Shown one piece after another: positions 1 to 64,000 of a stretch of DNA of 64,000 nt. Position 1 is the first letter of the stretch; the number at the start of each line of letters is the position of its first letter. The notes under the pieces were generated by a model. That model had not been told where the DNA came from. It was given only the letters and a program-made list of their open reading frames with translations, and did not search any database. A program made the position numbers and the translations under genes. The DNA comes from a virus: IMG/VR virus record IMGVR_UViG_3300045988_149625; one strand, 5' to 3'.

Positions 1-732
1 CTAATTAAATATTTAGAAGATAGTTTAGTTCTTTCTACGCCTTTAATTGAGAACGACCCCTCGTATCAGCAGATAAAGGATAATATTCCATCCATCATAG
101 AAATGTCTTTGATGGGTATGGGAAAGTCAGTTGATGATGAACTAACTCCAAAAGAAAAGTATCTAGTTGTGTTAAAAAGCCTTTATGTATTATACATGAG
201 GCTTGCAACAGCATCTGCCCCAGAATTTGATGTAAGTGCGGAGCAAGTAAGCTTTAAGAAAGGCGATAGGTTCTTCCATTACACTTCCTTAGCTGAAAAA
301 GCACAAGCGGATATTGAGAAAGCAGAGCAGAGTGATATAGAATGTGCAGATATTACTATAAGCATACGTAATGGAACTATTCGTAACTATAACTTATCTA
401 AAGGACAGAAAGTAAACTTACAAGTTGGTACAGTAAGTTCAACATCTGCGGAGTTAAGTTGGAATATGTTTAATCTAGGCTATGGAGAGTTTTGTAAATA
501 TGCTTTAATGTATAGCACTAAGTCTATCTATGATGAATACTCTGTGCCAATCTTACGGCAGGGGAATGATGTAGATGCAATTTCTTTTTGGGACATTAAG
601 AGGACTAAATATCGTTTAATGAATTTAAGTCCAAATACAACATACTATATAGTAATGGTATTTTATAATAGGGATGGTCATAAATCTATTGAGCAGGTTG
701 AGTTAATGACTGGGGATGCTGAAAATGGATAG
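1..732 (+). CDS. 5'-partial structural protein (head/decoration-like) with C-terminal fibronectin-III/Ig-like domain; frame is open from base 1
   Basis: No stop in frame from position 1 to 732. C-terminus has an FN3-like pattern (SAELSWN...YRLMNLSPNTTYYIVMVFYNRDG). Located upstream of head-tail joining genes. Confidence 0.4.
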   Translation, partial: LIKYLEDSLVLSTPLIENDPSYQQIKDNIPSIIEMSLMGMGKSVDDELTPKEKYLVVLKSLYVLYMRLATASAPEFDVSAEQVSFKKGDRFFHYTSLAEKAQADIEKAEQSDIECADITISIRNGTIRNYNLSKGQKVNLQVGTVSSTSAELSWNMFNLGYGEFCKYALMYSTKSIYDEYSVPILRQGNDVDAISFWDIKRTKYRLMNLSPNTTYYIVMVFYNRDGHKSIEQVELMTGDAENG

Positions 733-1204
733 TATTAGTAGGTATTTAAGTAATTCAATCGACCAAGTTTATGGTATTATAGGGAATAGGGAAATGAAAT
801 TTTATTATGTCCCTGTTCTTGAAAGAAAATACCTTGAAAGTAAGGACTTTATAGATTATGATTTTGAAAATAAAATACGCATAAATGCAACTTTAAATTC
901 TGATTTAGCCAGCGATATAGATTTAGAGCGGGCTAAGGATTATTTAACAGTTACACAGGAGTCAGCAACAATACAGTTTGCTTTAACAAGTATTAGACCA
1001 CATATTCCTAATAAATTAGACCGCATTTATATAGAGTATCCAAATGGAAAGACAGCCAATTATTTAATTGTGGGCATAGATGATGGCGTTTTACTACAAG
1101 GTATTTATGTAAGTGTGCGTGTTTTTAAGATGGATGGTGTAATTACAAATTTTCAGTGGGCTAATAATGGGGTAATGCCAAATGGTTATGAGTTACAACT
1201 CTAA
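716..1204 (+). CDS. hypothetical head-tail connector/adaptor-region protein
   Basis: 162-aa ORF in the head-tail joining module. It overlaps its neighbours in operon fashion. Confidence 0.3.
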   Translation: MLKMDSISRYLSNSIDQVYGIIGNREMKFYYVPVLERKYLESKDFIDYDFENKIRINATLNSDLASDIDLERAKDYLTVTQESATIQFALTSIRPHIPNKLDRIYIEYPNGKTANYLIVGIDDGVLLQGIYVSVRVFKMDGVITNFQWANNGVMPNGYELQL

Positions 1205-1697
1205 TGTATTTCAGCGGATTAGTAGCGAACTTATAGATAAATCTCTCCGAATGGAGGGGGCTTTAAGGGAAGCTGCTAAGCTGTGTGCAGAGGATTTATT
1301 GAGGGAGTCAGAAGTGCAAGTACCTGTTGATACAGGCGCATTGATTTTAAGTGGTGAGGTCGTAGATAATGGTAATTCCTTTGATGTTGTCTATTCTGCA
1401 ACACAGAGAGATAGGCATTTATTAGACCCCTCAAAGCCTTTGGGGAGTAACCCAGATTATAATTATGCGCTTATTCAGCATGAAGCCACATGGTTTAAAC
1501 ACCCAAATGGGGGTAAAGACCATTACTTAAGTGACCCATATAATGCAAATAAGCAGACATATATGGAGATTATGAAAGCGTCTGTAAGAGAAGCAATTCT
1601 TGAAGATGTTCCTATAAATGCTGGAAGTAGTAAATCTGTTAGGGGAAAGAAAAGCAGGCGTAAAGCTAAGCAGCGCGCGCGTAAGCATATGAAGTAG
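1182..1697 (+). CDS. HK97 gp10-family head-tail joining protein
   Basis: Motif ...VQVPVDTGALILSG... is typical of the HK97 gp10 family. Position before tail genes fits. Confidence 0.5.
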   Translation: MVMSYNSNVFQRISSELIDKSLRMEGALREAAKLCAEDLLRESEVQVPVDTGALILSGEVVDNGNSFDVVYSATQRDRHLLDPSKPLGSNPDYNYALIQHEATWFKHPNGGKDHYLSDPYNANKQTYMEIMKASVREAILEDVPINAGSSKSVRGKKSRRKAKQRARKHMK

Positions 1698-1707
1698 GTG
1701 AGGGAAA

Positions 1708-2094
1708 ATGTTCGCGGAAAGTATGGCAGGTTTTTTGGAAACAAATGAATATGGCATAGTGGATAAGAATATTTTTGTAAACCTTTTTCCTCAAAGGACA
1801 GAAATACCTGACGCAATATGTGTAACAGAAATGCAGCCTTTTAGCATTAAAGGGCGCGCTAGAAATAGTGTAAACTTTAATTGCCAGATAAGGGTAAGGA
1901 ATAGGTTTAGTTCTAAAGCGCAAGAAATTGCACTAAATATATATAATCTTTTAAATAAAGATGGTTTTATGATTGACACTAATGGAAAGCGTTTTACAGT
2001 AAGACCAATGAACCCGCCAATGTATCTTACAACGGATACTGGGGGCAGGGCGAATTGGGTACTCAATGTAACAGGGCTTTCATTGAATTATTAG
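1708..2094 (+). CDS. hypothetical tail-completion/terminator-like protein
   Basis: 128-aa ORF between the gp10-like gene and the major tail protein. Assignment is by synteny only. Confidence 0.3.
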   Translation: MFAESMAGFLETNEYGIVDKNIFVNLFPQRTEIPDAICVTEMQPFSIKGRARNSVNFNCQIRVRNRFSSKAQEIALNIYNLLNKDGFMIDTNGKRFTVRPMNPPMYLTTDTGGRANWVLNVTGLSLNY

Positions 2095-2110
2095 AAAGGA
2101 TTGAAAGCAT

Positions 2111-2695
2111 ATGGCAGGAAAGATTCTTGACACAAGAGTAGTTTTAATGGAGCTGAGTGACGTAAAAGTTGCACCTCTATTAACCGACCCAACCGAGGGC
2201 GAAACTACTTACGGTGCATTTGTAGATTTAGCAGGTGTCCTTTCTTTACAGGTTTCACCAGAAATGGTTTCTAAGACACTTTATGGTGACTCAACTGTAA
2301 TGGATAACTATGCACGTACCACAAGTATTAACTTTACTGTTACAAACAGTGTAATAAGTTATAGTGGACTAAAGTGTATCTTAGGTGGTAATGTAAGTAC
2401 CGAGGGTACAGATGGGACTGAAAAAGTTACTTATAGCATAACAGCAGCAAATGCTACCCCAGGTTACTTTAAGCTAGAGGGTAAATGGGATTATGCAAGT
2501 ACAGATGACACTGTAAAAGATGCCCATGTAGTGCTTTATAAATGTAGATTAAGTGAAGCCCCAGATTTCACCATTAACGATTCTAGTGGCGATTTTGGCG
2601 ACTGTTCTTTCAGCGGTGTAGCAATGCCTACAAACAGTGATGGAAAGTGGATGGATATGACACTTAACGCTACTGCAGCAGCTATTGGTGGTTGA
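2111..2695 (+). CDS. major tail protein (putative)
   Basis: 194-aa S/T-rich beta-type protein directly upstream of the chaperone/tape-measure genes. Has an RBS (aaaggattgaaagcatATG). Confidence 0.45.
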   Translation: MAGKILDTRVVLMELSDVKVAPLLTDPTEGETTYGAFVDLAGVLSLQVSPEMVSKTLYGDSTVMDNYARTTSINFTVTNSVISYSGLKCILGGNVSTEGTDGTEKVTYSITAANATPGYFKLEGKWDYASTDDTVKDAHVVLYKCRLSEAPDFTINDSSGDFGDCSFSGVAMPTNSDGKWMDMTLNATAAAIGG

Positions 2696-2706
2696 TAATG
2701 AATTTT

Positions 2707-2739
2707 AAGGGTGTTTTATACACCCTTATTTTATTTTTT
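2707..2739 (+). terminator. rho-independent terminator after major tail gene
   Basis: Hairpin aagggtg-ttttata-caccctt followed by a T-run (attttatttttt). Confidence 0.5.
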
Positions 2740-2746
2740 AAGGGTA

Positions 2747-2775
2747 TTGACAAAATCTTAATTATATGATATAAT
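2747..2775 (+). promoter_or_regulatory. sigma-70-like promoter (TTGACA-N17-TGnTATAAT)
   Basis: ttgaca at 2747-2752 and an extended -10 tgatataat ending at 2775. Confidence 0.45.
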
Positions 2776-2813
2776 ATAGTTAAGATATTAATACATAAAG
2801 GAGAGTAATAAAT

Positions 2814-3149
2814 ATGTCAAAATTAAGCTTATTAAAACCACAAGGAACGGTTCTTCAAATTGGAGAAAAAGATTATGAATTAGTTTATGATTTCAACGCA
2901 TTTGCAATGTTAGAGGATAAATTCGGAAGTGTGCAAAAAGCCTTTGATGCACTCACTGGAACACCTAGATTTGCTGACGTTTTAGCTATTTTACAGGCAG
3001 GGTTTGCGTCAAGTAAGGATAAAATGACGGATAAAGAATTAGGAAGTTATTTAACACCTAAAAATATTCCAGATGTAATTAGTTTGGTTAATGAAGCTTT
3101 AACTAAGGTAATGCCAGAAGTTAAAGAAACTAAGAGTTCAAAAAACTAA
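2814..3149 (+). CDS. tail assembly chaperone (gpG-like)
   Basis: 111-aa ORF immediately upstream of the tape measure. Ends at the slippery site A_AAA_AAC (3141-3147). Confidence 0.55.
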   Translation: MSKLSLLKPQGTVLQIGEKDYELVYDFNAFAMLEDKFGSVQKAFDALTGTPRFADVLAILQAGFASSKDKMTDKELGSYLTPKNIPDVISLVNEALTKVMPEVKETKSSKN

Positions 3150-3388
3150 AGAAAGCCCTTTCCCATGAAGAAGATGATTCGTGGGATTGGGTAGCTTTTT
3201 ACTATTTTGCAAAGAGAGTTTTAAAAATGTCAGATACAGAATTTTGGGAAAGCTCTCCTGCAAAAATATTTGCTTTATTGGACTATCATGTAAAGGTGGA
3301 GAACCCAGATAAGGCAAAGAATGATGTCAAGAATATGCCGAAAATGACACCAGATTTATTTAAACAGTGGGGCGGTGGTATAAAATAG
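2814..3388 (+). CDS. tail assembly chaperone G-T fusion made by -1 programmed frameshift (putative)
   Basis: X_XXY_YYZ heptamer A_AAA_AAC sits before the TAA at 3147-3149. The -1 frame is open from 3149 to a TAG at 3386-3388 (KKALSHEEDDSWDW...QWGGGIK), ending just before the tape-measure start at 3400. Confidence 0.45.
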
Positions 3389-3399
3389 CCCCAAATTGA

Positions 3400-6300
3400 T
3401 TGGAGGGAGAAAAGATGGCTAATGCAGATGTAGGTAAACTAACAGCTAGTATAGCTTTAGATGTTAGTAATCTTACAAAAGGCGTGGCAAAGGCAGACCA
3501 GCAATTAGAGCAGCTTTCTACTTCATTCCAAAAATCGCAGAAAAAAGTAAATTCATCATTAAATAGTATAGATACAAAAGTGGCAATGACTGCCAAAAAT
3601 GTTATTGCTACAATTAGGGCGCAGACTAATCAGATAAATGCGCAGATGGCAACGCAAAGAAATTTGCTGACTAAGAGCTTAAACGCACAAACAAAAACTC
3701 TTGAATCTTCTATGCAACAGCAGATAAGGGCGACACAGAAGTTATCAACTGCTGTTGGGGTAAACACTTCTCTAGTATCTGCTAGTATAATGTCAATGAA
3801 TAAGAATGTTTCAGAGGCACTTAGTCAACTGACAAGTGCTTTTGAAAGAATGTCTACACGTTCTGGACAGAGTATGACAAATGCTAGAAAAACATTATCA
3901 CAGCAAGCTGTACAGATGGCAGGGGATTTAGAGAAGTTAAAAGTAAAAGCTGAACAAACACAAGTTACTCTGAATAATAGACAGACACAAAAATTAAATT
4001 ATAAAGCTACTAAAACGGACACTGCAAAACTTGATAGTAAGCTCTCTAGAATGGATACTGTTTCATTCACACCCACCATGAACACCTCTGGGGCAGTTTC
4101 ACAAGTTAATGGCTTGGAAAGTGCTTTAGCAAAAGCAAATACGCAAGCAGTTACTTTGAGCGGAAGTTTAAGTAAGGCTTGGGAAATTTATGAAACAATA
4201 TCTTTTAGTGCTTTTAAATTAGTCTATGGTATTGACGCTATTGGACAGGCAGTAACAGCATTGGTTTCACCTGGGTGGCAACTTGCAAATTTATTGGAAA
4301 CAGAACAAATAGGTATGGCAGGTATCCTAAGCTCCATGACTTCTTTACATGGTGAGAGCTTAAAGTGGAATAGCGCAATGTCCATGTCGAAATCTATTAT
4401 GAAAGACCTTACAGTTGAGGCAGCAAAAACTGCGGCAACAAGTGAGGAATTGATTACTACTTTTAGAGCACTGCTTGGTCCAGGTTTAGGGGCAGGAATG
4501 AGCGTTGAGGAGATTAAGCAAGCCACTGTTACAGGTGTAAATGCTGTTAAATCAATGGGACTTGATGGTAGACAGCTAGTACAGGAATTAAGGGATTTAG
4601 TTCAAGGTGGTATTCAAGCTTCAAGCTCAACTTTAGCAACAGCTTTAGGTTTAACTGATAAGGATATTAAGGCAGCTAAACAAAGTAGCGAAGGTTTATT
4701 TAAATTCTTAATGAAACGCCTAGAAGGTTTTAAACAATCTTCCACAGAGTATGGCAATACTTTAAGTGGTATGCTTGCACAGGTTAAGGAAGGTTATGCA
4801 CTTGCACAGGCACAAGCTGTTGAACCTTTACGTGATGCTGCTAAGGGCATCTTAAAAGATATAAGGGATGTTCTCTATACAAAAGATATGCAAATAAATC
4901 CTGCTTTTGTGGAAGGATTTAAGGAAGTTGGAAATTACGTTTTAAAAATTTGGGAAGCTTTAAAAGAGGTAGGCAGTAGTTTTATGCCTGCTATTGAAGC
5001 AGCTTTAAATATTGCAGTTCCTTTAGTTAAGTTAATAGTAGACAATCTTAAAGAGCTTACTATAATGTTCTTGACTTGGAACATTGCTAAAAAGGTAAAC
5101 ACTTTATTTCAGATTAAAGAAGCCACTGATAGTGTAACTAGCAGTCAGATAGCACAAAATAAAGCCATTGAGGAAGCAGAAGCAAAATACAAAAAGGCAC
5201 AGAACGCTGCAATGGATTATGCTAATAGTTCTGCTTTAAAGTTTAATGCGCATGTCGAAGCAAATAATCAGAGAATAAATACAAATGCTATAGCAGGGCA
5301 GGTTAAGATGCTAGGCTCTATGTCTAATGATAAGTCCTTACAACTTTGGGGAGAGGAACTAACTAAGTTGGAAGGTAAGTATCAAAAGCTTGGAGCATCT
5401 GCAAATGAAGCCGCTAAGTATGCAAATCTTGTAGCAGAAATTACTATAAAAGGCAGTAAAGAATCTGCAAAGGAACTTGATAGAGAAATAGAAAAACGTC
5501 TAGAAGTAGCACGTGCCGCTGAAAAAGAATATCAAGGACAAATTAAGCTTGAAGGCGAAAAGAAGAAAAACTTAGAATCTACAAACAAGCTAATGGGCAA
5601 ATTTAGTGTCTTTGCTAATGTGACAGGTGGCGTTGGAGATGCTTTAATGAGCCTAGGTTTAATTTTAGGACTAACCGCAGATAAAAACGATGAATCTGCT
5701 AGACAGACCGCCGCTAATATTGAGCAATTTGGCTTTTTAATGGCAATGGCAGGAAATTTAGCATCTACACTTACAAATACCCTAGTTCCTGCGATAATGA
5801 AAGCTGTTGAATGGTTTGCAAAGCTAAAACTTGTAGCTGCAATGGGTGGTGTGGGTGCTGCCTTAGGTAAAGGTGCTTTAGTGCTTTCACCTGCTTTAAT
5901 AGCCGCAGGTGCTGCAAACTACTTTAAAAAAGACGACGACCCTACCAAGATAAAATTTGACAGTTTTGAAAGTGTTGGCGCAGGGCTTTGGCGCAATTAT
6001 ATTTATAACCCAAAAGCTGAAAAAGAAAAATTGGAGGCAGCTGCTAAAGCGGCTGCGGATAAAAAAGCTGCTGATGAAAAAGAAATGCAAGAGCAGGCAG
6101 AAAAGATTAGGCAACAATTAGCAGGTTTAGAGCTTAAATTCCCTAAGAGTCCTACTGGCGGTGGTACTAAAGGAAGCGCCGCCGCAGGTAGGGCAGCAGA
6201 TAAGGCAGCTAGAAATCAAGCTAAAAACGCCTATAAAGTTTTAGAAACTGCTTTAAAAGCGGAAAAAGAAGCAATTAAACAACAGCAGTTACAACTTGAA

Positions 6301-8304
6301 AGTGCTTATAAATTTGACTTAACTTCTACACAAGATTATATGCAGACTAAGTTTAAATACGATTCTGATATAATAGAAGCAGAAATTAAGAATTATGAAA
6401 AGCGCAGGGAGATTGCAAAATCTTTAGGACAAGATTCTGACGTAGAATCATTCACGAATAAGATAGGTGAACTTAAAGAATCTGCTATTACAAAATACAT
6501 AGAATATGTAAATGATTTAAAAGATAAGTATAAAGAATTATATGATAGATTAGATGATATAAAAGGCAAGTATGAAGATATAGTTGGTGTATCAGAAGAA
6601 GCTTTTAAAACAAATTTAGTTAAAGAGTATGCAGCAGATTTTTCAAGGGTATATGCAGAGCTTGAAACTGCGCAAAAAGGTTTAGCAAAAGCGCAAGAAG
6701 ATGGTAACACAAGTGATATAAAAGCTTGGAGTACCTTGATAAGCAAAATGCAGGTTGCTAAACAGCAATTAGAGCAGATAGTATACTTACGAAAACTAGA
6801 GCGTGATGCACAAGAGTCTATCGCTCGTGCTCAGAATGTAGGATTACAAGCACAGTCTGCAAACCTTGACTATCAGCTTTCAACAGGTGTTCATAGTGAC
6901 TTTCAGAAAGAAAGTGACTTATGGATTAGAAGCCATTCTGATATGCAGTCTGTAATAGACCAGTATAGAACTGCGATTGCTAATTACACTGCTCAACTGA
7001 GTATGGCAAATAGTGAAGAGAGAAAGAGCCAAATACTACAAAATATTGTAGACGCTAAACAAGCTATTAAAGATTTGATGGACGAAGTACATCCATTAGA
7101 ATCTTTAATTAAGGATAATTTAGTTAGTGGTTTATCAGATGCTTTTCAAAGTATTTACTGGGGAGAAAAATCAGCGAAAGAAGCCTTACAAGATTTTGCA
7201 AATACTTTCTTACAGACCTTTACTAAGAAGATGTTTGATACAGCTTTTGATGAGTTGTTTGGTAATATCTTTGACAGTATTTCTGGAAGAAATACTTTGG
7301 ATACAGATGTTGTAACAAATGTTGAATCACGTGTTACAGTTGATATGACAAAGTTTCAGCAAGATGTTACAGATGCAGGACTTACTTTACAGCAGGAGCT
7401 TAATGGTCAGTTAATACCTTCTTTCCAAGCTTTAAATTCTGTTATACAGGAAATTTTGACAAAAGCAGGTGTAACAAGCGTTGGTGTTAGCGGTGCAACA
7501 GGTATCAGCGGTGTCACAGGAAGTGTCACAGGAAGTGTCACAGGAAGTGTCACAGGACAGCCTAACACTGAAAGCACAACTATTGGAAGTGGCATAGCAA
7601 TGCCAGACTTATCTAGCTCCGTTAAGGGTTTAGAAAGATTTGACAAAGGTGTTATTTCTGCAACAGGTGCTATCGCAGAAGATACAGCGGCTACTAAGAT
7701 AAGCACTGGTGCTACTGATAATTTAAGCAGTGTTACTAAATCCACAGGAAATAGCGCAATGCCTGCTTTAATGGCAGCCGTAACCGCTGTAAGTGGTAGT
7801 TTAGGAAAATTTGGTACTGTATTACAGACTGTAATGATGATATTGCAGATTGCGCAAGCAACCCACATTCTTGGACTTGCAGATGGTGGTGCTGTTAGTG
7901 GGGCAGGTACAGGTACTAGCGATAGTATTCCTGCTAGATTGTCTAATGGGGAGTATGTAATAAAGGCAAGTTCTGCAAAGGCTTTAGGTACAAATTTCCT
8001 TGACCGCTTAAACAGTGTTGGTGATGGAAGAACAATTCGTAGTGGTAGACTTCCACGTTTTAAATACGCAGATGGTGGCGAAGTAAGAACAGAGGATAGT
8101 CAGCTAGGAAATACAATGCCTATGCAACAGGCAAATGAATTGCCCTCAACAGTAGGCGTTACTATGAATATGACATTCCAGTCACTTGACCCAGAGGCTA
8201 ATATGAAGCTGTTTAATAAGCAATATGAGAACTTTAAGAGTAAGTTAATAAATGATATTCAGAAAAATACAAGTATGCGAACAGCAATTAGAGGTGTTAC
8301 ATAA
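3400..8304 (+). CDS. tail tape measure protein
   Basis: 1634 aa, coiled-coil/Q/A/K-rich with Gly/Ala-rich hydrophobic segments. Located after the G/GT pair. RBS ggagggagaaaagATG. Confidence 0.85.
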   Translation: MEGEKMANADVGKLTASIALDVSNLTKGVAKADQQLEQLSTSFQKSQKKVNSSLNSIDTKVAMTAKNVIATIRAQTNQINAQMATQRNLLTKSLNAQTKTLESSMQQQIRATQKLSTAVGVNTSLVSASIMSMNKNVSEALSQLTSAFERMSTRSGQSMTNARKTLSQQAVQMAGDLEKLKVKAEQTQVTLNNRQTQKLNYKATKTDTAKLDSKLSRMDTVSFTPTMNTSGAVSQVNGLESALAKANTQAVTLSGSLSKAWEIYETISFSAFKLVYGIDAIGQAVTALVSPGWQLANLLETEQIGMAGILSSMTSLHGESLKWNSAMSMSKSIMKDLTVEAAKTAATSEELITTFRALLGPGLGAGMSVEEIKQATVTGVNAVKSMGLDGRQLVQELRDLVQGGIQASSSTLATALGLTDKDIKAAKQSSEGLFKFLMKRLEGFKQSSTEYGNTLSGMLAQVKEGYALAQAQAVEPLRDAAKGILKDIRDVLYTKDMQINPAFVEGFKEVGNYVLKIWEALKEVGSSFMPAIEAALNIAVPLVKLIVDNLKELTIMFLTWNIAKKVNTLFQIKEATDSVTSSQIAQNKAIEEAEAKYKKAQNAAMDYANSSALKFNAHVEANNQRINTNAIAGQVKMLGSMSNDKSLQLWGEELTKLEGKYQKLGASANEAAKYANLVAEITIKGSKESAKELDREIEKRLEVARAAEKEYQGQIKLEGEKKKNLESTNKLMGKFSVFANVTGGVGDALMSLGLILGLTADKNDESARQTAANIEQFGFLMAMAGNLASTLTNTLVPAIMKAVEWFAKLKLVAAMGGVGAALGKGALVLSPALIAAGAANYFKKDDDPTKIKFDSFESVGAGLWRNYIYNPKAEKEKLEAAAKAAADKKAADEKEMQEQAEKIRQQLAGLELKFPKSPTGGGTKGSAAAGRAADKAARNQAKNAYKVLETALKAEKEAIKQQQLQLESAYKFDLTSTQDYMQTKFKYDSDIIEAEIKNYEKRREIAKSLGQDSDVESFTNKIGELKESAITKYIEYVNDLKDKYKELYDRLDDIKGKYEDIVGVSEEAFKTNLVKEYAADFSRVYAELETAQKGLAKAQEDGNTSDIKAWSTLISKMQVAKQQLEQIVYLRKLERDAQESIARAQNVGLQAQSANLDYQLSTGVHSDFQKESDLWIRSHSDMQSVIDQYRTAIANYTAQLSMANSEERKSQILQNIVDAKQAIKDLMDEVHPLESLIKDNLVSGLSDAFQSIYWGEKSAKEALQDFANTFLQTFTKKMFDTAFDELFGNIFDSISGRNTLDTDVVTNVESRVTVDMTKFQQDVTDAGLTLQQELNGQLIPSFQALNSVIQEILTKAGVTSVGVSGATGISGVTGSVTGSVTGSVTGQPNTESTTIGSGIAMPDLSSSVKGLERFDKGVISATGAIAEDTAATKISTGATDNLSSVTKSTGNSAMPALMAAVTAVSGSLGKFGTVLQTVMMILQIAQATHILGLADGGAVSGAGTGTSDSIPARLSNGEYVIKASSAKALGTNFLDRLNSVGDGRTIRSGRLPRFKYADGGEVRTEDSQLGNTMPMQQANELPSTVGVTMNMTFQSLDPEANMKLFNKQYENFKSKLINDIQKNTSMRTAIRGVT
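7509..7556 (+). repeat. 12-bp tandem repeat x4 (aagtgtcacagg) inside the tape measure, encoding (SVTG)n
   Basis: Direct reading: cggtgtcacagg aagtgtcacagg aagtgtcacagg aagtgtcacagg. Confidence 0.8.
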
Positions 8305-8732
8305 TGTTAGGTTTAGATATAACTACAAATACTGATTATAAAGCTGCTGGCAATTTAGAAGTTTGGGGTATAACTGCTTTACAGTTATACTCCTACACCC
8401 TTGAATTTAATACACTTGTTGATGAAAAGTGGACAGGTAATGAACAGCGTAGGGCGCAGTGGTCAGAACCTAGAAGAACTTGGACACTCAAATTCCAAAA
8501 GACACCTGCGGGCGGCAGGAAGTTAGAGGAATTTTTTAAGCAAGTGAAAGGTAAATATAGAGCTTTTAAATTTAAGTGGGCAAGGATTTATGCAGATGAT
8601 GGCACTGATAATGGCGGCGACGATAATTGGTATTATGTTAGATTTGACAGTGACTCCATGCAGTTTACCATGAATTATATGGGGTACAGAGAAGTTTCTA
8701 TAAATTTAATAGAAGTAAGGAATGGTTCATAA
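8304..8732 (+). CDS. minor/distal tail protein (lambda gpM-like position)
   Basis: 142 aa. First gene after the tape measure, with an ATGA overlap. Confidence 0.4.
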   Translation: MLGLDITTNTDYKAAGNLEVWGITALQLYSYTLEFNTLVDEKWTGNEQRRAQWSEPRRTWTLKFQKTPAGGRKLEEFFKQVKGKYRAFKFKWARIYADDGTDNGGDDNWYYVRFDSDSMQFTMNYMGYREVSINLIEVRNGS

Positions 8733-9349
8733 TGACAGTAGGTATTAAACAAGACATTGCTCAATACTTAGCACAAAGCGAGATTGAAACGCGCCTATTA
8801 GTAGTTATTGAGTATGATAAAGATAACATATATAGATTTATAGCAGATGAAAGTTTAGAATCTTTTGAAATTTGTGGAAATACTTACTTATCTACACAAA
8901 TTGAGAGAGGTAGTAGGCAGGAGAACGCAGATAACTCTATTGATAGTGTTTCTTTGACACTCTCTAATCATTGGCAAGAATGGGCAGCGATTGTAGCGAA
9001 TCATGGCAACGAATTTCTGGGAAAAAGGTGTACGCTTTATGAGTGGTTTCCAGAATATCCAGAGGATGAGCCAGTACCTATGTATAGTGGCGTTTTAGAT
9101 GAAATTAAAATGTCAGCCACAAGTTTTGAAATGGAGGTTGTTAGGGTATTAGGTGACTACGACCAAGAAGCACCTTTAATGACCTACGACCCGAACTGTC
9201 AGTTTATTTATAAGGATGCTAGATGTAAGGCAAAAAATACAATTTACTATTCATGTGGTAAAACGCTGAATGACTGCATACAGCGTGGTAACGTATTAAA
9301 TTTCGGTGGGTATGTCGCCGTACCGAGAGAATATTTAGTTAAACATTAA
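8732..9349 (+). CDS. minor tail protein L-like (Cys cluster at C-terminus)
   Basis: 205 aa. C-terminal Cys cluster (CQFIYKDARCKAKNTIYYSCGKTLNDC) resembles the lambda gpL Fe-S region. Synteny M-L-K-I/J. Confidence 0.5.
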   Translation: MTVGIKQDIAQYLAQSEIETRLLVVIEYDKDNIYRFIADESLESFEICGNTYLSTQIERGSRQENADNSIDSVSLTLSNHWQEWAAIVANHGNEFLGKRCTLYEWFPEYPEDEPVPMYSGVLDEIKMSATSFEMEVVRVLGDYDQEAPLMTYDPNCQFIYKDARCKAKNTIYYSCGKTLNDCIQRGNVLNFGGYVAVPREYLVKH

Positions 9350-9350
9350 A

Positions 9351-9361
9351 GGGGGGGGGGG
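9351..9361 (+). repeat. homopolymeric G11 tract in the ribosome-binding region of the downstream NlpC/P60 gene
   Basis: aaaggggggggggg-cagg-ATG. Confidence 0.9.
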
Positions 9362-9365
9362 CAGG

Positions 9366-9755
9366 ATGATTCCCAGAGAAGATGTAAAAGATTACATAGG
9401 ATTACCTTTTGTACAGGAAAAGGACGGATACGCTTGGGGATGTCTTGCTCCTTTTTATCAAATTCACCCAGAATTTGAGCATATTAAAGCATATAGGTAT
9501 CCTGTAAGTGAGGATGCTAATATGCTAAAGCATTTTAAAAGCCATTTTAAAGAAGTTGATTTAGAAGATGCCGTTTATGGGGATGTTTTGGTTATAAAAT
9601 TACCTATGAATCAATGGCATTTAGCAGTGTATTTAGGGGACGGCAAGTTAATGCACTGTACATTACATATAGACACAGAAATTACAAGACTTGAAAATTT
9701 TTCACAAGGCAGGATAAAGGGGGTATTTAGGTGTCAGGTGCAGCAGCAGCATTAG
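9366..9755 (+). CDS. NlpC/P60-family tail tip protein (lambda gpK-like)
   Basis: Cys/His/His pattern (GCLA...HLAVYLGDGKLMHC) is typical of NlpC/P60. Position fits gpK. Confidence 0.5.
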   Translation: MIPREDVKDYIGLPFVQEKDGYAWGCLAPFYQIHPEFEHIKAYRYPVSEDANMLKHFKSHFKEVDLEDAVYGDVLVIKLPMNQWHLAVYLGDGKLMHCTLHIDTEITRLENFSQGRIKGVFRCQVQQQH

Positions 9756-12742
9756 GTTGGGTAGGTATTGGTATTGCCCTTGTCAGTATGTTTGTAAGCC
9801 TTAGACAACAAAAGAAATTGTCTAAAAAAAAGGCTTCCTATACATACGGTGAGGGCGCACTGACTACCAACGTGAGCACCACAGACCCAGTACCTATTAT
9901 ATATGGTACTGTAAAAACTGCGGGAAACATGATTTATTCTAGATTAAGTAATGATAAAAAAGTGCTCTATAAATTAGTATCTGTTGCGGATGGTAAGATT
10001 AAGGGCATAAGGGATTTGCAATTTGATGATTTAGATGCAAATAGCAGTAAGTATGAGGGCGTTAGCTATAACTATTACTATGGTGATGGCGTACAAGAAA
10101 TAGATAGCCGTGTAATCGGAGATACACAAGAAGATAAAGCAATGCTAGTTGGCGGTTTAAAGTATTTGGCATACATAGCTTTACAGGCAAAGGCGAATGA
10201 AAATTTAAGCAGTAGTTTTAATGTTACTTGTTTAGTAGACGGTTCTATTGTAAAGATATATGAGAACGCAAACGATTTGACGCAGTATCGAGAGGAATGG
10301 ACGGATAATCCTGCATGGTGTGTTTTAGATTTTATGACACGTTATAATGGATGCGGAATGAGCCTTGATGAAATTGATGTTCAAAGTTTTATAGACGGAG
10401 CTAAATTCTTTAAAGAAAAGAATTATACATTAAATTTAGCTTTAGATGAACAAAGAAGCCGTTTAGAGTGGATACAGTATATGTTAAACTGTTGCCGTTC
10501 ACTGCTTATATATAGAGCAGGTAAATATAGTTTATTCGTGGAAAAGGCAGATGAGGTAGTTCAATCATATACTCCGAATGACATACACGATTTGAGTATA
10601 TGGTTCAGTCCTTTATCAGAAGTCCCAGATATTTATAGAATTACTTATATTGACCCTAAAAATGAGTGGGTAAAAGTAAATGCAGAAGCTTCTTTAAGCC
10701 CAGATAGCTATTTAAGAAAACAGCCAATGGTTGAAACTTTGGAGCTAATGGGTGTAACAACTTTTGACCAAGCAAGTAGATTAGCATGGTTCTACTTAAA
10801 TCAAGCACTGACTTGTCAAACCTACATTTCTTTTAAAACAGATAGACGCGCTTTAAATAGAACTGTTGGCGATGTAATAGAGGTTACAGACTATGTAACA
10901 GAGTTTCAAAAGAAAAAATTTAGAATAATAAAAATTGAAGATGAGCAAAATGAAAGTATAAAGCTTACATGTAGAGAGTACAACGAATCTATTTATAGTG
11001 AGCAACGTGGAGCGAGTGACCCTGTAATAAATGTTACAGAACTCACTGACCCGCAACAAACGCCGCCAGAAATAGTATATGTAGGAAATGAGCAAGACTA
11101 TTATATACTACCAGATAAAACGGTAGTAAGTAATATAATGTTAGATGTAATTTATACAGATTGGACTTATAATAAGAGTTTCAATGTTTCGTACCGTAAG
11201 AAGGATTCAGATAAGTGGCTTTTTGGTGGAACATTTGATGATGGTACTTACAGGGCTGTTATAGAGAATATGGAAATATACGAAACCTACATTTTCAGAT
11301 TTCAGAATATGAGTAAGTACGGCAAATTTTCAGCATATACTTATTCCCCAGAGATTTACATTACAGGTAAAAATGTAGCTCCTAATATGCCTTCTAATTT
11401 TCACGGTGAAGAGGTGGTAGGAGGTTTTAAACTTTATTGGGACGCTGGTGAAAAGGATGTAGATTATTATTTGTTATATTTAGGTTCTGTATCAGAAGAA
11501 GCTAAAATAGCACAAGTATATGGAACATCTTATTACTATCCTGCAGATGTTGGTGAATATACTTTTTATTTAGTAGCTGTTGATACAGCAGGTAATCGTT
11601 CCACTCCTGCAAGACTACTTTTAGAAATTTTATGCCCCTCAGACGTAAACGGCTTTGACTGTGTACAGAATGAACGCAACATAGAGTTTCATTGGAATTT
11701 AGTGGAAGGAGCTTCTTACTATGTACTTAAAGAGGGTGAGAACTGGGAATATGGTAATACCTTAGCAACAAGTTCTGGACATTTCTTTAGTTACCCATAT
11801 GCACAAGCAACAAGCACTACTTTTTGGATGAAAGCGTATACTGAATATGGCGTGCCTAGTGTAAACCCTGCATACTGTCAATTAAGTGTAGCATCTATAC
11901 CTAATAGGAACATGATTTTAGAATATGATGCAGTAGAAGATGGTTGGAGTGGTAAGAAATATAACATGCACGTAAATGCAGGTGGTATACAATTAGATGC
12001 AGGCAAGGTTTATGGGGACTATATATATCCTATGGAGTTAGACCAAGAGTATTGCGCAAGAAACTGGACAGAGAAAACTATCAAGCCAGTAAACGCGGAG
12101 TTAGAGCTTATGTGGAAGGATGCTCATTTTACATGGGCGAGTGCGAACGCTAAACGAAGAACTTGGTTTCCATTAGGCATAGATGATATATACAATTCAT
12201 GGACGGAAATTGCAATATATAATGAAGCAAGTAAAGAGGATATAGTCGAAAGAATGTCATTGAATGAAACACTTGTTTCAGATAGTGGTAAAAAGCCTGT
12301 AGGAAATGTTGGTACACCCACATATGGTGCAGGAAGATTTGAAAAAGGTCTTGTGTTAGATGGAAAGTGCCGTCCAAAATGGAAAAATTTGCCCATTGAT
12401 GATGCTTTCTCATTCAGTTTTAATCTTTACGTGCCTTTTGACAGTGTAAATAATTACTCGATTCTTACTTTAAGGAATGATTTAGGTGATTATTTATGGC
12501 TTCATTATAGAGAAGATGATGATATGTTTGTATGTACCTTTTCAGATGGTAGAGAGTATGAGTTAAAAGATTTTTCTGGAAAGGGCGATTATCTACATTT
12601 TATAATTTCACAAGGCGCAGGATATTTTACATTTGTTATATATGACGTAGGTTATGATTCCTATGTTATAAATAGAAAGAAAATTTCTACAATGAAGCGA
12701 TACACGCAGGTAGCTTTGTACGGTGATTTCAATAGGGAATAG
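9731..12742 (+). CDS. tail tip / host-specificity protein (gpI-like N-terminus fused to gpJ-like body)
   Basis: 1003 aa. Hydrophobic N-terminus followed by FN3-like repeats. Large central fibre gene after the M-L-K homologues. Confidence 0.55.
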   Translation: MSGAAAALGWVGIGIALVSMFVSLRQQKKLSKKKASYTYGEGALTTNVSTTDPVPIIYGTVKTAGNMIYSRLSNDKKVLYKLVSVADGKIKGIRDLQFDDLDANSSKYEGVSYNYYYGDGVQEIDSRVIGDTQEDKAMLVGGLKYLAYIALQAKANENLSSSFNVTCLVDGSIVKIYENANDLTQYREEWTDNPAWCVLDFMTRYNGCGMSLDEIDVQSFIDGAKFFKEKNYTLNLALDEQRSRLEWIQYMLNCCRSLLIYRAGKYSLFVEKADEVVQSYTPNDIHDLSIWFSPLSEVPDIYRITYIDPKNEWVKVNAEASLSPDSYLRKQPMVETLELMGVTTFDQASRLAWFYLNQALTCQTYISFKTDRRALNRTVGDVIEVTDYVTEFQKKKFRIIKIEDEQNESIKLTCREYNESIYSEQRGASDPVINVTELTDPQQTPPEIVYVGNEQDYYILPDKTVVSNIMLDVIYTDWTYNKSFNVSYRKKDSDKWLFGGTFDDGTYRAVIENMEIYETYIFRFQNMSKYGKFSAYTYSPEIYITGKNVAPNMPSNFHGEEVVGGFKLYWDAGEKDVDYYLLYLGSVSEEAKIAQVYGTSYYYPADVGEYTFYLVAVDTAGNRSTPARLLLEILCPSDVNGFDCVQNERNIEFHWNLVEGASYYVLKEGENWEYGNTLATSSGHFFSYPYAQATSTTFWMKAYTEYGVPSVNPAYCQLSVASIPNRNMILEYDAVEDGWSGKKYNMHVNAGGIQLDAGKVYGDYIYPMELDQEYCARNWTEKTIKPVNAELELMWKDAHFTWASANAKRRTWFPLGIDDIYNSWTEIAIYNEASKEDIVERMSLNETLVSDSGKKPVGNVGTPTYGAGRFEKGLVLDGKCRPKWKNLPIDDAFSFSFNLYVPFDSVNNYSILTLRNDLGDYLWLHYREDDDMFVCTFSDGREYELKDFSGKGDYLHFIISQGAGYFTFVIYDVGYDSYVINRKKISTMKRYTQVALYGDFNRE

Positions 12743-12753
12743 GAGAGGATTAA

Positions 12754-13200
12754 ATGAATACAGAAATGTCAGTTGTTGTTACAGGAATACTGTATGACGA
12801 GAATAATAATATTAAACAAAAGTTTGTAAAGCATAATTTGATTACAAGTGTAGGTTTTGATTTTGTAAGTAATTGCTTGGGTTCAACAACAAGACCAAAA
12901 CCTATTAGTCAAATTGGTGTAGGAACTAATAATACTGCCCCCGCTCTAGGGGATACAAACTTGAAAGCACTTAAACTTAAAAAGGCTTGTACCTACACTC
13001 ATACAGCAGGAACTACTTCCCTTGTATTCCAGACAGTTTTTGGTGCTGGGGAGGCAACGGGCGCTTTGGTGGAAGCGGGTATTTTTACAGGGGATGGTAT
13101 TTTATTTGATAGAGTTGTATACCCAGTAATTAATAAAGAAGATGTAGATACTTATGCAATGACTTTTGAAATTATTTTGAAGGAAGTATCAGTAGTATGA
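12754..13200 (+). CDS. hypothetical tail/fibre-region protein
   Basis: 148-aa ORF with an RBS (ggagaggattaaATG). Operon context. Confidence 0.3.
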   Translation: MNTEMSVVVTGILYDENNNIKQKFVKHNLITSVGFDFVSNCLGSTTRPKPISQIGVGTNNTAPALGDTNLKALKLKKACTYTHTAGTTSLVFQTVFGAGEATGALVEAGIFTGDGILFDRVVYPVINKEDVDTYAMTFEIILKEVSVV

Positions 13201-13937
13201 GTTTTACGATTAGAGAGGAAATTCGTGGCATAAAATTAAAAGAAGTCGCATTTCCTATCAGCCATTTTAAAGGGAAACGCTTAAAAGATTTTCGAGGAAC
13301 AGCTTACATTGCAGACTGGAAAGATTTACTAAGCTTCGACCTAGATGCTACAACTGTAAATGCTTATTCTAGAAAATTTAGTACAGCATTGGGGATACAA
13401 GAGGCACATAATAAGAAAACTATAAAGCATATTAAAGAGATATTTGGAATTGGTGTATTAAAAATAAATAATGCACAACAAGTATTAAGTGATTTACGCT
13501 TCTATGATAAGGTTCTAAATGAAACAAATTTTGATGAAACATTTACACCTTTTGGTTATAGTAAGTGGAAGAAAATGATTACAGGCGATTATATATATCA
13601 AAAAGCATTATGTAAATATGTAATGCAAGCTAGTCTTAATGCAGATAGACCTAATGCAAGGGCGTATACGCATAAAGTAGATGTGCCAGACCTTTTGGCT
13701 CAAGGTACGGTAGAATTAACAGTGAGTAATCAACCACGGGAGGTACACTTTCCTAAGGATAGGACTTTCCATATTGTACCAGAAATGAATATATCTATTA
13801 AGAGTTACAGTGGCACAGGTGCAACACCTTTAGTGTTGGCTTACAATGTTACTACAAAAGGTTTTATGGTGTCTATGAAAAACGAAGATGGCGGCTATGT
13901 TGAGGGGACAATAACTTATGCAGCCCGCGGATATTGA
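13197..13937 (+). CDS. hypothetical tail/fibre-region protein
   Basis: 246-aa ORF overlapping upstream by ATGA. Confidence 0.3.
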   Translation: MSFTIREEIRGIKLKEVAFPISHFKGKRLKDFRGTAYIADWKDLLSFDLDATTVNAYSRKFSTALGIQEAHNKKTIKHIKEIFGIGVLKINNAQQVLSDLRFYDKVLNETNFDETFTPFGYSKWKKMITGDYIYQKALCKYVMQASLNADRPNARAYTHKVDVPDLLAQGTVELTVSNQPREVHFPKDRTFHIVPEMNISIKSYSGTGATPLVLAYNVTTKGFMVSMKNEDGGYVEGTITYAARGY

Positions 13938-13946
13938 GGTGAGATA

Positions 13947-14552
13947 ATGCAGAGATTAAGAAGAATAGAAGAAACTGAAACACTTGCAAACTCCTTAGAC
14001 CCTATAAATAAGAATTTTGAAAGTGTACAATCACAACATAGTGGTACAAGTTTCCCCCAAGATAATTTAGTTTTGGGACAACCTTGTTTTAGAACAGATA
14101 CAATGAGTCTTTATATCCTATCTAATGTGGAGTATAACTTATGGATAAAGGTAGCAGATTTAACATTAACACTTGTTAATAAGGAGTATGTGGATACATT
14201 CCATATCCCTCTTAGCAGGGTGGATGATATAATAGATGCTGCTACAAATAAGATTAAAATGAGCCTTATGTATACAGGCACACAAAATGGACAATTAGTA
14301 ATGGTAGGAAATAATAATAAGATAGCAACAAGCCTTATTGATACAGGGGTTAAGGCAGGACAGGTTGTGATGGTAAATGCAGATGGTAAAATACCTAATG
14401 GTATTTTAAATATAGGTTATGGTAGGGAAGAGATACCTATATTGAATGATAAAGCACTTATTCCAGATACCATTTTACCGAGTAATTTAGCGCGTTTTAA
14501 TGAGAGCGGACAAATAGTATTTCCTAATGGTACGAAAATGTGGGTGAAATAG
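13947..14552 (+). CDS. hypothetical tail/fibre-region protein
   Basis: 201-aa ORF with an RBS (gaggtgagataATG). Confidence 0.3.
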   Translation: MQRLRRIEETETLANSLDPINKNFESVQSQHSGTSFPQDNLVLGQPCFRTDTMSLYILSNVEYNLWIKVADLTLTLVNKEYVDTFHIPLSRVDDIIDAATNKIKMSLMYTGTQNGQLVMVGNNNKIATSLIDTGVKAGQVVMVNADGKIPNGILNIGYGREEIPILNDKALIPDTILPSNLARFNESGQIVFPNGTKMWVK

Positions 14553-14553
14553 T

Positions 14554-15357
14554 ATGGGTGTAACAGAGCATGTTTTAAACATACAAAGTAGTAATAATAA
14601 AAAAGTAGTTCCTTTATATGATACACCTACTTGTAGCTATACAGGAAGGTCTTTACCAATTAAATTAGCTAATGGTTCAACTGTGTATGCACCTCTAGGT
14701 GTTACAGATGATTTGTATGGAACACAGCTTTGGGTAGAAATTGATGGAGCGTCTTATAGAGTGGTTGAGCAAAGTGTGCAAGGTATTCAAGGTGTAAACT
14801 TTGATAAGACTGTAAAAATAGAATTTAGTGGTAGCGGTGAGCGCACAGCTAAATATGATACTTTTTATTTTGTAGCACCAAGAAGAACCAAGTTTCATTA
14901 TAAAAGTATGGTTAATTACGGACAAACTGGTTGGGGATACAGCTCTGATAGGTGGCAACGTAGTGATATATGGATAAACTTAGATGGAAATCTACTTGTT
15001 AAGAAAACTTTTAGACGCAGTGCAGGCATTAATTGGAAAACTCTATATGATGGGGACATTGAATTAGATGCAGGAACACATCGAATGGAACTTTGGCTTT
15101 TGGGGCAAGGCTCTAGTAAAGATAGTCATTTAACTGTTTGTTATGCTTGGAACAATGATTTGTTAATGTCTGGACAACAATTTGTCCAATATTCAAGTCC
15201 AGGTACGTATGACTTCACAGTTCCTAAGGGTGTGGAAAGCATTACCATCGTGACTGTTGGTGGTGGCGGTGGTGGAGCAGGGTATGGATACACCCCCCAA
15301 GAAGATAGTGGTAGCGGCCCCAGTCAAGGTGAAGGTAGTGGAGGCGAAGGAGCATGA
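14554..15357 (+). CDS. glycine-rich tail fibre protein (N-terminal part)
   Basis: ...FTVPKGVESITIVTVGGGGGGAGYGY... is a typical phage-fibre Gly-rich motif. Ends GEGSGGEGA*. Confidence 0.45.
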   Translation: MGVTEHVLNIQSSNNKKVVPLYDTPTCSYTGRSLPIKLANGSTVYAPLGVTDDLYGTQLWVEIDGASYRVVEQSVQGIQGVNFDKTVKIEFSGSGERTAKYDTFYFVAPRRTKFHYKSMVNYGQTGWGYSSDRWQRSDIWINLDGNLLVKKTFRRSAGINWKTLYDGDIELDAGTHRMELWLLGQGSSKDSHLTVCYAWNNDLLMSGQQFVQYSSPGTYDFTVPKGVESITIVTVGGGGGGAGYGYTPQEDSGSGPSQGEGSGGEGA

Positions 15358-15836
15358 GTAGTTATCCTTATACACAAGTTATTGTAGATGCTAAAGGCAC
15401 AGATGGTGGAAATTCTAAGGCTTCTTTAAATGGAGCAGATATAATTCTTGCAACTGGGGGCAGTGGTGCAAAATATAAAAGAACTCGTACCCATGTTAAT
15501 TGGCACAGCTCTACTGAGTCCGAAGAAAAGCAGGTAGGTAGGGGTGGTACACCAAATGGCATAGATGGCACTTATTCAGTATCTGGCACAAAGGGGTATG
15601 ATATTCGTCCAGAGGTTACTAGAGGTTCTTATGGTAGCGGGGGAGGTTGTTCAAATACTAATACAGTTGTATATCCTGTATCTGGGGGCAGTGGTGGTAT
15701 TAATATTGTCACCATTCCTGTTAAGGAAGGGGATAGATTACAAATCACTGTTGGAAGCGCGGGTGCAGGTGGTGGAATTGGTTTAGCAGGAAATGCAGGA
15801 GCGGTAGCATTATGGTATTACAAATTGGGAAACTAA
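15354..15836 (+). CDS. glycine-rich tail fibre protein (second part; possibly same gene as 14554-15357 via frameshift)
   Basis: GGSGAKY...SYGSGGGCSN...VSGGSGGINIVTIPV...VGSAGAGGGIGLAGNAG. ATGA overlap with the preceding Gly-rich ORF. Confidence 0.4.
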   Translation: MSSYPYTQVIVDAKGTDGGNSKASLNGADIILATGGSGAKYKRTRTHVNWHSSTESEEKQVGRGGTPNGIDGTYSVSGTKGYDIRPEVTRGSYGSGGGCSNTNTVVYPVSGGSGGINIVTIPVKEGDRLQITVGSAGAGGGIGLAGNAGAVALWYYKLGN

Positions 15837-17035
15837 TAGATAATATATTAGTGGCAAAATTTATAACAAATAATACATTAAAAGAGTTTAAAGATTTAGT
15901 TGGGGAAGGAGATTATGTGGATATTACAGGGGTCGACATTCAAGAGGGTGACAAATTTGTTAATGGGGATGCTATTCATTGTGAGGGCGATTCATTATCC
16001 AAGGAAGGTGTAAAAGCACTTTATCTGATGCTAGGCAGTGCGTGTAATATGTCTTGCAGACATTGTACACAAACTCCTATTAAAGGTAATGTTGCTTTTC
16101 CTACTACTGAGTTAAGTAAGGATGTACTAGATTTTATAGTAAATTGGGATAAAAATGGCGGTGGAAGGTTATATTTTTGGGGCGGTGAACCTTTACTTTA
16201 TTGGAATACAATAAAGAAACTTATAGAAGAGTTTGAAAAAATGGGAATGAGAAATACTTCTTATCGCATTTTCACCAATGGTCTATTACTTTCAAATTCC
16301 ATTGTAGACTTTTGTAACAAACATAATATATGGGTAATTATGAGTTATGATGCACCTAACCCCTTAGCTGCAAGAAACGCCATGCCGTCAGAGAGAAATA
16401 TAGAAGCTTTCTTGTTGGCAGAAAAAAGAACAGTAAATGGTGTATACAATGCCTTAAACTGTGATATGGTAGCTGCTTTTAAATACTTGGAGTCAAAATT
16501 TCCTAATACTGAGGTAACTCTAGGGTTTATAAATGTATTATGGGATATACCAAAAGACTTATACGCTTTTGGAAAAGGCGAAGTAAGAAAGGCGGTAAAA
16601 GATTTATTTGAATATTATAAAGAAACAAGGGATTCAAATGTACACAGGTGGTTTGAAACTAAACTTAGAAGAGGGAATTACTTTTCCATTGAAGAATTTA
16701 TGCTTTCCCCATTTCCTCCCTGTGCACCTGGGCGTATCTCTTTATCTATAGATTTTGCAGGTAATATAATAAGATGCCACAATGACGATAAAGTGGTTGC
16801 AAATATTAAAGATGATTATTCAGATATATTAAAAGCACATGAAATGGAGTGGCTAAAGTTATTGCCAAGAAATTGTGCAGAATGTGAATGTCTACCTTTG
16901 TGCAGGTCAATTTGTCCAATAGCCTATAAGAAAGAAAACAAAGAAGAATTTGTACAATGTGATTATATAAGGGAGTTTTTTAGCGCGGTGCAGGAATGTG
17001 CCGATGATTTTTGGAGAATGGAAGGTGAGATGTAA
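15812..17035 (+). CDS. radical SAM enzyme with C-terminal SPASM domain (peptide/protein-modifying maturase-like)
   Basis: CNMSCRHC (CxxxCxxC) at about residue 78 and GGEPLL (SAM-binding). C-terminal Gx4C (GNIIRC) plus CAECECLPLCRSIC (Cx2Cx5Cx3C) plus a final Cys form a SPASM signature. An ~75-aa N-terminal extension precedes the cluster, as in RRE-containing sactisynthases. Confidence 0.7.
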   Translation: MVLQIGKLIDNILVAKFITNNTLKEFKDLVGEGDYVDITGVDIQEGDKFVNGDAIHCEGDSLSKEGVKALYLMLGSACNMSCRHCTQTPIKGNVAFPTTELSKDVLDFIVNWDKNGGGRLYFWGGEPLLYWNTIKKLIEEFEKMGMRNTSYRIFTNGLLLSNSIVDFCNKHNIWVIMSYDAPNPLAARNAMPSERNIEAFLLAEKRTVNGVYNALNCDMVAAFKYLESKFPNTEVTLGFINVLWDIPKDLYAFGKGEVRKAVKDLFEYYKETRDSNVHRWFETKLRRGNYFSIEEFMLSPFPPCAPGRISLSIDFAGNIIRCHNDDKVVANIKDDYSDILKAHEMEWLKLLPRNCAECECLPLCRSICPIAYKKENKEEFVQCDYIREFFSAVQECADDFWRMEGEM

Positions 17036-18970
17036 ATGGCAAGCTTTCATAACTGGACAGGTGATGAATTAATTGATACACAAGTCCCACAGTTTTTAAA
17101 TGAAGATAATGCAGCAACACAGGAGAAATTAGACACTAAATTTAATAAATCCTTAGATATAGCAGAAGCCTCAGACTTAAACAATTTTAAGGATGAGGGG
17201 TTCTACTGCTGTAATTCTAATTCTCGTGCTGAAACTATTTTAAATTGTCCTACTAATTATGCTTTCGGTTTAATGGTATGGGGTAAAGGCGAAATAGTCT
17301 ATCAAGAAGTGCGCGAATTTAACAGAGGCTCTAACCAAGATTACAATAACTGTTGGAGAAGAAGTTATTCTGGGGGCGGACAAGGTGTGTGGTCTAACTG
17401 GCAGAAAGTGGCTTATGCAGCTACTACTTTAGCAGAATACGGAATAACAGACGGTATGGGCAAGAACGCCACAAACAGTGTGGGTGTGACAGATATTATT
17501 AAAAGAAGTATTAATACGTCGTACTTGCGTTTAACAGGTGGCAATACATTTGATAAAAGTGCAACTCTTCAACTCTGCGGAGGTACTTATGCAACAAACG
17601 CAGGACAGTTTTTATTAAAAGCAGCAGATTCAGCACACTCAGCAACTCTTTCAGGTAATCCTTCTGGGCTACTTAAATGGAATGATAAAAATATAGTACG
17701 TTCAGTAAATAATTCTGTTGCAGATGAACATGGTAATGTAACTTTACTGTTCCCCGACTCAGATGTAACGCAGGAAGGCGCGGGGTACTGGAAGCCTAAT
17801 GAATCAGTACAAGAAGGGGATATACGTTATGTGTATGGTAGAGGAAACACAGGTGTTGTTTTAAAATGTGTGAAAGCAGGAATAACAGGAGCAGAATTAC
17901 CAGATTTAGAGGCTGCTTCAAATGCTGTGCAATTAGTAACAGAAACTACTACTGAGGTAAAACCTTTTGATATATTGGATTATGTATCACAAGTACCAGA
18001 ATATTACACACGCCCTAGTTTGTATACAGTTTCAAAAAAATCTATAACTATACCTAAGGGGTTACGTGTAAGAATTGGTGATAAAGGTTATGAGAGTGTT
18101 AGTACAACTACATTAAGCACTACATCTTTGGGAAGTTTGGCAGCAAAAGATGTTTATATATATGCTTGTGCTCCTATTACTTTATCTACTGAGCCAATAT
18201 TTGTACTTTCATTAAATAGTACAGTACCTAGTGGGTATACCGCAGAAAACAGTCGCAAGATTGGCGGTTTTCATTGCTTATGTGCAGATGTTGGTACAAT
18301 AAGTGGACATACTTTAAGTGGTTATGTAGCAGGTGACATACTTCCTGCTTCTGCATGGGATTTAATTCATCGTCCACGATGTTCCCCCGAAGCAATGGTG
18401 TATTGTGATACGGTGGACTTTTGGGTCGATATATATTTGGATAGTTGGGATGGTAACAAATTAGTATCTGTATACAAAGGTGTTACAGCAGACGGAACTT
18501 CCACTAAAAAGTTTCATGGTGAGCTTTTTGTAGATGAGCTTGCAAAATTGAATAAAAGACTACCTCCAAGAAGAGTATTTCAAGCAATAATGAAAGGCTC
18601 AAATGAACGCACCAATGTTAAAGGTTCGAAAGACGTAAATACTACTGGTGGTAATGTAGATACAGCAGGTCGAAGAATGATAAGTAATTATGGTTGTGAA
18701 GATGGCTGCGGTTTCTTGTGGCAATGGTCTGATGAACTAGGTTTTGCAGGTGGTAGTGCATGGACAGATTCAGTATATAATTCAAGTGTCGATTCTGAAA
18801 GAATTGGACAAACTTATGGAACTTTGTATAGAGCTGCGCTGGGCGGTTGCTGGGTTCACGGCGGTTCTTGTGGTTCGCGGTCGGTGTTTTGCAGCCATTC
18901 CTCGGCTCTTGTCAGTGCTTATTTTGGCGGTCGCGGCGCTTGCGAGCCGAAGGTCGCAAAGTTCTATTAG
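17036..18970 (+). CDS. DGR target protein: tail fibre/receptor-binding protein with C-terminal C-type-lectin-fold variable region
   Basis: 644 aa. Its C-terminus (…GGCWVHGGSCGSRSVFCSHSSALVSAYFGGRGACEPKVAKFY) is encoded by the variable repeat (VR), which matches the downstream template repeat (TR) except at TR adenines. ATGG overlap with the rSAM gene. Confidence 0.75.
   Translation: MASFHNWTGDELIDTQVPQFLNEDNAATQEKLDTKFNKSLDIAEASDLNNFKDEGFYCCNSNSRAETILNCPTNYAFGLMVWGKGEIVYQEVREFNRGSNQDYNNCWRRSYSGGGQGVWSNWQKVAYAATTLAEYGITDGMGKNATNSVGVTDIIKRSINTSYLRLTGGNTFDKSATLQLCGGTYATNAGQFLLKAADSAHSATLSGNPSGLLKWNDKNIVRSVNNSVADEHGNVTLLFPDSDVTQEGAGYWKPNESVQEGDIRYVYGRGNTGVVLKCVKAGITGAELPDLEAASNAVQLVTETTTEVKPFDILDYVSQVPEYYTRPSLYTVSKKSITIPKGLRVRIGDKGYESVSTTTLSTTSLGSLAAKDVYIYACAPITLSTEPIFVLSLNSTVPSGYTAENSRKIGGFHCLCADVGTISGHTLSGYVAGDILPASAWDLIHRPRCSPEAMVYCDTVDFWVDIYLDSWDGNKLVSVYKGVTADGTSTKKFHGELFVDELAKLNKRLPPRRVFQAIMKGSNERTNVKGSKDVNTTGGNVDTAGRRMISNYGCEDGCGFLWQWSDELGFAGGSAWTDSVYNSSVDSERIGQTYGTLYRAALGGCWVHGGSCGSRSVFCSHSSALVSAYFGGRGACEPKVAKFY
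18831..18945 (+). repeat. DGR variable repeat (VR), ~115 bp, with GC-rich IMH at its 3' end
   Basis: Aligns base-for-base with 19047-19161. About 24 mismatches, every one at a TR adenine. Ends in a shared ggcggtcgcggcgcttgcga; downstream gcgagccgaaggtcgca forms an imperfect GC hairpin. Confidence 0.8.
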
Positions 18971-19046
18971 AACTAGGTATACGGCTACATGAAGTTGTTA
19001 AGGAACACGAAGTAGTCTTGAATATACTGGGTTGTGGTTGTTAAAA

Positions 19047-19161
19047 GAGCTAAACTAGGCGGTAACTGGGATAACAGCAGTTCTTGTAGTTCGCAGTCAG
19101 TGAATTGCAACAATTCCTCAGCTAATGTCAATGCTAATTATGGCGGTCGCGGCGCTTGCGA
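19047..19161 (+). repeat. DGR template repeat (TR), A-rich (AAC/AAT codons)
   Basis: gagctaaactaggcggtaactgggataacagcagttcttgtagttcgcagtcagtgaattgcaacaattcctcagctaatgtcaatgctaattatggcggtcgcggcgcttgcga. Identical to the VR except where the TR has A. Confidence 0.8.
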
Positions 19162-19416
19162 TACGGAGAGAGCTATTCCTTCGGCTGAACCACAATCCAT
19201 TCTAGCAGAGAAATACTGTATAGAAAAACACACAACAGGAGTATAGAAGGGCTAGTAGTGTAAACGAACGTCATTCTATAAAACTCCGTATCTTTAAATA
19301 AAGGAGAAATAAACTTGAAAAGAATTGGGAATTTATGAACTAAAATTATAGATAAAGAAAATATTAAGGAGAGTATTTTAAGCGCTGCAAAACATAAGAA
19401 AAAGCGCCCTGCGGTA

Positions 19417-20709
19417 ATGAAGGTACTCAATAATATAGACGAATATGTAGAAAAGATTCACAAATTGTTAGTAAACAAGGAGTATAAAGTTTCGGAATAT
19501 TATATAAAAGCAATTTATGAGCCTAAGCTAAGGCTTATTTACATATTACCCTTTTATCCAGATAATATAATATTTCACTGCATAATGAGGGTATTAGAGC
19601 CTATATGGGACAGTAGGTTTATTTATGATACTTATTCATGCAGGAAGGGTAAGGGGCAACATAAAGGAATGTTAAAGAGCACTATATACGTAAAGAATTA
19701 CAAATACTGCTTAAAATGTGATATAAGTCAGTTTTACCCAAGCCTTAATCATAGAATACTAAAGGAAAGTTTCCGTTGGAAAATCAAAGATAAGGACGTA
19801 TTGGAGCTACTTGACTTAATAGTAGATAGTGTTTCTGTGCGGGAAAGGAATCTAGATTTTTTAAAGTGCTGCAAGGCAAGTGATAAACATATGATGGAAC
19901 AGAAGCTTCAAACATTAAAAGAAGAGTTCCCAGAAGGAGATTTCGGTGTGCCTATTGGTAATTATCCTTCACAATGGTTCGGAAACCTTTATATGAACCC
20001 TTTAGATAACCTTATTAAGTACTGTTTCCATGCAAAAGCATATGTAAGATACTGCGACGATTTTGTTGTTTACAGTAATGATAAAAAGTGGTTACATAGT
20101 GTAGCTGCGGAGATAGAGAACTTTTGTAAGGAAAGATTAAAATTAAAGATGAGTAAGTGTCGGGTATTTCCTACGAAGTGTGGAGTAGATTTCTTAGGGT
20201 ATAAAGCATTTCCCAGTGGTAAGATTCTTTTGCGTAAAAGGACAGCAAAAAGAGTCCATAAACAAATAAAAGCATTATGGAAAGAGCTATCTTATGGGAA
20301 CTATGAACAAATGCTTTCTAAAGTGGGAAGCAGAATGGGGTATTTAAGGTACGCTAAAAGTTATAATTTTAGATTACAAATAAAGATTAAAGAGTTGGAA
20401 AGGGAACTAAAAAGGAGGATTAGTATGGTAGGTTATCCAAAAAATTTAAGCACAAAAGAAGATTATGAGTACGTGAGAACACATTTCCCTAAAAGTGATT
20501 GGCAGAAAGACTTTGAAAGTCTTTTACCTCGCAAGGAATGGTTCTTCATTGAAGAAACTAAGGTTAATAAAAAAGAAGATGCTACTCATAAAACAGAACC
20601 CTCTGACGATGAAGGGGTATTCTATCGTTATGAATTGAGGGGGGTAAGTAAGGCAGCAGAAATTGGATATACGGTAGAAGAAGTAGAGAAGATTCTAAGG
20701 AGTGAATAA
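19417..20709 (+). CDS. DGR reverse transcriptase
   Basis: YCDDFVV (YxDD) and IGNYPSQWFGNLYMNP (DGR-type SQ motif). N-terminal YEPKLRLI is typical of DGR RTs. The conserved sequence continues in frame upstream to 19339 and the RBS-linked TTG at 19315, but an in-frame TGA lies at 19336-19338. Confidence 0.85.
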   Translation: MKVLNNIDEYVEKIHKLLVNKEYKVSEYYIKAIYEPKLRLIYILPFYPDNIIFHCIMRVLEPIWDSRFIYDTYSCRKGKGQHKGMLKSTIYVKNYKYCLKCDISQFYPSLNHRILKESFRWKIKDKDVLELLDLIVDSVSVRERNLDFLKCCKASDKHMMEQKLQTLKEEFPEGDFGVPIGNYPSQWFGNLYMNPLDNLIKYCFHAKAYVRYCDDFVVYSNDKKWLHSVAAEIENFCKERLKLKMSKCRVFPTKCGVDFLGYKAFPSGKILLRKRTAKRVHKQIKALWKELSYGNYEQMLSKVGSRMGYLRYAKSYNFRLQIKIKELERELKRRISMVGYPKNLSTKEDYEYVRTHFPKSDWQKDFESLLPRKEWFFIEETKVNKKEDATHKTEPSDDEGVFYRYELRGVSKAAEIGYTVEEVEKILRSE

Positions 20710-20711
20710 TA

Positions 20712-21719
20712 ATGGTAGTAGATAATACAGTACAGTGGTTACAGCTTAATTTAAAAGAAACAGGTTTGCCAGTAGGGTTTGAATACTTTACAATGAACCC
20801 AAACATACCCGCAGGAAGTTTGCCGCTACAAGGTGGTCTTTATAGCAGATTAGCATATTCAGACCTTTGGGAATGGGTACAGAAACAGACAGGATATTTA
20901 AAGGCTGAGTCAGAGTGGCAGGAACTTGCGGTCAGTAATAGTGGAAATGTGCCGTTTTACAGTAGCGGTGATGGTAGCACTACATTTAGAGTTCCTGCGC
21001 TGAAATGCTGGGTGCGGGGTGCTAGTAGCATTAGTGAGGTTGGTGGCTATTTGACTGCTGGATTGCCGAATATTACAGGAAGTATGGGACTAGCTGGTGC
21101 TCCTATATCAAATGCTAATAATAGAAACTTATATCCAAGCATTCTAAATGGTGTGTTTGAGATACAAGAAGGGCAAGAAGAACATTGGGCGGGTGAGCAT
21201 AAGGCAAATACTTTTTCAAAAGATGCGATTATATTTAACGCTTTTCTTTCTAATCCCATCTACGGTGCATCCGATACTGTACAACCACCATCCATCGTAG
21301 GCTTATGGTGTGTAAAGGCTTATGGCACTGTTACAAATGTTGGTAGCACGGATGTGGCTAATTTAGCACAAGGACTAACACAAACTGAAACACGTATAAG
21401 TGCATTGGAAACAAACAAGGTTGACAAGGCTGGTAATGCATGGGTGGTAGAATCTTACCGCAACGGCACTGAATGGTATAGAGTATGGTCAGATGGTTGG
21501 GTAGAACAAGGTGGATATTTTGAAAAGAAAAGAGACACGGCTTTAACTGTTACATTTTTGAAGCCTTACGTAGATAATGAATATACGTTTGCTTGTATGC
21601 TAGCTAGAGAAAATGGTTCTACACCAAAACTAACCACAAAGACTACAACAGGTTTTTCTATGTACACTGCCTCATGGGACTATGATATGTATTGGCGCAC
21701 AGAAGGTAAGGGGGCTTAA
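20712..21719 (+). CDS. tail fibre protein with phage tail-collar domain
   Basis: NIPAGSLPLQGGLYSRLAYSDLWEWV matches the tail-collar motif (iPaGw..cdG...Yp.Lw). Confidence 0.5.
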   Translation: MVVDNTVQWLQLNLKETGLPVGFEYFTMNPNIPAGSLPLQGGLYSRLAYSDLWEWVQKQTGYLKAESEWQELAVSNSGNVPFYSSGDGSTTFRVPALKCWVRGASSISEVGGYLTAGLPNITGSMGLAGAPISNANNRNLYPSILNGVFEIQEGQEEHWAGEHKANTFSKDAIIFNAFLSNPIYGASDTVQPPSIVGLWCVKAYGTVTNVGSTDVANLAQGLTQTETRISALETNKVDKAGNAWVVESYRNGTEWYRVWSDGWVEQGGYFEKKRDTALTVTFLKPYVDNEYTFACMLARENGSTPKLTTKTTTGFSMYTASWDYDMYWRTEGKGA

Positions 21720-21725
21720 TTTATT

Positions 21726-22205
21726 ATGTTAGGCACAAAAATCTATAAAACTGATATGAGCAATTACACTGATTGTGCTATTTGGTGTAATCAAAACAAA
21801 GCAACTATTGAGGATAGGGGCACTTATTACGAAGTGGTAACTTTACCACTCCCGACGCTGCAAGAAATTAAGGTTGCCAAAATCGCAGAGCTTAAAGCCG
21901 AGAGGGATGCAAAAGAGGTTGAGCCGATTACCTACAACGGCAACAGCTATGATTACGATGACAAGGCACGTGACCGCATTAATGCAGCTATTGTTGCCCT
22001 GTCTGTACAAGGCACTGGTGCTGACTTAATGTGGACTACCGCTGACAACAAAGAAGTCCCTGTGACTGCCGACGATTTACGTATGGTAATCGCTGCTGTG
22101 GCGGTACGTAGCAATGCTTTGCATACTGCCTACCGTATAGCGAAAGAAAAAGTTGAAGCAGCGCAGAATAAAGAAGAAGTTGAAGCTATAATATTAAATG
22201 TGTAA
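21726..22205 (+). CDS. hypothetical protein (fibre-associated; locally higher GC)
   Basis: 159-aa ORF after the fibre gene. Its sequence looks visibly more GC-rich than its flanks. Confidence 0.25.
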   Translation: MLGTKIYKTDMSNYTDCAIWCNQNKATIEDRGTYYEVVTLPLPTLQEIKVAKIAELKAERDAKEVEPITYNGNSYDYDDKARDRINAAIVALSVQGTGADLMWTTADNKEVPVTADDLRMVIAAVAVRSNALHTAYRIAKEKVEAAQNKEEVEAIILNV

Positions 22206-22223
22206 TATTGAGAGGGTGGACTA

Positions 22224-22514
22224 ATGGATGGAAGAAATTTTGCAAATAGATTAAATAAAATGTCAAAGAATGTACTTAAACCTTTAATACCTGCACTTGG
22301 TTTACACAAGCGGGTTGAAAGGGTATTATATTTGAGGTACATTGAAGAGCAAAGTATTTATGATATAGCAGAGGATGCAGGAATGTCCTTTGATTCTCTT
22401 AATAATTATCTTAGTTTTGCAAGACATGAAATGCTTTCTACAATGCAACGAGATTTTGAGATATTACCAGATGATATTAAAAAGTTGATTAACATTGTAT
22501 TATCAGACTGTTAA
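22224..22514 (+). CDS. small HTH protein resembling sigma-70 region 4
   Basis: ...RVERVLYLRYIEEQSIYDIAEDAGMSFDSLNNYLSFARHEM... has a region-4-like pattern. Confidence 0.3.
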   Translation: MDGRNFANRLNKMSKNVLKPLIPALGLHKRVERVLYLRYIEEQSIYDIAEDAGMSFDSLNNYLSFARHEMLSTMQRDFEILPDDIKKLINIVLSDC

Positions 22515-22579
22515 AAGTTAGTTATTCACCCTTTAAAATATATGCTATAATTAAAATGTAAGTTGAGGAGGGGTGTGAA

Positions 22580-22990
22580 ATGTATCCTAATAATAATTAC
22601 TTTGGGCAAGGTTATATGAATTACCCATATTTTAATATGAATCAATCTGGGCAGCAAGGTTTTCAGCAGGGACAACAAGTAATGCCCCCAAATAAACCTC
22701 AAATGCCAAAAACCGCATTTGTAGCAAGTTTTGATGAGGTTAAATCTGCCGCTGTAGATTATGATGGAAGCCTTAAGGTTTTTGTAGATACGCAGCAGGA
22801 CAGAATTTATACAAAACAGTTTACAAATGAGGGTAAAGTTGATTATAAAGTATTTATTTTAAGTAAGGATGAACCGAGGGAAATAAGCCCTGCAAATTTT
22901 GCAACTAAAGACGACTTAGAGGTGTTGCTAAGTGAAGTTGCAGAATTAAAGGATAGTTTGAATAGGTTGGAAGGGGGAGCTACTAAATGA
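22580..22990 (+). CDS. hypothetical protein with Q/N/Y-rich low-complexity N-terminus
   Basis: MYPNNNYFGQGYMNYPYFNMNQSGQQGFQQGQQ... RBS ggaggggtgtgaaATG. Confidence 0.3.
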   Translation: MYPNNNYFGQGYMNYPYFNMNQSGQQGFQQGQQVMPPNKPQMPKTAFVASFDEVKSAAVDYDGSLKVFVDTQQDRIYTKQFTNEGKVDYKVFILSKDEPREISPANFATKDDLEVLLSEVAELKDSLNRLEGGATK

Positions 22991-23214
22991 TGAATCCGAT
23001 GCAGTTAATGGGAATGGTACAGGGGTCACAAAATCCCATGCAGTTAATGCAACAAATGTTTGGTGGCAATCCCCTATTTAACCAAGCTATGCAAATGGGA
23101 CGGGGGAAAAGCCCTGAACAGTTGCAACAAATAGTTAGAAATATTGCGCATACAAAAGGTATGAGTGATAATGATTTAAATAATTTTCTTTCACAATTTA
23201 ACCTAAGATTTTAG
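22987..23214 (+). CDS. hypothetical M/Q-rich small protein
   Basis: Repeated NPMQLM units. ATGA overlap with the upstream gene. Confidence 0.3.
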   Translation: MMNPMQLMGMVQGSQNPMQLMQQMFGGNPLFNQAMQMGRGKSPEQLQQIVRNIAHTKGMSDNDLNNFLSQFNLRF

Positions 23215-23271
23215 CAGACGCGCGGGCTAGAAGATTGGGCTGAAAATAAATCAATATAGGAGGTACTTACT

Positions 23272-23946
23272 ATGGAAGGTACTGGTGTTGTTCCTGTAAT
23301 GAATATGAACCGTGGATATGACAACGATTGGAGTAATGGTTGTGGTATGTGGTTCATGTGGATTATTGTTATCTTTGCCTTAATGGGCGGATGGGGAAAT
23401 GGTTTCGGTAATAACAGGGGTTTAAACGAAGCCTTAACTAGAAGCGACCTGCAAGCAGGTTTTGATAACCAATCTGTTCAAAGAGGTATAGCAGGTATTC
23501 AAAATGGTCTGTGTGACGGCTTTTATGCACAGAACACAACTATGTTAAACGGTTTCAATGGAGTACAGCGTGATTTAATGGCGAATGGTTATCAGTTAGG
23601 TAATCAAATCGCAGAAAACCGCTTTGCTGCACAAGATTGTTGCTGCACCACAAATCGCAACATAGATTCTGTAAGAGCTGAAAACTATAAGAATACTTGT
23701 GAAATTGTGAACGCAATTAATGCGGATGGTGAAAAGACACGTGCAGTAATGGTAGCTAATACCATTCAAGAACTTCGTGATAAACTTGCTGACAGAGATA
23801 GAGATTTGCAGACTGCTAATTTCCAGCTTAGTCAACAAGCGCAAAGTGCAGCCTTAATTGGTGCGCTTAGACCCTTCCCGCAGCCTGCATTTTTAACCTG
23901 CTCTCCTTATCAGAGCGCAGCAAATAATGTTTGTGGTTGTGTTTAA
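23272..23946 (+). CDS. hypothetical membrane protein
   Basis: N-terminal TM segment (MWFMWIIVIFALMGGWG). C-terminus is Cys-rich. RBS ggaggtacttactATG. Confidence 0.3.
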   Translation: MEGTGVVPVMNMNRGYDNDWSNGCGMWFMWIIVIFALMGGWGNGFGNNRGLNEALTRSDLQAGFDNQSVQRGIAGIQNGLCDGFYAQNTTMLNGFNGVQRDLMANGYQLGNQIAENRFAAQDCCCTTNRNIDSVRAENYKNTCEIVNAINADGEKTRAVMVANTIQELRDKLADRDRDLQTANFQLSQQAQSAALIGALRPFPQPAFLTCSPYQSAANNVCGCV

Positions 23947-23994
23947 ATAACTTGGGGTGTTAGTTCACCCCTTTATTTAAAGGAGGGATAAGGA

Positions 23995-24420
23995 ATGGCT
24001 TACTTAAATGCTATTAACTCTGTCACTCAGACAGTGGTAGCTGATGGGTATTTAGTATACGACACAAAAGCTGTAAGCGGTTGCAATAGTTGTTGCAATC
24101 AAGGAATTTTATTTACAGCAGGTAGTAATACAATTACTTTACGTAAAGCAGGAACTTACTTAGTCACTGTTAATGCGAATGTTACACCTACTGCGGCGGG
24201 GGATATTTCCCTACGCTTGGTTAAGAACGGTGTAGCAGTCCCTGGTGCTAGTGCTACTGCGACAGGTGTGGTAGCTACTACATTCCCTGCAAGTTTTACC
24301 ACTTTGATTACGGTTCTACCTTCTTGCAAAGCTATCAATAATGTAGCTTCACTGCAAGTACAGTTGACAGCTGCGGGAACGGTAACAAGCACTTCTTTCA
24401 CCGCTGTAAAAATTGCGTAG
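23995..24420 (+). CDS. hypothetical beta-rich protein (possible TNF-like/BclA-C-like fold)
   Basis: 141 aa, T/A/V-rich. RBS aaggagggataaggaATG. Confidence 0.3.
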   Translation: MAYLNAINSVTQTVVADGYLVYDTKAVSGCNSCCNQGILFTAGSNTITLRKAGTYLVTVNANVTPTAAGDISLRLVKNGVAVPGASATATGVVATTFPASFTTLITVLPSCKAINNVASLQVQLTAAGTVTSTSFTAVKIA

Positions 24421-24432
24421 AAGGGTGATTGA

Positions 24433-24762
24433 ATGGATAAAGAGGATAAATTACTAGAAGCTTTATTGAAGTCCACTAGCGATTGTGCTGAAATCAAGCA
24501 TAGTCAAGAAAGAGATATGAAAGAGATAGATGCAGTTAGAGAAAAGCTTGAACTGCAAGGCAAAAATATTGCCTTTCTTGAAGCCTCTTTGAAAGGTTTA
24601 GGGGAGTCCTTAGACCAAGAACGTAAACTTAATAGAGATAGACAGTTGGATTTTTCAAAATTATTGGAAGATAAGATAGGCACTCTGTATAAAGGAGTGT
24701 CTATTCTTACTGCTATAATATCTTTAGTTATAAGTTTAATTCATAATTTCTTTTCAAAGTAA
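24433..24762 (+). CDS. xhlA: XhlA-like lysis-associated protein
   Basis: Coiled-coil N-terminus plus a C-terminal TM (ILTAIISLVISLIH). Lies immediately upstream of holin and endolysin, as in PBSX. Confidence 0.5.
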   Translation: MDKEDKLLEALLKSTSDCAEIKHSQERDMKEIDAVREKLELQGKNIAFLEASLKGLGESLDQERKLNRDRQLDFSKLLEDKIGTLYKGVSILTAIISLVISLIHNFFSK

Positions 24763-24765
24763 GGA

Positions 24766-25029
24766 GTGCATTATATGAAAAGTTGGCTAGAAGTTTTTAA
24801 AGAGGGTGGAATCCTCAGTTTAACAAGGATATTAATAACACTTGGTTATGTAACATTTTTAGTGCTTTCTTGTATTCTTGCATTAACAGGACATTTTTGG
24901 GGCAATTATGCAGAATTTGCGTTTGCTACTGGTGGTGCGGTACTCGTACAGCTTGGTAATAAATACATTAATTCTCGTTATAATACGCCAGAAGGTTGTT
25001 TAGGCAAGGAAGTGAAACGTGATGTATAA
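24766..25029 (+). CDS. holin (two transmembrane domains)
   Basis: 87 aa, two hydrophobic helices with a charged C-terminus, between the XhlA-like gene and the endolysin. Confidence 0.5.
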   Translation: MHYMKSWLEVFKEGGILSLTRILITLGYVTFLVLSCILALTGHFWGNYAEFAFATGGAVLVQLGNKYINSRYNTPEGCLGKEVKRDV

Positions 25030-25447
25030 AAGTAAACATTGGACAGTAAATGAATGGGACTGCTTACAACGCAGCGAAAATCCATTTGCTTGGACAGAAG
25101 GTGGTAGACTTTGTACAGATGATGAGAGAACTGCAAATCTCTTTAAGATATTGGATATGCTAAGGGATTGGAATCCAAACTGGGTAGTTAATACTACAAA
25201 TGCAGGATATAAAAGCGGTTATCGTACAGAGTATATTAACGCCCTAGTTGGTGGTACAGGGGGAAGCTTGCATACACAAGGCTGTGCTGCTGACATACAT
25301 ATAGCAGGGCAAGACGATACAGATACAGCATTAGCAGATACAGTGTTGGTAGCTGCGGATGCTTGGGGCTTAAAAGATAAGCTAGGTATTGGATACTATG
25401 GTGATTGGATTCACATAGACTGCCGTGGGTATACATCAAGATGGTAA
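25019..25447 (+). CDS. endolysin, peptidase M15 (L-Ala-D-Glu/VanY-like) family
   Basis: SLHTQGCAADIH...DWIHIDCR has the M15 Zn-binding H/D/H pattern. Confidence 0.6.
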   Translation: MMYKSKHWTVNEWDCLQRSENPFAWTEGGRLCTDDERTANLFKILDMLRDWNPNWVVNTTNAGYKSGYRTEYINALVGGTGGSLHTQGCAADIHIAGQDDTDTALADTVLVAADAWGLKDKLGIGYYGDWIHIDCRGYTSRW

Positions 25448-25451
25448 TTTA

Positions 25452-25480
25452 GGGGTACAAAAGTACCCCTTATTTTTTAT
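25452..25480 (+). terminator. rho-independent terminator ending the late/lysis operon
   Basis: ggggtac-aaaa-gtacccc followed by ttattttttatt. Confidence 0.55.
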
Positions 25481-25482
25481 TC

Positions 25483-25511
25483 TTGACAGATGTTGTGTAA
25501 TATGTTATACT
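25483..25511 (+). promoter_or_regulatory. sigma-70-like promoter (TTGACA-N17-TATACT), start of early region
   Basis: ttgaca at 25483-25488 and tatact at 25506-25511. Confidence 0.45.
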
Positions 25512-25544
25512 AACCATAGTTTAAAAATGAAAGGAGTCTTAGAG

Positions 25545-25880
25545 ATGAAAGTAGTAGATTTGATTAAAATATTGCAGGGGCATCCAATGGACGCTTCTGT
25601 TTCTATTGAAGGTGATATGCTTAGAGTAGCAGGTTACGATAGCTGCATCTGTTCCACCGCTTACATATCTTTAAAAGATATTGTAAGCAAAAAGTTTCCT
25701 TTATCTAAAGAAAAAAGAGATGCAGTTTTAGAAGCATTGAATTTATTACATAATACATGCAAAGGTACAGACTGCTCGGACTGTGTTTTAGCTAGTGATT
25801 CTGGTGATTGTATCCTACTATTAAATTCGCCTGATAGGTGGGGTTTGAAAATAGTGGAACAGAATTGTAAGGAGGAATAA
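25545..25880 (+). CDS. hypothetical early protein
   Basis: RBS aaaggag 8 nt before the ATG at 25545. The six-frame track's 25425 start would overlap the endolysin and the terminator. Confidence 0.4.
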   Translation: MKVVDLIKILQGHPMDASVSIEGDMLRVAGYDSCICSTAYISLKDIVSKKFPLSKEKRDAVLEALNLLHNTCKGTDCSDCVLASDSGDCILLLNSPDRWGLKIVEQNCKEE

Positions 25881-26063
25881 ATGAAAGTATCAGAGTTTTG
25901 TGAAAGATTGTTAAGGCTCAGTGATGCGGACGGTGAATTGGTGTTTGTAACAGATACAGGTAGATTATATCATGCAGAGGATTGTGACATTTACCTAAAA
26001 GTTTTCGGAGCAAATACAGATAGGCTAATAATTGCCTTAGATGGTGATTTGGAGGGACATTAA
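25881..26063 (+). CDS. hypothetical small protein
   Basis: 60 aa. RBS aaggaggaataaATG. Confidence 0.35.
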   Translation: MKVSEFCERLLRLSDADGELVFVTDTGRLYHAEDCDIYLKVFGANTDRLIIALDGDLEGH

Positions 26064-26065
26064 AA

Positions 26066-26254
26066 ATGTTAGTAGGCGTTAATTCAGATGAGAGAATTGT
26101 CATTAAGAAGGATAATCATATTGAAATTGCTTATTTAGATGATGCAGGAATCCCACACATTACATTAAATTTTTTTAAGTTAAACAGTAAAGAAGTGCAG
26201 GCGTTTTGGGAGTTGGTTAATAAATTTAGGGGAGATATAAATGATAACTTATGA
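26066..26254 (+). CDS. hypothetical small protein
   Basis: 62 aa. RBS ggagggacattaaaaATG. Confidence 0.35.
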   Translation: MLVGVNSDERIVIKKDNHIEIAYLDDAGIPHITLNFFKLNSKEVQAFWELVNKFRGDINDNL

Positions 26255-27728
26255 AGAAAAACAGGGGCAGAAGTTGTTTAAAGGATTAACTCTTGAACAG
26301 CTTTCTAAGATTAAAGAAGATTTAACTTTTGATAACCCACAATATCAGAGTGCTATCCATTACAGTAAGTGGGGAAGTGTGCGTATTCCTTCAAAATTAA
26401 GATACTATAAACTAATTTCAAATGATATTTTAGTTCCTTTGGGGTACGAGGCACGTCCTTGTGCGGTTTTTGTTAAGAGCGACGCAAAGGATGATGTTGT
26501 CGAATACCCCCCTTTTCAATTAGAATTACGTGATATTCAAAAGAAAGCAGTTTCTACTTTTAGGGGCTTAGGAACACTTGTTTTACCAACAGGTACTGGA
26601 AAGAGTATTTGCGGTCTTTATTTGGCAGGTAAATTAGGTAAGAAAACTTTAATCGTGGTAAATAAAGATGATTTAGTAGATGGCTGGATTCAAGATGCAA
26701 AACTAGCCTATAATGATGCTTTGGATATTGGTTTGGTTAAAGGTAAGGTATTCAAAATTGGTGAACATATTACACTTACTACAATACAAACACTTTCTCG
26801 TTTAGGTGCGGATAAGCTTAAAAAATTGCATAATGAAATTTCCATGCTGATTGTAGATGAGGTACATCGTGCAGGTGCAGTTAGTTATCAAGTTCTTAAT
26901 GAGTTCCCTGCATACATTAGGTTAGGTCTGACAGCTACTAAAATGCGTAATGATGGCTTAGTAGATGTTATTGACTTACTCTGCGGCAGAACCTTATTTG
27001 ATGGGACAATGTGTGAAACAGATGCAATAATTCCTGCTGAGAACATTCATGTCATAAGCAGGAAAAGCAATATTTTTTGGCGGCCTAAAAAGGCGTATTA
27101 TAGTGTACACACAAAGAGAACTATAGAAGATTATGTCTGCAATCACAAAACTTATAAACGTGGTACTATTGAATGGGTATTAAAAATGGAAGAGCTTGTA
27201 TCAGAAGGTCTTGTGAAGCCATATCCATTACGTTTGCATGATGCTTATGATAAAATTGCAACAGATGAGGAATTTAATAACTTAGTTTGTGAGGATATTA
27301 AAAATGCTTATATGCAGAACAAGTCTTGCATAGTTTTCTGTAAAACTATTGAGCAGCTAGAACTTCTTTATAATAAGTTAATTCCTACCTGCCCTAAAAT
27401 TCAGAAATTTTATGGGAATATGTCTGATTCAAAGGCAGATATTAAAGCACGTGCTGAAAGTAAGGAAGTTCTTGTAACATTAGCAACGCTTTCCATTGCG
27501 TGTGAGGGTACAAATGTTAAAGCTTGGGAATATGGGTTTTTGGTAGCAGATATTGCAAATGACAAAGACTTGATACAAGCACTTGGAAGGTTGCGGAGAA
27601 CAGTTGAGGGAAAGACTGATGTTTATATTTTTGACTACCAACATCCTTTAATGGTAGCCATTAAAAACCATTGGTCTAAGCGTGTAGAATGTTATAAATC
27701 TCTTGGAATACCTATTGACAACTTTTAA
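26241..27728 (+). CDS. superfamily-2 DNA/RNA helicase (DEAD/DEAH-like)
   Basis: Walker A LPTGTGKS and DEVH box (LIVDEVHRAG). 495 aa. Confidence 0.6.
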   Translation: MITYEEKQGQKLFKGLTLEQLSKIKEDLTFDNPQYQSAIHYSKWGSVRIPSKLRYYKLISNDILVPLGYEARPCAVFVKSDAKDDVVEYPPFQLELRDIQKKAVSTFRGLGTLVLPTGTGKSICGLYLAGKLGKKTLIVVNKDDLVDGWIQDAKLAYNDALDIGLVKGKVFKIGEHITLTTIQTLSRLGADKLKKLHNEISMLIVDEVHRAGAVSYQVLNEFPAYIRLGLTATKMRNDGLVDVIDLLCGRTLFDGTMCETDAIIPAENIHVISRKSNIFWRPKKAYYSVHTKRTIEDYVCNHKTYKRGTIEWVLKMEELVSEGLVKPYPLRLHDAYDKIATDEEFNNLVCEDIKNAYMQNKSCIVFCKTIEQLELLYNKLIPTCPKIQKFYGNMSDSKADIKARAESKEVLVTLATLSIACEGTNVKAWEYGFLVADIANDKDLIQALGRLRRTVEGKTDVYIFDYQHPLMVAIKNHWSKRVECYKSLGIPIDNF

Positions 27729-27743
27729 AGTGTGTGGTATAAT
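27715..27743 (+). promoter_or_regulatory. sigma-70-like promoter
   Basis: ttgaca at 27715-27720 and tggtataat ending at 27743. Confidence 0.4.
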
Positions 27744-27797
27744 TAGTTACAGACATTGAGAAATGTTTATTTAAAGATTATTTGGAGGTTTTAAGAA

Positions 27798-27932
27798 TGG
27801 ACGAAAAACAATTTAAGGATTTTAAAAGACGTATTCCAATGTGCACAAAGAGCCGTAAATGGTTGCCCAATAATGCAGTAGAACGCCGTTTGTGGACAAA
27901 AATGCGCAAGGAGAATAAGAATGAAAATTAAT
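27798..27932 (+). CDS. small basic protein (44 aa), not in the ORF track
   Basis: RBS tttggaggtttt then ATG. Translates MDEKQFKDFKRRIPMCTKSRKWLPNNAVERRLWTKMRKENKNEN. ATGA overlap with the next gene. Confidence 0.35.
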
Positions 27933-28391
27933 ATTCCAACCAAAGAGAAGCAAATTGTTGATTTAAATGAAGCACCAAAAGAAACAACATTGACTGAGCT
28001 TTATGATGCGTATGCCTTATTCAGTAAAGTAGAAAATGATGCTAAAAAGAAAAAGGCAGAGATTAAGAAGCAGTTAGATGAATATTTTGACACGCAAGGT
28101 GTTAAAGATACTATGGGTAATGTTTGGCTTAACACACCGAACGGAAGCTTTAAAAAGCAGCAAAGGGTATCTCTTGGAATTAATGAAGAACTTGCAACAC
28201 AGGTATTAAGACGCTTAGATTTATTTGATAAGGTTGTTTCCTATGAACCAGTCTTTGATGTAGATGCGATTCAAGGATTTATTGCAGACGGCGTTATTTC
28301 CGATGAAGATATGAATAAGATATTTGAAAGGAAGATTACATATGCCCTTACCACGCAAAAAGGGAAGAAAGCGGAAGAAGTTTCCGAATAA
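27921..28391 (+). CDS. hypothetical protein
   Basis: 156-aa ORF. Confidence 0.35.
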   Translation: MKINIPTKEKQIVDLNEAPKETTLTELYDAYALFSKVENDAKKKKAEIKKQLDEYFDTQGVKDTMGNVWLNTPNGSFKKQQRVSLGINEELATQVLRRLDLFDKVVSYEPVFDVDAIQGFIADGVISDEDMNKIFERKITYALTTQKGKKAEEVSE

Positions 28392-28737
28392 GCGCAGATG
28401 TTCTGCCCACTTTAAAGAGTGGGCGACAAATGGCAGGAAGATGATTATAAACGGAAAAGAAATGACTGTTTATACAAGTGGTAAATTGGTAGAAGCATTT
28501 GCCAATGTAGGAATACCCAGAACTTATATGTGCTTTCATTTGTGGATTAAAAATGGTTATATGCCAGAGTCCCCAATTAAAACAAAGAATAGGTCATGGT
28601 ACACTAGAGGTATGATTGAGTGTCTTGCAATGACGGCACTCGAATGTGGTATGACAAAGACTACACCTAACATGGAATTTATGAAAGTACGTTGGTTTGA
28701 GGAATTTGATAAAGTAGTTAGAAAGGAGTTAATGTAA
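28342..28737 (+). CDS. hypothetical protein with highly basic N-terminus
   Basis: MPLPRKKGRKRKKFPNKRR... RBS aaaggaag 7 nt before the ATG at 28342. Confidence 0.3.
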   Translation: MPLPRKKGRKRKKFPNKRRCSAHFKEWATNGRKMIINGKEMTVYTSGKLVEAFANVGIPRTYMCFHLWIKNGYMPESPIKTKNRSWYTRGMIECLAMTALECGMTKTTPNMEFMKVRWFEEFDKVVRKELM

Positions 28738-28940
28738 TGGAAAAGGGTGAAACTTTAGTTAGAGTTGTTAAAAGCTTTACAAAAAATTTAGGTAACTATG
28801 AGAGTGCTAGGATTGAGCTTGGCATGGAGAGAATTGTAGAGGACTCTAAAATTGAGTTTACTAAACAACAATTAAGCGCAGAAATTGATGAATTTATCAA
28901 CGCTGAAATTACAGATTTGGTTTCTGATAATGCACATTAA
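28737..28940 (+). CDS. hypothetical small protein
   Basis: 67 aa. ATGG overlap with the upstream gene. Confidence 0.3.
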   Translation: MEKGETLVRVVKSFTKNLGNYESARIELGMERIVEDSKIEFTKQQLSAEIDEFINAEITDLVSDNAH

Positions 28941-29376
28941 TAAAGCAATGAGTGCTGCCCTCTTTGGTAGGGCAGTAGTCACACCGAAAGCAAGTGGCAT
29001 TATTAAATCAGATGTAGATGTTTCTGTCTTTACTCCTACTGATTTTCTGCGTTATTGGAAGGATAAAGCGAAACAGCGTGACATAAAGTATGTCACAGTT
29101 CAATATAAGGATAATGCCATTTTGAAGTCAGTAATGAAGTCCTATACTAATACAGAGGTTAAATTAATGATAGACTATCTTTGGGATAGTGGAGAGCGCA
29201 TTTCTAGTAATGATAAAGAAATCCCCTATACAGATTACGGTATTTACTTACTTTCGTCTGGTTGGGCAAATTCCATTTATAATCGTGCTAACTTTTGGAA
29301 GAAGCACTTTAAGGATAAGGAATTGCGCGGTTGGGAAAATACAAGAGGTGAGAATGTTGCCGAAATTGAGTTCTAG
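28885..29376 (+). CDS. hypothetical protein (start uncertain)
   Basis: 163-aa ORF. An internal start at MHINKAMSAALFGR... is possible. Confidence 0.3.
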   Translation: MMNLSTLKLQIWFLIMHINKAMSAALFGRAVVTPKASGIIKSDVDVSVFTPTDFLRYWKDKAKQRDIKYVTVQYKDNAILKSVMKSYTNTEVKLMIDYLWDSGERISSNDKEIPYTDYGIYLLSSGWANSIYNRANFWKKHFKDKELRGWENTRGENVAEIEF

Positions 29377-29965
29377 GAGAACATTTTTAAGCAGAGAAGC
29401 CTTATCTTTAATGGGCATCCCTATTATGTACCAAGGTCTTTCTTGGAAAGATTATCGGTTTCCCAACGAACAAATGGAACATCTGTTACGTGGTTATACA
29501 ACGCATTGTGATGAAATGTTGCGGGACTGTGTTGGACTTCTTTTTATAGGGCAGAATGGTTGTGGTAAATCATTCGTATCTAGTATTATACTGCAATATT
29601 GTTATTCTTATTACCATACATGCAGAATGACAACTTTTAAAGAACTTATTTCCAAGGCTTTCAGTAAGGATGATTCTTATAACGAGTTTCTTGGGGCAGA
29701 GTTCTTAGTAATTGATGAACTTGGTGCAGAAGTAAGTTTGAAGTCAGATGCTGAAAAGTCGCTCTTAGAGGATATTCTAAAGCAGAGATTTACGAAAGGA
29801 TACCCAACGATTATTTGTAGTAATTTAGATACTGTGCAGTTAAAAGAGCGTTATGGAAATACTTTCTATTCTATGCTTTCAGAATTTGTTAAGGTTAAGC
29901 TTTTAGGTGAGGATGGCAGAAAGCAGGCTTTTCGTAATAAAAAAGCCTTGGAGTTTTTAAAGTAA
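29354..29965 (+). CDS. DnaC/IstB-like AAA+ ATPase (helicase loader)
   Basis: Walker A GQNGCGKSF and Walker B FLVIDELG. RBS aagaggtga before the ATG at 29354. Confidence 0.55.
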   Translation: MLPKLSSRRTFLSREALSLMGIPIMYQGLSWKDYRFPNEQMEHLLRGYTTHCDEMLRDCVGLLFIGQNGCGKSFVSSIILQYCYSYYHTCRMTTFKELISKAFSKDDSYNEFLGAEFLVIDELGAEVSLKSDAEKSLLEDILKQRFTKGYPTIICSNLDTVQLKERYGNTFYSMLSEFVKVKLLGEDGRKQAFRNKKALEFLK

Positions 29966-29977
29966 GGAAGTGATTAT

Positions 29978-30139
29978 ATGATTAAAAAAGATGAGTGCTT
30001 TAATTGCGGAAGCAAAGATGTTACAGGTTTTGCAGGAAAACAAGAATTTCCTTTATGCACAGCTTGCTGGCAAAAGCTTTTGGCTAAAGAATTGACCTTA
30101 GAATCTTTGGAGAATAAGCTAAATGAACAGAAAAGGTGA
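29978..30139 (+). CDS. small zinc-ribbon protein (53 aa), not in the ORF track
   Basis: RBS aaggaag then ATG. MIKKDECFNCGSKDVTGFAGKQEFPLCTACWQKLL... has CxxC...CxxC. Confidence 0.35.
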   Translation: MIKKDECFNCGSKDVTGFAGKQEFPLCTACWQKLLAKELTLESLENKLNEQKR

Positions 30140-30518
30140 ACTTTCTAATAGAGTAGCGGCCATCGTAGCTATCGATTACGATACAATTTTTAGTAAAAAA
30201 CCTTCTTTAAAGGATTTTTTTACGAAAAGTAAGTTACAACGCACCTTTAAGCAGGAATATAGGGATTTAACCCTAAAGTTGTATTCTGCTGGGTTTAGTA
30301 TTTATATTATAAGTAAGGATTTAAAAAAGACAAAATCAGAGCTTGACGACTTGTATTTTGGTAGGTATATATTCTATACAGACTTTATACAGTATGAGAA
30401 TCTTAATGATTTAGCAGTAGATTGTAGGTCACTTTTTAAATATTTTATTTGCGAAACCCCAAAAGGTGCGTTTTTAGATAATGTGTATTCCTTAGAGTCT
30501 TTCAAGGAGTTGTTATAA
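30123..30518 (+). CDS. hypothetical protein
   Basis: 131-aa ORF. Confidence 0.35.
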   Translation: MNRKGELSNRVAAIVAIDYDTIFSKKPSLKDFFTKSKLQRTFKQEYRDLTLKLYSAGFSIYIISKDLKKTKSELDDLYFGRYIFYTDFIQYENLNDLAVDCRSLFKYFICETPKGAFLDNVYSLESFKELL

Positions 30519-31774
30519 TGTCAGTAGAAAATAAGTTAATTTTAAAACTCCTAGAGAGTAAGGATTGGGACGTTGTAGTTGATAAAGGTATTACACAGAA
30601 CTACTTTACAGGCTCTAACAAACGTGCCTTTAAGTGGATAAGTAACTTCAAACTTAACTATGGTACATTACCAGACCTAGATACTTTTAAGAAACACTTC
30701 CCTGAAGTAAATCTTCTAGTAGATGCTAGAGAATGTACTGCTTACTATTGCGACGAGGTTCGTAAGAAGATTAGGCAGAATAAGTTGGTGTCTGTACTAG
30801 AGGGGGCTGCGGATAAAATAAATGCAGGTAATGTAGATTCTGTCTATACAGATTTAACGAAGTTACTCATGGAAGTCAACACAGAGTTCACTTTTGCCGA
30901 GAAAGTGGATATTGGTAGACAGACTGAGGAACGCTTTAAAGAGTACGAGCTTAATAAGATAACAGGCGGTATGACAGGTATTCCATTAGGTATTTTACCA
31001 ATAGATAAGCAAACTGGCGGTGTAAAGGATATGGACTTGTACACTTTCCTCGGAAAATCTGGTTCTGGCAAGAGTTGGATGCTTTGTATTTTAGCTGCCA
31101 ATCTTATTAAGGCAGGGTATAAAGTAATGCTACTTACTAAAGAAATGTCCCCTAAACAGCTCTTAAAGCGTATGGATGCTATCATGGCGTGTGTTAGTTA
31201 TAATGCTTTGAAGAATGGTAAATTACCTGCAAATGAAGAAGCACAGTACAAAACATACTTAGAACAATACGCTCCTAAATACAAGGACAAACTTAGTATT
31301 GAGCTTGTTACAAATGGTGTTGATGAAGCTATCAGTAAAATAGATAACTTTCAACCAGACATTGCTTTGGTAGATGGCGGTTATCTGTTGAGTGAGGGCG
31401 CAGACCCAGAAGATTGGAAAGCAGTTATTGGTGTATGGAAAGCTTTCAAAGTATTTGCTTTAAGCAGAAAAATACCAGTCATTCTTACATCACAATTAAC
31501 TGATAAGAATACTGTTGCATACTCAACTGGTTTAAAGCAATATTGTGACGGTATTTGGGCTATGAAGCAGGACGATGTACAAAGGGCAGCCAAAGAGATT
31601 CAAATAGAGAACATTAAGATTCGTGACGGTGAACATTTATTACCCTTTACAATGTCTTGGGACTTTTCAAGCTCACCAATGAATTATGAAGTAGTGCATC
31701 AAGCATATAACTCTGAAACAAATAAAGGCTTTTTAGTGAAAGATGAGCCAATAAGCTTAAAGAAGGTAGAATAG
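30518..31774 (+). CDS. DnaB-like replicative DNA helicase
   Basis: Walker A FLGKSGSGKSWML in a DnaB-C-like RecA fold. 418 aa. Confidence 0.65.
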   Translation: MSVENKLILKLLESKDWDVVVDKGITQNYFTGSNKRAFKWISNFKLNYGTLPDLDTFKKHFPEVNLLVDARECTAYYCDEVRKKIRQNKLVSVLEGAADKINAGNVDSVYTDLTKLLMEVNTEFTFAEKVDIGRQTEERFKEYELNKITGGMTGIPLGILPIDKQTGGVKDMDLYTFLGKSGSGKSWMLCILAANLIKAGYKVMLLTKEMSPKQLLKRMDAIMACVSYNALKNGKLPANEEAQYKTYLEQYAPKYKDKLSIELVTNGVDEAISKIDNFQPDIALVDGGYLLSEGADPEDWKAVIGVWKAFKVFALSRKIPVILTSQLTDKNTVAYSTGLKQYCDGIWAMKQDDVQRAAKEIQIENIKIRDGEHLLPFTMSWDFSSSPMNYEVVHQAYNSETNKGFLVKDEPISLKKVE

Positions 31775-31945
31775 ATGAATTGTGATAAATGTAAATATTC
31801 TCAAAAGTTTAATGGTATGTGTATGTGCCATAAGTTTAAAAAGATAGTCGCTAATGAAACAGGTGACAAACCTTGTTTTGAACCTAGAAATTCTGGTGAG
31901 TTTTTAAAAGATTTTTTTAATTTAGTAGGTGGGTATTGACACGCT
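31775..31945 (+). CDS. small Cys-rich protein (56 aa), not in the ORF track
   Basis: MNCDKCKYSQKFNGMCMCHKF...KPCFEP. RBS aagaagg. Start overlaps the DnaB stop. Confidence 0.3.
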
Positions 31946-31964
31946 TATAAAAGTGTGTTATAAT
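31936..31964 (+). promoter_or_regulatory. sigma-70-like promoter
   Basis: ttgaca at 31936-31941 and tgttataat ending at 31964. Confidence 0.45.
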
Positions 31965-31985
31965 AGATACATGAGGTGTTAAGAA

Positions 31986-32960
31986 ATGTTAGCAGACGAA
32001 ATGGTTTCTTTGTGTAGAGAGCTAGGTTTGGAAAAAATCAAAGTACGTGGAGATAATGTTACGTTTTGTTGTCCTTCACATGGCGAGAATAATCCTTCCT
32101 GTGGAATCTCTATTACAAAAGAAATTGGAGGTTGTTTTGCTTGTGGATGGCACTTCAATTTAATTCAGTTAGTAGCTTTTTGTAAGCAGATTCAAGAATG
32201 GGAAGCTATTGAATATCTCAACAGTTATTTTAATCGCGATTTTCGTAAAGTTGATTGTGCAGGGAAGTTCCCACTTTATAGTGAGGATAAGGCAAGCGTT
32301 TCAAGCTTTCTTCCGCACACAGCACTTGCCCCTTTTCGGAGCGGCGAAATTTCGCACCCATACTTGATAAAGCGTGGTTTTAGTGAGCAAGATTTTATAA
32401 ATTTTAAGTTAGGGTGGGATAGTAATTTAAAACGTATTACAATTCCTTTCTACGATACTAAGGGGAATTTACTAGGTTTTAGCGGTAGAGCGGTTCTAAA
32501 TGAATCTAATCCGAATTATGGAGTTGTTTATGGTAATTCCCCTAAGTATCTAATTTATAATAATTTTAAAGCTAAAGACACGTTGTTTCCCCTAAATCTA
32601 TATAAAAAGTCAGACACGCTTATTTTAGTTGAGGGCTTGTTAGATGCCTTGTGGCTGCATAAAATGCAGTTTACTAATACGCTTTCCGTTATAAGCGCGC
32701 AGATAAGTAGGGCGCAGCTAGAGATTTTAAAATCACTAGACGTTAAAACAATTATTCTTTGTCTTGACAATGATAAGTATGGGGAAGCAGGTTGTAAAAA
32801 GCTATATGACAATTTAAAAGGCAATTTTGTATTTAAGAAAGTGATTTTTCCAGAAGGTAAAAAAGACGTTCAAGAATGTACAAAAGAAGAATTAGATTTC
32901 ATGTTTAAGAATTTGATTAATTATCCAGTGAGAAATTTTAAGTTTTATGAAGGAGAATGA
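31986..32960 (+). CDS. DNA primase (zinc-binding CHC2 + TOPRIM, DnaG-like)
   Basis: CCPSHGENNPSCGI...CFACGWH forms the Zn finger. ILVEGLLDALWL...ILCLDNDKYGEAG is the TOPRIM motif. Confidence 0.65.
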   Translation: MLADEMVSLCRELGLEKIKVRGDNVTFCCPSHGENNPSCGISITKEIGGCFACGWHFNLIQLVAFCKQIQEWEAIEYLNSYFNRDFRKVDCAGKFPLYSEDKASVSSFLPHTALAPFRSGEISHPYLIKRGFSEQDFINFKLGWDSNLKRITIPFYDTKGNLLGFSGRAVLNESNPNYGVVYGNSPKYLIYNNFKAKDTLFPLNLYKKSDTLILVEGLLDALWLHKMQFTNTLSVISAQISRAQLEILKSLDVKTIILCLDNDKYGEAGCKKLYDNLKGNFVFKKVIFPEGKKDVQECTKEELDFMFKNLINYPVRNFKFYEGE

Positions 32961-33709
32961 TAATAATGAAAATGGGATTTTTTAACAGAGGTATTGAAGC
33001 AACACAAAAATTGGCAGATGCACATAAAGCATCTTTTTCAAGTAATGGTATTTATGATTTCTATGTAAAAGACGGACAAGAAGCACTCATGCGTTTCTTA
33101 ACAGATGAACCTGTTTCTTTTATGGCACATAATATTAAGGTAGGCAAAGCACCAAGAACCTTTGTTTGTACTGGTGACGCAGATTGCCAAGGTTGTAAAC
33201 AAGCAGATAGTTTCGACCCGACTAAACCGAACAAGCCTGTTGTACGTGCAGCATATCTTGTATTGGATGGCACTGTTACTGAAAAGGATGAAATGCAGGA
33301 CGGAAAGCCTACTGGCAAAAAGGTACAATACACTGACCAGATTAAGGTAATGGTACGTGGTACAAGTGATATTGCAGCTATTGAGCGTTGTAAAGAGAAA
33401 TACGGCTTGCTGGGACGTGCTTATTATGTAAGTAAAAATGGTAAAAAGAATCCTTATGCTTTTGACCGTGCAGATGGTTGCCCACATGGTAAAGATGAAG
33501 AGTTTTGGGGACAGCATGAACTTTCTGCTGAGGCTATTGAAAAGCTTATTGAGAAGCTTCCAGAAAAGTACAGAGATTTGGCGCGTCAAGAAGGTGGCTT
33601 CTATAATGTAATTGAAGCACTGTTTACACCTTATGGTGTTTCTAGTGATTCTGAGGAAATTCCCTTTGCTACGTCAGTAGAAGAACCACAGAGCTTGAAT
33701 AGAATGTAA
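32957..33709 (+). CDS. hypothetical protein, possible ssDNA-binding protein (acidic ...EEIPF... near C-terminus)
   Basis: C-terminal SSDSEEIPF resembles the SSB acidic tail motif. Weak evidence. Confidence 0.3.
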   Translation: MIIMKMGFFNRGIEATQKLADAHKASFSSNGIYDFYVKDGQEALMRFLTDEPVSFMAHNIKVGKAPRTFVCTGDADCQGCKQADSFDPTKPNKPVVRAAYLVLDGTVTEKDEMQDGKPTGKKVQYTDQIKVMVRGTSDIAAIERCKEKYGLLGRAYYVSKNGKKNPYAFDRADGCPHGKDEEFWGQHELSAEAIEKLIEKLPEKYRDLARQEGGFYNVIEALFTPYGVSSDSEEIPFATSVEEPQSLNRM

Positions 33710-33759
33710 TTTATTAGGGAGGGGGCATTAGCTCCCTTTCTTTTTAAGGAGATATAAAC

Positions 33760-34065
33760 ATGAGAGTAAACGGTGAAATATTTGCAAGGCATATCGCAAG
33801 GGTTAATAATGTTTCTATCAAAGAAGGTTGGCGTATCTATAAAGCTTTTATGACAGCTTTTTCAGAAACAGTGTCTGAGGGCTGCGACACTTTTGACTTT
33901 ATAAACTATTTTAGAATCGAGTTTAAAGCTTATAAGGCTAAGGGAATGGATTTAGTTCGCCAAGAAACTGTTGAAAGGCAGATTGTGCGTGGAAAGGTAA
34001 AGCCATATTCTAAATTACGTAAGCGCATTTTGGAGGCACAAAATGTATCACCAAAAGTATTTTAA
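33760..34065 (+). CDS. HU/IHF-like DNA-binding protein (putative)
   Basis: ~100 aa with a basic arm (...RQIVRGKVKPYSKLRKR...). Pattern similarity to HU only. Confidence 0.35.
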   Translation: MRVNGEIFARHIARVNNVSIKEGWRIYKAFMTAFSETVSEGCDTFDFINYFRIEFKAYKAKGMDLVRQETVERQIVRGKVKPYSKLRKRILEAQNVSPKVF

Positions 34066-35803
34066 ATTACATATTGTTCAAGAAGATACCTTAAATGACT
34101 TTTTAAATCTTTTTAAAAAAGCAAAGCAAGTCTTTTGGGACACTGAAACATCTGGGTTAAATGTACGTGCTGTAGGTAAAGATTATACAGTAGGCTTTAC
34201 GTATGCTTTTGATGATACTACATCTAAAGACGTTTTTTACGTTCCTGTAAGACATGTGTTCGAGGGAAAATATGAGGATAATGGCAGATTCTCTTTCTTG
34301 AAGAAATCACAGCTTGAAAAGTTTCCAGATTTTTGCCCAGAAAAATTTGAAGGAACTTATTATAATGTAGATTCTTTTAAGTTTGCAGCAGAGCTTAAAA
34401 CTATTATGGAGCGTGGCGGTAAAGAGTATATCGCACATAATCAAGATTATGATTTACATTTACTAGCTAATGAAGGAATTGATATTTATAAAGTCTTTGA
34501 CGTAAACACTTTTCAAGATACACAAATAATGGTGCATACACTAGATGAGAATGTAGAAAAGAATCTTGAAAGTGTTACTAAGATGATTTTTAAAGTTGAA
34601 AAGTCGCATTATAGTGATACCATTAAAACTGTTACTAAAGAAGAAAAGCTTTCACAGGGTTTAAAGGCTACTAATAATGCAAGCTTTCAGCATGTTCAAA
34701 TTCCAATAGGTGCACAGTATTCAGCAGAGGACGTTTGGTTTATGAAGCAAATGTATCCAATGCTTGAAAAAGGTTTAAAAGAAGATGATTCTTATGACAT
34801 ATATCTTAAATGCCGTATGCCTTTTATGAAAGCCCTTTGGAAAATGGAAAGAAAAGGTGTAAGTGTAGATATTGCTGCCCTGGATAAGATGCAGGAACTT
34901 GCGGAGAAAGAATTAGAAAACTCTAAATATAAAATGTTTTCTTTGGCAGGAGTGGAGTTCAATCCCGATAGTGGACAACATCTTTATGAAATCCTTTTTG
35001 GCTTTAAAAAGAAAGTTATGAGGCTTACTCCAAGCGCACAAAATGCTTTTGAAATGGAAAGTGCTGGATACACTACGACTGAAAAAACTAAGCTTAAAAA
35101 CTTGTATATGAATGAGCCGTCACATGTAATGTTCGTAGAATCTTGCAATAATAATTTAGTAGATGTAAACTTTGGCTTTAAACCAATAGAGTTTACAACA
35201 GGCGGTAAGTATGGCTATGAAGAGTTACAAACGCCGAAAACAGGTGGAGATATTTTAAAAGCATTGTTAAAGCAGAAAAATGTTGATGCAAAAGCGCATG
35301 ATTTTATTACAGAGCTTGTAACTTATAAAAAACTCTCTAAACTTATTAGTGCATTTATGATAGGGTTAAGAGAGAATATTTATAGTGATGGCAAAGTGCA
35401 TTGTAGCTTGAATTTAACAGGAACAGATTCGTGGCGAATTAGTAGTCAGATGCCGAATCTCCAGCAGCTACCGCACCCACTAGAAGAGCCGAAAGCGGGG
35501 GAAGATAGAACCTACTTTGATTTTTGGGAACGGTTTGAAATAAGAAAACTGTTTATAGCCGATGAAGGTTATAGTGTAATAGCTTGCGACTATCATGCTT
35601 TGGAGAAATACTTAACGGCGCATTTGTCACAAGATAAGATGCTTTTAAAGATGTTGAGGGAGAATTTAGACCCGCACGGTACAGTTGCAACTATCGTTTT
35701 TCCAGAACTTGCAAACATGAATCCAAATGACGTAAAGAAGCGTGAGCCTGCTAAAAGGCAAATTGCAAAAAAAATAGGCTTCGCTAAAGGTATGGTGAAG
35801 TAA
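34043..35803 (+). CDS. DNA polymerase I (family A), exon 1: 3'-5' exonuclease plus N-terminal polymerase domain through motif A and start of motif B
   Basis: Exo I VFWDTETSGL. Motif A CDYHALEKYLTAHLSQDKML (DYSQIELR-like). Start of motif B REPAKRQIAK... Frame closes at 35803 inside motif B. Confidence 0.75.
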   Translation: MYHQKYFKLHIVQEDTLNDFLNLFKKAKQVFWDTETSGLNVRAVGKDYTVGFTYAFDDTTSKDVFYVPVRHVFEGKYEDNGRFSFLKKSQLEKFPDFCPEKFEGTYYNVDSFKFAAELKTIMERGGKEYIAHNQDYDLHLLANEGIDIYKVFDVNTFQDTQIMVHTLDENVEKNLESVTKMIFKVEKSHYSDTIKTVTKEEKLSQGLKATNNASFQHVQIPIGAQYSAEDVWFMKQMYPMLEKGLKEDDSYDIYLKCRMPFMKALWKMERKGVSVDIAALDKMQELAEKELENSKYKMFSLAGVEFNPDSGQHLYEILFGFKKKVMRLTPSAQNAFEMESAGYTTTEKTKLKNLYMNEPSHVMFVESCNNNLVDVNFGFKPIEFTTGGKYGYEELQTPKTGGDILKALLKQKNVDAKAHDFITELVTYKKLSKLISAFMIGLRENIYSDGKVHCSLNLTGTDSWRISSQMPNLQQLPHPLEEPKAGEDRTYFDFWERFEIRKLFIADEGYSVIACDYHALEKYLTAHLSQDKMLLKMLRENLDPHGTVATIVFPELANMNPNDVKKREPAKRQIAKKIGFAKGMVK

Positions 35804-36199
35804 AATTCCTCTCATAACGGTGAAAGCCATTAAGATTGCCATAACTTAATGGTCAACGCCGTGCCGAACTTCTTTGTAAAAAGACGGTGTAACGACTTAT
35901 AATGTATCGCTATACTTTAAGTATAAATCTTACGAATACATTTAATGGGGAACATGAACTATGTAAGAAGTGCCATCAAAAAGAGCATCATGCAGTTACC
36001 TATTTACTTTGTGATTGCGATGGCAATGTATTACATACGTTGATTAGTAAAAAGAGTGTGTTAAAGTTTTTAAATAGCCTTGGTTACTTTCCTAAAGATA
36101 CAAGTGGTATTAGAGGGGTTATTAGAAATAAAACTAAAATATATGGTTTTTACTGGCAGCGAGTTCTAAAGGCATAGTCTGACACCAGTAGTAATACTG
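35804..36199 (+). mobile_element. group I intron (IA-like) interrupting DNA polymerase motif B; boundaries approximate
   Basis: R-like element gtgtaacgactt (35887-35898) and S-like element aaggcatagtctgaca (~36170-36185, AUAGUC) bracket an HNH-like ORF. The downstream exon frame encodes ILDNGLVDYGGTS (motif B NFGxxYG) upstream of any start codon, so an RNA-level join is needed. Confidence 0.5.
35902..36177 (+). CDS. intron-encoded HNH/AP2-like homing endonuclease (putative)
   Basis: 91 aa. CKKCHQKEHH...CDCDGN (Cys/His zinc-finger/HNH-like) and SGIRGV...KIYGFYW (AP2-like). Sits inside the pol intervening sequence. Confidence 0.4.
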   Translation: MYRYTLSINLTNTFNGEHELCKKCHQKEHHAVTYLLCDCDGNVLHTLISKKSVLKFLNSLGYFPKDTSGIRGVIRNKTKIYGFYWQRVLKA

Positions 36200-36724
36200 G
36201 ACAACGGACTGGTAGATTATGGCGGCACTTCTGTTGCGGTAAGTAAGAATTTGGATGTAGACCAAAAGACAGCACAGAAATACATTGACCGTTATTTTGA
36301 AGGTTTCTATGGTTTGCATACTTATGATAAAGCTGTAATACGTTTTGCACAGTCAAATGGGTTTGTAAAGACGCTTGGTGGACATAAAAGGCATTTATGG
36401 GATATTAACAGCAGTGATAAGAAAGTATCTTCTTACTTAGAGCGTGTTGCAGTAAATGTAATGAGCCAGGGTGCAGGTGGGGACGTAGCAATGTTTGCTA
36501 CATTAGATGTTGACCGCGACCCAGTGCTTAAAGCAATAGGTGCATACTTATTTTTAAATGTACACGATGAGTTAGGCTTAATGTGTCCAACTAAATACGT
36601 GGAGCTTGGAATGGAGCGTTTACAATATCATATGGAACATTGTTTACAGAACCGTGGAATTAATCTGACAATTCCTTTGGAGGCAGTCCCAGATTATGGG
36701 CATAGCTATTATGATGCAAAATAA
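36200..36724 (+). CDS. DNA polymerase I (family A), exon 2: rest of motif B through motif C
   Basis: ...DNGLVDYGGTSVAVSKNLDVDQKTAQKYIDRYF (compare E. coli [17 protein letters not shown]...EAQKYIDLYF). Motif C VHDELGL. The 5' boundary is a guess. Confidence 0.6.
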   Translation, partial: DNGLVDYGGTSVAVSKNLDVDQKTAQKYIDRYFEGFYGLHTYDKAVIRFAQSNGFVKTLGGHKRHLWDINSSDKKVSSYLERVAVNVMSQGAGGDVAMFATLDVDRDPVLKAIGAYLFLNVHDELGLMCPTKYVELGMERLQYHMEHCLQNRGINLTIPLEAVPDYGHSYYDAK

Positions 36725-36736
36725 GAGGTGAAAATA

Positions 36737-37798
36737 GTGGTAGAAATTGATAAATTAGTTAAAGATATTAATAAGAAGTTTGGTACAAATGCAATAAGAT
36801 TGGGACGAAATATTAGAGAGGATATGAATTTTAAAATCCCCTTAGGCAGTGTTGGTTTAAATGACGCATTGGGCGGTGGACTTCCGAGTGGGCGTTATAT
36901 CACACTTGCAGGGCAGGAAAGCAGCGGTAAAAGCTTACTTGCTTATAAAGCTATTGCTGCTGTGCAGAATCTGCGCAAAAAATTGGTTGGGGAAGGTGCA
37001 GATGCCTATGAGGTTGTTGCAGATGATGGTGACACTCCTTTAACCGCAGCACTTATTCAGCTTGAATGTGGTAGTTATTCCCCAGATTGGGGCGAAGTCC
37101 ACGGTATTGACAATGATAGATTAATATTTGTACAGCCAGAGGGTATGGAACAGGCTTTAGACCTTGCCTGTGCTCTCCAACGTGCTGGGGTTGAATTTAT
37201 TGTCATTGATAGTATTGCAGCAATGCTGCCTACTAAAGAGATTGAAACAGACCAAGAGGACACTGTACAAATGGGACTTAGGGCAAAGGCTTTAAATGTT
37301 TTTCATGGCAAGTTTCAAAGTATTAACAACTCCTTAGAAAGAAATGGTAAATTGCCTACTACTTTATTGGCAATTAATCAGTTACGTGAAAAGATTGGTG
37401 CTTATGGTAATCCATTGTACGCACCTGGGGGTAGTAGCCAAAAATTCACCAATGCTATTGAAATTCGTACACGTGTAGGTGATATTATTCGTGAGGGTAC
37501 TGGCGTAAACGCTAGAACCGTGGGAAGGATTATTAAGTGGAAGATTGAGAAAAATAAAACAGGTAAGGCTTTTAGTGACGGAGAATATGACCTTTATGTA
37601 GATGATGCACTACTTCCAAGAGGAAGCATTGATACAGGCAAAGAGTTGGTTATTCTTGCAATGTCTAAAGGCTTGATTGAGCGCCGTGGTGGTTGGTTCT
37701 ATTATAATGGTGAGCAGCTGGGGCAAGGACAGGACAATGTAGTTGCTAAATTAAGAGAGAACCAAGAACTGTTCATGGAGATTGTTGAGAAGTTATAG
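36737..37798 (+). CDS. RecA-like recombinase
   Basis: ALGGGLPSGRYITLAGQESSGKSLLA is the RecA P-loop context. GTG at 36737 with RBS AAGAGGTG; the ORF track uses GTG at 36728. Confidence 0.65.
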   Translation: MVEIDKLVKDINKKFGTNAIRLGRNIREDMNFKIPLGSVGLNDALGGGLPSGRYITLAGQESSGKSLLAYKAIAAVQNLRKKLVGEGADAYEVVADDGDTPLTAALIQLECGSYSPDWGEVHGIDNDRLIFVQPEGMEQALDLACALQRAGVEFIVIDSIAAMLPTKEIETDQEDTVQMGLRAKALNVFHGKFQSINNSLERNGKLPTTLLAINQLREKIGAYGNPLYAPGGSSQKFTNAIEIRTRVGDIIREGTGVNARTVGRIIKWKIEKNKTGKAFSDGEYDLYVDDALLPRGSIDTGKELVILAMSKGLIERRGGWFYYNGEQLGQGQDNVVAKLRENQELFMEIVEKL

Positions 37799-37801
37799 GA
37801 G

Positions 37802-38008
37802 TTGATTAATATTTTTAAGAGGGGATATACTAAAGAATTGGCACAAAGAATAAAAAAGGGTGCTAAATTTATCGCAAGGTGTGAAAGTTGTAAATATTAT
37901 GATGAGTTTAAGAGCTGTACAAATTGTAATGTTACAGAGTTTGACCTTGTTACTGAGGGTGACAGACATTTCTGTCTTTTATGGAGTCCCGAAGATGGTA
38001 CAAACTGA
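37802..38008 (+). CDS. small Cys-rich (zinc-ribbon-like) protein
   Basis: CESCKYYDEFKSCTNCN...HFC. Confidence 0.3.
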   Translation: MINIFKRGYTKELAQRIKKGAKFIARCESCKYYDEFKSCTNCNVTEFDLVTEGDRHFCLLWSPEDGTN

Positions 38009-38480
38009 AAATAAGAAGATGAGTGAAGCCCATGAGAGATTCATTGCAGAATCTCTCAACGGCAAAACCACGATTGCTAGTGGAGCACTTTGGATGGCAA
38101 AATCAGATGTAGTTACTTCCCTTTATCAGATAGAGTGCAAAGCTACTCGGAAAAATTACTATATCTTAAAATCAAAAATTGTAGAGAAGATTAGAGGGGA
38201 GGCATTGAAAAGTGGTAGGATTCCTTTACTCGCTATTCGGTGTTCTCTTGGTGACTTTATACTTTTTAGGGTTTATGATTTCTTTACAGAAATTACGGAA
38301 ACATCTTTAAAGTGTAGTAGCTCTTTAAAGATTACACAGGATATTTTTGAAGGTTTGTTTGAAGGTTTTAGAGAGATTGATGTAAATGGCAATGTTTGGG
38401 GTTTAATAAGATTAACGGATTTTCAATTTTATATAGACGGAGGTACGGATGAAGATAAAAGGAAGCTTAAAAAATATTAA
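37996..38480 (+). CDS. PD-(D/E)XK-family nuclease (possible Holliday-junction resolvase)
   Basis: ...SDVVTSLYQIECKAT... fits D-x(n)-E-x-K. The start is chosen downstream of the overlap with the zinc-ribbon ORF. Confidence 0.35.
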
Positions 38481-39330
38481 TAAAATTTCCAATGATACAG
38501 CGGATAAGTTACTTATTCCTGCTATTGAAGAAACTTTGCGTAATTTAAAAGCAGGTGTTGATAGAGGACATGGTTGGAACAGTCCTAGTAGCGTTGGTTA
38601 TTGTAGTAGAAGTGTTTACTTTGGACGTATAGGTTTACCGCCAGACTTTCCTAGTAACGAACCACGTTTACAGCGAATCTTTGACAATGGTACTTATACA
38701 CATATTCGCTTACAGAATTATCTTCTGCAAAGTGGTGTTCTTTTAGCAGATGAAGCCCCTTTATATGATAAAGCTTATCAAATTATGGGAACAACAGATG
38801 GTTTGCTTTTAGATAAAGATAGGTCTATTGCAGTGCTTGAAATTAAAAGCATTAATTCTATGGGATTTGCGGGGCTTAAAGATGCAAAACCAGAACATAA
38901 GATGCAGGCAAGTATCTACATGTATTGTTTAAATACTATGCGTAATTTAATCTTATTAGGAAAGCGCAAAGAGTTAGAACAAGAGTATCTATATAAACTA
39001 GATTCTTTTTTGGAAGATACTACCTCTTTAGACGGAAAAGTGCATTTCAAAAAGGATAAGGTAAACAGCAGGTTTAAAGATTTTAAGAACACCCTTGACT
39101 TTTTAGAACAATACCCAAAACCTATAAAAAAAGTTATATTTCTTTATGAGAATAAGGATACACAAGAGTTGAAAGAGTTTGCTTATACAGATAAGGCAGC
39201 CACTACTAAAGCTCTTAAAAAGTTCTCGGCTATAAACGACGCTGTTAGGGGGCGAAAAGTTCCAGCAGCAGAAAAGACATTTATGTGTAATGGCTGCCAT
39301 TATAGAAAGGTGTGTGCTAATTATGATTGA
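38449..39330 (+). CDS. Cas4/RecB-like PD-(D/E)XK exonuclease with 4-Cys Fe-S signature
   Basis: DGLLLDKDRSIAVLEIKS (D...ExK) and QASIYMY (QhxxY). Cysteines at GYCSRS (N-terminal) and CNGCHYRKVC (C-terminal). Confidence 0.55.
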   Translation: MKIKGSLKNINKISNDTADKLLIPAIEETLRNLKAGVDRGHGWNSPSSVGYCSRSVYFGRIGLPPDFPSNEPRLQRIFDNGTYTHIRLQNYLLQSGVLLADEAPLYDKAYQIMGTTDGLLLDKDRSIAVLEIKSINSMGFAGLKDAKPEHKMQASIYMYCLNTMRNLILLGKRKELEQEYLYKLDSFLEDTTSLDGKVHFKKDKVNSRFKDFKNTLDFLEQYPKPIKKVIFLYENKDTQELKEFAYTDKAATTKALKKFSAINDAVRGRKVPAAEKTFMCNGCHYRKVCANYD

Positions 39331-39544
39331 AAAGTTACTAGATGTTTTTGCAGTTCTTATTATTTTTCTGACCTTGGTATTAGGTGCATTAGTCTTTATT
39401 TTAAGTTTGATGTATATTGGGGCTTGGGGAGCTTCTTTCTTCACAGGAGTAGCTAATATTGTTTTTTGGGTATTATGGACATTTGTTACAGTAGGTGCTT
39501 TAAATGGTATTTCCACAGTTATCAGTAAAAGAGTTTCTAATTAG
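39290..39544 (+). CDS. small membrane protein (two transmembrane segments)
   Basis: 84 aa, mostly hydrophobic. Confidence 0.3.
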   Translation: MAAIIERCVLIMIEKLLDVFAVLIIFLTLVLGALVFILSLMYIGAWGASFFTGVANIVFWVLWTFVTVGALNGISTVISKRVSN

Positions 39545-40022
39545 TCTGTTGGTTTTAGCCCTATTTGGGGGATGTGTATATTTCTACACACACCCCAAAA
39601 TAAAAGAGGTTGAAAAGGTTAGAGAGAAGCCAGTAATACATGAGGTTGTACAAAAAGAAACGATTAATACAATCACTGCAAAAGAGAAAGTCAGCCCTAA
39701 AGACGCAGACTTGGTTGTAAATACTAAAGATACAGTAAAGGTCAGTATTAATGGTAAAGAGGCAGAAATTAAGCCAAAAACAAGTTCTAAATATGAGTAT
39801 GGTAAAGATTATTTAGAATTTAATCAGAAGAGTATTTATACTTTAGATGTAAAGACTAAAGCTCTTGAACCTGCGTGGGGGGTAGGTATGGGATACACAA
39901 GTAATAACAAACCTGCGGGATTTTTTCAAGTACGTGTAAAGAAAACACCTGCTCATGTATGGGTAATGTCAGACGGAAAGACACATGCCGCAGGTGTAAT
40001 GTTCAGCACGAATTATCATTAA
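39504..40022 (+). CDS. hypothetical protein with N-terminal transmembrane/signal anchor
   Basis: 172-aa ORF. Confidence 0.3.
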   Translation: MVFPQLSVKEFLISLLVLALFGGCVYFYTHPKIKEVEKVREKPVIHEVVQKETINTITAKEKVSPKDADLVVNTKDTVKVSINGKEAEIKPKTSSKYEYGKDYLEFNQKSIYTLDVKTKALEPAWGVGMGYTSNNKPAGFFQVRVKKTPAHVWVMSDGKTHAAGVMFSTNYH

Positions 40023-40037
40023 GGAGGATACTCAAAT

Positions 40038-40517
40038 ATGGAAACAAATTTAGATAGAATTAAAGAATTTTTAAAAGAAACAGGGGTAAACACTTTTGAC
40101 AATCAGAATGTAGATGCAGAGTATTTAAAACTTCCTAAAGATTTAACAGAATTGCCTACTAATGAGATTAGCAAATACTTAAATGCAATTACGCAGCAGA
40201 GAATGTATGTACGTACCTTAGCAAGTCAGGCTAGAGCAATTTATAGGGAAGCAAAGTCCGCATATGATAGAGAAAAATGTAGAGTTTTCTCGCTTGCTCC
40301 AGCAAAGATGAGTGTTACAGAAAAAGAACTGCGTGTTTATCAAGATGAGCAGGCAAGTGAGATTCGTGCAACTATGGAGTATTCCTTAGAACGCTTTGAC
40401 TTTTTAAAAGACATTATGGATAGCTTGGACGATGGCACTTTCCTTGTAAGTAGGGAACTTACACGTCGTTTAAAAGATTTTGACGATAATAGTAGAAATG
40501 GGCGATTTAATGCGTAA
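40038..40517 (+). CDS. hypothetical protein
   Basis: 159 aa. RBS aaggaggatactcaaatATG. Confidence 0.3.
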   Translation: METNLDRIKEFLKETGVNTFDNQNVDAEYLKLPKDLTELPTNEISKYLNAITQQRMYVRTLASQARAIYREAKSAYDREKCRVFSLAPAKMSVTEKELRVYQDEQASEIRATMEYSLERFDFLKDIMDSLDDGTFLVSRELTRRLKDFDDNSRNGRFNA

Positions 40518-41031
40518 CAGTGATTTATTAAGAGATAAAATTGCTTTCCTTGAAGAACACGCTCCGCAGAGTGAAGAAATTGCGCTTTTAAAAAAGAAAT
40601 TAGGATATAGTAAGAGGGGAAGAAGTTCCAAAACAAAAGGTGCTACTTATGAACGTAAGATAGTAAAGTTTTTAAAGGAACAATTCCCTGCCCTAACTTT
40701 TGGGCGCACACCTTCAAGCGGCGGGTATAAAAAAGAATTAGAAAGCAATACATTGCGTGGTGACGTTGTGTGTTTAGATGATAATGTAGATTTTGCACTT
40801 CATTTAGAGCTTAAAAATAGGAAAGCGGGTTGGAAAGTAGTGCAAGATTGGTTTAAGCAGGCAGAGGATGATTGTATTAAAGGTAAATACCCTTGCTTAG
40901 TTATGCACCAATCACAAGAAAAGGGAAAATATAGGTCAGAGGACTTTATTATGTTGAAACTGAAAGACTTTTTTAATCTTGTGGATAAAAAACTTTTAGT
41001 AAGGGGTATTGACAAAACAAGAATTTTGTGA
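40498..41031 (+). CDS. VRR-NUC domain nuclease
   Basis: KGATYERKIVKFL...GRTPSSGGYKK...GDVVCLDD...LELKNR matches the VRR-NUC pattern (PD-(D/E)XK). Start chosen at ATG 40498. Confidence 0.5.
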   Translation: MGDLMRNSDLLRDKIAFLEEHAPQSEEIALLKKKLGYSKRGRSSKTKGATYERKIVKFLKEQFPALTFGRTPSSGGYKKELESNTLRGDVVCLDDNVDFALHLELKNRKAGWKVVQDWFKQAEDDCIKGKYPCLVMHQSQEKGKYRSEDFIMLKLKDFFNLVDKKLLVRGIDKTRIL

Positions 41032-41038
41032 TATAATA
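41009..41038 (+). promoter_or_regulatory. sigma-70-like promoter upstream of spoVS-like gene
   Basis: ttgaca at 41009-41014 and tgtgatataat ending at 41038. Confidence 0.45.
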
Positions 41039-41129
41039 ATAAAGTAGAACTATAATTGAATAATTACGGCTATAATCTTAGAAAAATCATTGTATAAACG
41101 TGTAGAAATTATGGGAAGGAATTTTAGTT

Positions 41130-41411
41130 ATGAAGGAAGTAATTTTCAGAGTAAGCAGCATTAGCAATGTTAAAAAGCTTGCAGGAAGTATTGCACACAC
41201 TGTAAAAGGTGACGGAGAAACCGTAGCAGCAAATGTTGTGCTGAATTGCTGTGGTGCATCAGCAGTGAGTCAAGCAGTTAAAGCAGTTGCAGTTGCTCGT
41301 GGATTTCTAGCCTCTAATGGTAGGGATTTGGTTGTAAGACCTGGGTTCGATACCGCTTTTATAGAGGGTGAAGAAAGAACAGTTATCAAACTTTTTATAA
41401 GTTTGAATTGA
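41130..41411 (+). CDS. spoVS: SpoVS (stage V sporulation protein S) homologue
   Basis: ...SQAVKAVAVARGFLASNGRDLVVRPGFDTAFIEGEERTVIKL... versus B. subtilis SpoVS ...NQAVKAVAIARGFVAPSGVDLICIPAFTDIQIDGEERTAIKL.... Confidence 0.75.
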   Translation: MKEVIFRVSSISNVKKLAGSIAHTVKGDGETVAANVVLNCCGASAVSQAVKAVAVARGFLASNGRDLVVRPGFDTAFIEGEERTVIKLFISLN

Positions 41412-41414
41412 TTA

Positions 41415-41441
41415 TAGCCCCTATATAGGGGCTATTTTTAT
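41415..41441 (+). terminator. rho-independent terminator after spoVS-like gene
   Basis: tagcccct-atat-aggggcta then tttta. Confidence 0.55.
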
Positions 41442-41454
41442 TAGGAGGAGTCAG

Positions 41455-41853
41455 ATGTACAATAATTTTTTTACTACTGTACGTGGTGGTTCAAGGTATG
41501 TAATTTTAATAGGAAATCTTGCTATTAAATTCCCATACCTACGTTTTCCATATCACGGACGTAAGCAAAACTTGAAGGAGTGGGAATACAGGAATAAAAG
41601 CAAGTATTTAGCTAAATTATATATTTCATTCCCTTTTGGTTGGTGCAATGTAATGGAGAGGGTGCAGCCCTTAGCTAAGTCTTTAAGCAGTGTGGATTGC
41701 ACCAATTTGATAAGAGCTTATTTTAAGAATAAAGTTACAGGTGATGAGCTTGCTTTTTTATTGGAGGATAGCACCTTGGAAAACTTTGGTACTAAAAACG
41801 GTAGGATAGTTAAGCTTGACTGGGGAGGTTTTGGGCGAAGTGAAAGTATGTGA
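41455..41853 (+). CDS. hypothetical protein
   Basis: 132 aa. RBS ggaggagtcagATG. Confidence 0.3.
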   Translation: MYNNFFTTVRGGSRYVILIGNLAIKFPYLRFPYHGRKQNLKEWEYRNKSKYLAKLYISFPFGWCNVMERVQPLAKSLSSVDCTNLIRAYFKNKVTGDELAFLLEDSTLENFGTKNGRIVKLDWGGFGRSESM

Positions 41854-42400
41854 AATTTATTCGGCTTTACAGGGGGAGGGCAGGTATACAGGATATGCAA
41901 CGACTTTTATACAAGAGCCTATTGATTTAGCCAAAGGCACAGATTGGTCAATAGATAGGATTCTCTCAAAAGTAAATAAATTAGGGAACAGGCATGTTTG
42001 TATAAAAGGTGAAACGCTTTTGCAGGAAGATAGTTATACACTTGTATATGAGTTGTTAGCCTACTCATATATTGTAACTATGGAAACGTCTTGTAGAATC
42101 CCTTTAGAAGATTGTTTATATGACAGAACTTATGCTTACAATGTAATTATAAACTGTGCTAATGAAAATATCTTAAATAATTTAAGATTATTGCACAGTA
42201 ATGATGAAGTTAAATTCGTAATAAAAGATGATTCTGATTTTGATTATGTAAAGAAAGCTTTAAAGAAATACCCAACGTCTGCTATGGTTACACTTTATCC
42301 TTTTAAAAATGATTTAAATATCTTTAAAAAAATAGAAGATTTCTTAATGAAAAACCGTTTAAATGCAAGAGCAGGTTTAAAGTTACATAAATTGATTTAG
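41816..42400 (+). CDS. QueE-like (7-carboxy-7-deazaguanine synthase family) protein lacking the radical-SAM cysteine triad
   Basis: N-terminal EIYSALQGEGRYTGYATTFIQ (QueE EIFxSIQGEG...FIR) and RHVCIKGETLLQ (QueE HVVxTGGEPLLQ). No CxxxCxxC between them. TTG start. Confidence 0.4.
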   Translation: MTGEVLGEVKVCEIYSALQGEGRYTGYATTFIQEPIDLAKGTDWSIDRILSKVNKLGNRHVCIKGETLLQEDSYTLVYELLAYSYIVTMETSCRIPLEDCLYDRTYAYNVIINCANENILNNLRLLHSNDEVKFVIKDDSDFDYVKKALKKYPTSAMVTLYPFKNDLNIFKKIEDFLMKNRLNARAGLKLHKLI

Positions 42401-42407
42401 AAAAGTG

Positions 42408-42436
42408 TTGACAATACCTTTAAGGTGTGCTATAAT
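42408..42436 (+). promoter_or_regulatory. sigma-70-like promoter
   Basis: ttgaca at 42408-42413 and tgctataat ending at 42436. Confidence 0.45.
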
Positions 42437-42457
42437 ATACACATAAGGAGGTAGGTT

Positions 42458-42856
42458 ATGGAATACACTAAAGAAAACGTAGTAAAAATTGTAGAAGATT
42501 TTAAAGACCTAATTTTAGCCATTGAAATGGAACGCAGAATCCGTTATGATGCTGTACATGAGAATGATTGCGCTTTAGGGGATATTCGACATTTTTGTGA
42601 GCTGGAATATCCTACGGAGCGCAGTATGCGCACTAAAATTTGTCAATTAATGCGTGATATCAGCAAGAAAAGGCGTGAGGACAAAGACTTCTTAGATGTC
42701 ACACAGCCTTTGGCAGAATTTCTTTCTGGCTCACCTAATTTAAAGGTAAATTTAGGCAAAACAACTAATAACATGAAAAAAGCGTTGGTTAAAACACAGG
42801 GGGAACGTGTTTACGTTCCCAGAGTGCTTAATGATTTATTTAAAAAGGAGATTTAA
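42458..42856 (+). CDS. hypothetical protein
   Basis: 132 aa. RBS aaggaggtaggttATG. Confidence 0.3.
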   Translation: MEYTKENVVKIVEDFKDLILAIEMERRIRYDAVHENDCALGDIRHFCELEYPTERSMRTKICQLMRDISKKRREDKDFLDVTQPLAEFLSGSPNLKVNLGKTTNNMKKALVKTQGERVYVPRVLNDLFKKEI

Positions 42857-42980
42857 AAATGCAAAAAAGATTACACACTAAAAATTGGAACACTAAACCT
42901 AAAAATAGAGAATTACCCGCTATTTTTCAAGCTTTTAATCTAAGACAGTTTCAGAAAGCATTTATCGGAGGTTCTAAAAA

Positions 42981-43328
42981 TTGTTAATTACCAATATTAA
43001 AATTTATGGACTAGAAGAATCCATTTATGCAAGTGGGTATCCAATGCTTTCAAAACCACCTACTAAAGAAGAGTTTGAGAGTGGGGTATCTGATGTAACA
43101 ACGAATATTTTTATGCGTGAAACTGTAGGAGCAAAAGCAGCAGGTGCACATATTAAAAGGGCTTTAAAGCTTGGCAGTGCAGCCGCAGGAACTGGGCACA
43201 ATAACTTTTTAAAGGGAATTATTGTGCAAATGGATGTTAATGCACCGCAGTATTGGTGGCAACAGGCACAGCGTTATCACTGGTTCGATTTCGTTAGCTC
43301 GAAGGGCGTTTTAGTAGGTAACTATTAA
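42981..43328 (+). CDS. ThyX-like (flavin-dependent thymidylate synthase fold) protein, exon 1; divergent (RHR motif replaced)
   Basis: ...GHNNFLKGIIVQMDVNAPQYWWQQAQRYHWFDFVSS... versus ThyX ...[35 protein letters not shown].... Frame closes just before an intron-like structured region. Confidence 0.35.
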   Translation: MLITNIKIYGLEESIYASGYPMLSKPPTKEEFESGVSDVTTNIFMRETVGAKAAGAHIKRALKLGSAAAGTGHNNFLKGIIVQMDVNAPQYWWQQAQRYHWFDFVSSKGVLVGNY

Positions 43329-43329
43329 A

Positions 43330-43685
43330 ATTATGAATTGGTGAACCTAGAAATCTAGGGTGTGCGACTTATGTCGTGCTAACGGTAAGAGTTAAATAAG
43401 ACTGGGAATATGACAATTATTCTCTTTAGCCATAGGCGAATACGCTCTCTAAGAGAAGCTAAGGACTTTCGTAAGTTAGCTTGCTAATACCGTGCTAAGT
43501 TTTTCTATTCTCATGTAATTTGAGAATAGATTAAAAAGTGTAACGACTAACCGAAGTATTAACATACTTCAAGAGGTTTAAGGTGAAATTCCTTATTCCG
43601 TAGCGCCAATTACCCTATAAGGGTAAAGAGATAGTCTAATCCCACTATTAAATTAGTGTTAAAGTACGCCGAAAGGCGGGGTAGA
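43330..43685 (+). mobile_element. ORF-less group I intron (IA-like); boundaries approximate
   Basis: R element gtgtaacgactaacc (P7 5'). P7.1 hairpin gaagtat-taac-atacttc. P8 hairpin taccct-ata-agggta. J8/7 plus P7 3' aagagatagtct (S element). P9-like cgcc-gaaa-ggcg (GNRA loop). About 330 bp without an ORF between two halves of one reading frame. Confidence 0.5.
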
Positions 43686-44000
43686 AATGCAATGAGTAAG
43701 GTACATTGCCTTACAAAAATGGATATTGACAGTATGTGTGACAGCACTGTAACGGAAACAGCGAAGCTCAATTTAGTTGGGGCAATTCAAGATTACACTG
43801 AGGGCAAGATTGACTTTGACACTATGATGTGTAATGTTCCTATGGGATTGCATTTAACTGCAAGAATGACAACAAATTATTTGCAGCTTAAAACGATGTA
43901 TGCACAAAGACAGCATCACAAATCTAAAGAGTGGCAGGAGTTCTGTAAGTGGGTAACATATTTACCTATGAGCTATTTAATTACAGGAGGTACTATGTAA
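43686..44000 (+). CDS. ThyX-like protein, exon 2 (putative)
   Basis: Frame open from 43635. Continues NAMSKVHCLTKMD...; exons 1 and 2 together give about 218 aa, a small-ThyX length. Confidence 0.3.
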   Translation, partial: NAMSKVHCLTKMDIDSMCDSTVTETAKLNLVGAIQDYTEGKIDFDTMMCNVPMGLHLTARMTTNYLQLKTMYAQRQHHKSKEWQEFCKWVTYLPMSYLITGGTM

Positions 44001-44317
44001 TGAGTAATTCTAAGGAGTTTATACAATTTCAAAAGGATTACATCTTGTTTCCTTGGGGAGAGCAAGAAGTTATTGGGTATTTTAAATGCCCCGTTTGTGG
44101 TAAGCCAATTTATGTTTTAGAGTTTTTTGGCGGTGAGGAAGAGCACTATTACTATCTTTATCATTTTAATTCTTGGGATGATAAGAAATTATGTCCTATT
44201 GCGCAGGATGACTGTTCCACACCTTTCACTATCCTAGGTGGTATTACCTACGATAATTTTGAAGAAATTGTAGATACATGGGCGTATGGTATCCGTACAG
44301 TGGAGTGTACAGAATGA
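44000..44317 (+). CDS. Cys-rich small protein (zinc-finger-like)
   Basis: RBS aggagg then an ATG at 44000 overlapping the upstream stop (TAATG). CPVCGKP...C. Confidence 0.35.
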   Translation: MSNSKEFIQFQKDYILFPWGEQEVIGYFKCPVCGKPIYVLEFFGGEEEHYYYLYHFNSWDDKKLCPIAQDDCSTPFTILGGITYDNFEEIVDTWAYGIRTVECTE

Positions 44318-44727
44318 TTTATGCAATAGATTTTGATGGTACGCTAGTTAAAAATCAATATCCCTATATAGGGGAAGAGCAAAAGATTTCTACACACATG
44401 CTTGACAAGACAAAAATTGAGAAGTTTATTCCTGCCACAGACTTTTGCAAGGAATTGCAACGTGAGGGACATAAACTTATTTTGTGGACTTGCAGAGAGG
44501 GTGAGCTTTTACAAGAGGCATTACGCTGGTGCCTTTATAGAGGGTTAATCTTTGATGCAGTAAATGATGATTTGCCACAAGTAAAGCAATGTTTTCCAGA
44601 TGAACTTAAATCGTGGGAAGGTTCAGAACGTGCAAGAAAAATCCATGCAGATGTGTATATTGATGATAAAGCAGTTGTACCGATTTGTGAGGATAAAGAT
44701 AAAAATGTACGTTATCGCGAGTTTTGA
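44314..44727 (+). CDS. HAD-superfamily phosphatase/hydrolase
   Basis: MIYAIDFDGTLVK is the HAD motif I (DxDGT). RBS ggagtg. Confidence 0.5.
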   Translation: MIYAIDFDGTLVKNQYPYIGEEQKISTHMLDKTKIEKFIPATDFCKELQREGHKLILWTCREGELLQEALRWCLYRGLIFDAVNDDLPQVKQCFPDELKSWEGSERARKIHADVYIDDKAVVPICEDKDKNVRYREF

Positions 44728-45016
44728 AAATTTTAAAGGAACAAGTTATCATGTGCTAGATGTTTTATCTTTTCATTTTAATGGTTCTAAAGGAACTTGC
44801 GTTATCGTGGGGGGTATTCCCCCCATTTTAGAACCATTTTTAAAGGATTGGGCAGATAAGAATGATATACATTTAGTACAGTGTACTAAAGACGATTTTA
44901 AAGACTTAGATATGCTTTTTGGAGATATTTCAGTCATTATCTTTGGCATGAACACATTTCTTCTAAAGAAAAGTTTAGAATTAAGTCTTAGATATTATAT
45001 TATAAAAGAGGAATAA
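44705..45016 (+). CDS. hypothetical protein
   Basis: 103 aa from the ATG at 44705. Confidence 0.3.
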   Translation: MYVIASFENFKGTSYHVLDVLSFHFNGSKGTCVIVGGIPPILEPFLKDWADKNDIHLVQCTKDDFKDLDMLFGDISVIIFGMNTFLLKKSLELSLRYYIIKEE

Positions 45017-45017
45017 A

Positions 45018-45614
45018 ATGACTAATATTATATGTATGAGTGGCGGTTATGACAGTACCGTACTTTATGATTATCTGAAAAAAGATGAACATTTAGATTT
45101 AAAGGTTTACCATGCGCTTTATACTAAAGTTGAAGGTGGCACATATAATTTAAATGAGTTTAAACGTCTTTCACAAAAGTTTAATAATGAAATAGATTAT
45201 TTAGCGCACTTTAACTTACATTTATTAGGTGAGGATTACATTCCGAACAGAAACACTCTATTTGTAATGGATATCATTGCAAAGCTTTATGTTGGAGAGC
45301 CTTTAAATATTTACCTGGGAATTATTAAGAATTTTCCTAGATACCCAGACTGTACACATGAATGGTTGGAGGCTCTTAATTCATTTTTAAGCATTGAATT
45401 TCCAAATGTTAAAGTTTTAGCACCCTTTATAGACCTTACAAAAGACGATGTTTTCAAGATTGGATGCAAGCTTGGCGTAAAATTAGAGGATACTTTTTCA
45501 TGTAACTTTTCTGATAATGGTGAGCCTTGCGGTGTTTGTGAGAATTGTAAATGGCGCGCAGCGCATATGTACCCTAGTTATTTTTTGAAGGAGGGGAATG
45601 AAATTGGCAAATAA
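45018..45614 (+). CDS. queC: QueC-like 7-cyano-7-deazaguanine synthase
   Basis: PP-loop ICMSGGYDST and a C-terminal Zn-binding Cys cluster (CNFSDNGEPCGVCENCKW). Confidence 0.6.
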   Translation: MTNIICMSGGYDSTVLYDYLKKDEHLDLKVYHALYTKVEGGTYNLNEFKRLSQKFNNEIDYLAHFNLHLLGEDYIPNRNTLFVMDIIAKLYVGEPLNIYLGIIKNFPRYPDCTHEWLEALNSFLSIEFPNVKVLAPFIDLTKDDVFKIGCKLGVKLEDTFSCNFSDNGEPCGVCENCKWRAAHMYPSYFLKEGNEIGK

Positions 45615-45822
45615 ATCTAATTCGGAGAAGAAAAATTCTGTTCCGCAGATTAAAATTGCAGCAAGAAGTGTTGAAAAGACTAAAGGTGGATTTTTAAGTA
45701 TTAAGCAGGGAAGAACAGGCGACACAAATAACTTACAGACTAATCCATATTATAGATTTATGAATAGAACTTCTTGGAAAACTAAGAATAAAAAAGGCAT
45801 TACACCTTGGGGGCGTATTTAA
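45598..45822 (+). CDS. hypothetical small basic protein
   Basis: 74-aa ORF. Confidence 0.25.
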   Translation: MKLANKSNSEKKNSVPQIKIAARSVEKTKGGFLSIKQGRTGDTNNLQTNPYYRFMNRTSWKTKNKKGITPWGRI

Positions 45823-47717
45823 AAATGAAAGGTGATTTTACGCTTTTATTATCTGGTGTTGAGCCTAAGGAAAACTGGGAAGTAGCATCTTCTGTAACAA
45901 AGAATGTGCTACTTTCCTATAAGTATATTCGTAAACGTGGATTAGATGAAATTGTAAAGCGTTTAAAGTCCCATAGGGGAATGAAAGTTTTAATTGATAG
46001 TGGTGCTTATACATTCTTTAATGATAAAGAGTTTAATAATAAGACTATTGAATGGTGGGAAGATTATTTAGTAAAGTATATTAACTTTATACGTGAGTAC
46101 CGTGACTATATCTTTGCCTGCGTGGAACTAGATATTGATAGTATTGTTGGCGAGGATATTGTAGAAGGTTGGCGTGAAAAGTATTTCTACCCATTAGAAA
46201 GAGAAGGAATAAATGTTATTTATCTTTATCATTTAGATAAAGATTTATCGCATTTTGAAAAGCTTTGTAAGCAGCATCCTTATGTTGGATTTTCGTACAT
46301 GGAGATAAAGCATACTATTGAGGATATGGGGGAAAGAGAAAATCTCATTTCACAACTATTCCAAATAGCTAAAAGGTATAAATCTGCTATTCATGGTTTT
46401 GCAATTACAGGTAATAAGCTACTATTGAGTTATCCATTCTTTTCCGCAGATTCTACTACGTATTTAACAGGTGCGCAATTTGGTACAATTACCTACTTTG
46501 AAGCAGGTCAAATGAAGCATCTTGAAAAAACACAGTGGAAAACAGAATATATGGAAAAACTAAAGGCGTTGGGGTTAAAGGAGAAATTGCTTGAAATAGA
46601 ATCTCCTTATGAGCTTATAAGAGCAAATGCCATTAGCTATAAGAAATTTGAAGAATACGTTAAAAATGTTATGCGGCCACAAAAATATTGGGAAGCACGT
46701 TCAAACACTAAATACTCTATTCCAGATGCATCATGGTTTGAAGGGGATATGCAAGATTGGCAGGAACGCTTAGAACTAGCAGGAATTGATACAAACATTC
46801 CTCAAACAGCGGGTGAAACAATTTTACATGATGCTTATATTTTTCTAAATGAGCCTAAAGAAGCCAAGAATTATGAACTTGACGACCTTGTGGGTTTATG
46901 TGCAATGTTTGGTGCAACAGGTGCAAACTATAATACAAAAGATAAGTGTATAAAGTTTTTGCAGGAAGCTTTCAAAGAACATGTTGACGGTATGCGAAAC
47001 GAGTTGTCAAATTTGCAGAATCCAGAAGAGGGGCAGCGTATAGCACTTGAACGTGAGGACTATATTACAGAGAAAGAGTATTTAGAGGTTGAAATGAGTA
47101 GGGAAGAATGTGGAGAACTTCTACCTGCATTATTAACTTCTGGATATGATAAAGATGATGTTGAAAAATCTTTAATAGAACAAGGTATTAAACCAATCTA
47201 TGATAAAAATGGTAATATCTTAAAAGGTATCAAAAAGGTTAAGCGACAGAAAAAGCTTTCCACAAGGGCTTTGCCTAGACTTTCTTGTGATAGATGCGTA
47301 ATGGCAGCAAACTGTACAGAGTACCAAGCAGGATATATTTGTGCATACGATAAAATGTTCCGCAGATTTAACACCAGGGAACAAGAAGATGTTATACAGG
47401 GAATGACAGCTATTGCTGATTTAGCAATAGAACGTGCTCAAAAAGCCTTTATGCTTGAAACAGCTATGGGTGGGACACCTACAAAGGCTACTTCACAGGC
47501 AATGCAGGATGCTTTTGGATATTTAACTAAGTTAAAAGAATTGCAAGATGAAGTAAAAGGACGACCAGTTATGGTTTCACAAACAAAAATCAAGGGCGGC
47601 AGTATCGAACAAACTGTTGTTCATGGTGCTAATCCTCAATCTGGCGGCATTTTAGAGCGAATTTTTATGGAAGATACAGACGATGAAAAAACAGTAGAAG
47701 CGGAGGTAGTTAAATGA
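45807..47717 (+). CDS. DpdA/TGT-like (tRNA-guanine transglycosylase superfamily) protein, putative DNA 7-deazaguanine transglycosylase
   Basis: VLIDSGAYTF resembles TGT LTDSGGFQ. C-terminal Cys cluster (SCDRC...NC...C). Lies next to the QueC and QueE-like genes. 636 aa. Confidence 0.4.
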   Translation: MGAYLKMKGDFTLLLSGVEPKENWEVASSVTKNVLLSYKYIRKRGLDEIVKRLKSHRGMKVLIDSGAYTFFNDKEFNNKTIEWWEDYLVKYINFIREYRDYIFACVELDIDSIVGEDIVEGWREKYFYPLEREGINVIYLYHLDKDLSHFEKLCKQHPYVGFSYMEIKHTIEDMGERENLISQLFQIAKRYKSAIHGFAITGNKLLLSYPFFSADSTTYLTGAQFGTITYFEAGQMKHLEKTQWKTEYMEKLKALGLKEKLLEIESPYELIRANAISYKKFEEYVKNVMRPQKYWEARSNTKYSIPDASWFEGDMQDWQERLELAGIDTNIPQTAGETILHDAYIFLNEPKEAKNYELDDLVGLCAMFGATGANYNTKDKCIKFLQEAFKEHVDGMRNELSNLQNPEEGQRIALEREDYITEKEYLEVEMSREECGELLPALLTSGYDKDDVEKSLIEQGIKPIYDKNGNILKGIKKVKRQKKLSTRALPRLSCDRCVMAANCTEYQAGYICAYDKMFRRFNTREQEDVIQGMTAIADLAIERAQKAFMLETAMGGTPTKATSQAMQDAFGYLTKLKELQDEVKGRPVMVSQTKIKGGSIEQTVVHGANPQSGGILERIFMEDTDDEKTVEAEVVK

Positions 47718-49873
47718 GAAAATTAGCAAGTGTAGAAATTATAGATAAATTAGAGCCTATCCCAAATGCTGATAGAATTTTAAAAGCAACTGTAAAAGGT
47801 TGGGAATGTGTTGTAAGTAAGAGTGACAACTTTCAGCAAGGCGATAAAGTAGTGTATATTGAAGTAGATTCTGTTCTCCCTGCAAGACCAGAATTTGCCT
47901 TCCTTAAAGACAGAAAGTACCGCATTAAGACTATTAAGTTGCGTAAACAGATTTCACAAGGTTTGATTCTGCCTTTAAGTTACTTGCCAAACAAAGAATA
48001 CGCTGTTGGGGAAGATGTAACTAAAATATTGAATATTAAGAAATTTGACCCGCAGCTTGAAGCAGAGAATAAAATCATGGCAGTTGCTGCCCCAAAAGGA
48101 AGATTCACATTCTTATGGAAGCCTTTAATGCGTTTCCGTTGGTTTAGACGCTTATATGCAAAATTCCATGTACAGAATGAAAAGTTCCCTACTTACATTG
48201 CAAGCAAGACTGATGAAGAACGCTGGCAGAATATTACTGACAAGCTTGAACAATGGAGAGATACAAATGTCCCCCTGATTTGTACAGAGAAGGTCGACGG
48301 CTGCCATTCATACAGAAGTAGTGTAATTACAAATAAGGGGTTCTTGCCAATAGGTAAAATTGTAAATGAAAAACTTGATGTGGAAGTTCTTACTTATAAT
48401 GAAGAATCCAAATGTTGTGAGTTTAAACCTATTATAGATTATCATAAAATCTTATGTACAAAGCCTACATACCGCATTGGTGTAGGAAGTCGTGGTAAGG
48501 GAAATAAGCCTAAATATATTGAGTGTACCTCTAACCATGAATTTTTAACACAAGACGGCTGGAAGCAAGCGGATGAGCTTACTTTAGATGATACTCTAAT
48601 GCACTATTTTTCTGTTATTAACTATGATATTCAAAGTATTATCTTAGGCTGCTTACTAGGGGATAGCAGCATTAATGGCAATAGAAAAGGTACATCTTAC
48701 TTAACTGTACTGTTTGGGCACTCTGAAAAACAAGTAGAATATTTTAATTATAAGAAGCAGCTTTTTGGAAATCTTTTTATTGAACAAAAGGATACTTTAA
48801 GTGGATATGGCAGTGTAATTAAACATGGTATTTTACGTTCCAATGAGGGTGTTCGTAGACTTATTGAGGAGTATTGTTTGGTAGATGATAAATTTGCGGT
48901 AACACAAAAATATTGCGATGCTTTAACACCTATGTCATTGGCATTTTGGTATATGGACGACGGAAGCCTTTTAACAGGTACTTTACGACCAAAAGCAATT
49001 TTAAATACGCAAGCATATGATTTAAATACTATCAAAATGCTTGTAGAAACCTTACGTAACCGCTTTGGTTTAGAGGCATTTATTGGAGATAAAGAAGTTT
49101 ATAAAGGATACGTTATTTATTTCTCTGTGGAATCTACCCTTAAATTTGCACAATTAATTGCCCCCTATGTATGCGAAAGTATGAGATATAAATTACCAGA
49201 ACAGTATAGAAGTTATGGATGTGCTTTAAATAGTGTAAATACAGAAGTGCAAGATATTTTACCCACAAAAATTCTCTCCATTGAAGAGTTTGAAGCAGGT
49301 CATTTTGGCAAGCATATGTATGATTTAACTATTCAAGATAATCATAATTATTTTGTACATAGTATTTTAACTCATAATTGTTCCTCAACCTTCTTTTTAG
49401 ACGGCGGCACTTTTGGGGTTTGCAGTAGAAATATTTGGCTACGTAAGGAAGATAATTCGCCCTATTGGGAAATTGCAAGACGCTTTCAGATTGAGGAAGC
49501 TTTAAAGGAGATTCAAAAGTGCTTTGGTTTTAGAAAAATTGTTTTACAAGGTGAGATTATTGGGCAAAATATCCAAGCTAATAAATATAAGATTAGCGGG
49601 TATGATTTTTATGCCTATAATTTAATCCTTGACGGCATTAAAGTTTCACAAGTAAAAATGGAAGAGCTTCTTAAAGAATTTCGCATTAAAACAGTGCCTG
49701 TAGTTTATAAGCATATCAATGTGCCAAGTGACTTACAGACCTTAAACAATCTTGCGAGTGGTAAAAGTGTATTACTTGATACACAAGAGCGTGAAGGTAT
49801 CGTTTGCAGAAATTATGAGCAGGGGATTTCTTTTAAAGCGATTTCCCCAACTTTCTTGCTAAAAGAAGAATAA
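47714..49873 (+). CDS. RNA ligase (N-terminal tRNA-binding-like OB domain plus nucleotidyltransferase domain, Rnl5/DraRnl-like) interrupted by an intein
   Basis: N-terminus SVEII...PNADRIL...VGDKVVYIEVDSVLP is tRNA-binding-domain-like. Motif I TEKVDG is followed immediately by the intein Cys. C-extein has EGIVCRN (motif IV). Confidence 0.6.
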   Translation: MRKLASVEIIDKLEPIPNADRILKATVKGWECVVSKSDNFQQGDKVVYIEVDSVLPARPEFAFLKDRKYRIKTIKLRKQISQGLILPLSYLPNKEYAVGEDVTKILNIKKFDPQLEAENKIMAVAAPKGRFTFLWKPLMRFRWFRRLYAKFHVQNEKFPTYIASKTDEERWQNITDKLEQWRDTNVPLICTEKVDGCHSYRSSVITNKGFLPIGKIVNEKLDVEVLTYNEESKCCEFKPIIDYHKILCTKPTYRIGVGSRGKGNKPKYIECTSNHEFLTQDGWKQADELTLDDTLMHYFSVINYDIQSIILGCLLGDSSINGNRKGTSYLTVLFGHSEKQVEYFNYKKQLFGNLFIEQKDTLSGYGSVIKHGILRSNEGVRRLIEEYCLVDDKFAVTQKYCDALTPMSLAFWYMDDGSLLTGTLRPKAILNTQAYDLNTIKMLVETLRNRFGLEAFIGDKEVYKGYVIYFSVESTLKFAQLIAPYVCESMRYKLPEQYRSYGCALNSVNTEVQDILPTKILSIEEFEAGHFGKHMYDLTIQDNHNYFVHSILTHNCSSTFFLDGGTFGVCSRNIWLRKEDNSPYWEIARRFQIEEALKEIQKCFGFRKIVLQGEIIGQNIQANKYKISGYDFYAYNLILDGIKVSQVKMEELLKEFRIKTVPVVYKHINVPSDLQTLNNLASGKSVLLDTQEREGIVCRNYEQGISFKAISPTFLLKEE
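48302..49378 (+). mobile_element. intein (359 aa) with LAGLIDADG homing-endonuclease domain, inserted after ligase motif I (KVDG|C...HN|C)
   Basis: Starts at Cys197 right after KVDG and ends ...SILTHN before the +1 Cys. LAGLIDADG-type blocks ILGCLLGDSSI and LAFWYMDDGSL. In-frame, length is a multiple of 3. Confidence 0.7.
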
Positions 49874-49878
49874 AGTAG

Positions 49879-49907
49879 TTGACAAGCCTTTTTGATTGTG
49901 TTATAAT
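49879..49907 (+). promoter_or_regulatory. sigma-70-like promoter
   Basis: ttgaca at 49879-49884 and tgtgttataat ending at 49907. Confidence 0.45.
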
Positions 49908-49942
49908 AAAGACACATTCAGAAAGGCTTTTATTATAGGTGG

Positions 49943-50296
49943 TTGAAAATGAAAATCTCGGTAACTGAAATTAAACGTAAAAAAGAGTTTCCTAAATACA
50001 TACTTACAGAGTCAAGTGATAAATTGGTAGTAAATACTGGCAATTTAAAATTCCTAGCAAGCTGTATTTATGCGTCAAATCATTATCCTGTCCGCATTGT
50101 TATTGATGAGGGGGGTGAGGATTTTACCTATGGTTTTGTAGTCTATATTTCAAAGGAATTTCTTATATGTATTGATACAAGTTCTGAGAATGAAAATTTT
50201 CAATCAATCTTTAAAATTCCTGTTGACAGCTTTTCAAAGCTGTGTTATAATGGATGTAGATTCAAGATATACATTAAAGAATCATTATGTAAATAA
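49943..50296 (+). CDS. hypothetical protein
   Basis: 117 aa. RBS aggtggttgaaaATG. Confidence 0.35.
   Translation: MKMKISVTEIKRKKEFPKYILTESSDKLVVNTGNLKFLASCIYASNHYPVRIVIDEGGEDFTYGFVVYISKEFLICIDTSSENENFQSIFKIPVDSFSKLCYNGCRFKIYIKESLCK
50223..50251 (+). promoter_or_regulatory. sigma-70-like promoter embedded in 3' end of preceding ORF
   Basis: ttgaca at 50223-50228 and tgtgttataat ending at 50251. Confidence 0.35.
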
Positions 50297-50307
50297 GGAG
50301 TGTCAAA

Positions 50308-50733
50308 ATGAAGCAACCAATTATGCGTTTTAAAGATGAGAAAGATTTGCAGCAAGCTACTCGGAAATGGCAAGGAATTTTGCAGCTAAATGATTGGCTG
50401 ATTAAAACAAACCTTGTAGATGATGCTATTAAAGATGGTAACGATACTTGTGACGGCATTAATAATGTTACTCATTCAACTAAAACAGCCATAATTACAA
50501 TCTCGCATTGTAATGATGTAGACTTTGTTTTTAAACATTGTGAAGAACTTGTTTTAATTCACGAGTTACTTCACTGTACTATTATGGCTGTGGGGAACAC
50601 GCAGAGAAGTATTGAAGCCTGTGTCTATGAAGAGGTAATGCACCAGCCTATTGATACTATTGCACGTGCATTACTTATGACAGAGTACAATTTAACATTT
50701 GAGTGGTTTATGGAGGATGAAATTAAGGAATAA
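50308..50733 (+). CDS. hypothetical protein
   Basis: 141 aa. RBS aaggagtgtcaaaATG. Confidence 0.35.
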   Translation: MKQPIMRFKDEKDLQQATRKWQGILQLNDWLIKTNLVDDAIKDGNDTCDGINNVTHSTKTAIITISHCNDVDFVFKHCEELVLIHELLHCTIMAVGNTQRSIEACVYEEVMHQPIDTIARALLMTEYNLTFEWFMEDEIKE

Positions 50734-50817
50734 GAGGTGTCTTATGTTAATTCGTTCACCGCCGATTTAAAAACTCTTAAAGTCTACAAACTCCTTTAAA
50801 ATAAAGGAGAATTTAAA

Positions 50818-51048
50818 TTGGTACTTATTATTACAGGAATTATTATCTTATTTGCACCTATGGTTATTTTTACAAAGGGTTATTTTAAAATCCCTACTGA
50901 TATGGCGCAAGTTTTTGATACTATGAAATCCGCTACTGGCGTAGACTTGAAAGCTATTGCAGACGCAAATACCATTGATGCAAAAGTTAATAAGAATGTT
51001 GCTATTAAAGGAGCAATTCCTGTTAAAAATGCAGCTAAAAAGTCTTAA
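50818..51048 (+). CDS. small membrane protein
   Basis: TTG start after aaaggagaatttaaa. N-terminal TM helix. Confidence 0.35.
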   Translation: MVLIITGIIILFAPMVIFTKGYFKIPTDMAQVFDTMKSATGVDLKAIADANTIDAKVNKNVAIKGAIPVKNAAKKS

Positions 51049-51054
51049 TTAGCA

Positions 51055-51086
51055 AGGGTGCTCCTAATGGAGCACTCTTTATTTAT
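51055..51086 (+). terminator. rho-independent terminator
   Basis: agggtgctcc-taat-ggagcactct then ttatttat. Confidence 0.5.
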
Positions 51087-51091
51087 ATACC

Positions 51092-51150
51092 CCAGACGCA
51101 CAGATTTGGCTTGTATGCGTTCCAAAGTGAAGATAGGTATAAATTTACCT
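51092..51150 (+). repeat. conserved ~60-bp intergenic element, copy A (cagatttggcttgtatgcgt...ataggtataaat)
   Basis: About 85% identical to 61651-61712. Both copies follow a terminator and precede a TTGACA promoter. Confidence 0.6.
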
Positions 51151-51174
51151 AACCTATAAATTTAAAAATAGTGC

Positions 51175-51203
51175 TTGACAATGCTTAGAAAATGTGGTAC
51201 TAT
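51175..51203 (+). promoter_or_regulatory. sigma-70-like promoter
   Basis: ttgaca at 51175-51180 and tggtactat ending at 51203. Confidence 0.45.
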
Positions 51204-51230
51204 ATAGGTAACAAAGAAAAGGAGGTTACT

Positions 51231-51584
51231 ATGAAACGATATCATAAAGATGTATATTTTCCAGTATTTTTAGACTTAGACGGCTTTTTGAAGAATTTGC
51301 CACAACTGACGTATTCAAAACACTTTTTGCAGCAGCTTGGCAAAAAGGGAAGAACAAAAATTCCCCAAATAAATGCAGCTATTGCAAGGACAAGGGGTAA
51401 TATTTTCGAGGTTTATGTTGAAAATGGTGTAATTGAAAAAGCCTGCATAAGCATAAGAGTTGATAGATTTAAGTCTTATGTCTATGTTATTGCAAAGAGC
51501 GGATATGTCGTTACTGCATGGGTAACACGTAAAGAGGGAATACTTTGCAATATGAATAAGTCTTTATATGAAAGGGGCAATTAA
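51231..51584 (+). CDS. hypothetical protein
   Basis: RBS aaaggaggtt then ATG at 51231 (MKRYHKDVYF...). Confidence 0.4.
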   Translation: MKRYHKDVYFPVFLDLDGFLKNLPQLTYSKHFLQQLGKKGRTKIPQINAAIARTRGNIFEVYVENGVIEKACISIRVDRFKSYVYVIAKSGYVVTAWVTRKEGILCNMNKSLYERGN

Positions 51585-51585
51585 A

Positions 51586-51798
51586 ATGTTTATATTTCGT
51601 TGTAATAATACGATTTTTATGAATGTTATAAGTGTATCTTTAGGTATGGATGCTAACCATACACCTGTATTAAAGGTAAAAACATCAGATTTAGATACAG
51701 CCATAATTAAAACATATAAAACATCAGAAGATGCTTTGGCAGCCTTTAATAGAATTTGCAATGAGCTTAAAATTGGCAAGACTTATATTGAGGTGTAA
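51586..51798 (+). CDS. hypothetical small protein
   Basis: RBS gaaagggg then ATG at 51586. Confidence 0.35.
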   Translation: MFIFRCNNTIFMNVISVSLGMDANHTPVLKVKTSDLDTAIIKTYKTSEDALAAFNRICNELKIGKTYIEV

Positions 51799-51901
51799 TA
51801 ATGGACGAAAGTTACGTATTTTGCTTTTTCACGATTTGTTCCTTCACTTTTGCGTGTGTCACATTGTATTTTATGTATTTAATGGAAAGAGGTGATAAAT
51901 A

Positions 51902-52096
51902 ATGTATACTCCAACTAAAACGCCAAACACTTTAAGTGTTAAAATTGTGCAAGATTTTTTTAAAGATATTAACAAGAAGGGTGCGCCTGTTTTAGTAGTG
52001 ATTGATAATAAAGAATATGTCTTAGAATGTTTATTAGAGCAAAAAGACAGTGTTTGTTTATATGCAGGTGAAGTTTATACACGTAAGGGGGTATAA
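51902..52096 (+). CDS. hypothetical small protein
   Basis: RBS ggaaagaggtgataaataATG. Confidence 0.35.
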   Translation: MYTPTKTPNTLSVKIVQDFFKDINKKGAPVLVVIDNKEYVLECLLEQKDSVCLYAGEVYTRKGV

Positions 52097-52098
52097 AT

Positions 52099-52545
52099 AT
52101 GGAAACTTTAAAACTTTTTAATACTATTATGGACGAATTTTCTAATAAAACTGAACAAGAAAATTTCTTTAAAAAATTTGAGGAAGTTGTTGGAAAGCCT
52201 GTTATGCAAAAAGCTTTTTATCCAATGTATACATATCTTTACGGCGAGCATTTTAATAGTGAGCTTGCAACAGAGGCTGTACAGGGTATGGATAATATAA
52301 ACGGCACTAAAGGGGAAACTTATACATTCACTGCTTGTGTAGATGCAGCTGAAAAACTTGGTTTAAGTTGGGAAAAATATAATAAATTTGATTGGTACTT
52401 TACACTTAATATGATTGCAAGCGATTATGCAGGTATTGTAGAGGATGTAAAATTTGTTGAAATTGCAAAAGCTTGGCTTGAAGATAAAGACGTTCCAGAA
52501 GGGAAAGCTTTACGATATTGGTGGAAGGTGGTGAAGTGTAATTGA
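52099..52545 (+). CDS. hypothetical protein
   Basis: 148 aa. RBS gggggtataaatATG. Confidence 0.35.
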   Translation: METLKLFNTIMDEFSNKTEQENFFKKFEEVVGKPVMQKAFYPMYTYLYGEHFNSELATEAVQGMDNINGTKGETYTFTACVDAAEKLGLSWEKYNKFDWYFTLNMIASDYAGIVEDVKFVEIAKAWLEDKDVPEGKALRYWWKVVKCN

Positions 52546-52835
52546 TTACAGAGTTTCCTTATGATAATACCTTCGATACTATATTTAATAAGATTAAGAA
52601 TGGGGATACTATTCTAATTACAGATATTGAGGGCAAATTATTTTGGAACACAGTACAAGCACATGCACTAGAAAAAGGAGATTCCTATTTAAACGCAAGT
52701 AAAGCTAGTTATACTATTTTTGTTTATAAAGACATTACTTGGGGCGCAACTTTAAATAAGAATGATTCTACAATTAAATTATGCAAGGTGCGGAAAGTAG
52801 AATATGTTTATCATGCTTGGGAAGAAGTAGAATAA
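52542..52835 (+). CDS. hypothetical protein
   Basis: 97 aa. TTG start overlapping the upstream stop. Confidence 0.3.
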   Translation: MITEFPYDNTFDTIFNKIKNGDTILITDIEGKLFWNTVQAHALEKGDSYLNASKASYTIFVYKDITWGATLNKNDSTIKLCKVRKVEYVYHAWEEVE

Positions 52836-52837
52836 TA

Positions 52838-52866
52838 AAGCGCACTTGACATGGTGCGCTTTTTCT
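52838..52866 (+). terminator. rho-independent terminator whose loop carries the -35 of the next promoter
   Basis: aagcgcac-ttgacatg-gtgcgctt then ttttt. TTGACA lies at 52846-52851 and tgttataat ends at 52874. Confidence 0.45.
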
Positions 52867-52896
52867 GTTATAATAAGCGCATAAGGAGGTATTCAT

Positions 52897-53397
52897 ATGA
52901 GCGCAGAAGATTATATGTTTGAAAGTGGCGATTGGGCTGATTGGTCATATACATATAGCGGATACCATAAGCGCAGACGTTATAAACAATATGATAGTTT
53001 TGATTACAGTTTTTACAACAAGTCTTATACTACCAGTGAGCGTAGAGCTTATGGGTATAGAAAAGTACGTGCTTTTTATAGGGAGTTTTTAAAAGCACTC
53101 CCCTTAGCATTAAAGGAAAAAGCTTTTTATAAGCTTTTTAAACGTAATTTGCAGTATAGGGCACTTTCCTATACGGAAGATGTGCCAGAACAGTATGAAA
53201 ATGTTTTTACACGTCTGGTAATTAATTTGGCAACTACAGAAGATTTAACAAATGCTTGGTTAAATATGAATGTCTATGAATATTTTAGGAAACTTCCTAG
53301 AGTGTTGCAGGAAAGTTTGTTAAAAGGTTTTGTAGATAATTACAACTTAGATTTAAGCAAGCTGTCGCATATAAAGGAATATAATATTAATGCTTGA
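52897..53397 (+). CDS. hypothetical protein (Y/R-rich)
   Basis: 166 aa. RBS aaggaggtattcatATG. Confidence 0.35.
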   Translation: MSAEDYMFESGDWADWSYTYSGYHKRRRYKQYDSFDYSFYNKSYTTSERRAYGYRKVRAFYREFLKALPLALKEKAFYKLFKRNLQYRALSYTEDVPEQYENVFTRLVINLATTEDLTNAWLNMNVYEYFRKLPRVLQESLLKGFVDNYNLDLSKLSHIKEYNINA

Positions 53398-53422
53398 CAT
53401 TCTGTGAGGATTGCGTTATACT
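53394..53422 (+). promoter_or_regulatory. sigma-70-like promoter
   Basis: ttgaca at 53394-53399 and tatact at 53417-53422. Confidence 0.4.
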
Positions 53423-53449
53423 TAATATATCAAAGAAAGGGGCAATAAC

Positions 53450-53635
53450 ATGATTACTGTAAAAGTAACAACTACTAAACAACTATATTCCTTAATTAAC
53501 TGTTTATTCGAGCTACATAGGAATGAGCTTGAAACGGAGGAAAAGAAGCAGCTAACGGCTGTGACACTACTCCCATACAATCAATCTATCTATATGCCTG
53601 TAGAGCTTTATTTGAAGATAAGGGGGATATTATGA
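53450..53635 (+). CDS. hypothetical small protein
   Basis: RBS aaaggggcaataacATG. Confidence 0.35.
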   Translation: MITVKVTTTKQLYSLINCLFELHRNELETEEKKQLTAVTLLPYNQSIYMPVELYLKIRGIL

Positions 53636-54117
53636 TTTATCTTGTAGCCGACACACACTTCAACCATGATATGATGATTGAGAGTGGTTTGCGCCCAAAA
53701 GAGTATGAACGAAAGCTTATTAGAAATTGGAATAAGCAGGTAAAAGATGAAGATATTGTCATTCTCTTAGGGGATATTTCTTGGCGAAATGATTATAGTG
53801 TTCTTGAAAAATTGCATGGAAGAAAGATTCTTGTAAGAGGTAATCATGATAAACATTCCTGCGAGGCTTTTATGAAAGTCTTTGACTTTGCGTGTGATTC
53901 GTTTACAATGGACTACAAGGGAATTAATATCATTTTTACGCATAAACCATTAAAGCGTTTTTCACAAGATGTAAATATTCATGGACATTTACATGATAAA
54001 CCTGCTTTAAGAGATAAAAGACACATTCTTATTTCCCTGGAAAAAATGGGATACTGTGTGTTCCCTTTAAAGGGAATTATTAAGAAGTGGAAAAAGCTTA
54101 ATATGGAGGGATGCTAA
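53632..54117 (+). CDS. calcineurin-like metallophosphoesterase
   Basis: DTHFNH, GDISW, GNHD and GHLH metal-binding motifs. Confidence 0.55.
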   Translation: MIYLVADTHFNHDMMIESGLRPKEYERKLIRNWNKQVKDEDIVILLGDISWRNDYSVLEKLHGRKILVRGNHDKHSCEAFMKVFDFACDSFTMDYKGINIIFTHKPLKRFSQDVNIHGHLHDKPALRDKRHILISLEKMGYCVFPLKGIIKKWKKLNMEGC

Positions 54118-54846
54118 TTGATTTATATTACAGGTGATATTCACCAAAATTTTGATACTTGGAAGTTTGACGGAATTGATTTTAAATCAGAAGATTTCCT
54201 AATTATATGCGGAGATTTTGGTTGGGTATGGGCACATTCTTCTTTAAAGAAGCAAGTCTTAGATGAGAAGAAAAGACTACGTGCTTTTGTTCAAAAGCTG
54301 AAATGTACAGTGCTTTTCTGTGACGGAAACCACGAAAACTTTGCAAGATTGAATGATTATAAAGAATTTCCAGTTACAAAGCGTTGGGGTGGTAAGGTAC
54401 AAAAACTATGTAATAAATGTTATCATTTAGTACGTGGTGAAAGCTTCCTCATTGACGGCAAAAAATTCCTTGCTTTAGGTGGAGCGGAGTCACATGATAA
54501 ATTTCTTAGAACGCCAAATTTATCATGGTGGGAACAAGAAACGATTGAGGATGCAGAAGTTGAAAACGCTATAAAAAATTCTGACAATGTAGATTGTGTT
54601 ATAACACATTGTTGTCCTACATCTATTCTTACAGATTTATATGCAGCAAGGTGTATTGACAGTGTGCAGCCTACACTTTCCACGGAACAATTAGAAAAGT
54701 TGTATAAACATTTATGTACTAAAAATCATAAATTTAAATGGTTCTTTGGACATTATCATTTTGATAGGAATTTTACAAAGGGAGCAGGAGATTTCTATTT
54801 ACTGTATGATGCAATTTATTGTTTAGATACAGACAGCCATTTTTAA
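54118..54846 (+). CDS. calcineurin-like metallophosphoesterase (second, paralogous-type)
   Basis: GDIHQN, CGDFGW, DGNHENF and GHYHFD motifs. TTG start after ggaggg. Confidence 0.5.
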   Translation: MIYITGDIHQNFDTWKFDGIDFKSEDFLIICGDFGWVWAHSSLKKQVLDEKKRLRAFVQKLKCTVLFCDGNHENFARLNDYKEFPVTKRWGGKVQKLCNKCYHLVRGESFLIDGKKFLALGGAESHDKFLRTPNLSWWEQETIEDAEVENAIKNSDNVDCVITHCCPTSILTDLYAARCIDSVQPTLSTEQLEKLYKHLCTKNHKFKWFFGHYHFDRNFTKGAGDFYLLYDAIYCLDTDSHF

Positions 54847-54904
54847 TTGACAATCCCCCTTTGACGTGTTAGACTGATAAGGGGAATTTTTATAGGAGGT
54901 TAGA

Positions 54905-55090
54905 ATGAATTACGTTATCTTTATTTTAATTCTATGTATGGCAGCTATTGTTATTCTTACATTTAAAGCGCACCTTTTTATAAGCGGCGTTTTTGCAGCA
55001 ATATGTTTGTATCGAATAATTTTTGAAGCTTTTTCAAAAATAAGTGTTGACAAACAGTTTGTAAGATGCTATAATAAACACATCAAATGA
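54905..55090 (+). CDS. small membrane protein
   Basis: 61 aa with two hydrophobic segments. RBS ataggaggttagaATG. Confidence 0.35.
   Translation: MNYVIFILILCMAAIVILTFKAHLFISGVFAAICLYRIIFEAFSKISVDKQFVRCYNKHIK
55047..55075 (+). promoter_or_regulatory. sigma-70-like promoter inside 3' end of preceding small ORF
   Basis: ttgaca at 55047-55052 and tgctataat ending at 55075. Confidence 0.4.
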
Positions 55091-55108
55091 AAGCGAGGTA
55101 ATTTAACA

Positions 55109-55576
55109 ATGAGAGCAGACACATTTATTATTGTAGATATTACTTTTAACGGAGCGCATGAAAGCCTTGACCTGCTTGATTATCTTGATTGGGATGAGTT
55201 GAAAGTAGACTTGAAACACATCTTTAATGTTAAGAATGTAGACGGAGTTGAAGGAGTTATTACAAAGACTTCCTTCGGCGATATGGGTGGTAATGTAACT
55301 CTTGAAAACGCTATGAACTTCTTGGAATATGCTTATGATAATTATGATACAGACCTTATCGACGCATTATTTTATGCGACACCTTATAACTTCCTTTGTT
55401 GGAGCTGCAATGACTTAGATTACGAGGTAAGACATTGCAAGTTTTATGGCAAAGATTTAATCTCTTATGTTTACGATGATGAAGCAAGAGTAAGTAGTAG
55501 CTTGCGTAATAAGGTGTACAATGAAATTGCTGAAAACGTAGAGGAAACGCCTTGGGGGTACATTGATATTGAATAA
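55109..55576 (+). CDS. hypothetical acidic protein
   Basis: 155 aa, D/E-rich. RBS gaggtaatttaacaATG. Confidence 0.4.
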   Translation: MRADTFIIVDITFNGAHESLDLLDYLDWDELKVDLKHIFNVKNVDGVEGVITKTSFGDMGGNVTLENAMNFLEYAYDNYDTDLIDALFYATPYNFLCWSCNDLDYEVRHCKFYGKDLISYVYDDEARVSSSLRNKVYNEIAENVEETPWGYIDIE

Positions 55577-55729
55577 ATTATTGTTGGCTATATACTTTGT
55601 GTTTATTTTATTGACTTCCCAAATCTCTCTGTGGATGATTTACCACGGAGAGTATTTGGTAGGAGCATTTTATATACCTTTTATCCTTTTCGGTATTTAT
55701 GATTTTGTAGAAGAATTGGGGGAATTAAA

Positions 55730-55969
55730 TTGAAAAACGACGTTAAAGAGAAAGCATTTTTGAAACTTCATCATAGCTTGCTTGCTTTAGAACGTGCTTA
55801 CCAGGTGCGCAGGAACTATAAAGCAGCTGGAAAGACTGATACACCCATGTATAGAGGAAATGAAGCAGCAATCTCCAAAAGACTTATTGAAATTAATTGT
55901 TTAATGGAACTTTTTGATTTAAACCTTAAAAATCATTTGGAGTTGTTATACGATATGTACAATGATTAG
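55730..55969 (+). CDS. hypothetical small protein
   Basis: TTG start after ttgggggaattaaa. Confidence 0.3.
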   Translation: MKNDVKEKAFLKLHHSLLALERAYQVRRNYKAAGKTDTPMYRGNEAAISKRLIEINCLMELFDLNLKNHLELLYDMYND

Positions 55970-56025
55970 AACTTATGCGGTAATTATTTTACCGCATTTT
56001 TTCTTGCAAATTTATAAAAAAGTGC

Positions 56026-56054
56026 TTGACAGTATGCAAAAACTATGGTATTAT
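56026..56054 (+). promoter_or_regulatory. sigma-70-like promoter (AAAAGTGCTTGACA-N17-TATTAT)
   Basis: ttgaca at 56026-56031 and tattat at 56049-56054. Confidence 0.45.
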
Positions 56055-56112
56055 ATAGTCAAGGTAGTTAAAGGAAATAAACGTGCTACCAATTACATAA
56101 GGAGGCTATTAA

Positions 56113-56340
56113 ATGAAAACGAAGCAGAACAAAAAGCACATTGTAAACGTGCAGAGTGAAAGACAGATGATTCCAATTAAATCTAAAATTGAGAACGAAT
56201 TGCACAGTTATGTACTAATAGATAAAAGCAATGCAATTATTGTAAGAGGACGTGAGGACAAAATAGAATACACTATTATTGATAGCGGAAGAATTGCTTA
56301 CACACAATCAAGATATAGAGAAGTATGGGATAATGAATGA
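56113..56340 (+). CDS. hypothetical small protein (paralogue of 56428-56640)
   Basis: MKTKQNKKHIVN... versus MKRRQTKKHIVE.... RBS aaggaggctattaaATG. Confidence 0.4.
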   Translation: MKTKQNKKHIVNVQSERQMIPIKSKIENELHSYVLIDKSNAIIVRGREDKIEYTIIDSGRIAYTQSRYREVWDNE

Positions 56341-56427
56341 ACTTTTATCGGTACTACCGCTTCGGCGGTGGTACTCATTAAGAGCTTATTAAACTCTTAA
56401 ACTTAATAATTAGGAGGCGCAAAACAA

Positions 56428-56640
56428 ATGAAAAGACGACAAACTAAAAAGCACATTGTAGAACCAGAAAAAATAGGCTACAAAAAACAAAGTAGCAGCA
56501 GCGGCTATATTATCAAAAAGTACACACGCATGTATAACTGCTATCGAGGGGATTATACAGTAATAGTTAGTAACTACGCTACACTTAATGTCCTGCATTT
56601 ATACGGCAATCATGCAGATGTACATTTATACCGCTATTAA
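56428..56640 (+). CDS. hypothetical small protein (paralogue of 56113-56340)
   Basis: RBS ttaggaggcgcaaaacaaATG. Shared N-terminus. Confidence 0.4.
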   Translation: MKRRQTKKHIVEPEKIGYKKQSSSSGYIIKKYTRMYNCYRGDYTVIVSNYATLNVLHLYGNHADVHLYRY

Positions 56641-56660
56641 AGGAGGGGAGGCTATAAGAA

Positions 56661-56828
56661 ATGAAAGTAGTTTTAATGAAGGGTAATAGAGCTGTAATAA
56701 GTTATAAAGTATCTATGCTAAAGTCTATTAAATTTGATAATGATAACTTAATGTACATAGTGGAATTTAATGACGGCAGGAAACACCTTATTTCCGCATA
56801 TAACCATTATTTTGATTTTGTGGATTGA
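56661..56828 (+). CDS. small protein (55 aa), not in the ORF track
   Basis: RBS aaaggaggggagg then ATG. MKVVLMKGNRAVISYKVSMLKSIKFDNDNLMYIVEFNDGRKHLISAYNHYFDFVD. Confidence 0.35.
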   Translation: MKVVLMKGNRAVISYKVSMLKSIKFDNDNLMYIVEFNDGRKHLISAYNHYFDFVD

Positions 56829-56864
56829 CAAGCAGCGAAAAGTATTGTATAATCATTGTATAAT
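56825..56864 (+). promoter_or_regulatory. sigma-70-like promoter with tandemly duplicated -10 (cattgtataat x2)
   Basis: ttgaca at 56825-56830. tgtataat at 56846-56853 and again at 56857-56864. Confidence 0.4.
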
Positions 56865-56884
56865 CATTTTAGGAGGTATGAAAC

Positions 56885-57148
56885 ATGGCAAGACCAATTA
56901 ACAGTAAGAACAAAACACAAGGAAAGAAAATCTTTTTAACCCTGGCTGACGGCTCTAATTTATGGCAAGTTAGCATGACTTATACAGGAGGACACTTCTG
57001 TGTAACACACTACTTTGACGGCTTTCCAGATAAGCAGGAACGTTTGAAGCAAGCAGAAGCTTTAAAGCTTTTGCAAGACTTTTCAGATTTTGGAATTAAG
57101 GATATTCCTACACTGAAAAATTTCTTCAAAGTACGTGAAAAATGCTAA
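56885..57148 (+). CDS. hypothetical small protein
   Basis: RBS taggaggtatgaaacATG. Confidence 0.4.
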   Translation: MARPINSKNKTQGKKIFLTLADGSNLWQVSMTYTGGHFCVTHYFDGFPDKQERLKQAEALKLLQDFSDFGIKDIPTLKNFFKVREKC

Positions 57149-57212
57149 TTGTGTTTTTGGGGGCGCATTGAAATTTTGAAAAAAAAAATTGCTAGAATCA
57201 TAAATAAGTCAT

Positions 57213-57240
57213 TGACAAGTGTGTCAATTACTGTTATAAT
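57213..57240 (+). promoter_or_regulatory. sigma-70-like promoter
   Basis: ttgaca at 57213-57218 and tgttataat ending at 57240. Confidence 0.45.
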
Positions 57241-57286
57241 ATAGTCAAGTTAAGGGAATAAACTGAATACAGAGGAGGAAACAACG

Positions 57287-57514
57287 ATGTTGCAATAAAT
57301 TAAAAATAATGTTTATAATGCGGAAATAGTAGTAAGCGACGGCGAAAATCGCTACGCAGTATTCGAGCCAGATTGGAACGGCGAATATTGGGAAGCAATA
57401 CTTTGCACGGAAAGCGGCAACATTGTCAAAGGTAAAACTGTAAGATTGTTCCCAGTGCAGGAGTACAATGAAGAACATGATGTATGGGAAATAGTTGGTT
57501 ATGAAGTTAGATAA
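57287..57514 (+). pseudogene. small early ORF with in-frame TAA at codon 4 (ATG TTG CAA TAA then 72 open codons)
   Basis: Strong promoter and RBS (agaggagga) then ATG at 57287. In-frame TAA at 57296-57298. The frame stays open to a TAA at 57512-57514 (IKNNVYNAEIVVSDGENRYAVFEPDWNGEYWEAILCTESGNIVKGKTVRLFPVQEYNEEHDVWEIVGYEVR). No alternative canonical start in frame. Confidence 0.4.
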
Positions 57515-57578
57515 TGCCTAGCTATAAACCACCACCACCACAGCGCAAGCAGTGCTATTACGAAAGGAGAGAGAAAAC

Positions 57579-57800
57579 ATGAAATATTATTATATTGAAC
57601 GTATCAACACACAGGACGGCAGCCGTAATGGGTTCTATATCCAAAAGGCAGCTAATCTAGAAAAAGTCCTTTTTGCCTTTGACGAGGGCGAAAGCGACGG
57701 CGGCTTATACGCACCGCATATTGCCGAAATCACTGAAGCAGAATTTAATAATTTTCCGCATTTTATTCCCCAAAATTGGGTATATGGAATGGAGAACTGA
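57579..57800 (+). CDS. hypothetical small protein
   Basis: RBS gaaaggagagagaaaacATG (MKYYYIERINTQDG...). Confidence 0.4.
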   Translation: MKYYYIERINTQDGSRNGFYIQKAANLEKVLFAFDEGESDGGLYAPHIAEITEAEFNNFPHFIPQNWVYGMEN

Positions 57801-57818
57801 TATTTTATATAAAAAGTG

Positions 57819-57848
57819 CTTGACTTATTCATGGAAGTATGCTACAAT
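57819..57848 (+). promoter_or_regulatory. sigma-70-like promoter
   Basis: aaaaagtgcttgact and tacaat at 57843-57848. Confidence 0.4.
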
Positions 57849-57897
57849 ATAATCAAGGTTAGAGATAACCTACAATAAAGAAAAGGGGTAATTTAAC

Positions 57898-58449
57898 ATG
57901 AAAAACGATTACAAGAAAATTCAAGAGAAAATTGAGAAGGCTGTTGTAAAGCATCTTGATAGCGTAGTGACAAACACTGTTGAGCGCAATTCAATCTTAT
58001 ACAGTGATTATAATGAGTATGTACTTATGACCGCTTTTAACCACCAGGAATATTTCATTCCGAAAGATGAAGTGGTAGATTCAACAGTAATTGCTTATGG
58101 ACAGAAGGACATTGATTCTATGGTCGGCTTGACTGATAGGGTTATGAAGCAAGCAACGTGTGTATTGAAATACTTAGGTGTATATAAAGGCTACAAAAAA
58201 GAATACGTTCTGTTTGAAGGCGAAAATGATAATGGTTCTTACATGGTAGCTATTGACAAGAAAAACATTGCAGCTATTAAATATGATACAGTTTATGGCA
58301 GCGGTTCTAAACAGCCTGCATTATTTTATAATGAAGGTATTCCAGTGCTTTTGCAAGCTCCGTGTGTTTTGTCAAAAGAGAACTTAGAGGATATTAATGA
58401 AGATTTAAAGCATCTTAGAGCTATTAAACATTTCAAAATTAAACTGTAA
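57898..58449 (+). CDS. hypothetical protein
   Basis: 183 aa. RBS aaaaggggtaatttaacATG. Confidence 0.4.
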   Translation: MKNDYKKIQEKIEKAVVKHLDSVVTNTVERNSILYSDYNEYVLMTAFNHQEYFIPKDEVVDSTVIAYGQKDIDSMVGLTDRVMKQATCVLKYLGVYKGYKKEYVLFEGENDNGSYMVAIDKKNIAAIKYDTVYGSGSKQPALFYNEGIPVLLQAPCVLSKENLEDINEDLKHLRAIKHFKIKL

Positions 58450-58528
58450 TATTATTGGAGAGTAGTATATACTACTCTCTTTTCTTTTTGGGGCGATATT
58501 TTCAGAATATTAAATCACGAAAAAGTAG

Positions 58529-58557
58529 TTGACAGTGCTCTTATAGCATGGTATAAT
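58529..58557 (+). promoter_or_regulatory. sigma-70-like promoter
   Basis: ttgaca at 58529-58534 and tggtataat ending at 58557. Confidence 0.45.
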
Positions 58558-58591
58558 ATAACCAACAAAGGGGCAAGGGGGTAAATTAGAA

Positions 58592-58834
58592 ATGAAAACT
58601 TTTAAATTAAACAATCGTAGGCCTTTGGCAACGCTTTCCTTATCTGCATTTTATGCTTTAGGAATCTTTGACACAAATGATGTACAGTGTGACGAAGTAT
58701 TAGTTGCATTTTATAATGATGAAGAACGTGGGAAGCTGACATGGTGTAAGCTTTACGAAAATGCGGAAGGTGATGTCTTTTTTAAAAAATTCGGAAAAAG
58801 ATATTACTTAAAAGATTTTTTAAAAACACCTTGA
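58592..58834 (+). CDS. hypothetical small protein
   Basis: RBS aaggggcaagggggtaaattagaaATG. Confidence 0.4.
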   Translation: MKTFKLNNRRPLATLSLSAFYALGIFDTNDVQCDEVLVAFYNDEERGKLTWCKLYENAEGDVFFKKFGKRYYLKDFLKTP

Positions 58835-58859
58835 CAGTTATCAAAAACTATGCTATAAT
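58831..58859 (+). promoter_or_regulatory. sigma-70-like promoter
   Basis: ttgaca at 58831-58836 and tgctataat ending at 58859. Confidence 0.45.
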
Positions 58860-58891
58860 GAATACAACAAATGAAAGTGAGGTACTTAAAC

Positions 58892-59248
58892 ATGAATGAA
58901 AAAGAGATTTTAAAGATTTTGCAAGAAACACAAGATTTTGATTATGAAAATCTTGTAAAAGTATGGAACTCATATTGTGAGGAAAGAGGTTATCTTGAAA
59001 ACAAAATCTATAAGAACACTGTAGAAAATCTTGTAGCTTTGCTGCCCGAAAATCCGTTAGATGCGTTCTTAATGGGGCAATATGTAGGCGATACATATTT
59101 TCAAACTGATATGTGGTTGGCTGTTGACGAAAATAACAATGTATTCTCATTAACAGATGATATGTTGCTGGATAGTGCAATAAATATTTATAATTTGGCA
59201 ATCTATATTGCTAATTTTAATGCGGATAAACAGAGAGAGAAATTTTAG
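58892..59248 (+). CDS. hypothetical protein
   Basis: RBS aagtgaggtacttaaacATG. Internal start relative to the ORF track. Confidence 0.4.
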   Translation: MNEKEILKILQETQDFDYENLVKVWNSYCEERGYLENKIYKNTVENLVALLPENPLDAFLMGQYVGDTYFQTDMWLAVDENNNVFSLTDDMLLDSAINIYNLAIYIANFNADKQREKF

Positions 59249-59274
59249 ACGAATTATTTTAAGGAGGCTGTATT

Positions 59275-59709
59275 ATGTGGTTTGAAGTAATTGTGAAAGA
59301 TGCTGAAAAGGAAATTAAGCTTTCCTTGCCGTGTGATGAGCAGGAATTAAAAGACAGCTATACTATTGTAAGCTGTGAAAATAGCTGGGATTATGAGAAT
59401 GCGGATTTGACTTTGAAAGAGCTGAATAATCTTGCGCAAGATTTGCAAGATATTGAGGATAACGGCGATGAAGATTGGCTTGAAGCTTATATTGAAGCTA
59501 CTGGCTGTGATTTAAATATTGCCGTTGATAAATATGATACATCGACTTTTTATCATGATATGAGCTTGGTAGACGTTGCATATGATATTGTAGAAGAGTG
59601 TTACAACCTGCCAGAGAACTTAGAGCGTTATTTTGATTATGAAGCTTTTGCAAGAGATTTGGAGATTGAAGGTTATACAGAAACATACTATGGAACTATT
59701 TTAGTTTAA
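59275..59709 (+). CDS. hypothetical highly acidic protein (possible DNA-mimic/anti-defence candidate)
   Basis: 144 aa, D/E-rich throughout. RBS aaggaggctgtattATG. Confidence 0.4.
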   Translation: MWFEVIVKDAEKEIKLSLPCDEQELKDSYTIVSCENSWDYENADLTLKELNNLAQDLQDIEDNGDEDWLEAYIEATGCDLNIAVDKYDTSTFYHDMSLVDVAYDIVEECYNLPENLERYFDYEAFARDLEIEGYTETYYGTILV

Positions 59710-59781
59710 TAACTTGTGTATATTTGCAGGGTACAAATTTTGTGCCTTGCAGAAGTTATATAAATTATTTATGAAAAACAC

Positions 59782-59810
59782 TTGACAGTGTGTTGTTTAT
59801 ATGGTAATAT
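59782..59810 (+). promoter_or_regulatory. sigma-70-like promoter
   Basis: ttgaca at 59782-59787 and tggtaatat ending at 59810. Confidence 0.45.
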
Positions 59811-59841
59811 ATAACTAACGAAAGGTAAGGAGGTAATAATC

Positions 59842-60228
59842 ATGTTATTCGATTTTTATTATGGTGAAGCAGAAAAAATGTCACCTACTGTTTATGAAGG
59901 TTTACCTATTTACAGTGAATCTGACTTAATTTCCCTCATTAGAGAGAAGTGCGATGATGATTTGGCAGAAGCTGTACAGCGTTATGTAGACTCTTTGAAG
60001 GCACAAGCAGCACCTGCACCGCAACAAAAAGACAGTGATGAGGACGCTTATTTGGCAATGTTGGAAAGTCGCTGCACACAATTACAAGATGTAGAAGAGG
60101 AAATTAGAGATATAGAAGATATTCTCTTTGACCAACTTTATAATCAAAAACGTACTAATAGAAAAGCTTTAGAAAAAGCTTGCGATAGCCTGGGCGACTT
60201 GCGGGAAAGTATTCACGAAAGTTTATAA
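59842..60228 (+). CDS. hypothetical acidic protein
   Basis: 128 aa. RBS aaggtaaggaggtaataatcATG. Confidence 0.4.
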   Translation: MLFDFYYGEAEKMSPTVYEGLPIYSESDLISLIREKCDDDLAEAVQRYVDSLKAQAAPAPQQKDSDEDAYLAMLESRCTQLQDVEEEIRDIEDILFDQLYNQKRTNRKALEKACDSLGDLRESIHESL

Positions 60229-60237
60229 AAAAAATAG

Positions 60238-60266
60238 TTGACAAACAATTCATTGTATAGTAAAAT
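60238..60266 (+). promoter_or_regulatory. sigma-70-like promoter
   Basis: ttgaca at 60238-60243 and taaaat at 60261-60266. Confidence 0.4.
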
Positions 60267-60298
60267 ATAAACAACGAAAGACAAGGAGGACAATAAAC

Positions 60299-60580
60299 AT
60301 GACAATTTTTGAAGAAAGATTAATGGGTTTTGTGCTTGAAGGTGTTTCCTTTGAAGATTTCCCGCTTAGCGATATTAAGGTAATTTGTACCGATGTTTAT
60401 GGAAATCGTACAATCGTGCTTGTTGGCGATTATGGTAAATCTACATTTGCTTGCAAGCCTGCTTTTTCGGACATATGGTTAATTTCGTATGACTGTATGG
60501 AAGGTGAAACAGAAAATTATGTAGAAGCTGTTCTTCACAGGATTTTGGCTACACACGGAAAAACTTTTAAATATCTGTAA
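60299..60580 (+). CDS. hypothetical small protein
   Basis: RBS aaggaggacaataaacATG. Confidence 0.4.
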   Translation: MTIFEERLMGFVLEGVSFEDFPLSDIKVICTDVYGNRTIVLVGDYGKSTFACKPAFSDIWLISYDCMEGETENYVEAVLHRILATHGKTFKYL

Positions 60581-60588
60581 AAAAGTGC

Positions 60589-60617
60589 TTGACAACTTGT
60601 TGGCTATATGTTATTAT
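60589..60617 (+). promoter_or_regulatory. sigma-70-like promoter (AAAAGTGCTTGACAA...)
   Basis: ttgaca at 60589-60594 and tgttattat ending at 60617. Confidence 0.45.
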
Positions 60618-60648
60618 ATAGCCAACAAGATAAAAGGGGGTACTAAAC

Positions 60649-60942
60649 ATGTACACAAGAAGAATAATTATAGTCGACAACGGATTTGCCCATGCACTTA
60701 TGGGCAAGGATATTGACAAAGTTGTTGCAGGCTTGCAGGAGGCTGCAAAACAAATCGGCTTTGCAGCAAGCTTTGATGCAAGCTTTGCAAAGGTCAATTT
60801 CTGGGGGCAACACTACTCTAAAGAGCGTCAAGTGCTTTATCCCTTTGACGTTAGATTTTTCAATGGTGTTGAGAATATCCGTATCTATGGAAAAAGCAAT
60901 GAAAAAAACATCATTGAAGAAGTAAAAATTATAACTTTTTAG
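60649..60942 (+). CDS. hypothetical small protein
   Basis: RBS aaagggggtactaaacATG. Confidence 0.4.
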   Translation: MYTRRIIIVDNGFAHALMGKDIDKVVAGLQEAAKQIGFAASFDASFAKVNFWGQHYSKERQVLYPFDVRFFNGVENIRIYGKSNEKNIIEEVKIITF

Positions 60943-60971
60943 TTGACATTGCCTAAAAAGTATGATATTAT
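60943..60971 (+). promoter_or_regulatory. sigma-70-like promoter
   Basis: ttgaca at 60943-60948 and tgatattat ending at 60971. Confidence 0.4.
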
Positions 60972-60996
60972 AGATACAACAAAGGGAGGTAATAAA

Positions 60997-61287
60997 ATGA
61001 AAATTTTCGATTGGCAAGATATTCCGATGATTGGTAAGAACGTATATGACGTGTTTGATGAGCTTTTTTACCGCTCCGAAAAAGCAGGTATGGAAACACA
61101 AGATAACAACGTCATTATGGACGTTGCAATTTTAAATACATACCTTTGGAATTGTCTTTACACTGAAGCTCCAAAGGATAAATTGGTAGACTTCCAGATT
61201 GACTTTTTTGACGGCGAACAAGGTGTTATCCTTTATGGAAAATGTCATTATGTTGGCGGCAAGATTGAATCGGTAAAAATTGGATAA
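60997..61287 (+). CDS. hypothetical small protein
   Basis: RBS aaagggaggtaataaaATG (MKIFDWQDIPMIGK...). Confidence 0.4.
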   Translation: MKIFDWQDIPMIGKNVYDVFDELFYRSEKAGMETQDNNVIMDVAILNTYLWNCLYTEAPKDKLVDFQIDFFDGEQGVILYGKCHYVGGKIESVKIG

Positions 61288-61295
61288 AAAAGTGC

Positions 61296-61324
61296 TTGAC
61301 AATTAATTAAGCATGTGTTATAAT
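61296..61324 (+). promoter_or_regulatory. sigma-70-like promoter (AAAAGTGCTTGACAA...)
   Basis: ttgaca at 61296-61301 and tgtgttataat ending at 61324. Confidence 0.45.
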
Positions 61325-61357
61325 ATGTACAACAAAAGAAATTGGAGGTAATTTAAC

Positions 61358-61600
61358 ATGATTAAAGATTTTAATTACAAAGGTGCTGCAAAGTTGGCGG
61401 TATGCGAATTTCTTGGCAATGACATTAACGGCAATGGTCGTTACAGAGTTGTTGTTATCATTGATAACAAGGTGTACACGGCAAGCGGTAAAGGTTATTA
61501 CCGCAGTTATGAAACATCTAACGGCGATACCTTGCGTGATGTAAAAGTTGCAATCCGCCGCATGAAGGGCGGCAATTATCGCCTGGACGATTTAGAATAA
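61358..61600 (+). CDS. hypothetical small protein
   Basis: RBS ggaggtaatttaacATG. Confidence 0.4.
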   Translation: MIKDFNYKGAAKLAVCEFLGNDINGNGRYRVVVIIDNKVYTASGKGYYRSYETSNGDTLRDVKVAIRRMKGGNYRLDDLE

Positions 61601-61607
61601 AATTTTG

Positions 61608-61637
61608 AACTCCCCGTTATGGGGAGTTTTCTTTTTG
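61608..61637 (+). terminator. rho-independent terminator
   Basis: aactcccc-gttat-ggggagtt then ttctttttg. Confidence 0.55.
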
Positions 61638-61650
61638 TTAAAGATATTGC

Positions 61651-61712
61651 CAGCGCGCCCAGATTTGGCTTATAAGCGTCTGAAATGTAAAATAGGTATA
61701 AATATATGCGTA
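61651..61712 (+). repeat. conserved ~60-bp intergenic element, copy B (cagatttggcttataagcgt...ataggtataaat)
   Basis: See copy A at 51092-51150. Same context: after a terminator and before a promoter. Confidence 0.6.
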
Positions 61713-61792
61713 AACGAAAAAAGCTGCTTAGAACGCAAATATGGACGTGTGACAAGGTTTTCAATTTTTTTAAAAAATTTGGGGAAAAGTAG

Positions 61793-61821
61793 TTGACAAC
61801 TTATGTATGTTATGGTACTAT
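61793..61821 (+). promoter_or_regulatory. sigma-70-like promoter
   Basis: ttgaca at 61793-61798 and tggtactat ending at 61821. Confidence 0.45.
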
Positions 61822-61867
61822 ATACATGTAGCAAGGATAGAGCTACAAACAAAGGAGGTAACAATCA

Positions 61868-62104
61868 ATGGAACAAAATGTAAAAATCTTTATGCAAGAT
61901 AATTGCACAAAAGCAGAAGCTGAACACTATATCAAGAATGGCAGCGAAGTAGTCAATGTTGCCGATTGGGAACAGTATGCAAAAGATAATGACGTGCGCA
62001 ATGAGGATGGCGAATACATCACGCTTGATGATTTGCGTGGGGAAAGAGATATTTCCTTTGTCCAATTTGAGGGGCAAGAATACATCTTGTTGTATGTTTT
62101 GTAA
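61868..62104 (+). CDS. hypothetical small protein
   Basis: RBS aaggaggtaacaatcaATG. Confidence 0.4.
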   Translation: MEQNVKIFMQDNCTKAEAEHYIKNGSEVVNVADWEQYAKDNDVRNEDGEYITLDDLRGERDISFVQFEGQEYILLYVL

Positions 62105-62116
62105 GGAGGTAATAAA

Positions 62117-62407
62117 ATGTTTGTAACGTGTGAAGAACTGAATAAGAGCTTGACTGTAAGTGTTCGTTTTTTCAAGGAGGGAAATTGGACACCAGATGAG
62201 AGTAACGATTTGCTTTCCGACATGTCTACTTATGACGGAGCGGACATTTCCGCAGAATATTTTGAAAACTTAAAAGTGTTCTTGGAATCTGAAGAAGATA
62301 CTCTCCAACGTGGCGGCCGCTCTGATGATTGGTTGAGTAACATGACTTTGGATGAACTAGGTTTTGAAGGCATTAATATTGATATTGTAGAAGATGAGCT
62401 TGAATAA
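62117..62407 (+). CDS. hypothetical highly acidic small protein
   Basis: 96 aa, D/E-rich. RBS aaggaggtaataaaATG. Confidence 0.4.
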   Translation: MFVTCEELNKSLTVSVRFFKEGNWTPDESNDLLSDMSTYDGADISAEYFENLKVFLESEEDTLQRGGRSDDWLSNMTLDELGFEGINIDIVEDELE

Positions 62408-62433
62408 TTTTTCCATAAAACTTCAAAAAGTAT

Positions 62434-62462
62434 TTGACAACTTGCAAGGTAAATGCTATAAT
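62434..62462 (+). promoter_or_regulatory. sigma-70-like promoter
   Basis: ttgaca at 62434-62439 and gctataat ending at 62462. Confidence 0.45.
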
Positions 62463-62525
62463 ATAATCAAAGAGCAGGGGAAAACAAAATTTCCCCTGCC
62501 AAACAAAACAAAGGAGTTGTATAAC

Positions 62526-62924
62526 ATGCAAGTAAACATTGTAAAAACTATTGAAAAAATTGAAGGTCTGAAATTTCGTTCTACCTGGCAAAAAGCCGTA
62601 AAAGAGGACGCAAGCTGGTTGCTTTGGGAACTCATGGACGGACGCTATGATGATATTGTAGAGGATGTTATGACTTTTAAAAACATTGAAGGCTTTGAAC
62701 GTGCTTTGCGTAACGGCGCTGAAACATGGAAAGACTTCTCTGAAGGCGGCAGCGCACTTATCTCTGATGAAGATATTGCTAAACATTATTGCACGGCAAG
62801 CGAATTGAAAAAGACTCACAACGGCGAAAAAGCTCCAAATAGTAGAGAGAACTGGCTTGATGTACAAGCAAGAGCATTTTGGCAAGCTGCTTTACTGGTC
62901 AAACAAAATTTAGTAACTGAATAA
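62526..62924 (+). CDS. hypothetical protein
   Basis: RBS aaaggag then ATG at 62526 (MQVNIVKTIEK...). Confidence 0.4.
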   Translation: MQVNIVKTIEKIEGLKFRSTWQKAVKEDASWLLWELMDGRYDDIVEDVMTFKNIEGFERALRNGAETWKDFSEGGSALISDEDIAKHYCTASELKKTHNGEKAPNSRENWLDVQARAFWQAALLVKQNLVTE

Positions 62925-62928
62925 TCCT

Positions 62929-62961
62929 AAAGCTCCTCCTTGTTGTGGAGCTTTTCTTTTT
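62929..62961 (+). terminator. rho-independent terminator
   Basis: aaagctcc-tccttgttgt-ggagcttt then tctttttcc. Confidence 0.5.
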
Positions 62962-63022
62962 CCGGCGGCAGGATGTTCCACGTGAAACATTAGAAAAAAC
63001 TTGCAATTTTTATAAAAAAGTG

Positions 63023-63051
63023 TTGACAAAGTGCGGTAAAGCTGCTATAAT
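63023..63051 (+). promoter_or_regulatory. sigma-70-like promoter
   Basis: ttgaca at 63023-63028 and gctataat ending at 63051. Confidence 0.45.
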
Positions 63052-63100
63052 AAAAGCATAGACAAACAGTCTAATAAATAAGGAAAGAGGTAATTTAACA

Positions 63101-63370
63101 ATGAAAAAAGCAACTGAAATTAAGGAACATTATTTTGAGGTGTTGGCTAAAGCGCAGCCGTTTATGTGGGGCTTGCCTATGGAGATTGAGCAAAATCTCA
63201 AAAAATTTAACGAACAATTTGACAAGCTTGTAGAAAAAGAACTTGCTGCTGAATGTGAAAGATACTATTGGAAAGATTGGGTACAAGAGGCAAAAACGCT
63301 CGCATGGGTACTTAATAGGGACGTATACAAAGATTGTGAAAAACTTTATCAAGAGAGTCACAAGGAATAA
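63101..63370 (+). CDS. hypothetical small protein
   Basis: RBS aaagaggtaatttaacaATG. Confidence 0.4.
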   Translation: MKKATEIKEHYFEVLAKAQPFMWGLPMEIEQNLKKFNEQFDKLVEKELAAECERYYWKDWVQEAKTLAWVLNRDVYKDCEKLYQESHKE

Positions 63371-63376
63371 AAAATA

Positions 63377-63409
63377 ATGCGCTTACTTTTGTAGGCGCAT
63401 TTTCTTTTT
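63377..63409 (+). terminator. rho-independent terminator
   Basis: atgcgc-ttacttttgtag-gcgcat then tttcttttt. Confidence 0.5.
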
Positions 63410-63432
63410 ACCGCAATTTTTGAAAAAAGATG

Positions 63433-63461
63433 TTGACTTTGCGGAAAAGGTATGCTATAAT
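63433..63461 (+). promoter_or_regulatory. sigma-70-like promoter
   Basis: ttgact at 63433-63438 and tgctataat ending at 63461. Confidence 0.4.
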
Positions 63462-63494
63462 ATAGTCAAGTTAAAGTTAGGAGGTAACAAAAGC

Positions 63495-63626
63495 ATGGAT
63501 GATTATGGTTACGATATTCCAGAACGCTTTAAAGCGGCACTAGAGGAATGGAAAAGAGATAATCCTGATATTCAGAAGCTTTGTGAAGAGCTTGACAACA
63601 AAGTTATTATTAAGGAGGTAATGTAA
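63495..63626 (+). CDS. hypothetical very small protein (43 aa)
   Basis: RBS aggaggtaacaaaagcATG. Confidence 0.3.
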   Translation: MDDYGYDIPERFKAALEEWKRDNPDIQKLCEELDNKVIIKEVM

Positions 63627-63627
63627 C

Positions 63628-63978
63628 ATGAAAAAAAGATATTATGTACTTTGGGACAATGACGAATTGCAAGGCTGTACAGCGGAAAGCAAGGCGGCGG
63701 CAATGAAAGCAGCAAGAGCTTATAAACGTGCCTGGTGTACCGCTGATAAGCCGCTGAAGGCGTTTACAGAGGATGAAGCAATAGCTTACAGAAAACATAA
63801 ATGCTTGCAAAACATAGCGGACATGAAGGAAAGTTGCAGCTATTGGGACGATTTGAAAAAGTACGTTCCGCTGTATGAAAGAGGTTACAAAGTGCTTGAA
63901 AAGCTTTTAAAGCATAACCATGATATTGACAAGTCTAATCATTTAATTCTTGCGATATTATCCAACATGCCAAGGTAA
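63628..63978 (+). CDS. hypothetical protein
   Basis: 116 aa. RBS aaggaggtaatgtaacATG. Confidence 0.4.
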   Translation: MKKRYYVLWDNDELQGCTAESKAAAMKAARAYKRAWCTADKPLKAFTEDEAIAYRKHKCLQNIADMKESCSYWDDLKKYVPLYERGYKVLEKLLKHNHDIDKSNHLILAILSNMPR

Positions 63979-64000
63979 ATTGTTCCCTGCTTCGGCAGGG

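What the first reader, a model, noticed from the sequence alone, without database searches (positions are those of the whole stretch)
55980..63980. Array of ~17 near-identical promoter-RBS-small-gene cassettes (host-takeover-like early region)
From about 56 kb to the window end, almost every small ORF (43-183 aa) is preceded 30-60 bp upstream by the same promoter, AAAAGTGCTTGACAA-N17-TATAAT-like. It usually has TG at -15/-14 and an A-tract UP-like sequence. Each ORF also has the same RBS/start context, GGAGGTAA(TTT)AAC(A)ATG. Several cassettes end in rho-independent terminators. Promoters also occur inside the 3' ends of upstream ORFs (58831, 55047, 50223).

This degree of repetition suggests cassettes spread by recombination. 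Several products are extremely acidic (59275-59709, 62117-62407, 59842-60228, 55109-55576), in the manner of Ocr/ArdA-type DNA mimics. Two others are paralogues (56113 and 56428, both MK..Q.KKHIV...). This is a candidate reservoir of anti-defence and host-takeover genes.
Basis: seen in the sequence. Interest (0 to 1): 0.65.

Follow-up and report, generated by a model that had tools for sequence, protein, structure and literature searches.

The report
Phage early-gene cassette array, shuffled at promoters
This is the accessory early-gene region of an uncultured ~100-kb phage of a Gram-positive-type host: 15 near-consensus host promoters in 8 kb drive 21 small genes of mostly unknown function, one of them an ArdA anti-restriction protein, and related phages gain and lose these genes by breaks that fall in the repeated promoters and ribosome-binding sites, a pattern known from other phages.

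Summary
In 55980-63980 there are 15 sigma-A/sigma-70-type promoters, all on the + strand, against 0.17 expected from shuffles. They share an A/T-tract UP region, TTGACA, a 17-bp spacer, a TRTG extended -10 and TATAAT. They drive 21 small ORFs with strong Shine-Dalgarno sites, and at least four units end in intrinsic terminators.

The array starts at about 49.9 kb. In relatives it runs about 4 kb past the window end.

Across 11 related ~100-kb phage contigs, the -35 hexamer is 99% conserved, TG 96% and the -10 hexamer 94%. The spacers are 84% conserved, which is the pattern expected of working promoters.

Gene content is cassette-like. About 10 of 25 ORF families are in all 12 genomes, and 26 further families occur only in relatives. 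Of 48 indel events, 20 have junction homology above a random-position null. Thirteen have both ends in promoter or RBS repeats, leaving one hybrid copy behind.

ORF 59275-59709 is an ArdA anti-restriction protein by Pfam, PHROG and predicted fold. The other acidic ORFs have no detectable family. The proposed paralogues share only 11-12 N-terminal residues.

[quoted passage not shown] This is a new member of a known kind.

The parts
56026..56054 (+). Promoter P56026 (TTGACA-17-TATTAT, TG). Drives ORFs 56113-56340, 56428-56640 and 56661-56828.
   Evidence: orthologous promoter conserved in 7 relatives
56825..56853 (+). Promoter P56825 (12/12 hexamer match, no TG). The -35 contains the TGA stop of ORF 56661-56828. 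Drives ORF 56885-57148.
   Evidence: conserved in 11 relatives
57212..57240 (+). Promoter P57212, with a 7-bp hairpin over the -35. Drives the disrupted ORF 57287-57514 (in-frame TAA at codon 4) and ORF 57579-57800.
   Evidence: segment 57139-57810 is absent from 10 of 11 relatives
57820..57848 (+). Promoter P57820. Drives ORF 57898-58449 (183 aa, present in 12/12 genomes), followed by terminator 58457-58480.
58529..58557 (+). Promoter P58529. Drives ORF 58592-58834 (80 aa).
58831..58859 (+). Promoter P58831. The -35 overlaps the TGA stop of ORF 58592-58834. Drives ORF 58892-59248 and the ArdA gene.
59275..59709 (+). ArdA-family anti-restriction protein (144 aa, pI 4.05, net charge -30). It is a short-N-terminus variant.
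   Evidence: Pfam PF07275 E 5e-13; phrog_2059; alignment with ArdA homologues keeps the LPE..RYFDYEAFARDL motif; AF2 pLDDT 90.3; Foldseek hit 2w82 E 3e-5, TM 0.62
59782..59810 (+). Promoter P59782. Drives acidic ORF 59842-60228 (128 aa).
60238..60266 (+). Promoter P60238. Drives ORF 60299-60580. It is also the site (60229/60230) where relatives carry an extra 359-587-bp promoter+ORF cassette.
60589..60617 (+). Promoter P60589, with a 14-bp inverted repeat enclosing the -10 (CTTGTTGGCTATAT/ATATAGCCAACAAG). Drives ORF 60649-60942.
   Evidence: MFE -22.3, z -5.8
60943..60971 (+). Promoter P60943, abutting the TAG stop of the upstream ORF. Drives ORF 60997-61287, a weak paralogue of 60649-60942. 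Relatives carry an extra 181-454-bp cassette at 60941/60942.
61296..61324 (+). Promoter P61296. Drives ORF 61358-61600, followed by terminator 61607-61629.
61793..61821 (+). Promoter P61793. Drives ORFs 61868-62104 and 62117-62407 (acidic, 96 aa). Relative L021 has a 320-bp cassette inserted at the -10 box.
61852..62102 (+). RBS+ORF cassette (ORF 61868-62104), flanked by AAGGAGGTAA direct repeats at 61852-61861 and 62103-62112. It is precisely absent from 4 relatives, which keep a single repeat copy.
   Evidence: score 13, p = 0.006
62434..62462 (+). Promoter P62434, with a 5'-UTR hairpin at 62473-62500. Drives ORF 62526-62924.
63021..63430 (+). Complete cassette: promoter P63023, ORF 63101-63370 and terminator 63376-63401. 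It is flanked by 25-nt promoter-upstream repeats and is absent from L027, L028 and L033.
   Evidence: score 13, p = 0.006
63433..63461 (+). Promoter P63433. Drives ORFs 63495-63626 and 63628-63978.
63479..63612 (+). RBS+ORF cassette (ORF 63495-63626), flanked by AGGAGGTAA repeats. Absent from L021 and L022.
   Evidence: p = 0.013
49879..55075 (+). Upstream part of the same array. Promoters at 49879, 50223, 51175, 52846, 53394, 54847 and 55047 drive small ORFs, including two metallophosphatase-like genes and the acidic ORF 55109-55576.

Best explanation
**What it is.** The window is part of an uncultured, ~100-kb, siphovirus-like phage with all genes on one strand. Its promoter and RBS type indicate a low-GC Gram-positive (Bacillota-type) host. 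From about 49.9 kb to beyond the window end lies its accessory early-gene region.

**How it is expressed (inferred).** Each unit is a near-consensus host sigma-A promoter followed by a short leader, a strong Shine-Dalgarno site and 1-3 small genes. The promoter has an A/T-tract UP element, TTGACA, a 17-bp spacer, a TRTG extended -10 and TATAAT. Some units are closed by an intrinsic terminator or a promoter-overlapping stem-loop. Because the promoters need only unmodified host RNA polymerase, the genes should be transcribed immediately and strongly after DNA entry.

**What the products do.** One product is an ArdA DNA mimic that blocks type I restriction (family membership shown, activity inferred). 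The others are ORFans. They are presumed to act in anti-defence or host takeover, by analogy with the SPO1, T5 and T4 early regions.

**How it evolves.** The repeated promoter and RBS sequences also serve as short homologies at which cassettes are deleted, inserted or replaced. This leaves one hybrid regulatory element behind, so gene content turns over quickly while every newcomer is automatically expressed. The junction pattern is shown. The mechanism, homologous or microhomology recombination as proposed for PeSLs, is inferred.
For: **Promoters are real and enriched.** There are 15 on the + strand against 0.17 expected, and 0 on the - strand. Each sits 22-63 nt upstream of an SD-ATG.

**Promoters are under selection.** In 105 orthologous promoter comparisons across 11 relatives, identity is 99.2% in the -35, 96.2% in TG and 94.4% in the -10. 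It is 83.9% in the spacer and about 92% in the flanks.

**Phage context.** The window encodes a tape measure protein, a tail fibre, DnaB, PolA and an RNA ligase. Relatives are 97-105-kb contigs.

**ArdA.**

**Cassette turnover.** Of the ORF families in W 54905-63978, 10 of 25 are in all 12 genomes and the rest are in 1-11. A further 26 families occur only in relatives within the same interval.

**Junctions.** Of 48 distinct indels of at least 100 bp, 20 have junction homology with p < 0.05 against 1000 random placements, where 2.4 are expected. Eight have p < 0.01. Thirteen have both ends in a promoter or RBS. Explicit examples:
- AAGGAGGTAA/AAGGAGGTAA around 61852-62102.
- AGGAGGTAA repeats around 63479-63612.
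- GTTGACA repeats at 60941/60942.
- 25-nt promoter-upstream repeats around 63021-63430.

**Products are unrelated.** Profile all-vs-all comparison gives only 60649/60997 at E 7.7e-5 within the window.

**Leaders.** They show subfamily structure consistent with exchange or duplication.

**Published analogues.** The SPO1 host-takeover module has small early genes with strong promoters and RBSs (PMC6873191). PeSL cassettes are described in PMC2839356 and PMC4122927.
Against: - There are no transcript, timing or protein data, so 'early' is an inference.
- Similar sigma-A-type promoters also precede replication genes and one structural-region gene (2747, 25483, 27715, 31936, 41009, 42408). The promoter type alone therefore does not define a temporal class.
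- Only 1 of 21 ORFs has an assigned function.
- Junctions at gene boundaries could reflect selection for viable genomes rather than a recombination preference. Every boundary carries the motif, so the two explanations cannot be separated here.
- Twenty-eight of 48 indels show no significant homology. One is the 1071-bp deletion that removes ArdA in L020.
- Some alignment-defined events are ambiguous in A/T-rich sequence.
- Stem-loops overlapping the promoters are strong in only a few cases and only weakly enriched overall (mean z -1.1 against -0.4, p = 0.013).
- The host is not identified.
Confidence: 0.75

Rival explanations
1. Convergent consensus only. The promoters and RBSs look alike simply because each is independently selected for maximal strength on host RNA polymerase and ribosomes. 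Cassette indels arise by ordinary illegitimate recombination, and selection keeps only those that fall at gene boundaries. On this view the repeats have no mechanistic role in shuffling.
For: Upstream and spacer similarity is fully explained by column consensus (p = 0.27 and 0.10). Of 48 indels, 28 lack significant junction homology, including the 1071-bp and 267-bp events. The null used random positions, not random gene boundaries.
Against: Many junctions retain exactly one hybrid copy of a 9-25-nt repeat. This is the footprint of repeat-mediated recombination. Leaders show pairwise subfamilies beyond the consensus (p = 0.001). Junction homology reaches p < 0.05 in 20 events where 2.4 are expected.
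Confidence: 0.2
2. Moron-like independent acquisitions. Each unit was imported from elsewhere as a self-contained promoter-gene-terminator 'moron', so the array would be a graveyard of foreign insertions rather than a native early region.
For: Several units are bounded by their own promoter and terminator. Most ORFs are ORFans with patchy distribution.
Against: All promoters share one clade-specific extended consensus and RBS context. All point the same way. GC content and skew match the rest of the genome. Homologues of the tested ORF 62117-62407 are confined to this phage clade.
Confidence: 0.07
3. T5- or SPO1-like terminal pre-early module. The array lies at a physical genome end or in a terminal repeat and enters the cell first. 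The conserved ORF-free, repeat-dense 2.2-kb region just downstream in relatives would act as an injection-stop, packaging or origin element.
For: Relatives all have a conserved ~2.2-kb untranslated region with phased palindromes directly after the array. This resembles the arrangement described for the T5 iss region next to poorly conserved pre-early ORFs (bioRxiv 10.1101/866236). The SPO1 module lies in the terminal redundancy (PMC6873191).
Against: No termini are known. Contig ends in relatives fall at inconsistent places. No homologues of T5 A1, A2 or dmp were identified. The repeat region could equally be a replication origin. The region lies outside the window.
Confidence: 0.1
4. Promoter array as a sigma-A/RNA polymerase sink. 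The main function would be to titrate host RNA polymerase away from host genes, with the ORFs secondary.
For: The density of near-perfect promoters is very high (1.9 per kb).
Against: Every promoter is correctly spaced before a strong RBS and a conserved ORF. Ten of the 25 ORF families in 54905-63978 are present in all 12 genomes. One ORF has a clear function (ArdA).
Confidence: 0.03

Closest known systems
Host-takeover module of Bacillus phage SPO1 (genes 37-60; Stewart et al. 1998, as summarised in PMC6873191)
   Same: It is a ~12-kb cluster of about two dozen small genes in short operons. Each operon has a strong sigma-A early promoter and a strong RBS. The host is Gram-positive. Some products are very acidic DNA mimics, for example Gp44 (PMC8208478).
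   Different: No sequence homology to SPO1 genes was detected (PHROG scans). This phage has a siphovirus-like tail module and is not a Herelleviridae myovirus. A location in a terminal redundancy is not established. Toxicity and shut-off functions are untested. Cassette turnover at promoter/RBS repeats has not, to my knowledge, been described for SPO1.
PeSL (promoter-early stem-loop) regulatory cassettes of T4-like phages (Arbiol et al. 2010, PMC2839356; Comeau et al. 2014, PMC4122927)
   Same: Repeated strong sigma-70-type promoters with an AT-rich upstream region are concentrated in hyperplastic regions upstream of ORFans. Indels and replacements between close relatives are bounded by these repeats. 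Some promoters are overlapped by stem-loops at -35, in the spacer or at -10, as in the PeSL subclasses (here at 49879, 52846, 57212 and 60589).
   Different: The host type and phage lineage differ: here a Firmicute-type promoter with the TRTG motif, in a siphovirus-like ~100-kb phage. The stem-loop is not a constant component. In several units a separate upstream terminator replaces it. About half of the repeat-bounded junctions lie in the RBS (AAGGAGGTAA) rather than the promoter. Mini-circles have not been looked for.
Pre-early (first-step-transfer) region of phage T5 (bioRxiv 10.1101/866236)
   Same: It is a block of poorly conserved small early ORFs next to a conserved, untranslated, repeat- and palindrome-rich region. 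The phage is a large siphovirus of about 100-120 kb.
   Different: No A1, A2 or dmp homologues were identified. Terminal repeats and two-step injection are not testable here. The repeat region lies outside the window.
ArdA anti-restriction proteins (Pfam PF07275; Tn916 ORF18, PDB 2w82)
   Same: ORF 59275-59709 matches the family profile and the fold. It is highly acidic and keeps the conserved C-terminal LPE..RYFDYEAFARDL motif.
   Different: It has 144 aa rather than ~165, with a shortened N-terminal domain that lacks the NLGKYNEGEL segment. It is phage-borne rather than carried on a conjugative element. Activity and dimerisation are untested.

Membership tests
Sigma-A/sigma-70 housekeeping promoters (Gram-positive type) | -35 TTGACA and -10 TATAAT separated by 17 +/- 1 bp | tested here: met
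   All 15 sites in 55980-63980 have a 17-bp spacer and no more than 2 mismatches in 12 hexamer positions. Seven are perfect.
Sigma-A/sigma-70 housekeeping promoters (Gram-positive type) | Extended -10 / '-16 region' TRTG motif and an upstream A/T-tract (UP-like) | tested here: met
   TG is present at 13 of 15 sites. For the 22 dense-region promoters, T at -17 occurs in 16 of 22, and A-tracts lie at -9..-5 and -20..-16 relative to the -35 start.
Sigma-A/sigma-70 housekeeping promoters (Gram-positive type) | Transcription initiates there with host holoenzyme | not testable with these tools
   Only indirect evidence is available. Across relatives the hexamers and TG are 94-99% conserved against 84% for the spacer.
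PeSL-type mobile regulatory cassettes | Repeated strong early-type promoter with an AT-rich upstream region, concentrated in variable regions upstream of ORFans | tested here: met
PeSL-type mobile regulatory cassettes | A stem-loop (terminator/attenuator) as an integral part of each motif | tested here: inconclusive
   Strong stem-loops occur at 49879, 52846, 60589 (and 2747, 31936). Over all 28 promoters mean z is -1.1 against -0.4 for controls (p = 0.013), and many have none. Separate upstream terminators are present at 4 or more units.
PeSL-type mobile regulatory cassettes | Indels and replacements between close relatives are bounded by the repeated motifs | tested here: met
   Thirteen of 48 events have both ends in a promoter or RBS. 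Twenty of 48 have junction homology at p < 0.05.
PeSL-type mobile regulatory cassettes | Excised mini-circles carrying one hybrid motif | not testable with these tools
   This needs PCR or read-level data from infected cells or virions.
Phage host-takeover / pre-early module (SPO1- or T5-type) | Cluster of small genes with strong host-type promoters and strong RBSs | tested here: met
Phage host-takeover / pre-early module (SPO1- or T5-type) | Expressed first after infection; products inhibit host processes | not testable with these tools
   There are no expression or toxicity data. Only ArdA has an assigned role.
Phage host-takeover / pre-early module (SPO1- or T5-type) | Location in the terminal redundancy or first-injected end | not testable with these tools
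   The termini are unknown. Contig ends of relatives are inconsistent.
ArdA (PF07275) | Significant match to the family profile | tested here: met
   Pfam 50.4 bits against a cut-off of 27, E 5e-13; phrog_2059 E 4.6e-14
ArdA (PF07275) | ArdA fold | tested here: met
   AF2 pLDDT 90.3, pTM 0.81. 2w82 is the sole significant PDB match: E 3e-5, probability 1.00, TM 0.62, 163 aligned columns.
ArdA (PF07275) | Strongly acidic, DNA-mimicking surface | tested here: met
   26% Asp+Glu, net charge -30, pI 4.05. The surface distribution was not analysed.
ArdA (PF07275) | Inhibits type I restriction-modification enzymes | not testable with these tools
   This needs a restriction-alleviation assay.
ArdA/Ocr-type DNA mimic (other acidic ORFs 55109, 59842, 61868, 62117) | Detectable sequence or profile similarity to a known DNA-mimic family | tested here: not met
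   Pfam and PHROG give no hits. hhalign against the ArdA alignment gives probability 0.3-10.6%. The 62117 model was of low confidence, pLDDT 63.
Integron-like gene cassette array | Integrase plus attC recombination sites flanking promoterless cassettes | tested here: not met
   No recombinase family was found among the ORFs scanned in 49.9-64 kb. The cassettes carry their own promoters. The repeats are promoter and RBS sequences, not attC-like imperfect palindromes.

The most novel reading that the evidence does not exclude
The array and the conserved ~2.2-kb ORF-free, palindrome- and iteron-dense region that follows it in all relatives (just beyond the window end) might form a T5-like first-entering 'pre-early' module in a Gram-positive phage. 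Anti-defence cassettes would be swapped in and out through promoter- and RBS-mediated excision and reintegration, in the manner of PeSL mini-circles. That would make it a self-expressing gene-capture platform rather than a passive variable region.
Probability: 0.1. Interest if true: 0.65.

Novelty: new member of a known kind. Interest (0 to 1): 0.38.

Why it matters
The region is a compact, naturally diversified library of small phage genes. About 50 families occur across 12 genomes. Each is wired for immediate high expression in a Gram-positive-type host, and one confirmed ArdA gene sits among them. This marks the others as good candidates for new anti-defence or host-shutoff factors.

The comparative data also extend the idea of regulatory repeats as recombination hot spots. 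That idea was described for the PeSLs of T4-like phages of Gram-negative hosts. Here it applies to an unrelated phage lineage and to ribosome-binding sites as well as promoters.

The architecture itself is not new. Strong early promoters in front of small ORFans are textbook for SPO1, T5 and T4.

Tried and rejected
- **Close cultured relative.** Megablast of the region against 50,697 phage records found nothing. The closest PolA is only 30% identical (Bacillus phage BCD7).
- **Exact-protein look-ups.** Look-ups of the window's own contig failed, so the source and host remain unknown.
- **Small ORFs other than ArdA.** Pfam and PHROG scans of most of the other small ORFs (ORF 63495-63626 was not scanned, and six upstream ORFs were scanned in neither library) gave only one weak hit, phrog_34079 of unknown function for 58592. 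PDB sequence searches for 62117 and 55109 found nothing.
- **Structure of acidic ORF 62117-62407.** With 26 homologues the model reached only pLDDT 63, so no fold search was run on it.
- **Other acidic ORFs as divergent ArdA.** The best hhalign result is E 0.003, probability 10.6%, among 630 comparisons, which is not significant.
- **Widespread paralogy among cassettes.** This was rejected. Within the window only 60649/60997 are related, and weakly. The 63628 family has split paralogues just past the window end.
- **Integron-like system.** Rejected, because there is no integrase or attC.
- **Known RNA families.** There were no Rfam hits in the whole window at gathering thresholds. No tRNAs were found.
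- **First all-vs-all hhalign run.** It timed out and was repeated on a subset.

Full report
**1. Observation**

Reading 55000-64000 and scanning the whole window shows that the promoter repeat is real and far beyond chance.
- Perfect TTGACA-N17-TATAAT occurs 16 times on the + strand and never on the - strand.
- With a slightly relaxed criterion (<=1 mismatch, or 2 mismatches with TG at -15/-14), 55980-63980 has 15 sites on + and 0 on -. Dinucleotide shuffles give 0.17 +/- 0.41.
- The -35 starts are 56026, 56825, 57212, 57820, 58529, 58831, 59782, 60238, 60589, 60943, 61296, 61793, 62434, 63023 and 63433.
- Seven more sites (49879-55047) extend the same array upstream. Only about seven lie in the other 50 kb.
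- The -10 of each ends 22-63 nt before an ATG preceded by a strong Shine-Dalgarno site.

The aligned consensus extends beyond the hexamers. It has phased A- and T-tracts upstream, AAAAAGTG(C/T) immediately 5' of TTGACA, T.TG before TATAAT (the Gram-positive '-16' TRTG motif, from my own knowledge), and ATAnnCAA after the -10.

GGAGGTAA occurs seven times, all on + and all inside this 8 kb. Terminator-like hairpins with T-runs lie at 55975, 58457, 61607 and 63376.

Promoters inside the 3' ends of upstream ORFs are confirmed. In two cases the TGA stop is part of the TTGACA hexamer. The count is 15 promoters driving 21 ORFs, not ~17 cassettes.

**2. Context**

All ORFs of at least 150 aa lie on the + strand, apart from two spurious antisense ORFs nested in larger genes. 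The window encodes:
- a tape measure protein, a J-like tail fibre and a tail protein;
- a reverse transcriptase and a radical SAM protein;
- helicases, DnaB and PolA;
- a queuine tRNA-ribosyltransferase-like protein;
- an intein-containing RNA ligase.

GC is 33-39% with uniform skew. There is no close cultured relative.

Related contigs of 97-105 kb were recovered from IMG/VR, JGI, ENA and Logan assemblies at 80-92% nucleotide identity across the array. In these, the + strand array continues about 4 kb past the window end. It is followed by a conserved ~2.2-kb ORF-free repeat region, a few more + strand genes, and then a convergent - strand block.

**3. Are they functional promoters?**

This cannot be tested directly, but the comparative signal is clear. 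Over 105 orthologous promoter-by-genome comparisons:

| Element | Identity to the window |
|---|---|
| -35 hexamer | 99.2% |
| TG | 96.2% |
| -10 hexamer | 94.4% |
| 17-bp spacer | 83.9% |
| Flanks | ~92% |

Positions 5-11 nt after the -10 (CAAC/CAAG, around the expected start site) are 97-100% conserved.

**4. What the genes are**

ORF 59275-59709 is an ArdA-family anti-restriction protein.
- Pfam PF07275 scores 50.4 bits against a cut-off of 27, and phrog_2059 also matches.
- The C-terminal LPE..RYFDYEAFARDL motif is conserved, and the N-terminal domain is shortened.
- The AF2 model has pLDDT 90.3. Its only significant PDB neighbour is Tn916 ArdA 2w82, with E 3e-5 and TM 0.62.

The other ORFs scanned, including the very acidic 55109, 59842, 61868 and 62117, have no Pfam or PHROG family. 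The single weak exception is phrog_34079, of unknown function, for 58592. They show no significant profile similarity to ArdA. Homologues of 62117-62407 are confined to this phage clade, and its model was of low confidence.

The products are essentially unrelated to one another. Within the window only 60649/60997 are weak paralogues (E 7.7e-5). ORFs 56113 and 56428 share just 11-12 N-terminal residues.

**5. Cassette behaviour**

A gene-family map of the array in 12 genomes shows a syntenic backbone with unit-level presence/absence, replacement and duplication.
- Ten of 25 window families (54905-63978) are universal. The rest occur in 1-11 genomes.
- Twenty-six further families occupy the same interval only in relatives.
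- ArdA is missing from two genomes. It is a 161-aa version at a different array position in two others.

Pairwise alignments give explicit junctions.
- The 251-bp unit 61852-62102 (RBS plus ORF 61868-62104) is flanked by AAGGAGGTAA on both sides and is precisely absent from four relatives, which keep one copy.
- The 134-bp unit 63479-63612 is flanked by AGGAGGTAA.
- Extra promoter+ORF units in relatives sit between duplicated (A)5..TTGACA sequences at 60229/60230 and 60941/60942.
- One unit is inserted within the -10 box of P61793.
- The complete promoter-ORF-terminator unit 63021-63430 is flanked by 25-nt promoter-upstream repeats.

A systematic all-pairs analysis found 48 distinct indels of at least 100 bp with well-aligned flanks. 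Twenty have junction homology exceeding 95% of 1000 random placements of the same length, where 2.4 are expected. Eight exceed 99%. Thirteen have both ends classified as promoter or RBS.

Not all events fit. The 1071-bp deletion that removes ORF 58892 and ArdA in L020, and the 267-bp difference at 57271-57550, have no repeat.

A column-permutation test shows that upstream and spacer similarity among the promoters is explained by a shared consensus. The transcribed leaders, however, fall into subfamilies (59782/60238, 55047/58831, 57212/63433; p = 0.001-0.014). That is consistent with exchange or duplication of the regulatory halves.

**6. Mechanism proposed**

- *Shown:* the anatomy, conservation pattern, cassette turnover, junction repeats and ArdA family membership.
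- *Inferred:* the promoters are used by unmodified host sigma-A RNA polymerase immediately after DNA entry. They give a burst of many small proteins that neutralise defence (ArdA against type I R-M) and probably redirect host functions. Terminators and promoter-overlapping stem-loops insulate the units. The repeated 9-25-nt promoter and RBS sequences act as substrates for homologous or microhomology recombination. Cassettes are therefore lost, gained and replaced while always landing behind a working promoter and RBS.

One alternative cannot be excluded with these data: that selection merely filters random indels to gene boundaries.

**7. Comparison with known systems**

- *SPO1 host-takeover module.* This is functionally and architecturally the closest system. 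It has 26 small early genes in a 12.4-kb terminal region, with promoters and RBSs typical of highly expressed genes (PMC6873191). Its acidic Gp44 is a DNA mimic (PMC8208478).
- *PeSL cassettes of T4-like phages.* In evolutionary behaviour these match closely. They combine strong sigma-70 promoters, an AT-rich upstream region and stem-loops at variable positions relative to -35/-10. They are concentrated upstream of ORFans in hyperplastic regions, and indels between close relatives are bounded by the motifs (PMC2839356; PMC4122927).
- *Differences here.* The host type and phage lineage differ. The stem-loop is not constant. RBS-RBS junctions are about as common as promoter-promoter ones.
- *Literature coverage.* In the searchable literature, PeSLs are discussed only for T4-like phages and cited in passing for a few other phages and archaeal viruses, none Gram-positive. 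This is weak evidence of absence.
- *T5 pre-early region.* The arrangement of variable ORFs next to a conserved untranslated repeat region (bioRxiv 10.1101/866236) resembles what lies just beyond the window in relatives. Termini and two-step injection cannot be tested.

**8. Verdict**

This is a new example, in an uncultured Bacillota-type phage clade, of a known kind of phage region. Its main value is as a well-delimited, naturally shuffled set of candidate anti-defence and host-takeover genes. It also provides comparative support for regulatory-repeat-mediated cassette exchange outside the T4-like phages.

Noticed in passing
window 17036-20709: A diversity-generating retroelement. The reverse transcriptase is at 19417-20709 (phrog_1423). 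The variable repeat 18830-18952 lies at the 3' end of tail-protein ORF 17036-18970. The template repeat is at 19046-19168. Of 26 mismatches, 24 are at template adenines.
   Followed up: partly
window 47714-49873 (about 48311-49384): The RNA ligase gene is interrupted by a LAGLIDADG intein. The ~1075-bp segment is precisely absent from relative L002.
   Followed up: partly
window 57287-57514: Downstream of promoter P57212, the ORF reads ATG TTG CAA TAA and then stays open in the same frame for 71 codons. It is either a nonsense-disrupted gene or a sequencing error. The surrounding 672 bp (57139-57810) are absent from 10 of 11 relatives.
   Followed up: partly
window 2747, 31936, 41009: A second promoter flavour occurs outside the array: GGGTA immediately 5' of TTGACA instead of the A-tract. 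At least 2747 and 31936 also have a strong stem-loop (z -4.7, -2.6): across the -10 at 2747, in the spacer from the -35 at 31936. This may be a differently regulated temporal class.
   Followed up: no
L020:11050-13180 (relatives; about 2.5 kb beyond the window end): A conserved ~2.2-kb ORF-free region sits directly after the array. It has TAGGAAnnnTTCCTA palindromes at 51-bp spacing and many TGAATAGTCTGA-type repeats. It is 79-95% identical in nine relatives. It could be an origin, a packaging site or a T5-iss-like element.
   Followed up: partly
window promoters, positions +5 to +11 after the -10: The CAAC/CAAG motif around the expected transcription start is 97-100% conserved across orthologous promoters. 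That is higher than the -10 itself. The function is unknown; it might be an initiating-nucleotide preference or a regulator site.
   Followed up: no
window 62473-62500: An 11-bp G+C-rich hairpin (GCAGGGGAAA...TTTCCCCTGC) lies in the 5' UTR between P62434 and ORF 62526-62924. The simple scan scores it as a terminator on the - strand.
   Followed up: no
L013:3625-4066 (207-kb IMG/VR contig): Six consensus promoters lie at ~90-bp spacing on one strand in a distantly related jumbo-size contig, and there are 25 such promoters in 20 kb.
   Followed up: no
L021:13801-14064 and L022:13821-14075: Relatives carry a second, divergent copy of the 56885-57148 gene family, about 45-50% nt identity by eye from the alignment. 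It is a separate promoter-driven cassette between the 60649 and 60997 homologues. The window lacks it.
   Followed up: partly
window 53632-54846: Two adjacent metallophosphatase-like genes lie within the promoter-dense region. ORF 53632-54117 matches Pfam Metallophos_2, and homologues of 54118-54846 are annotated Metallophos. Both are conserved in all relatives.
   Followed up: no
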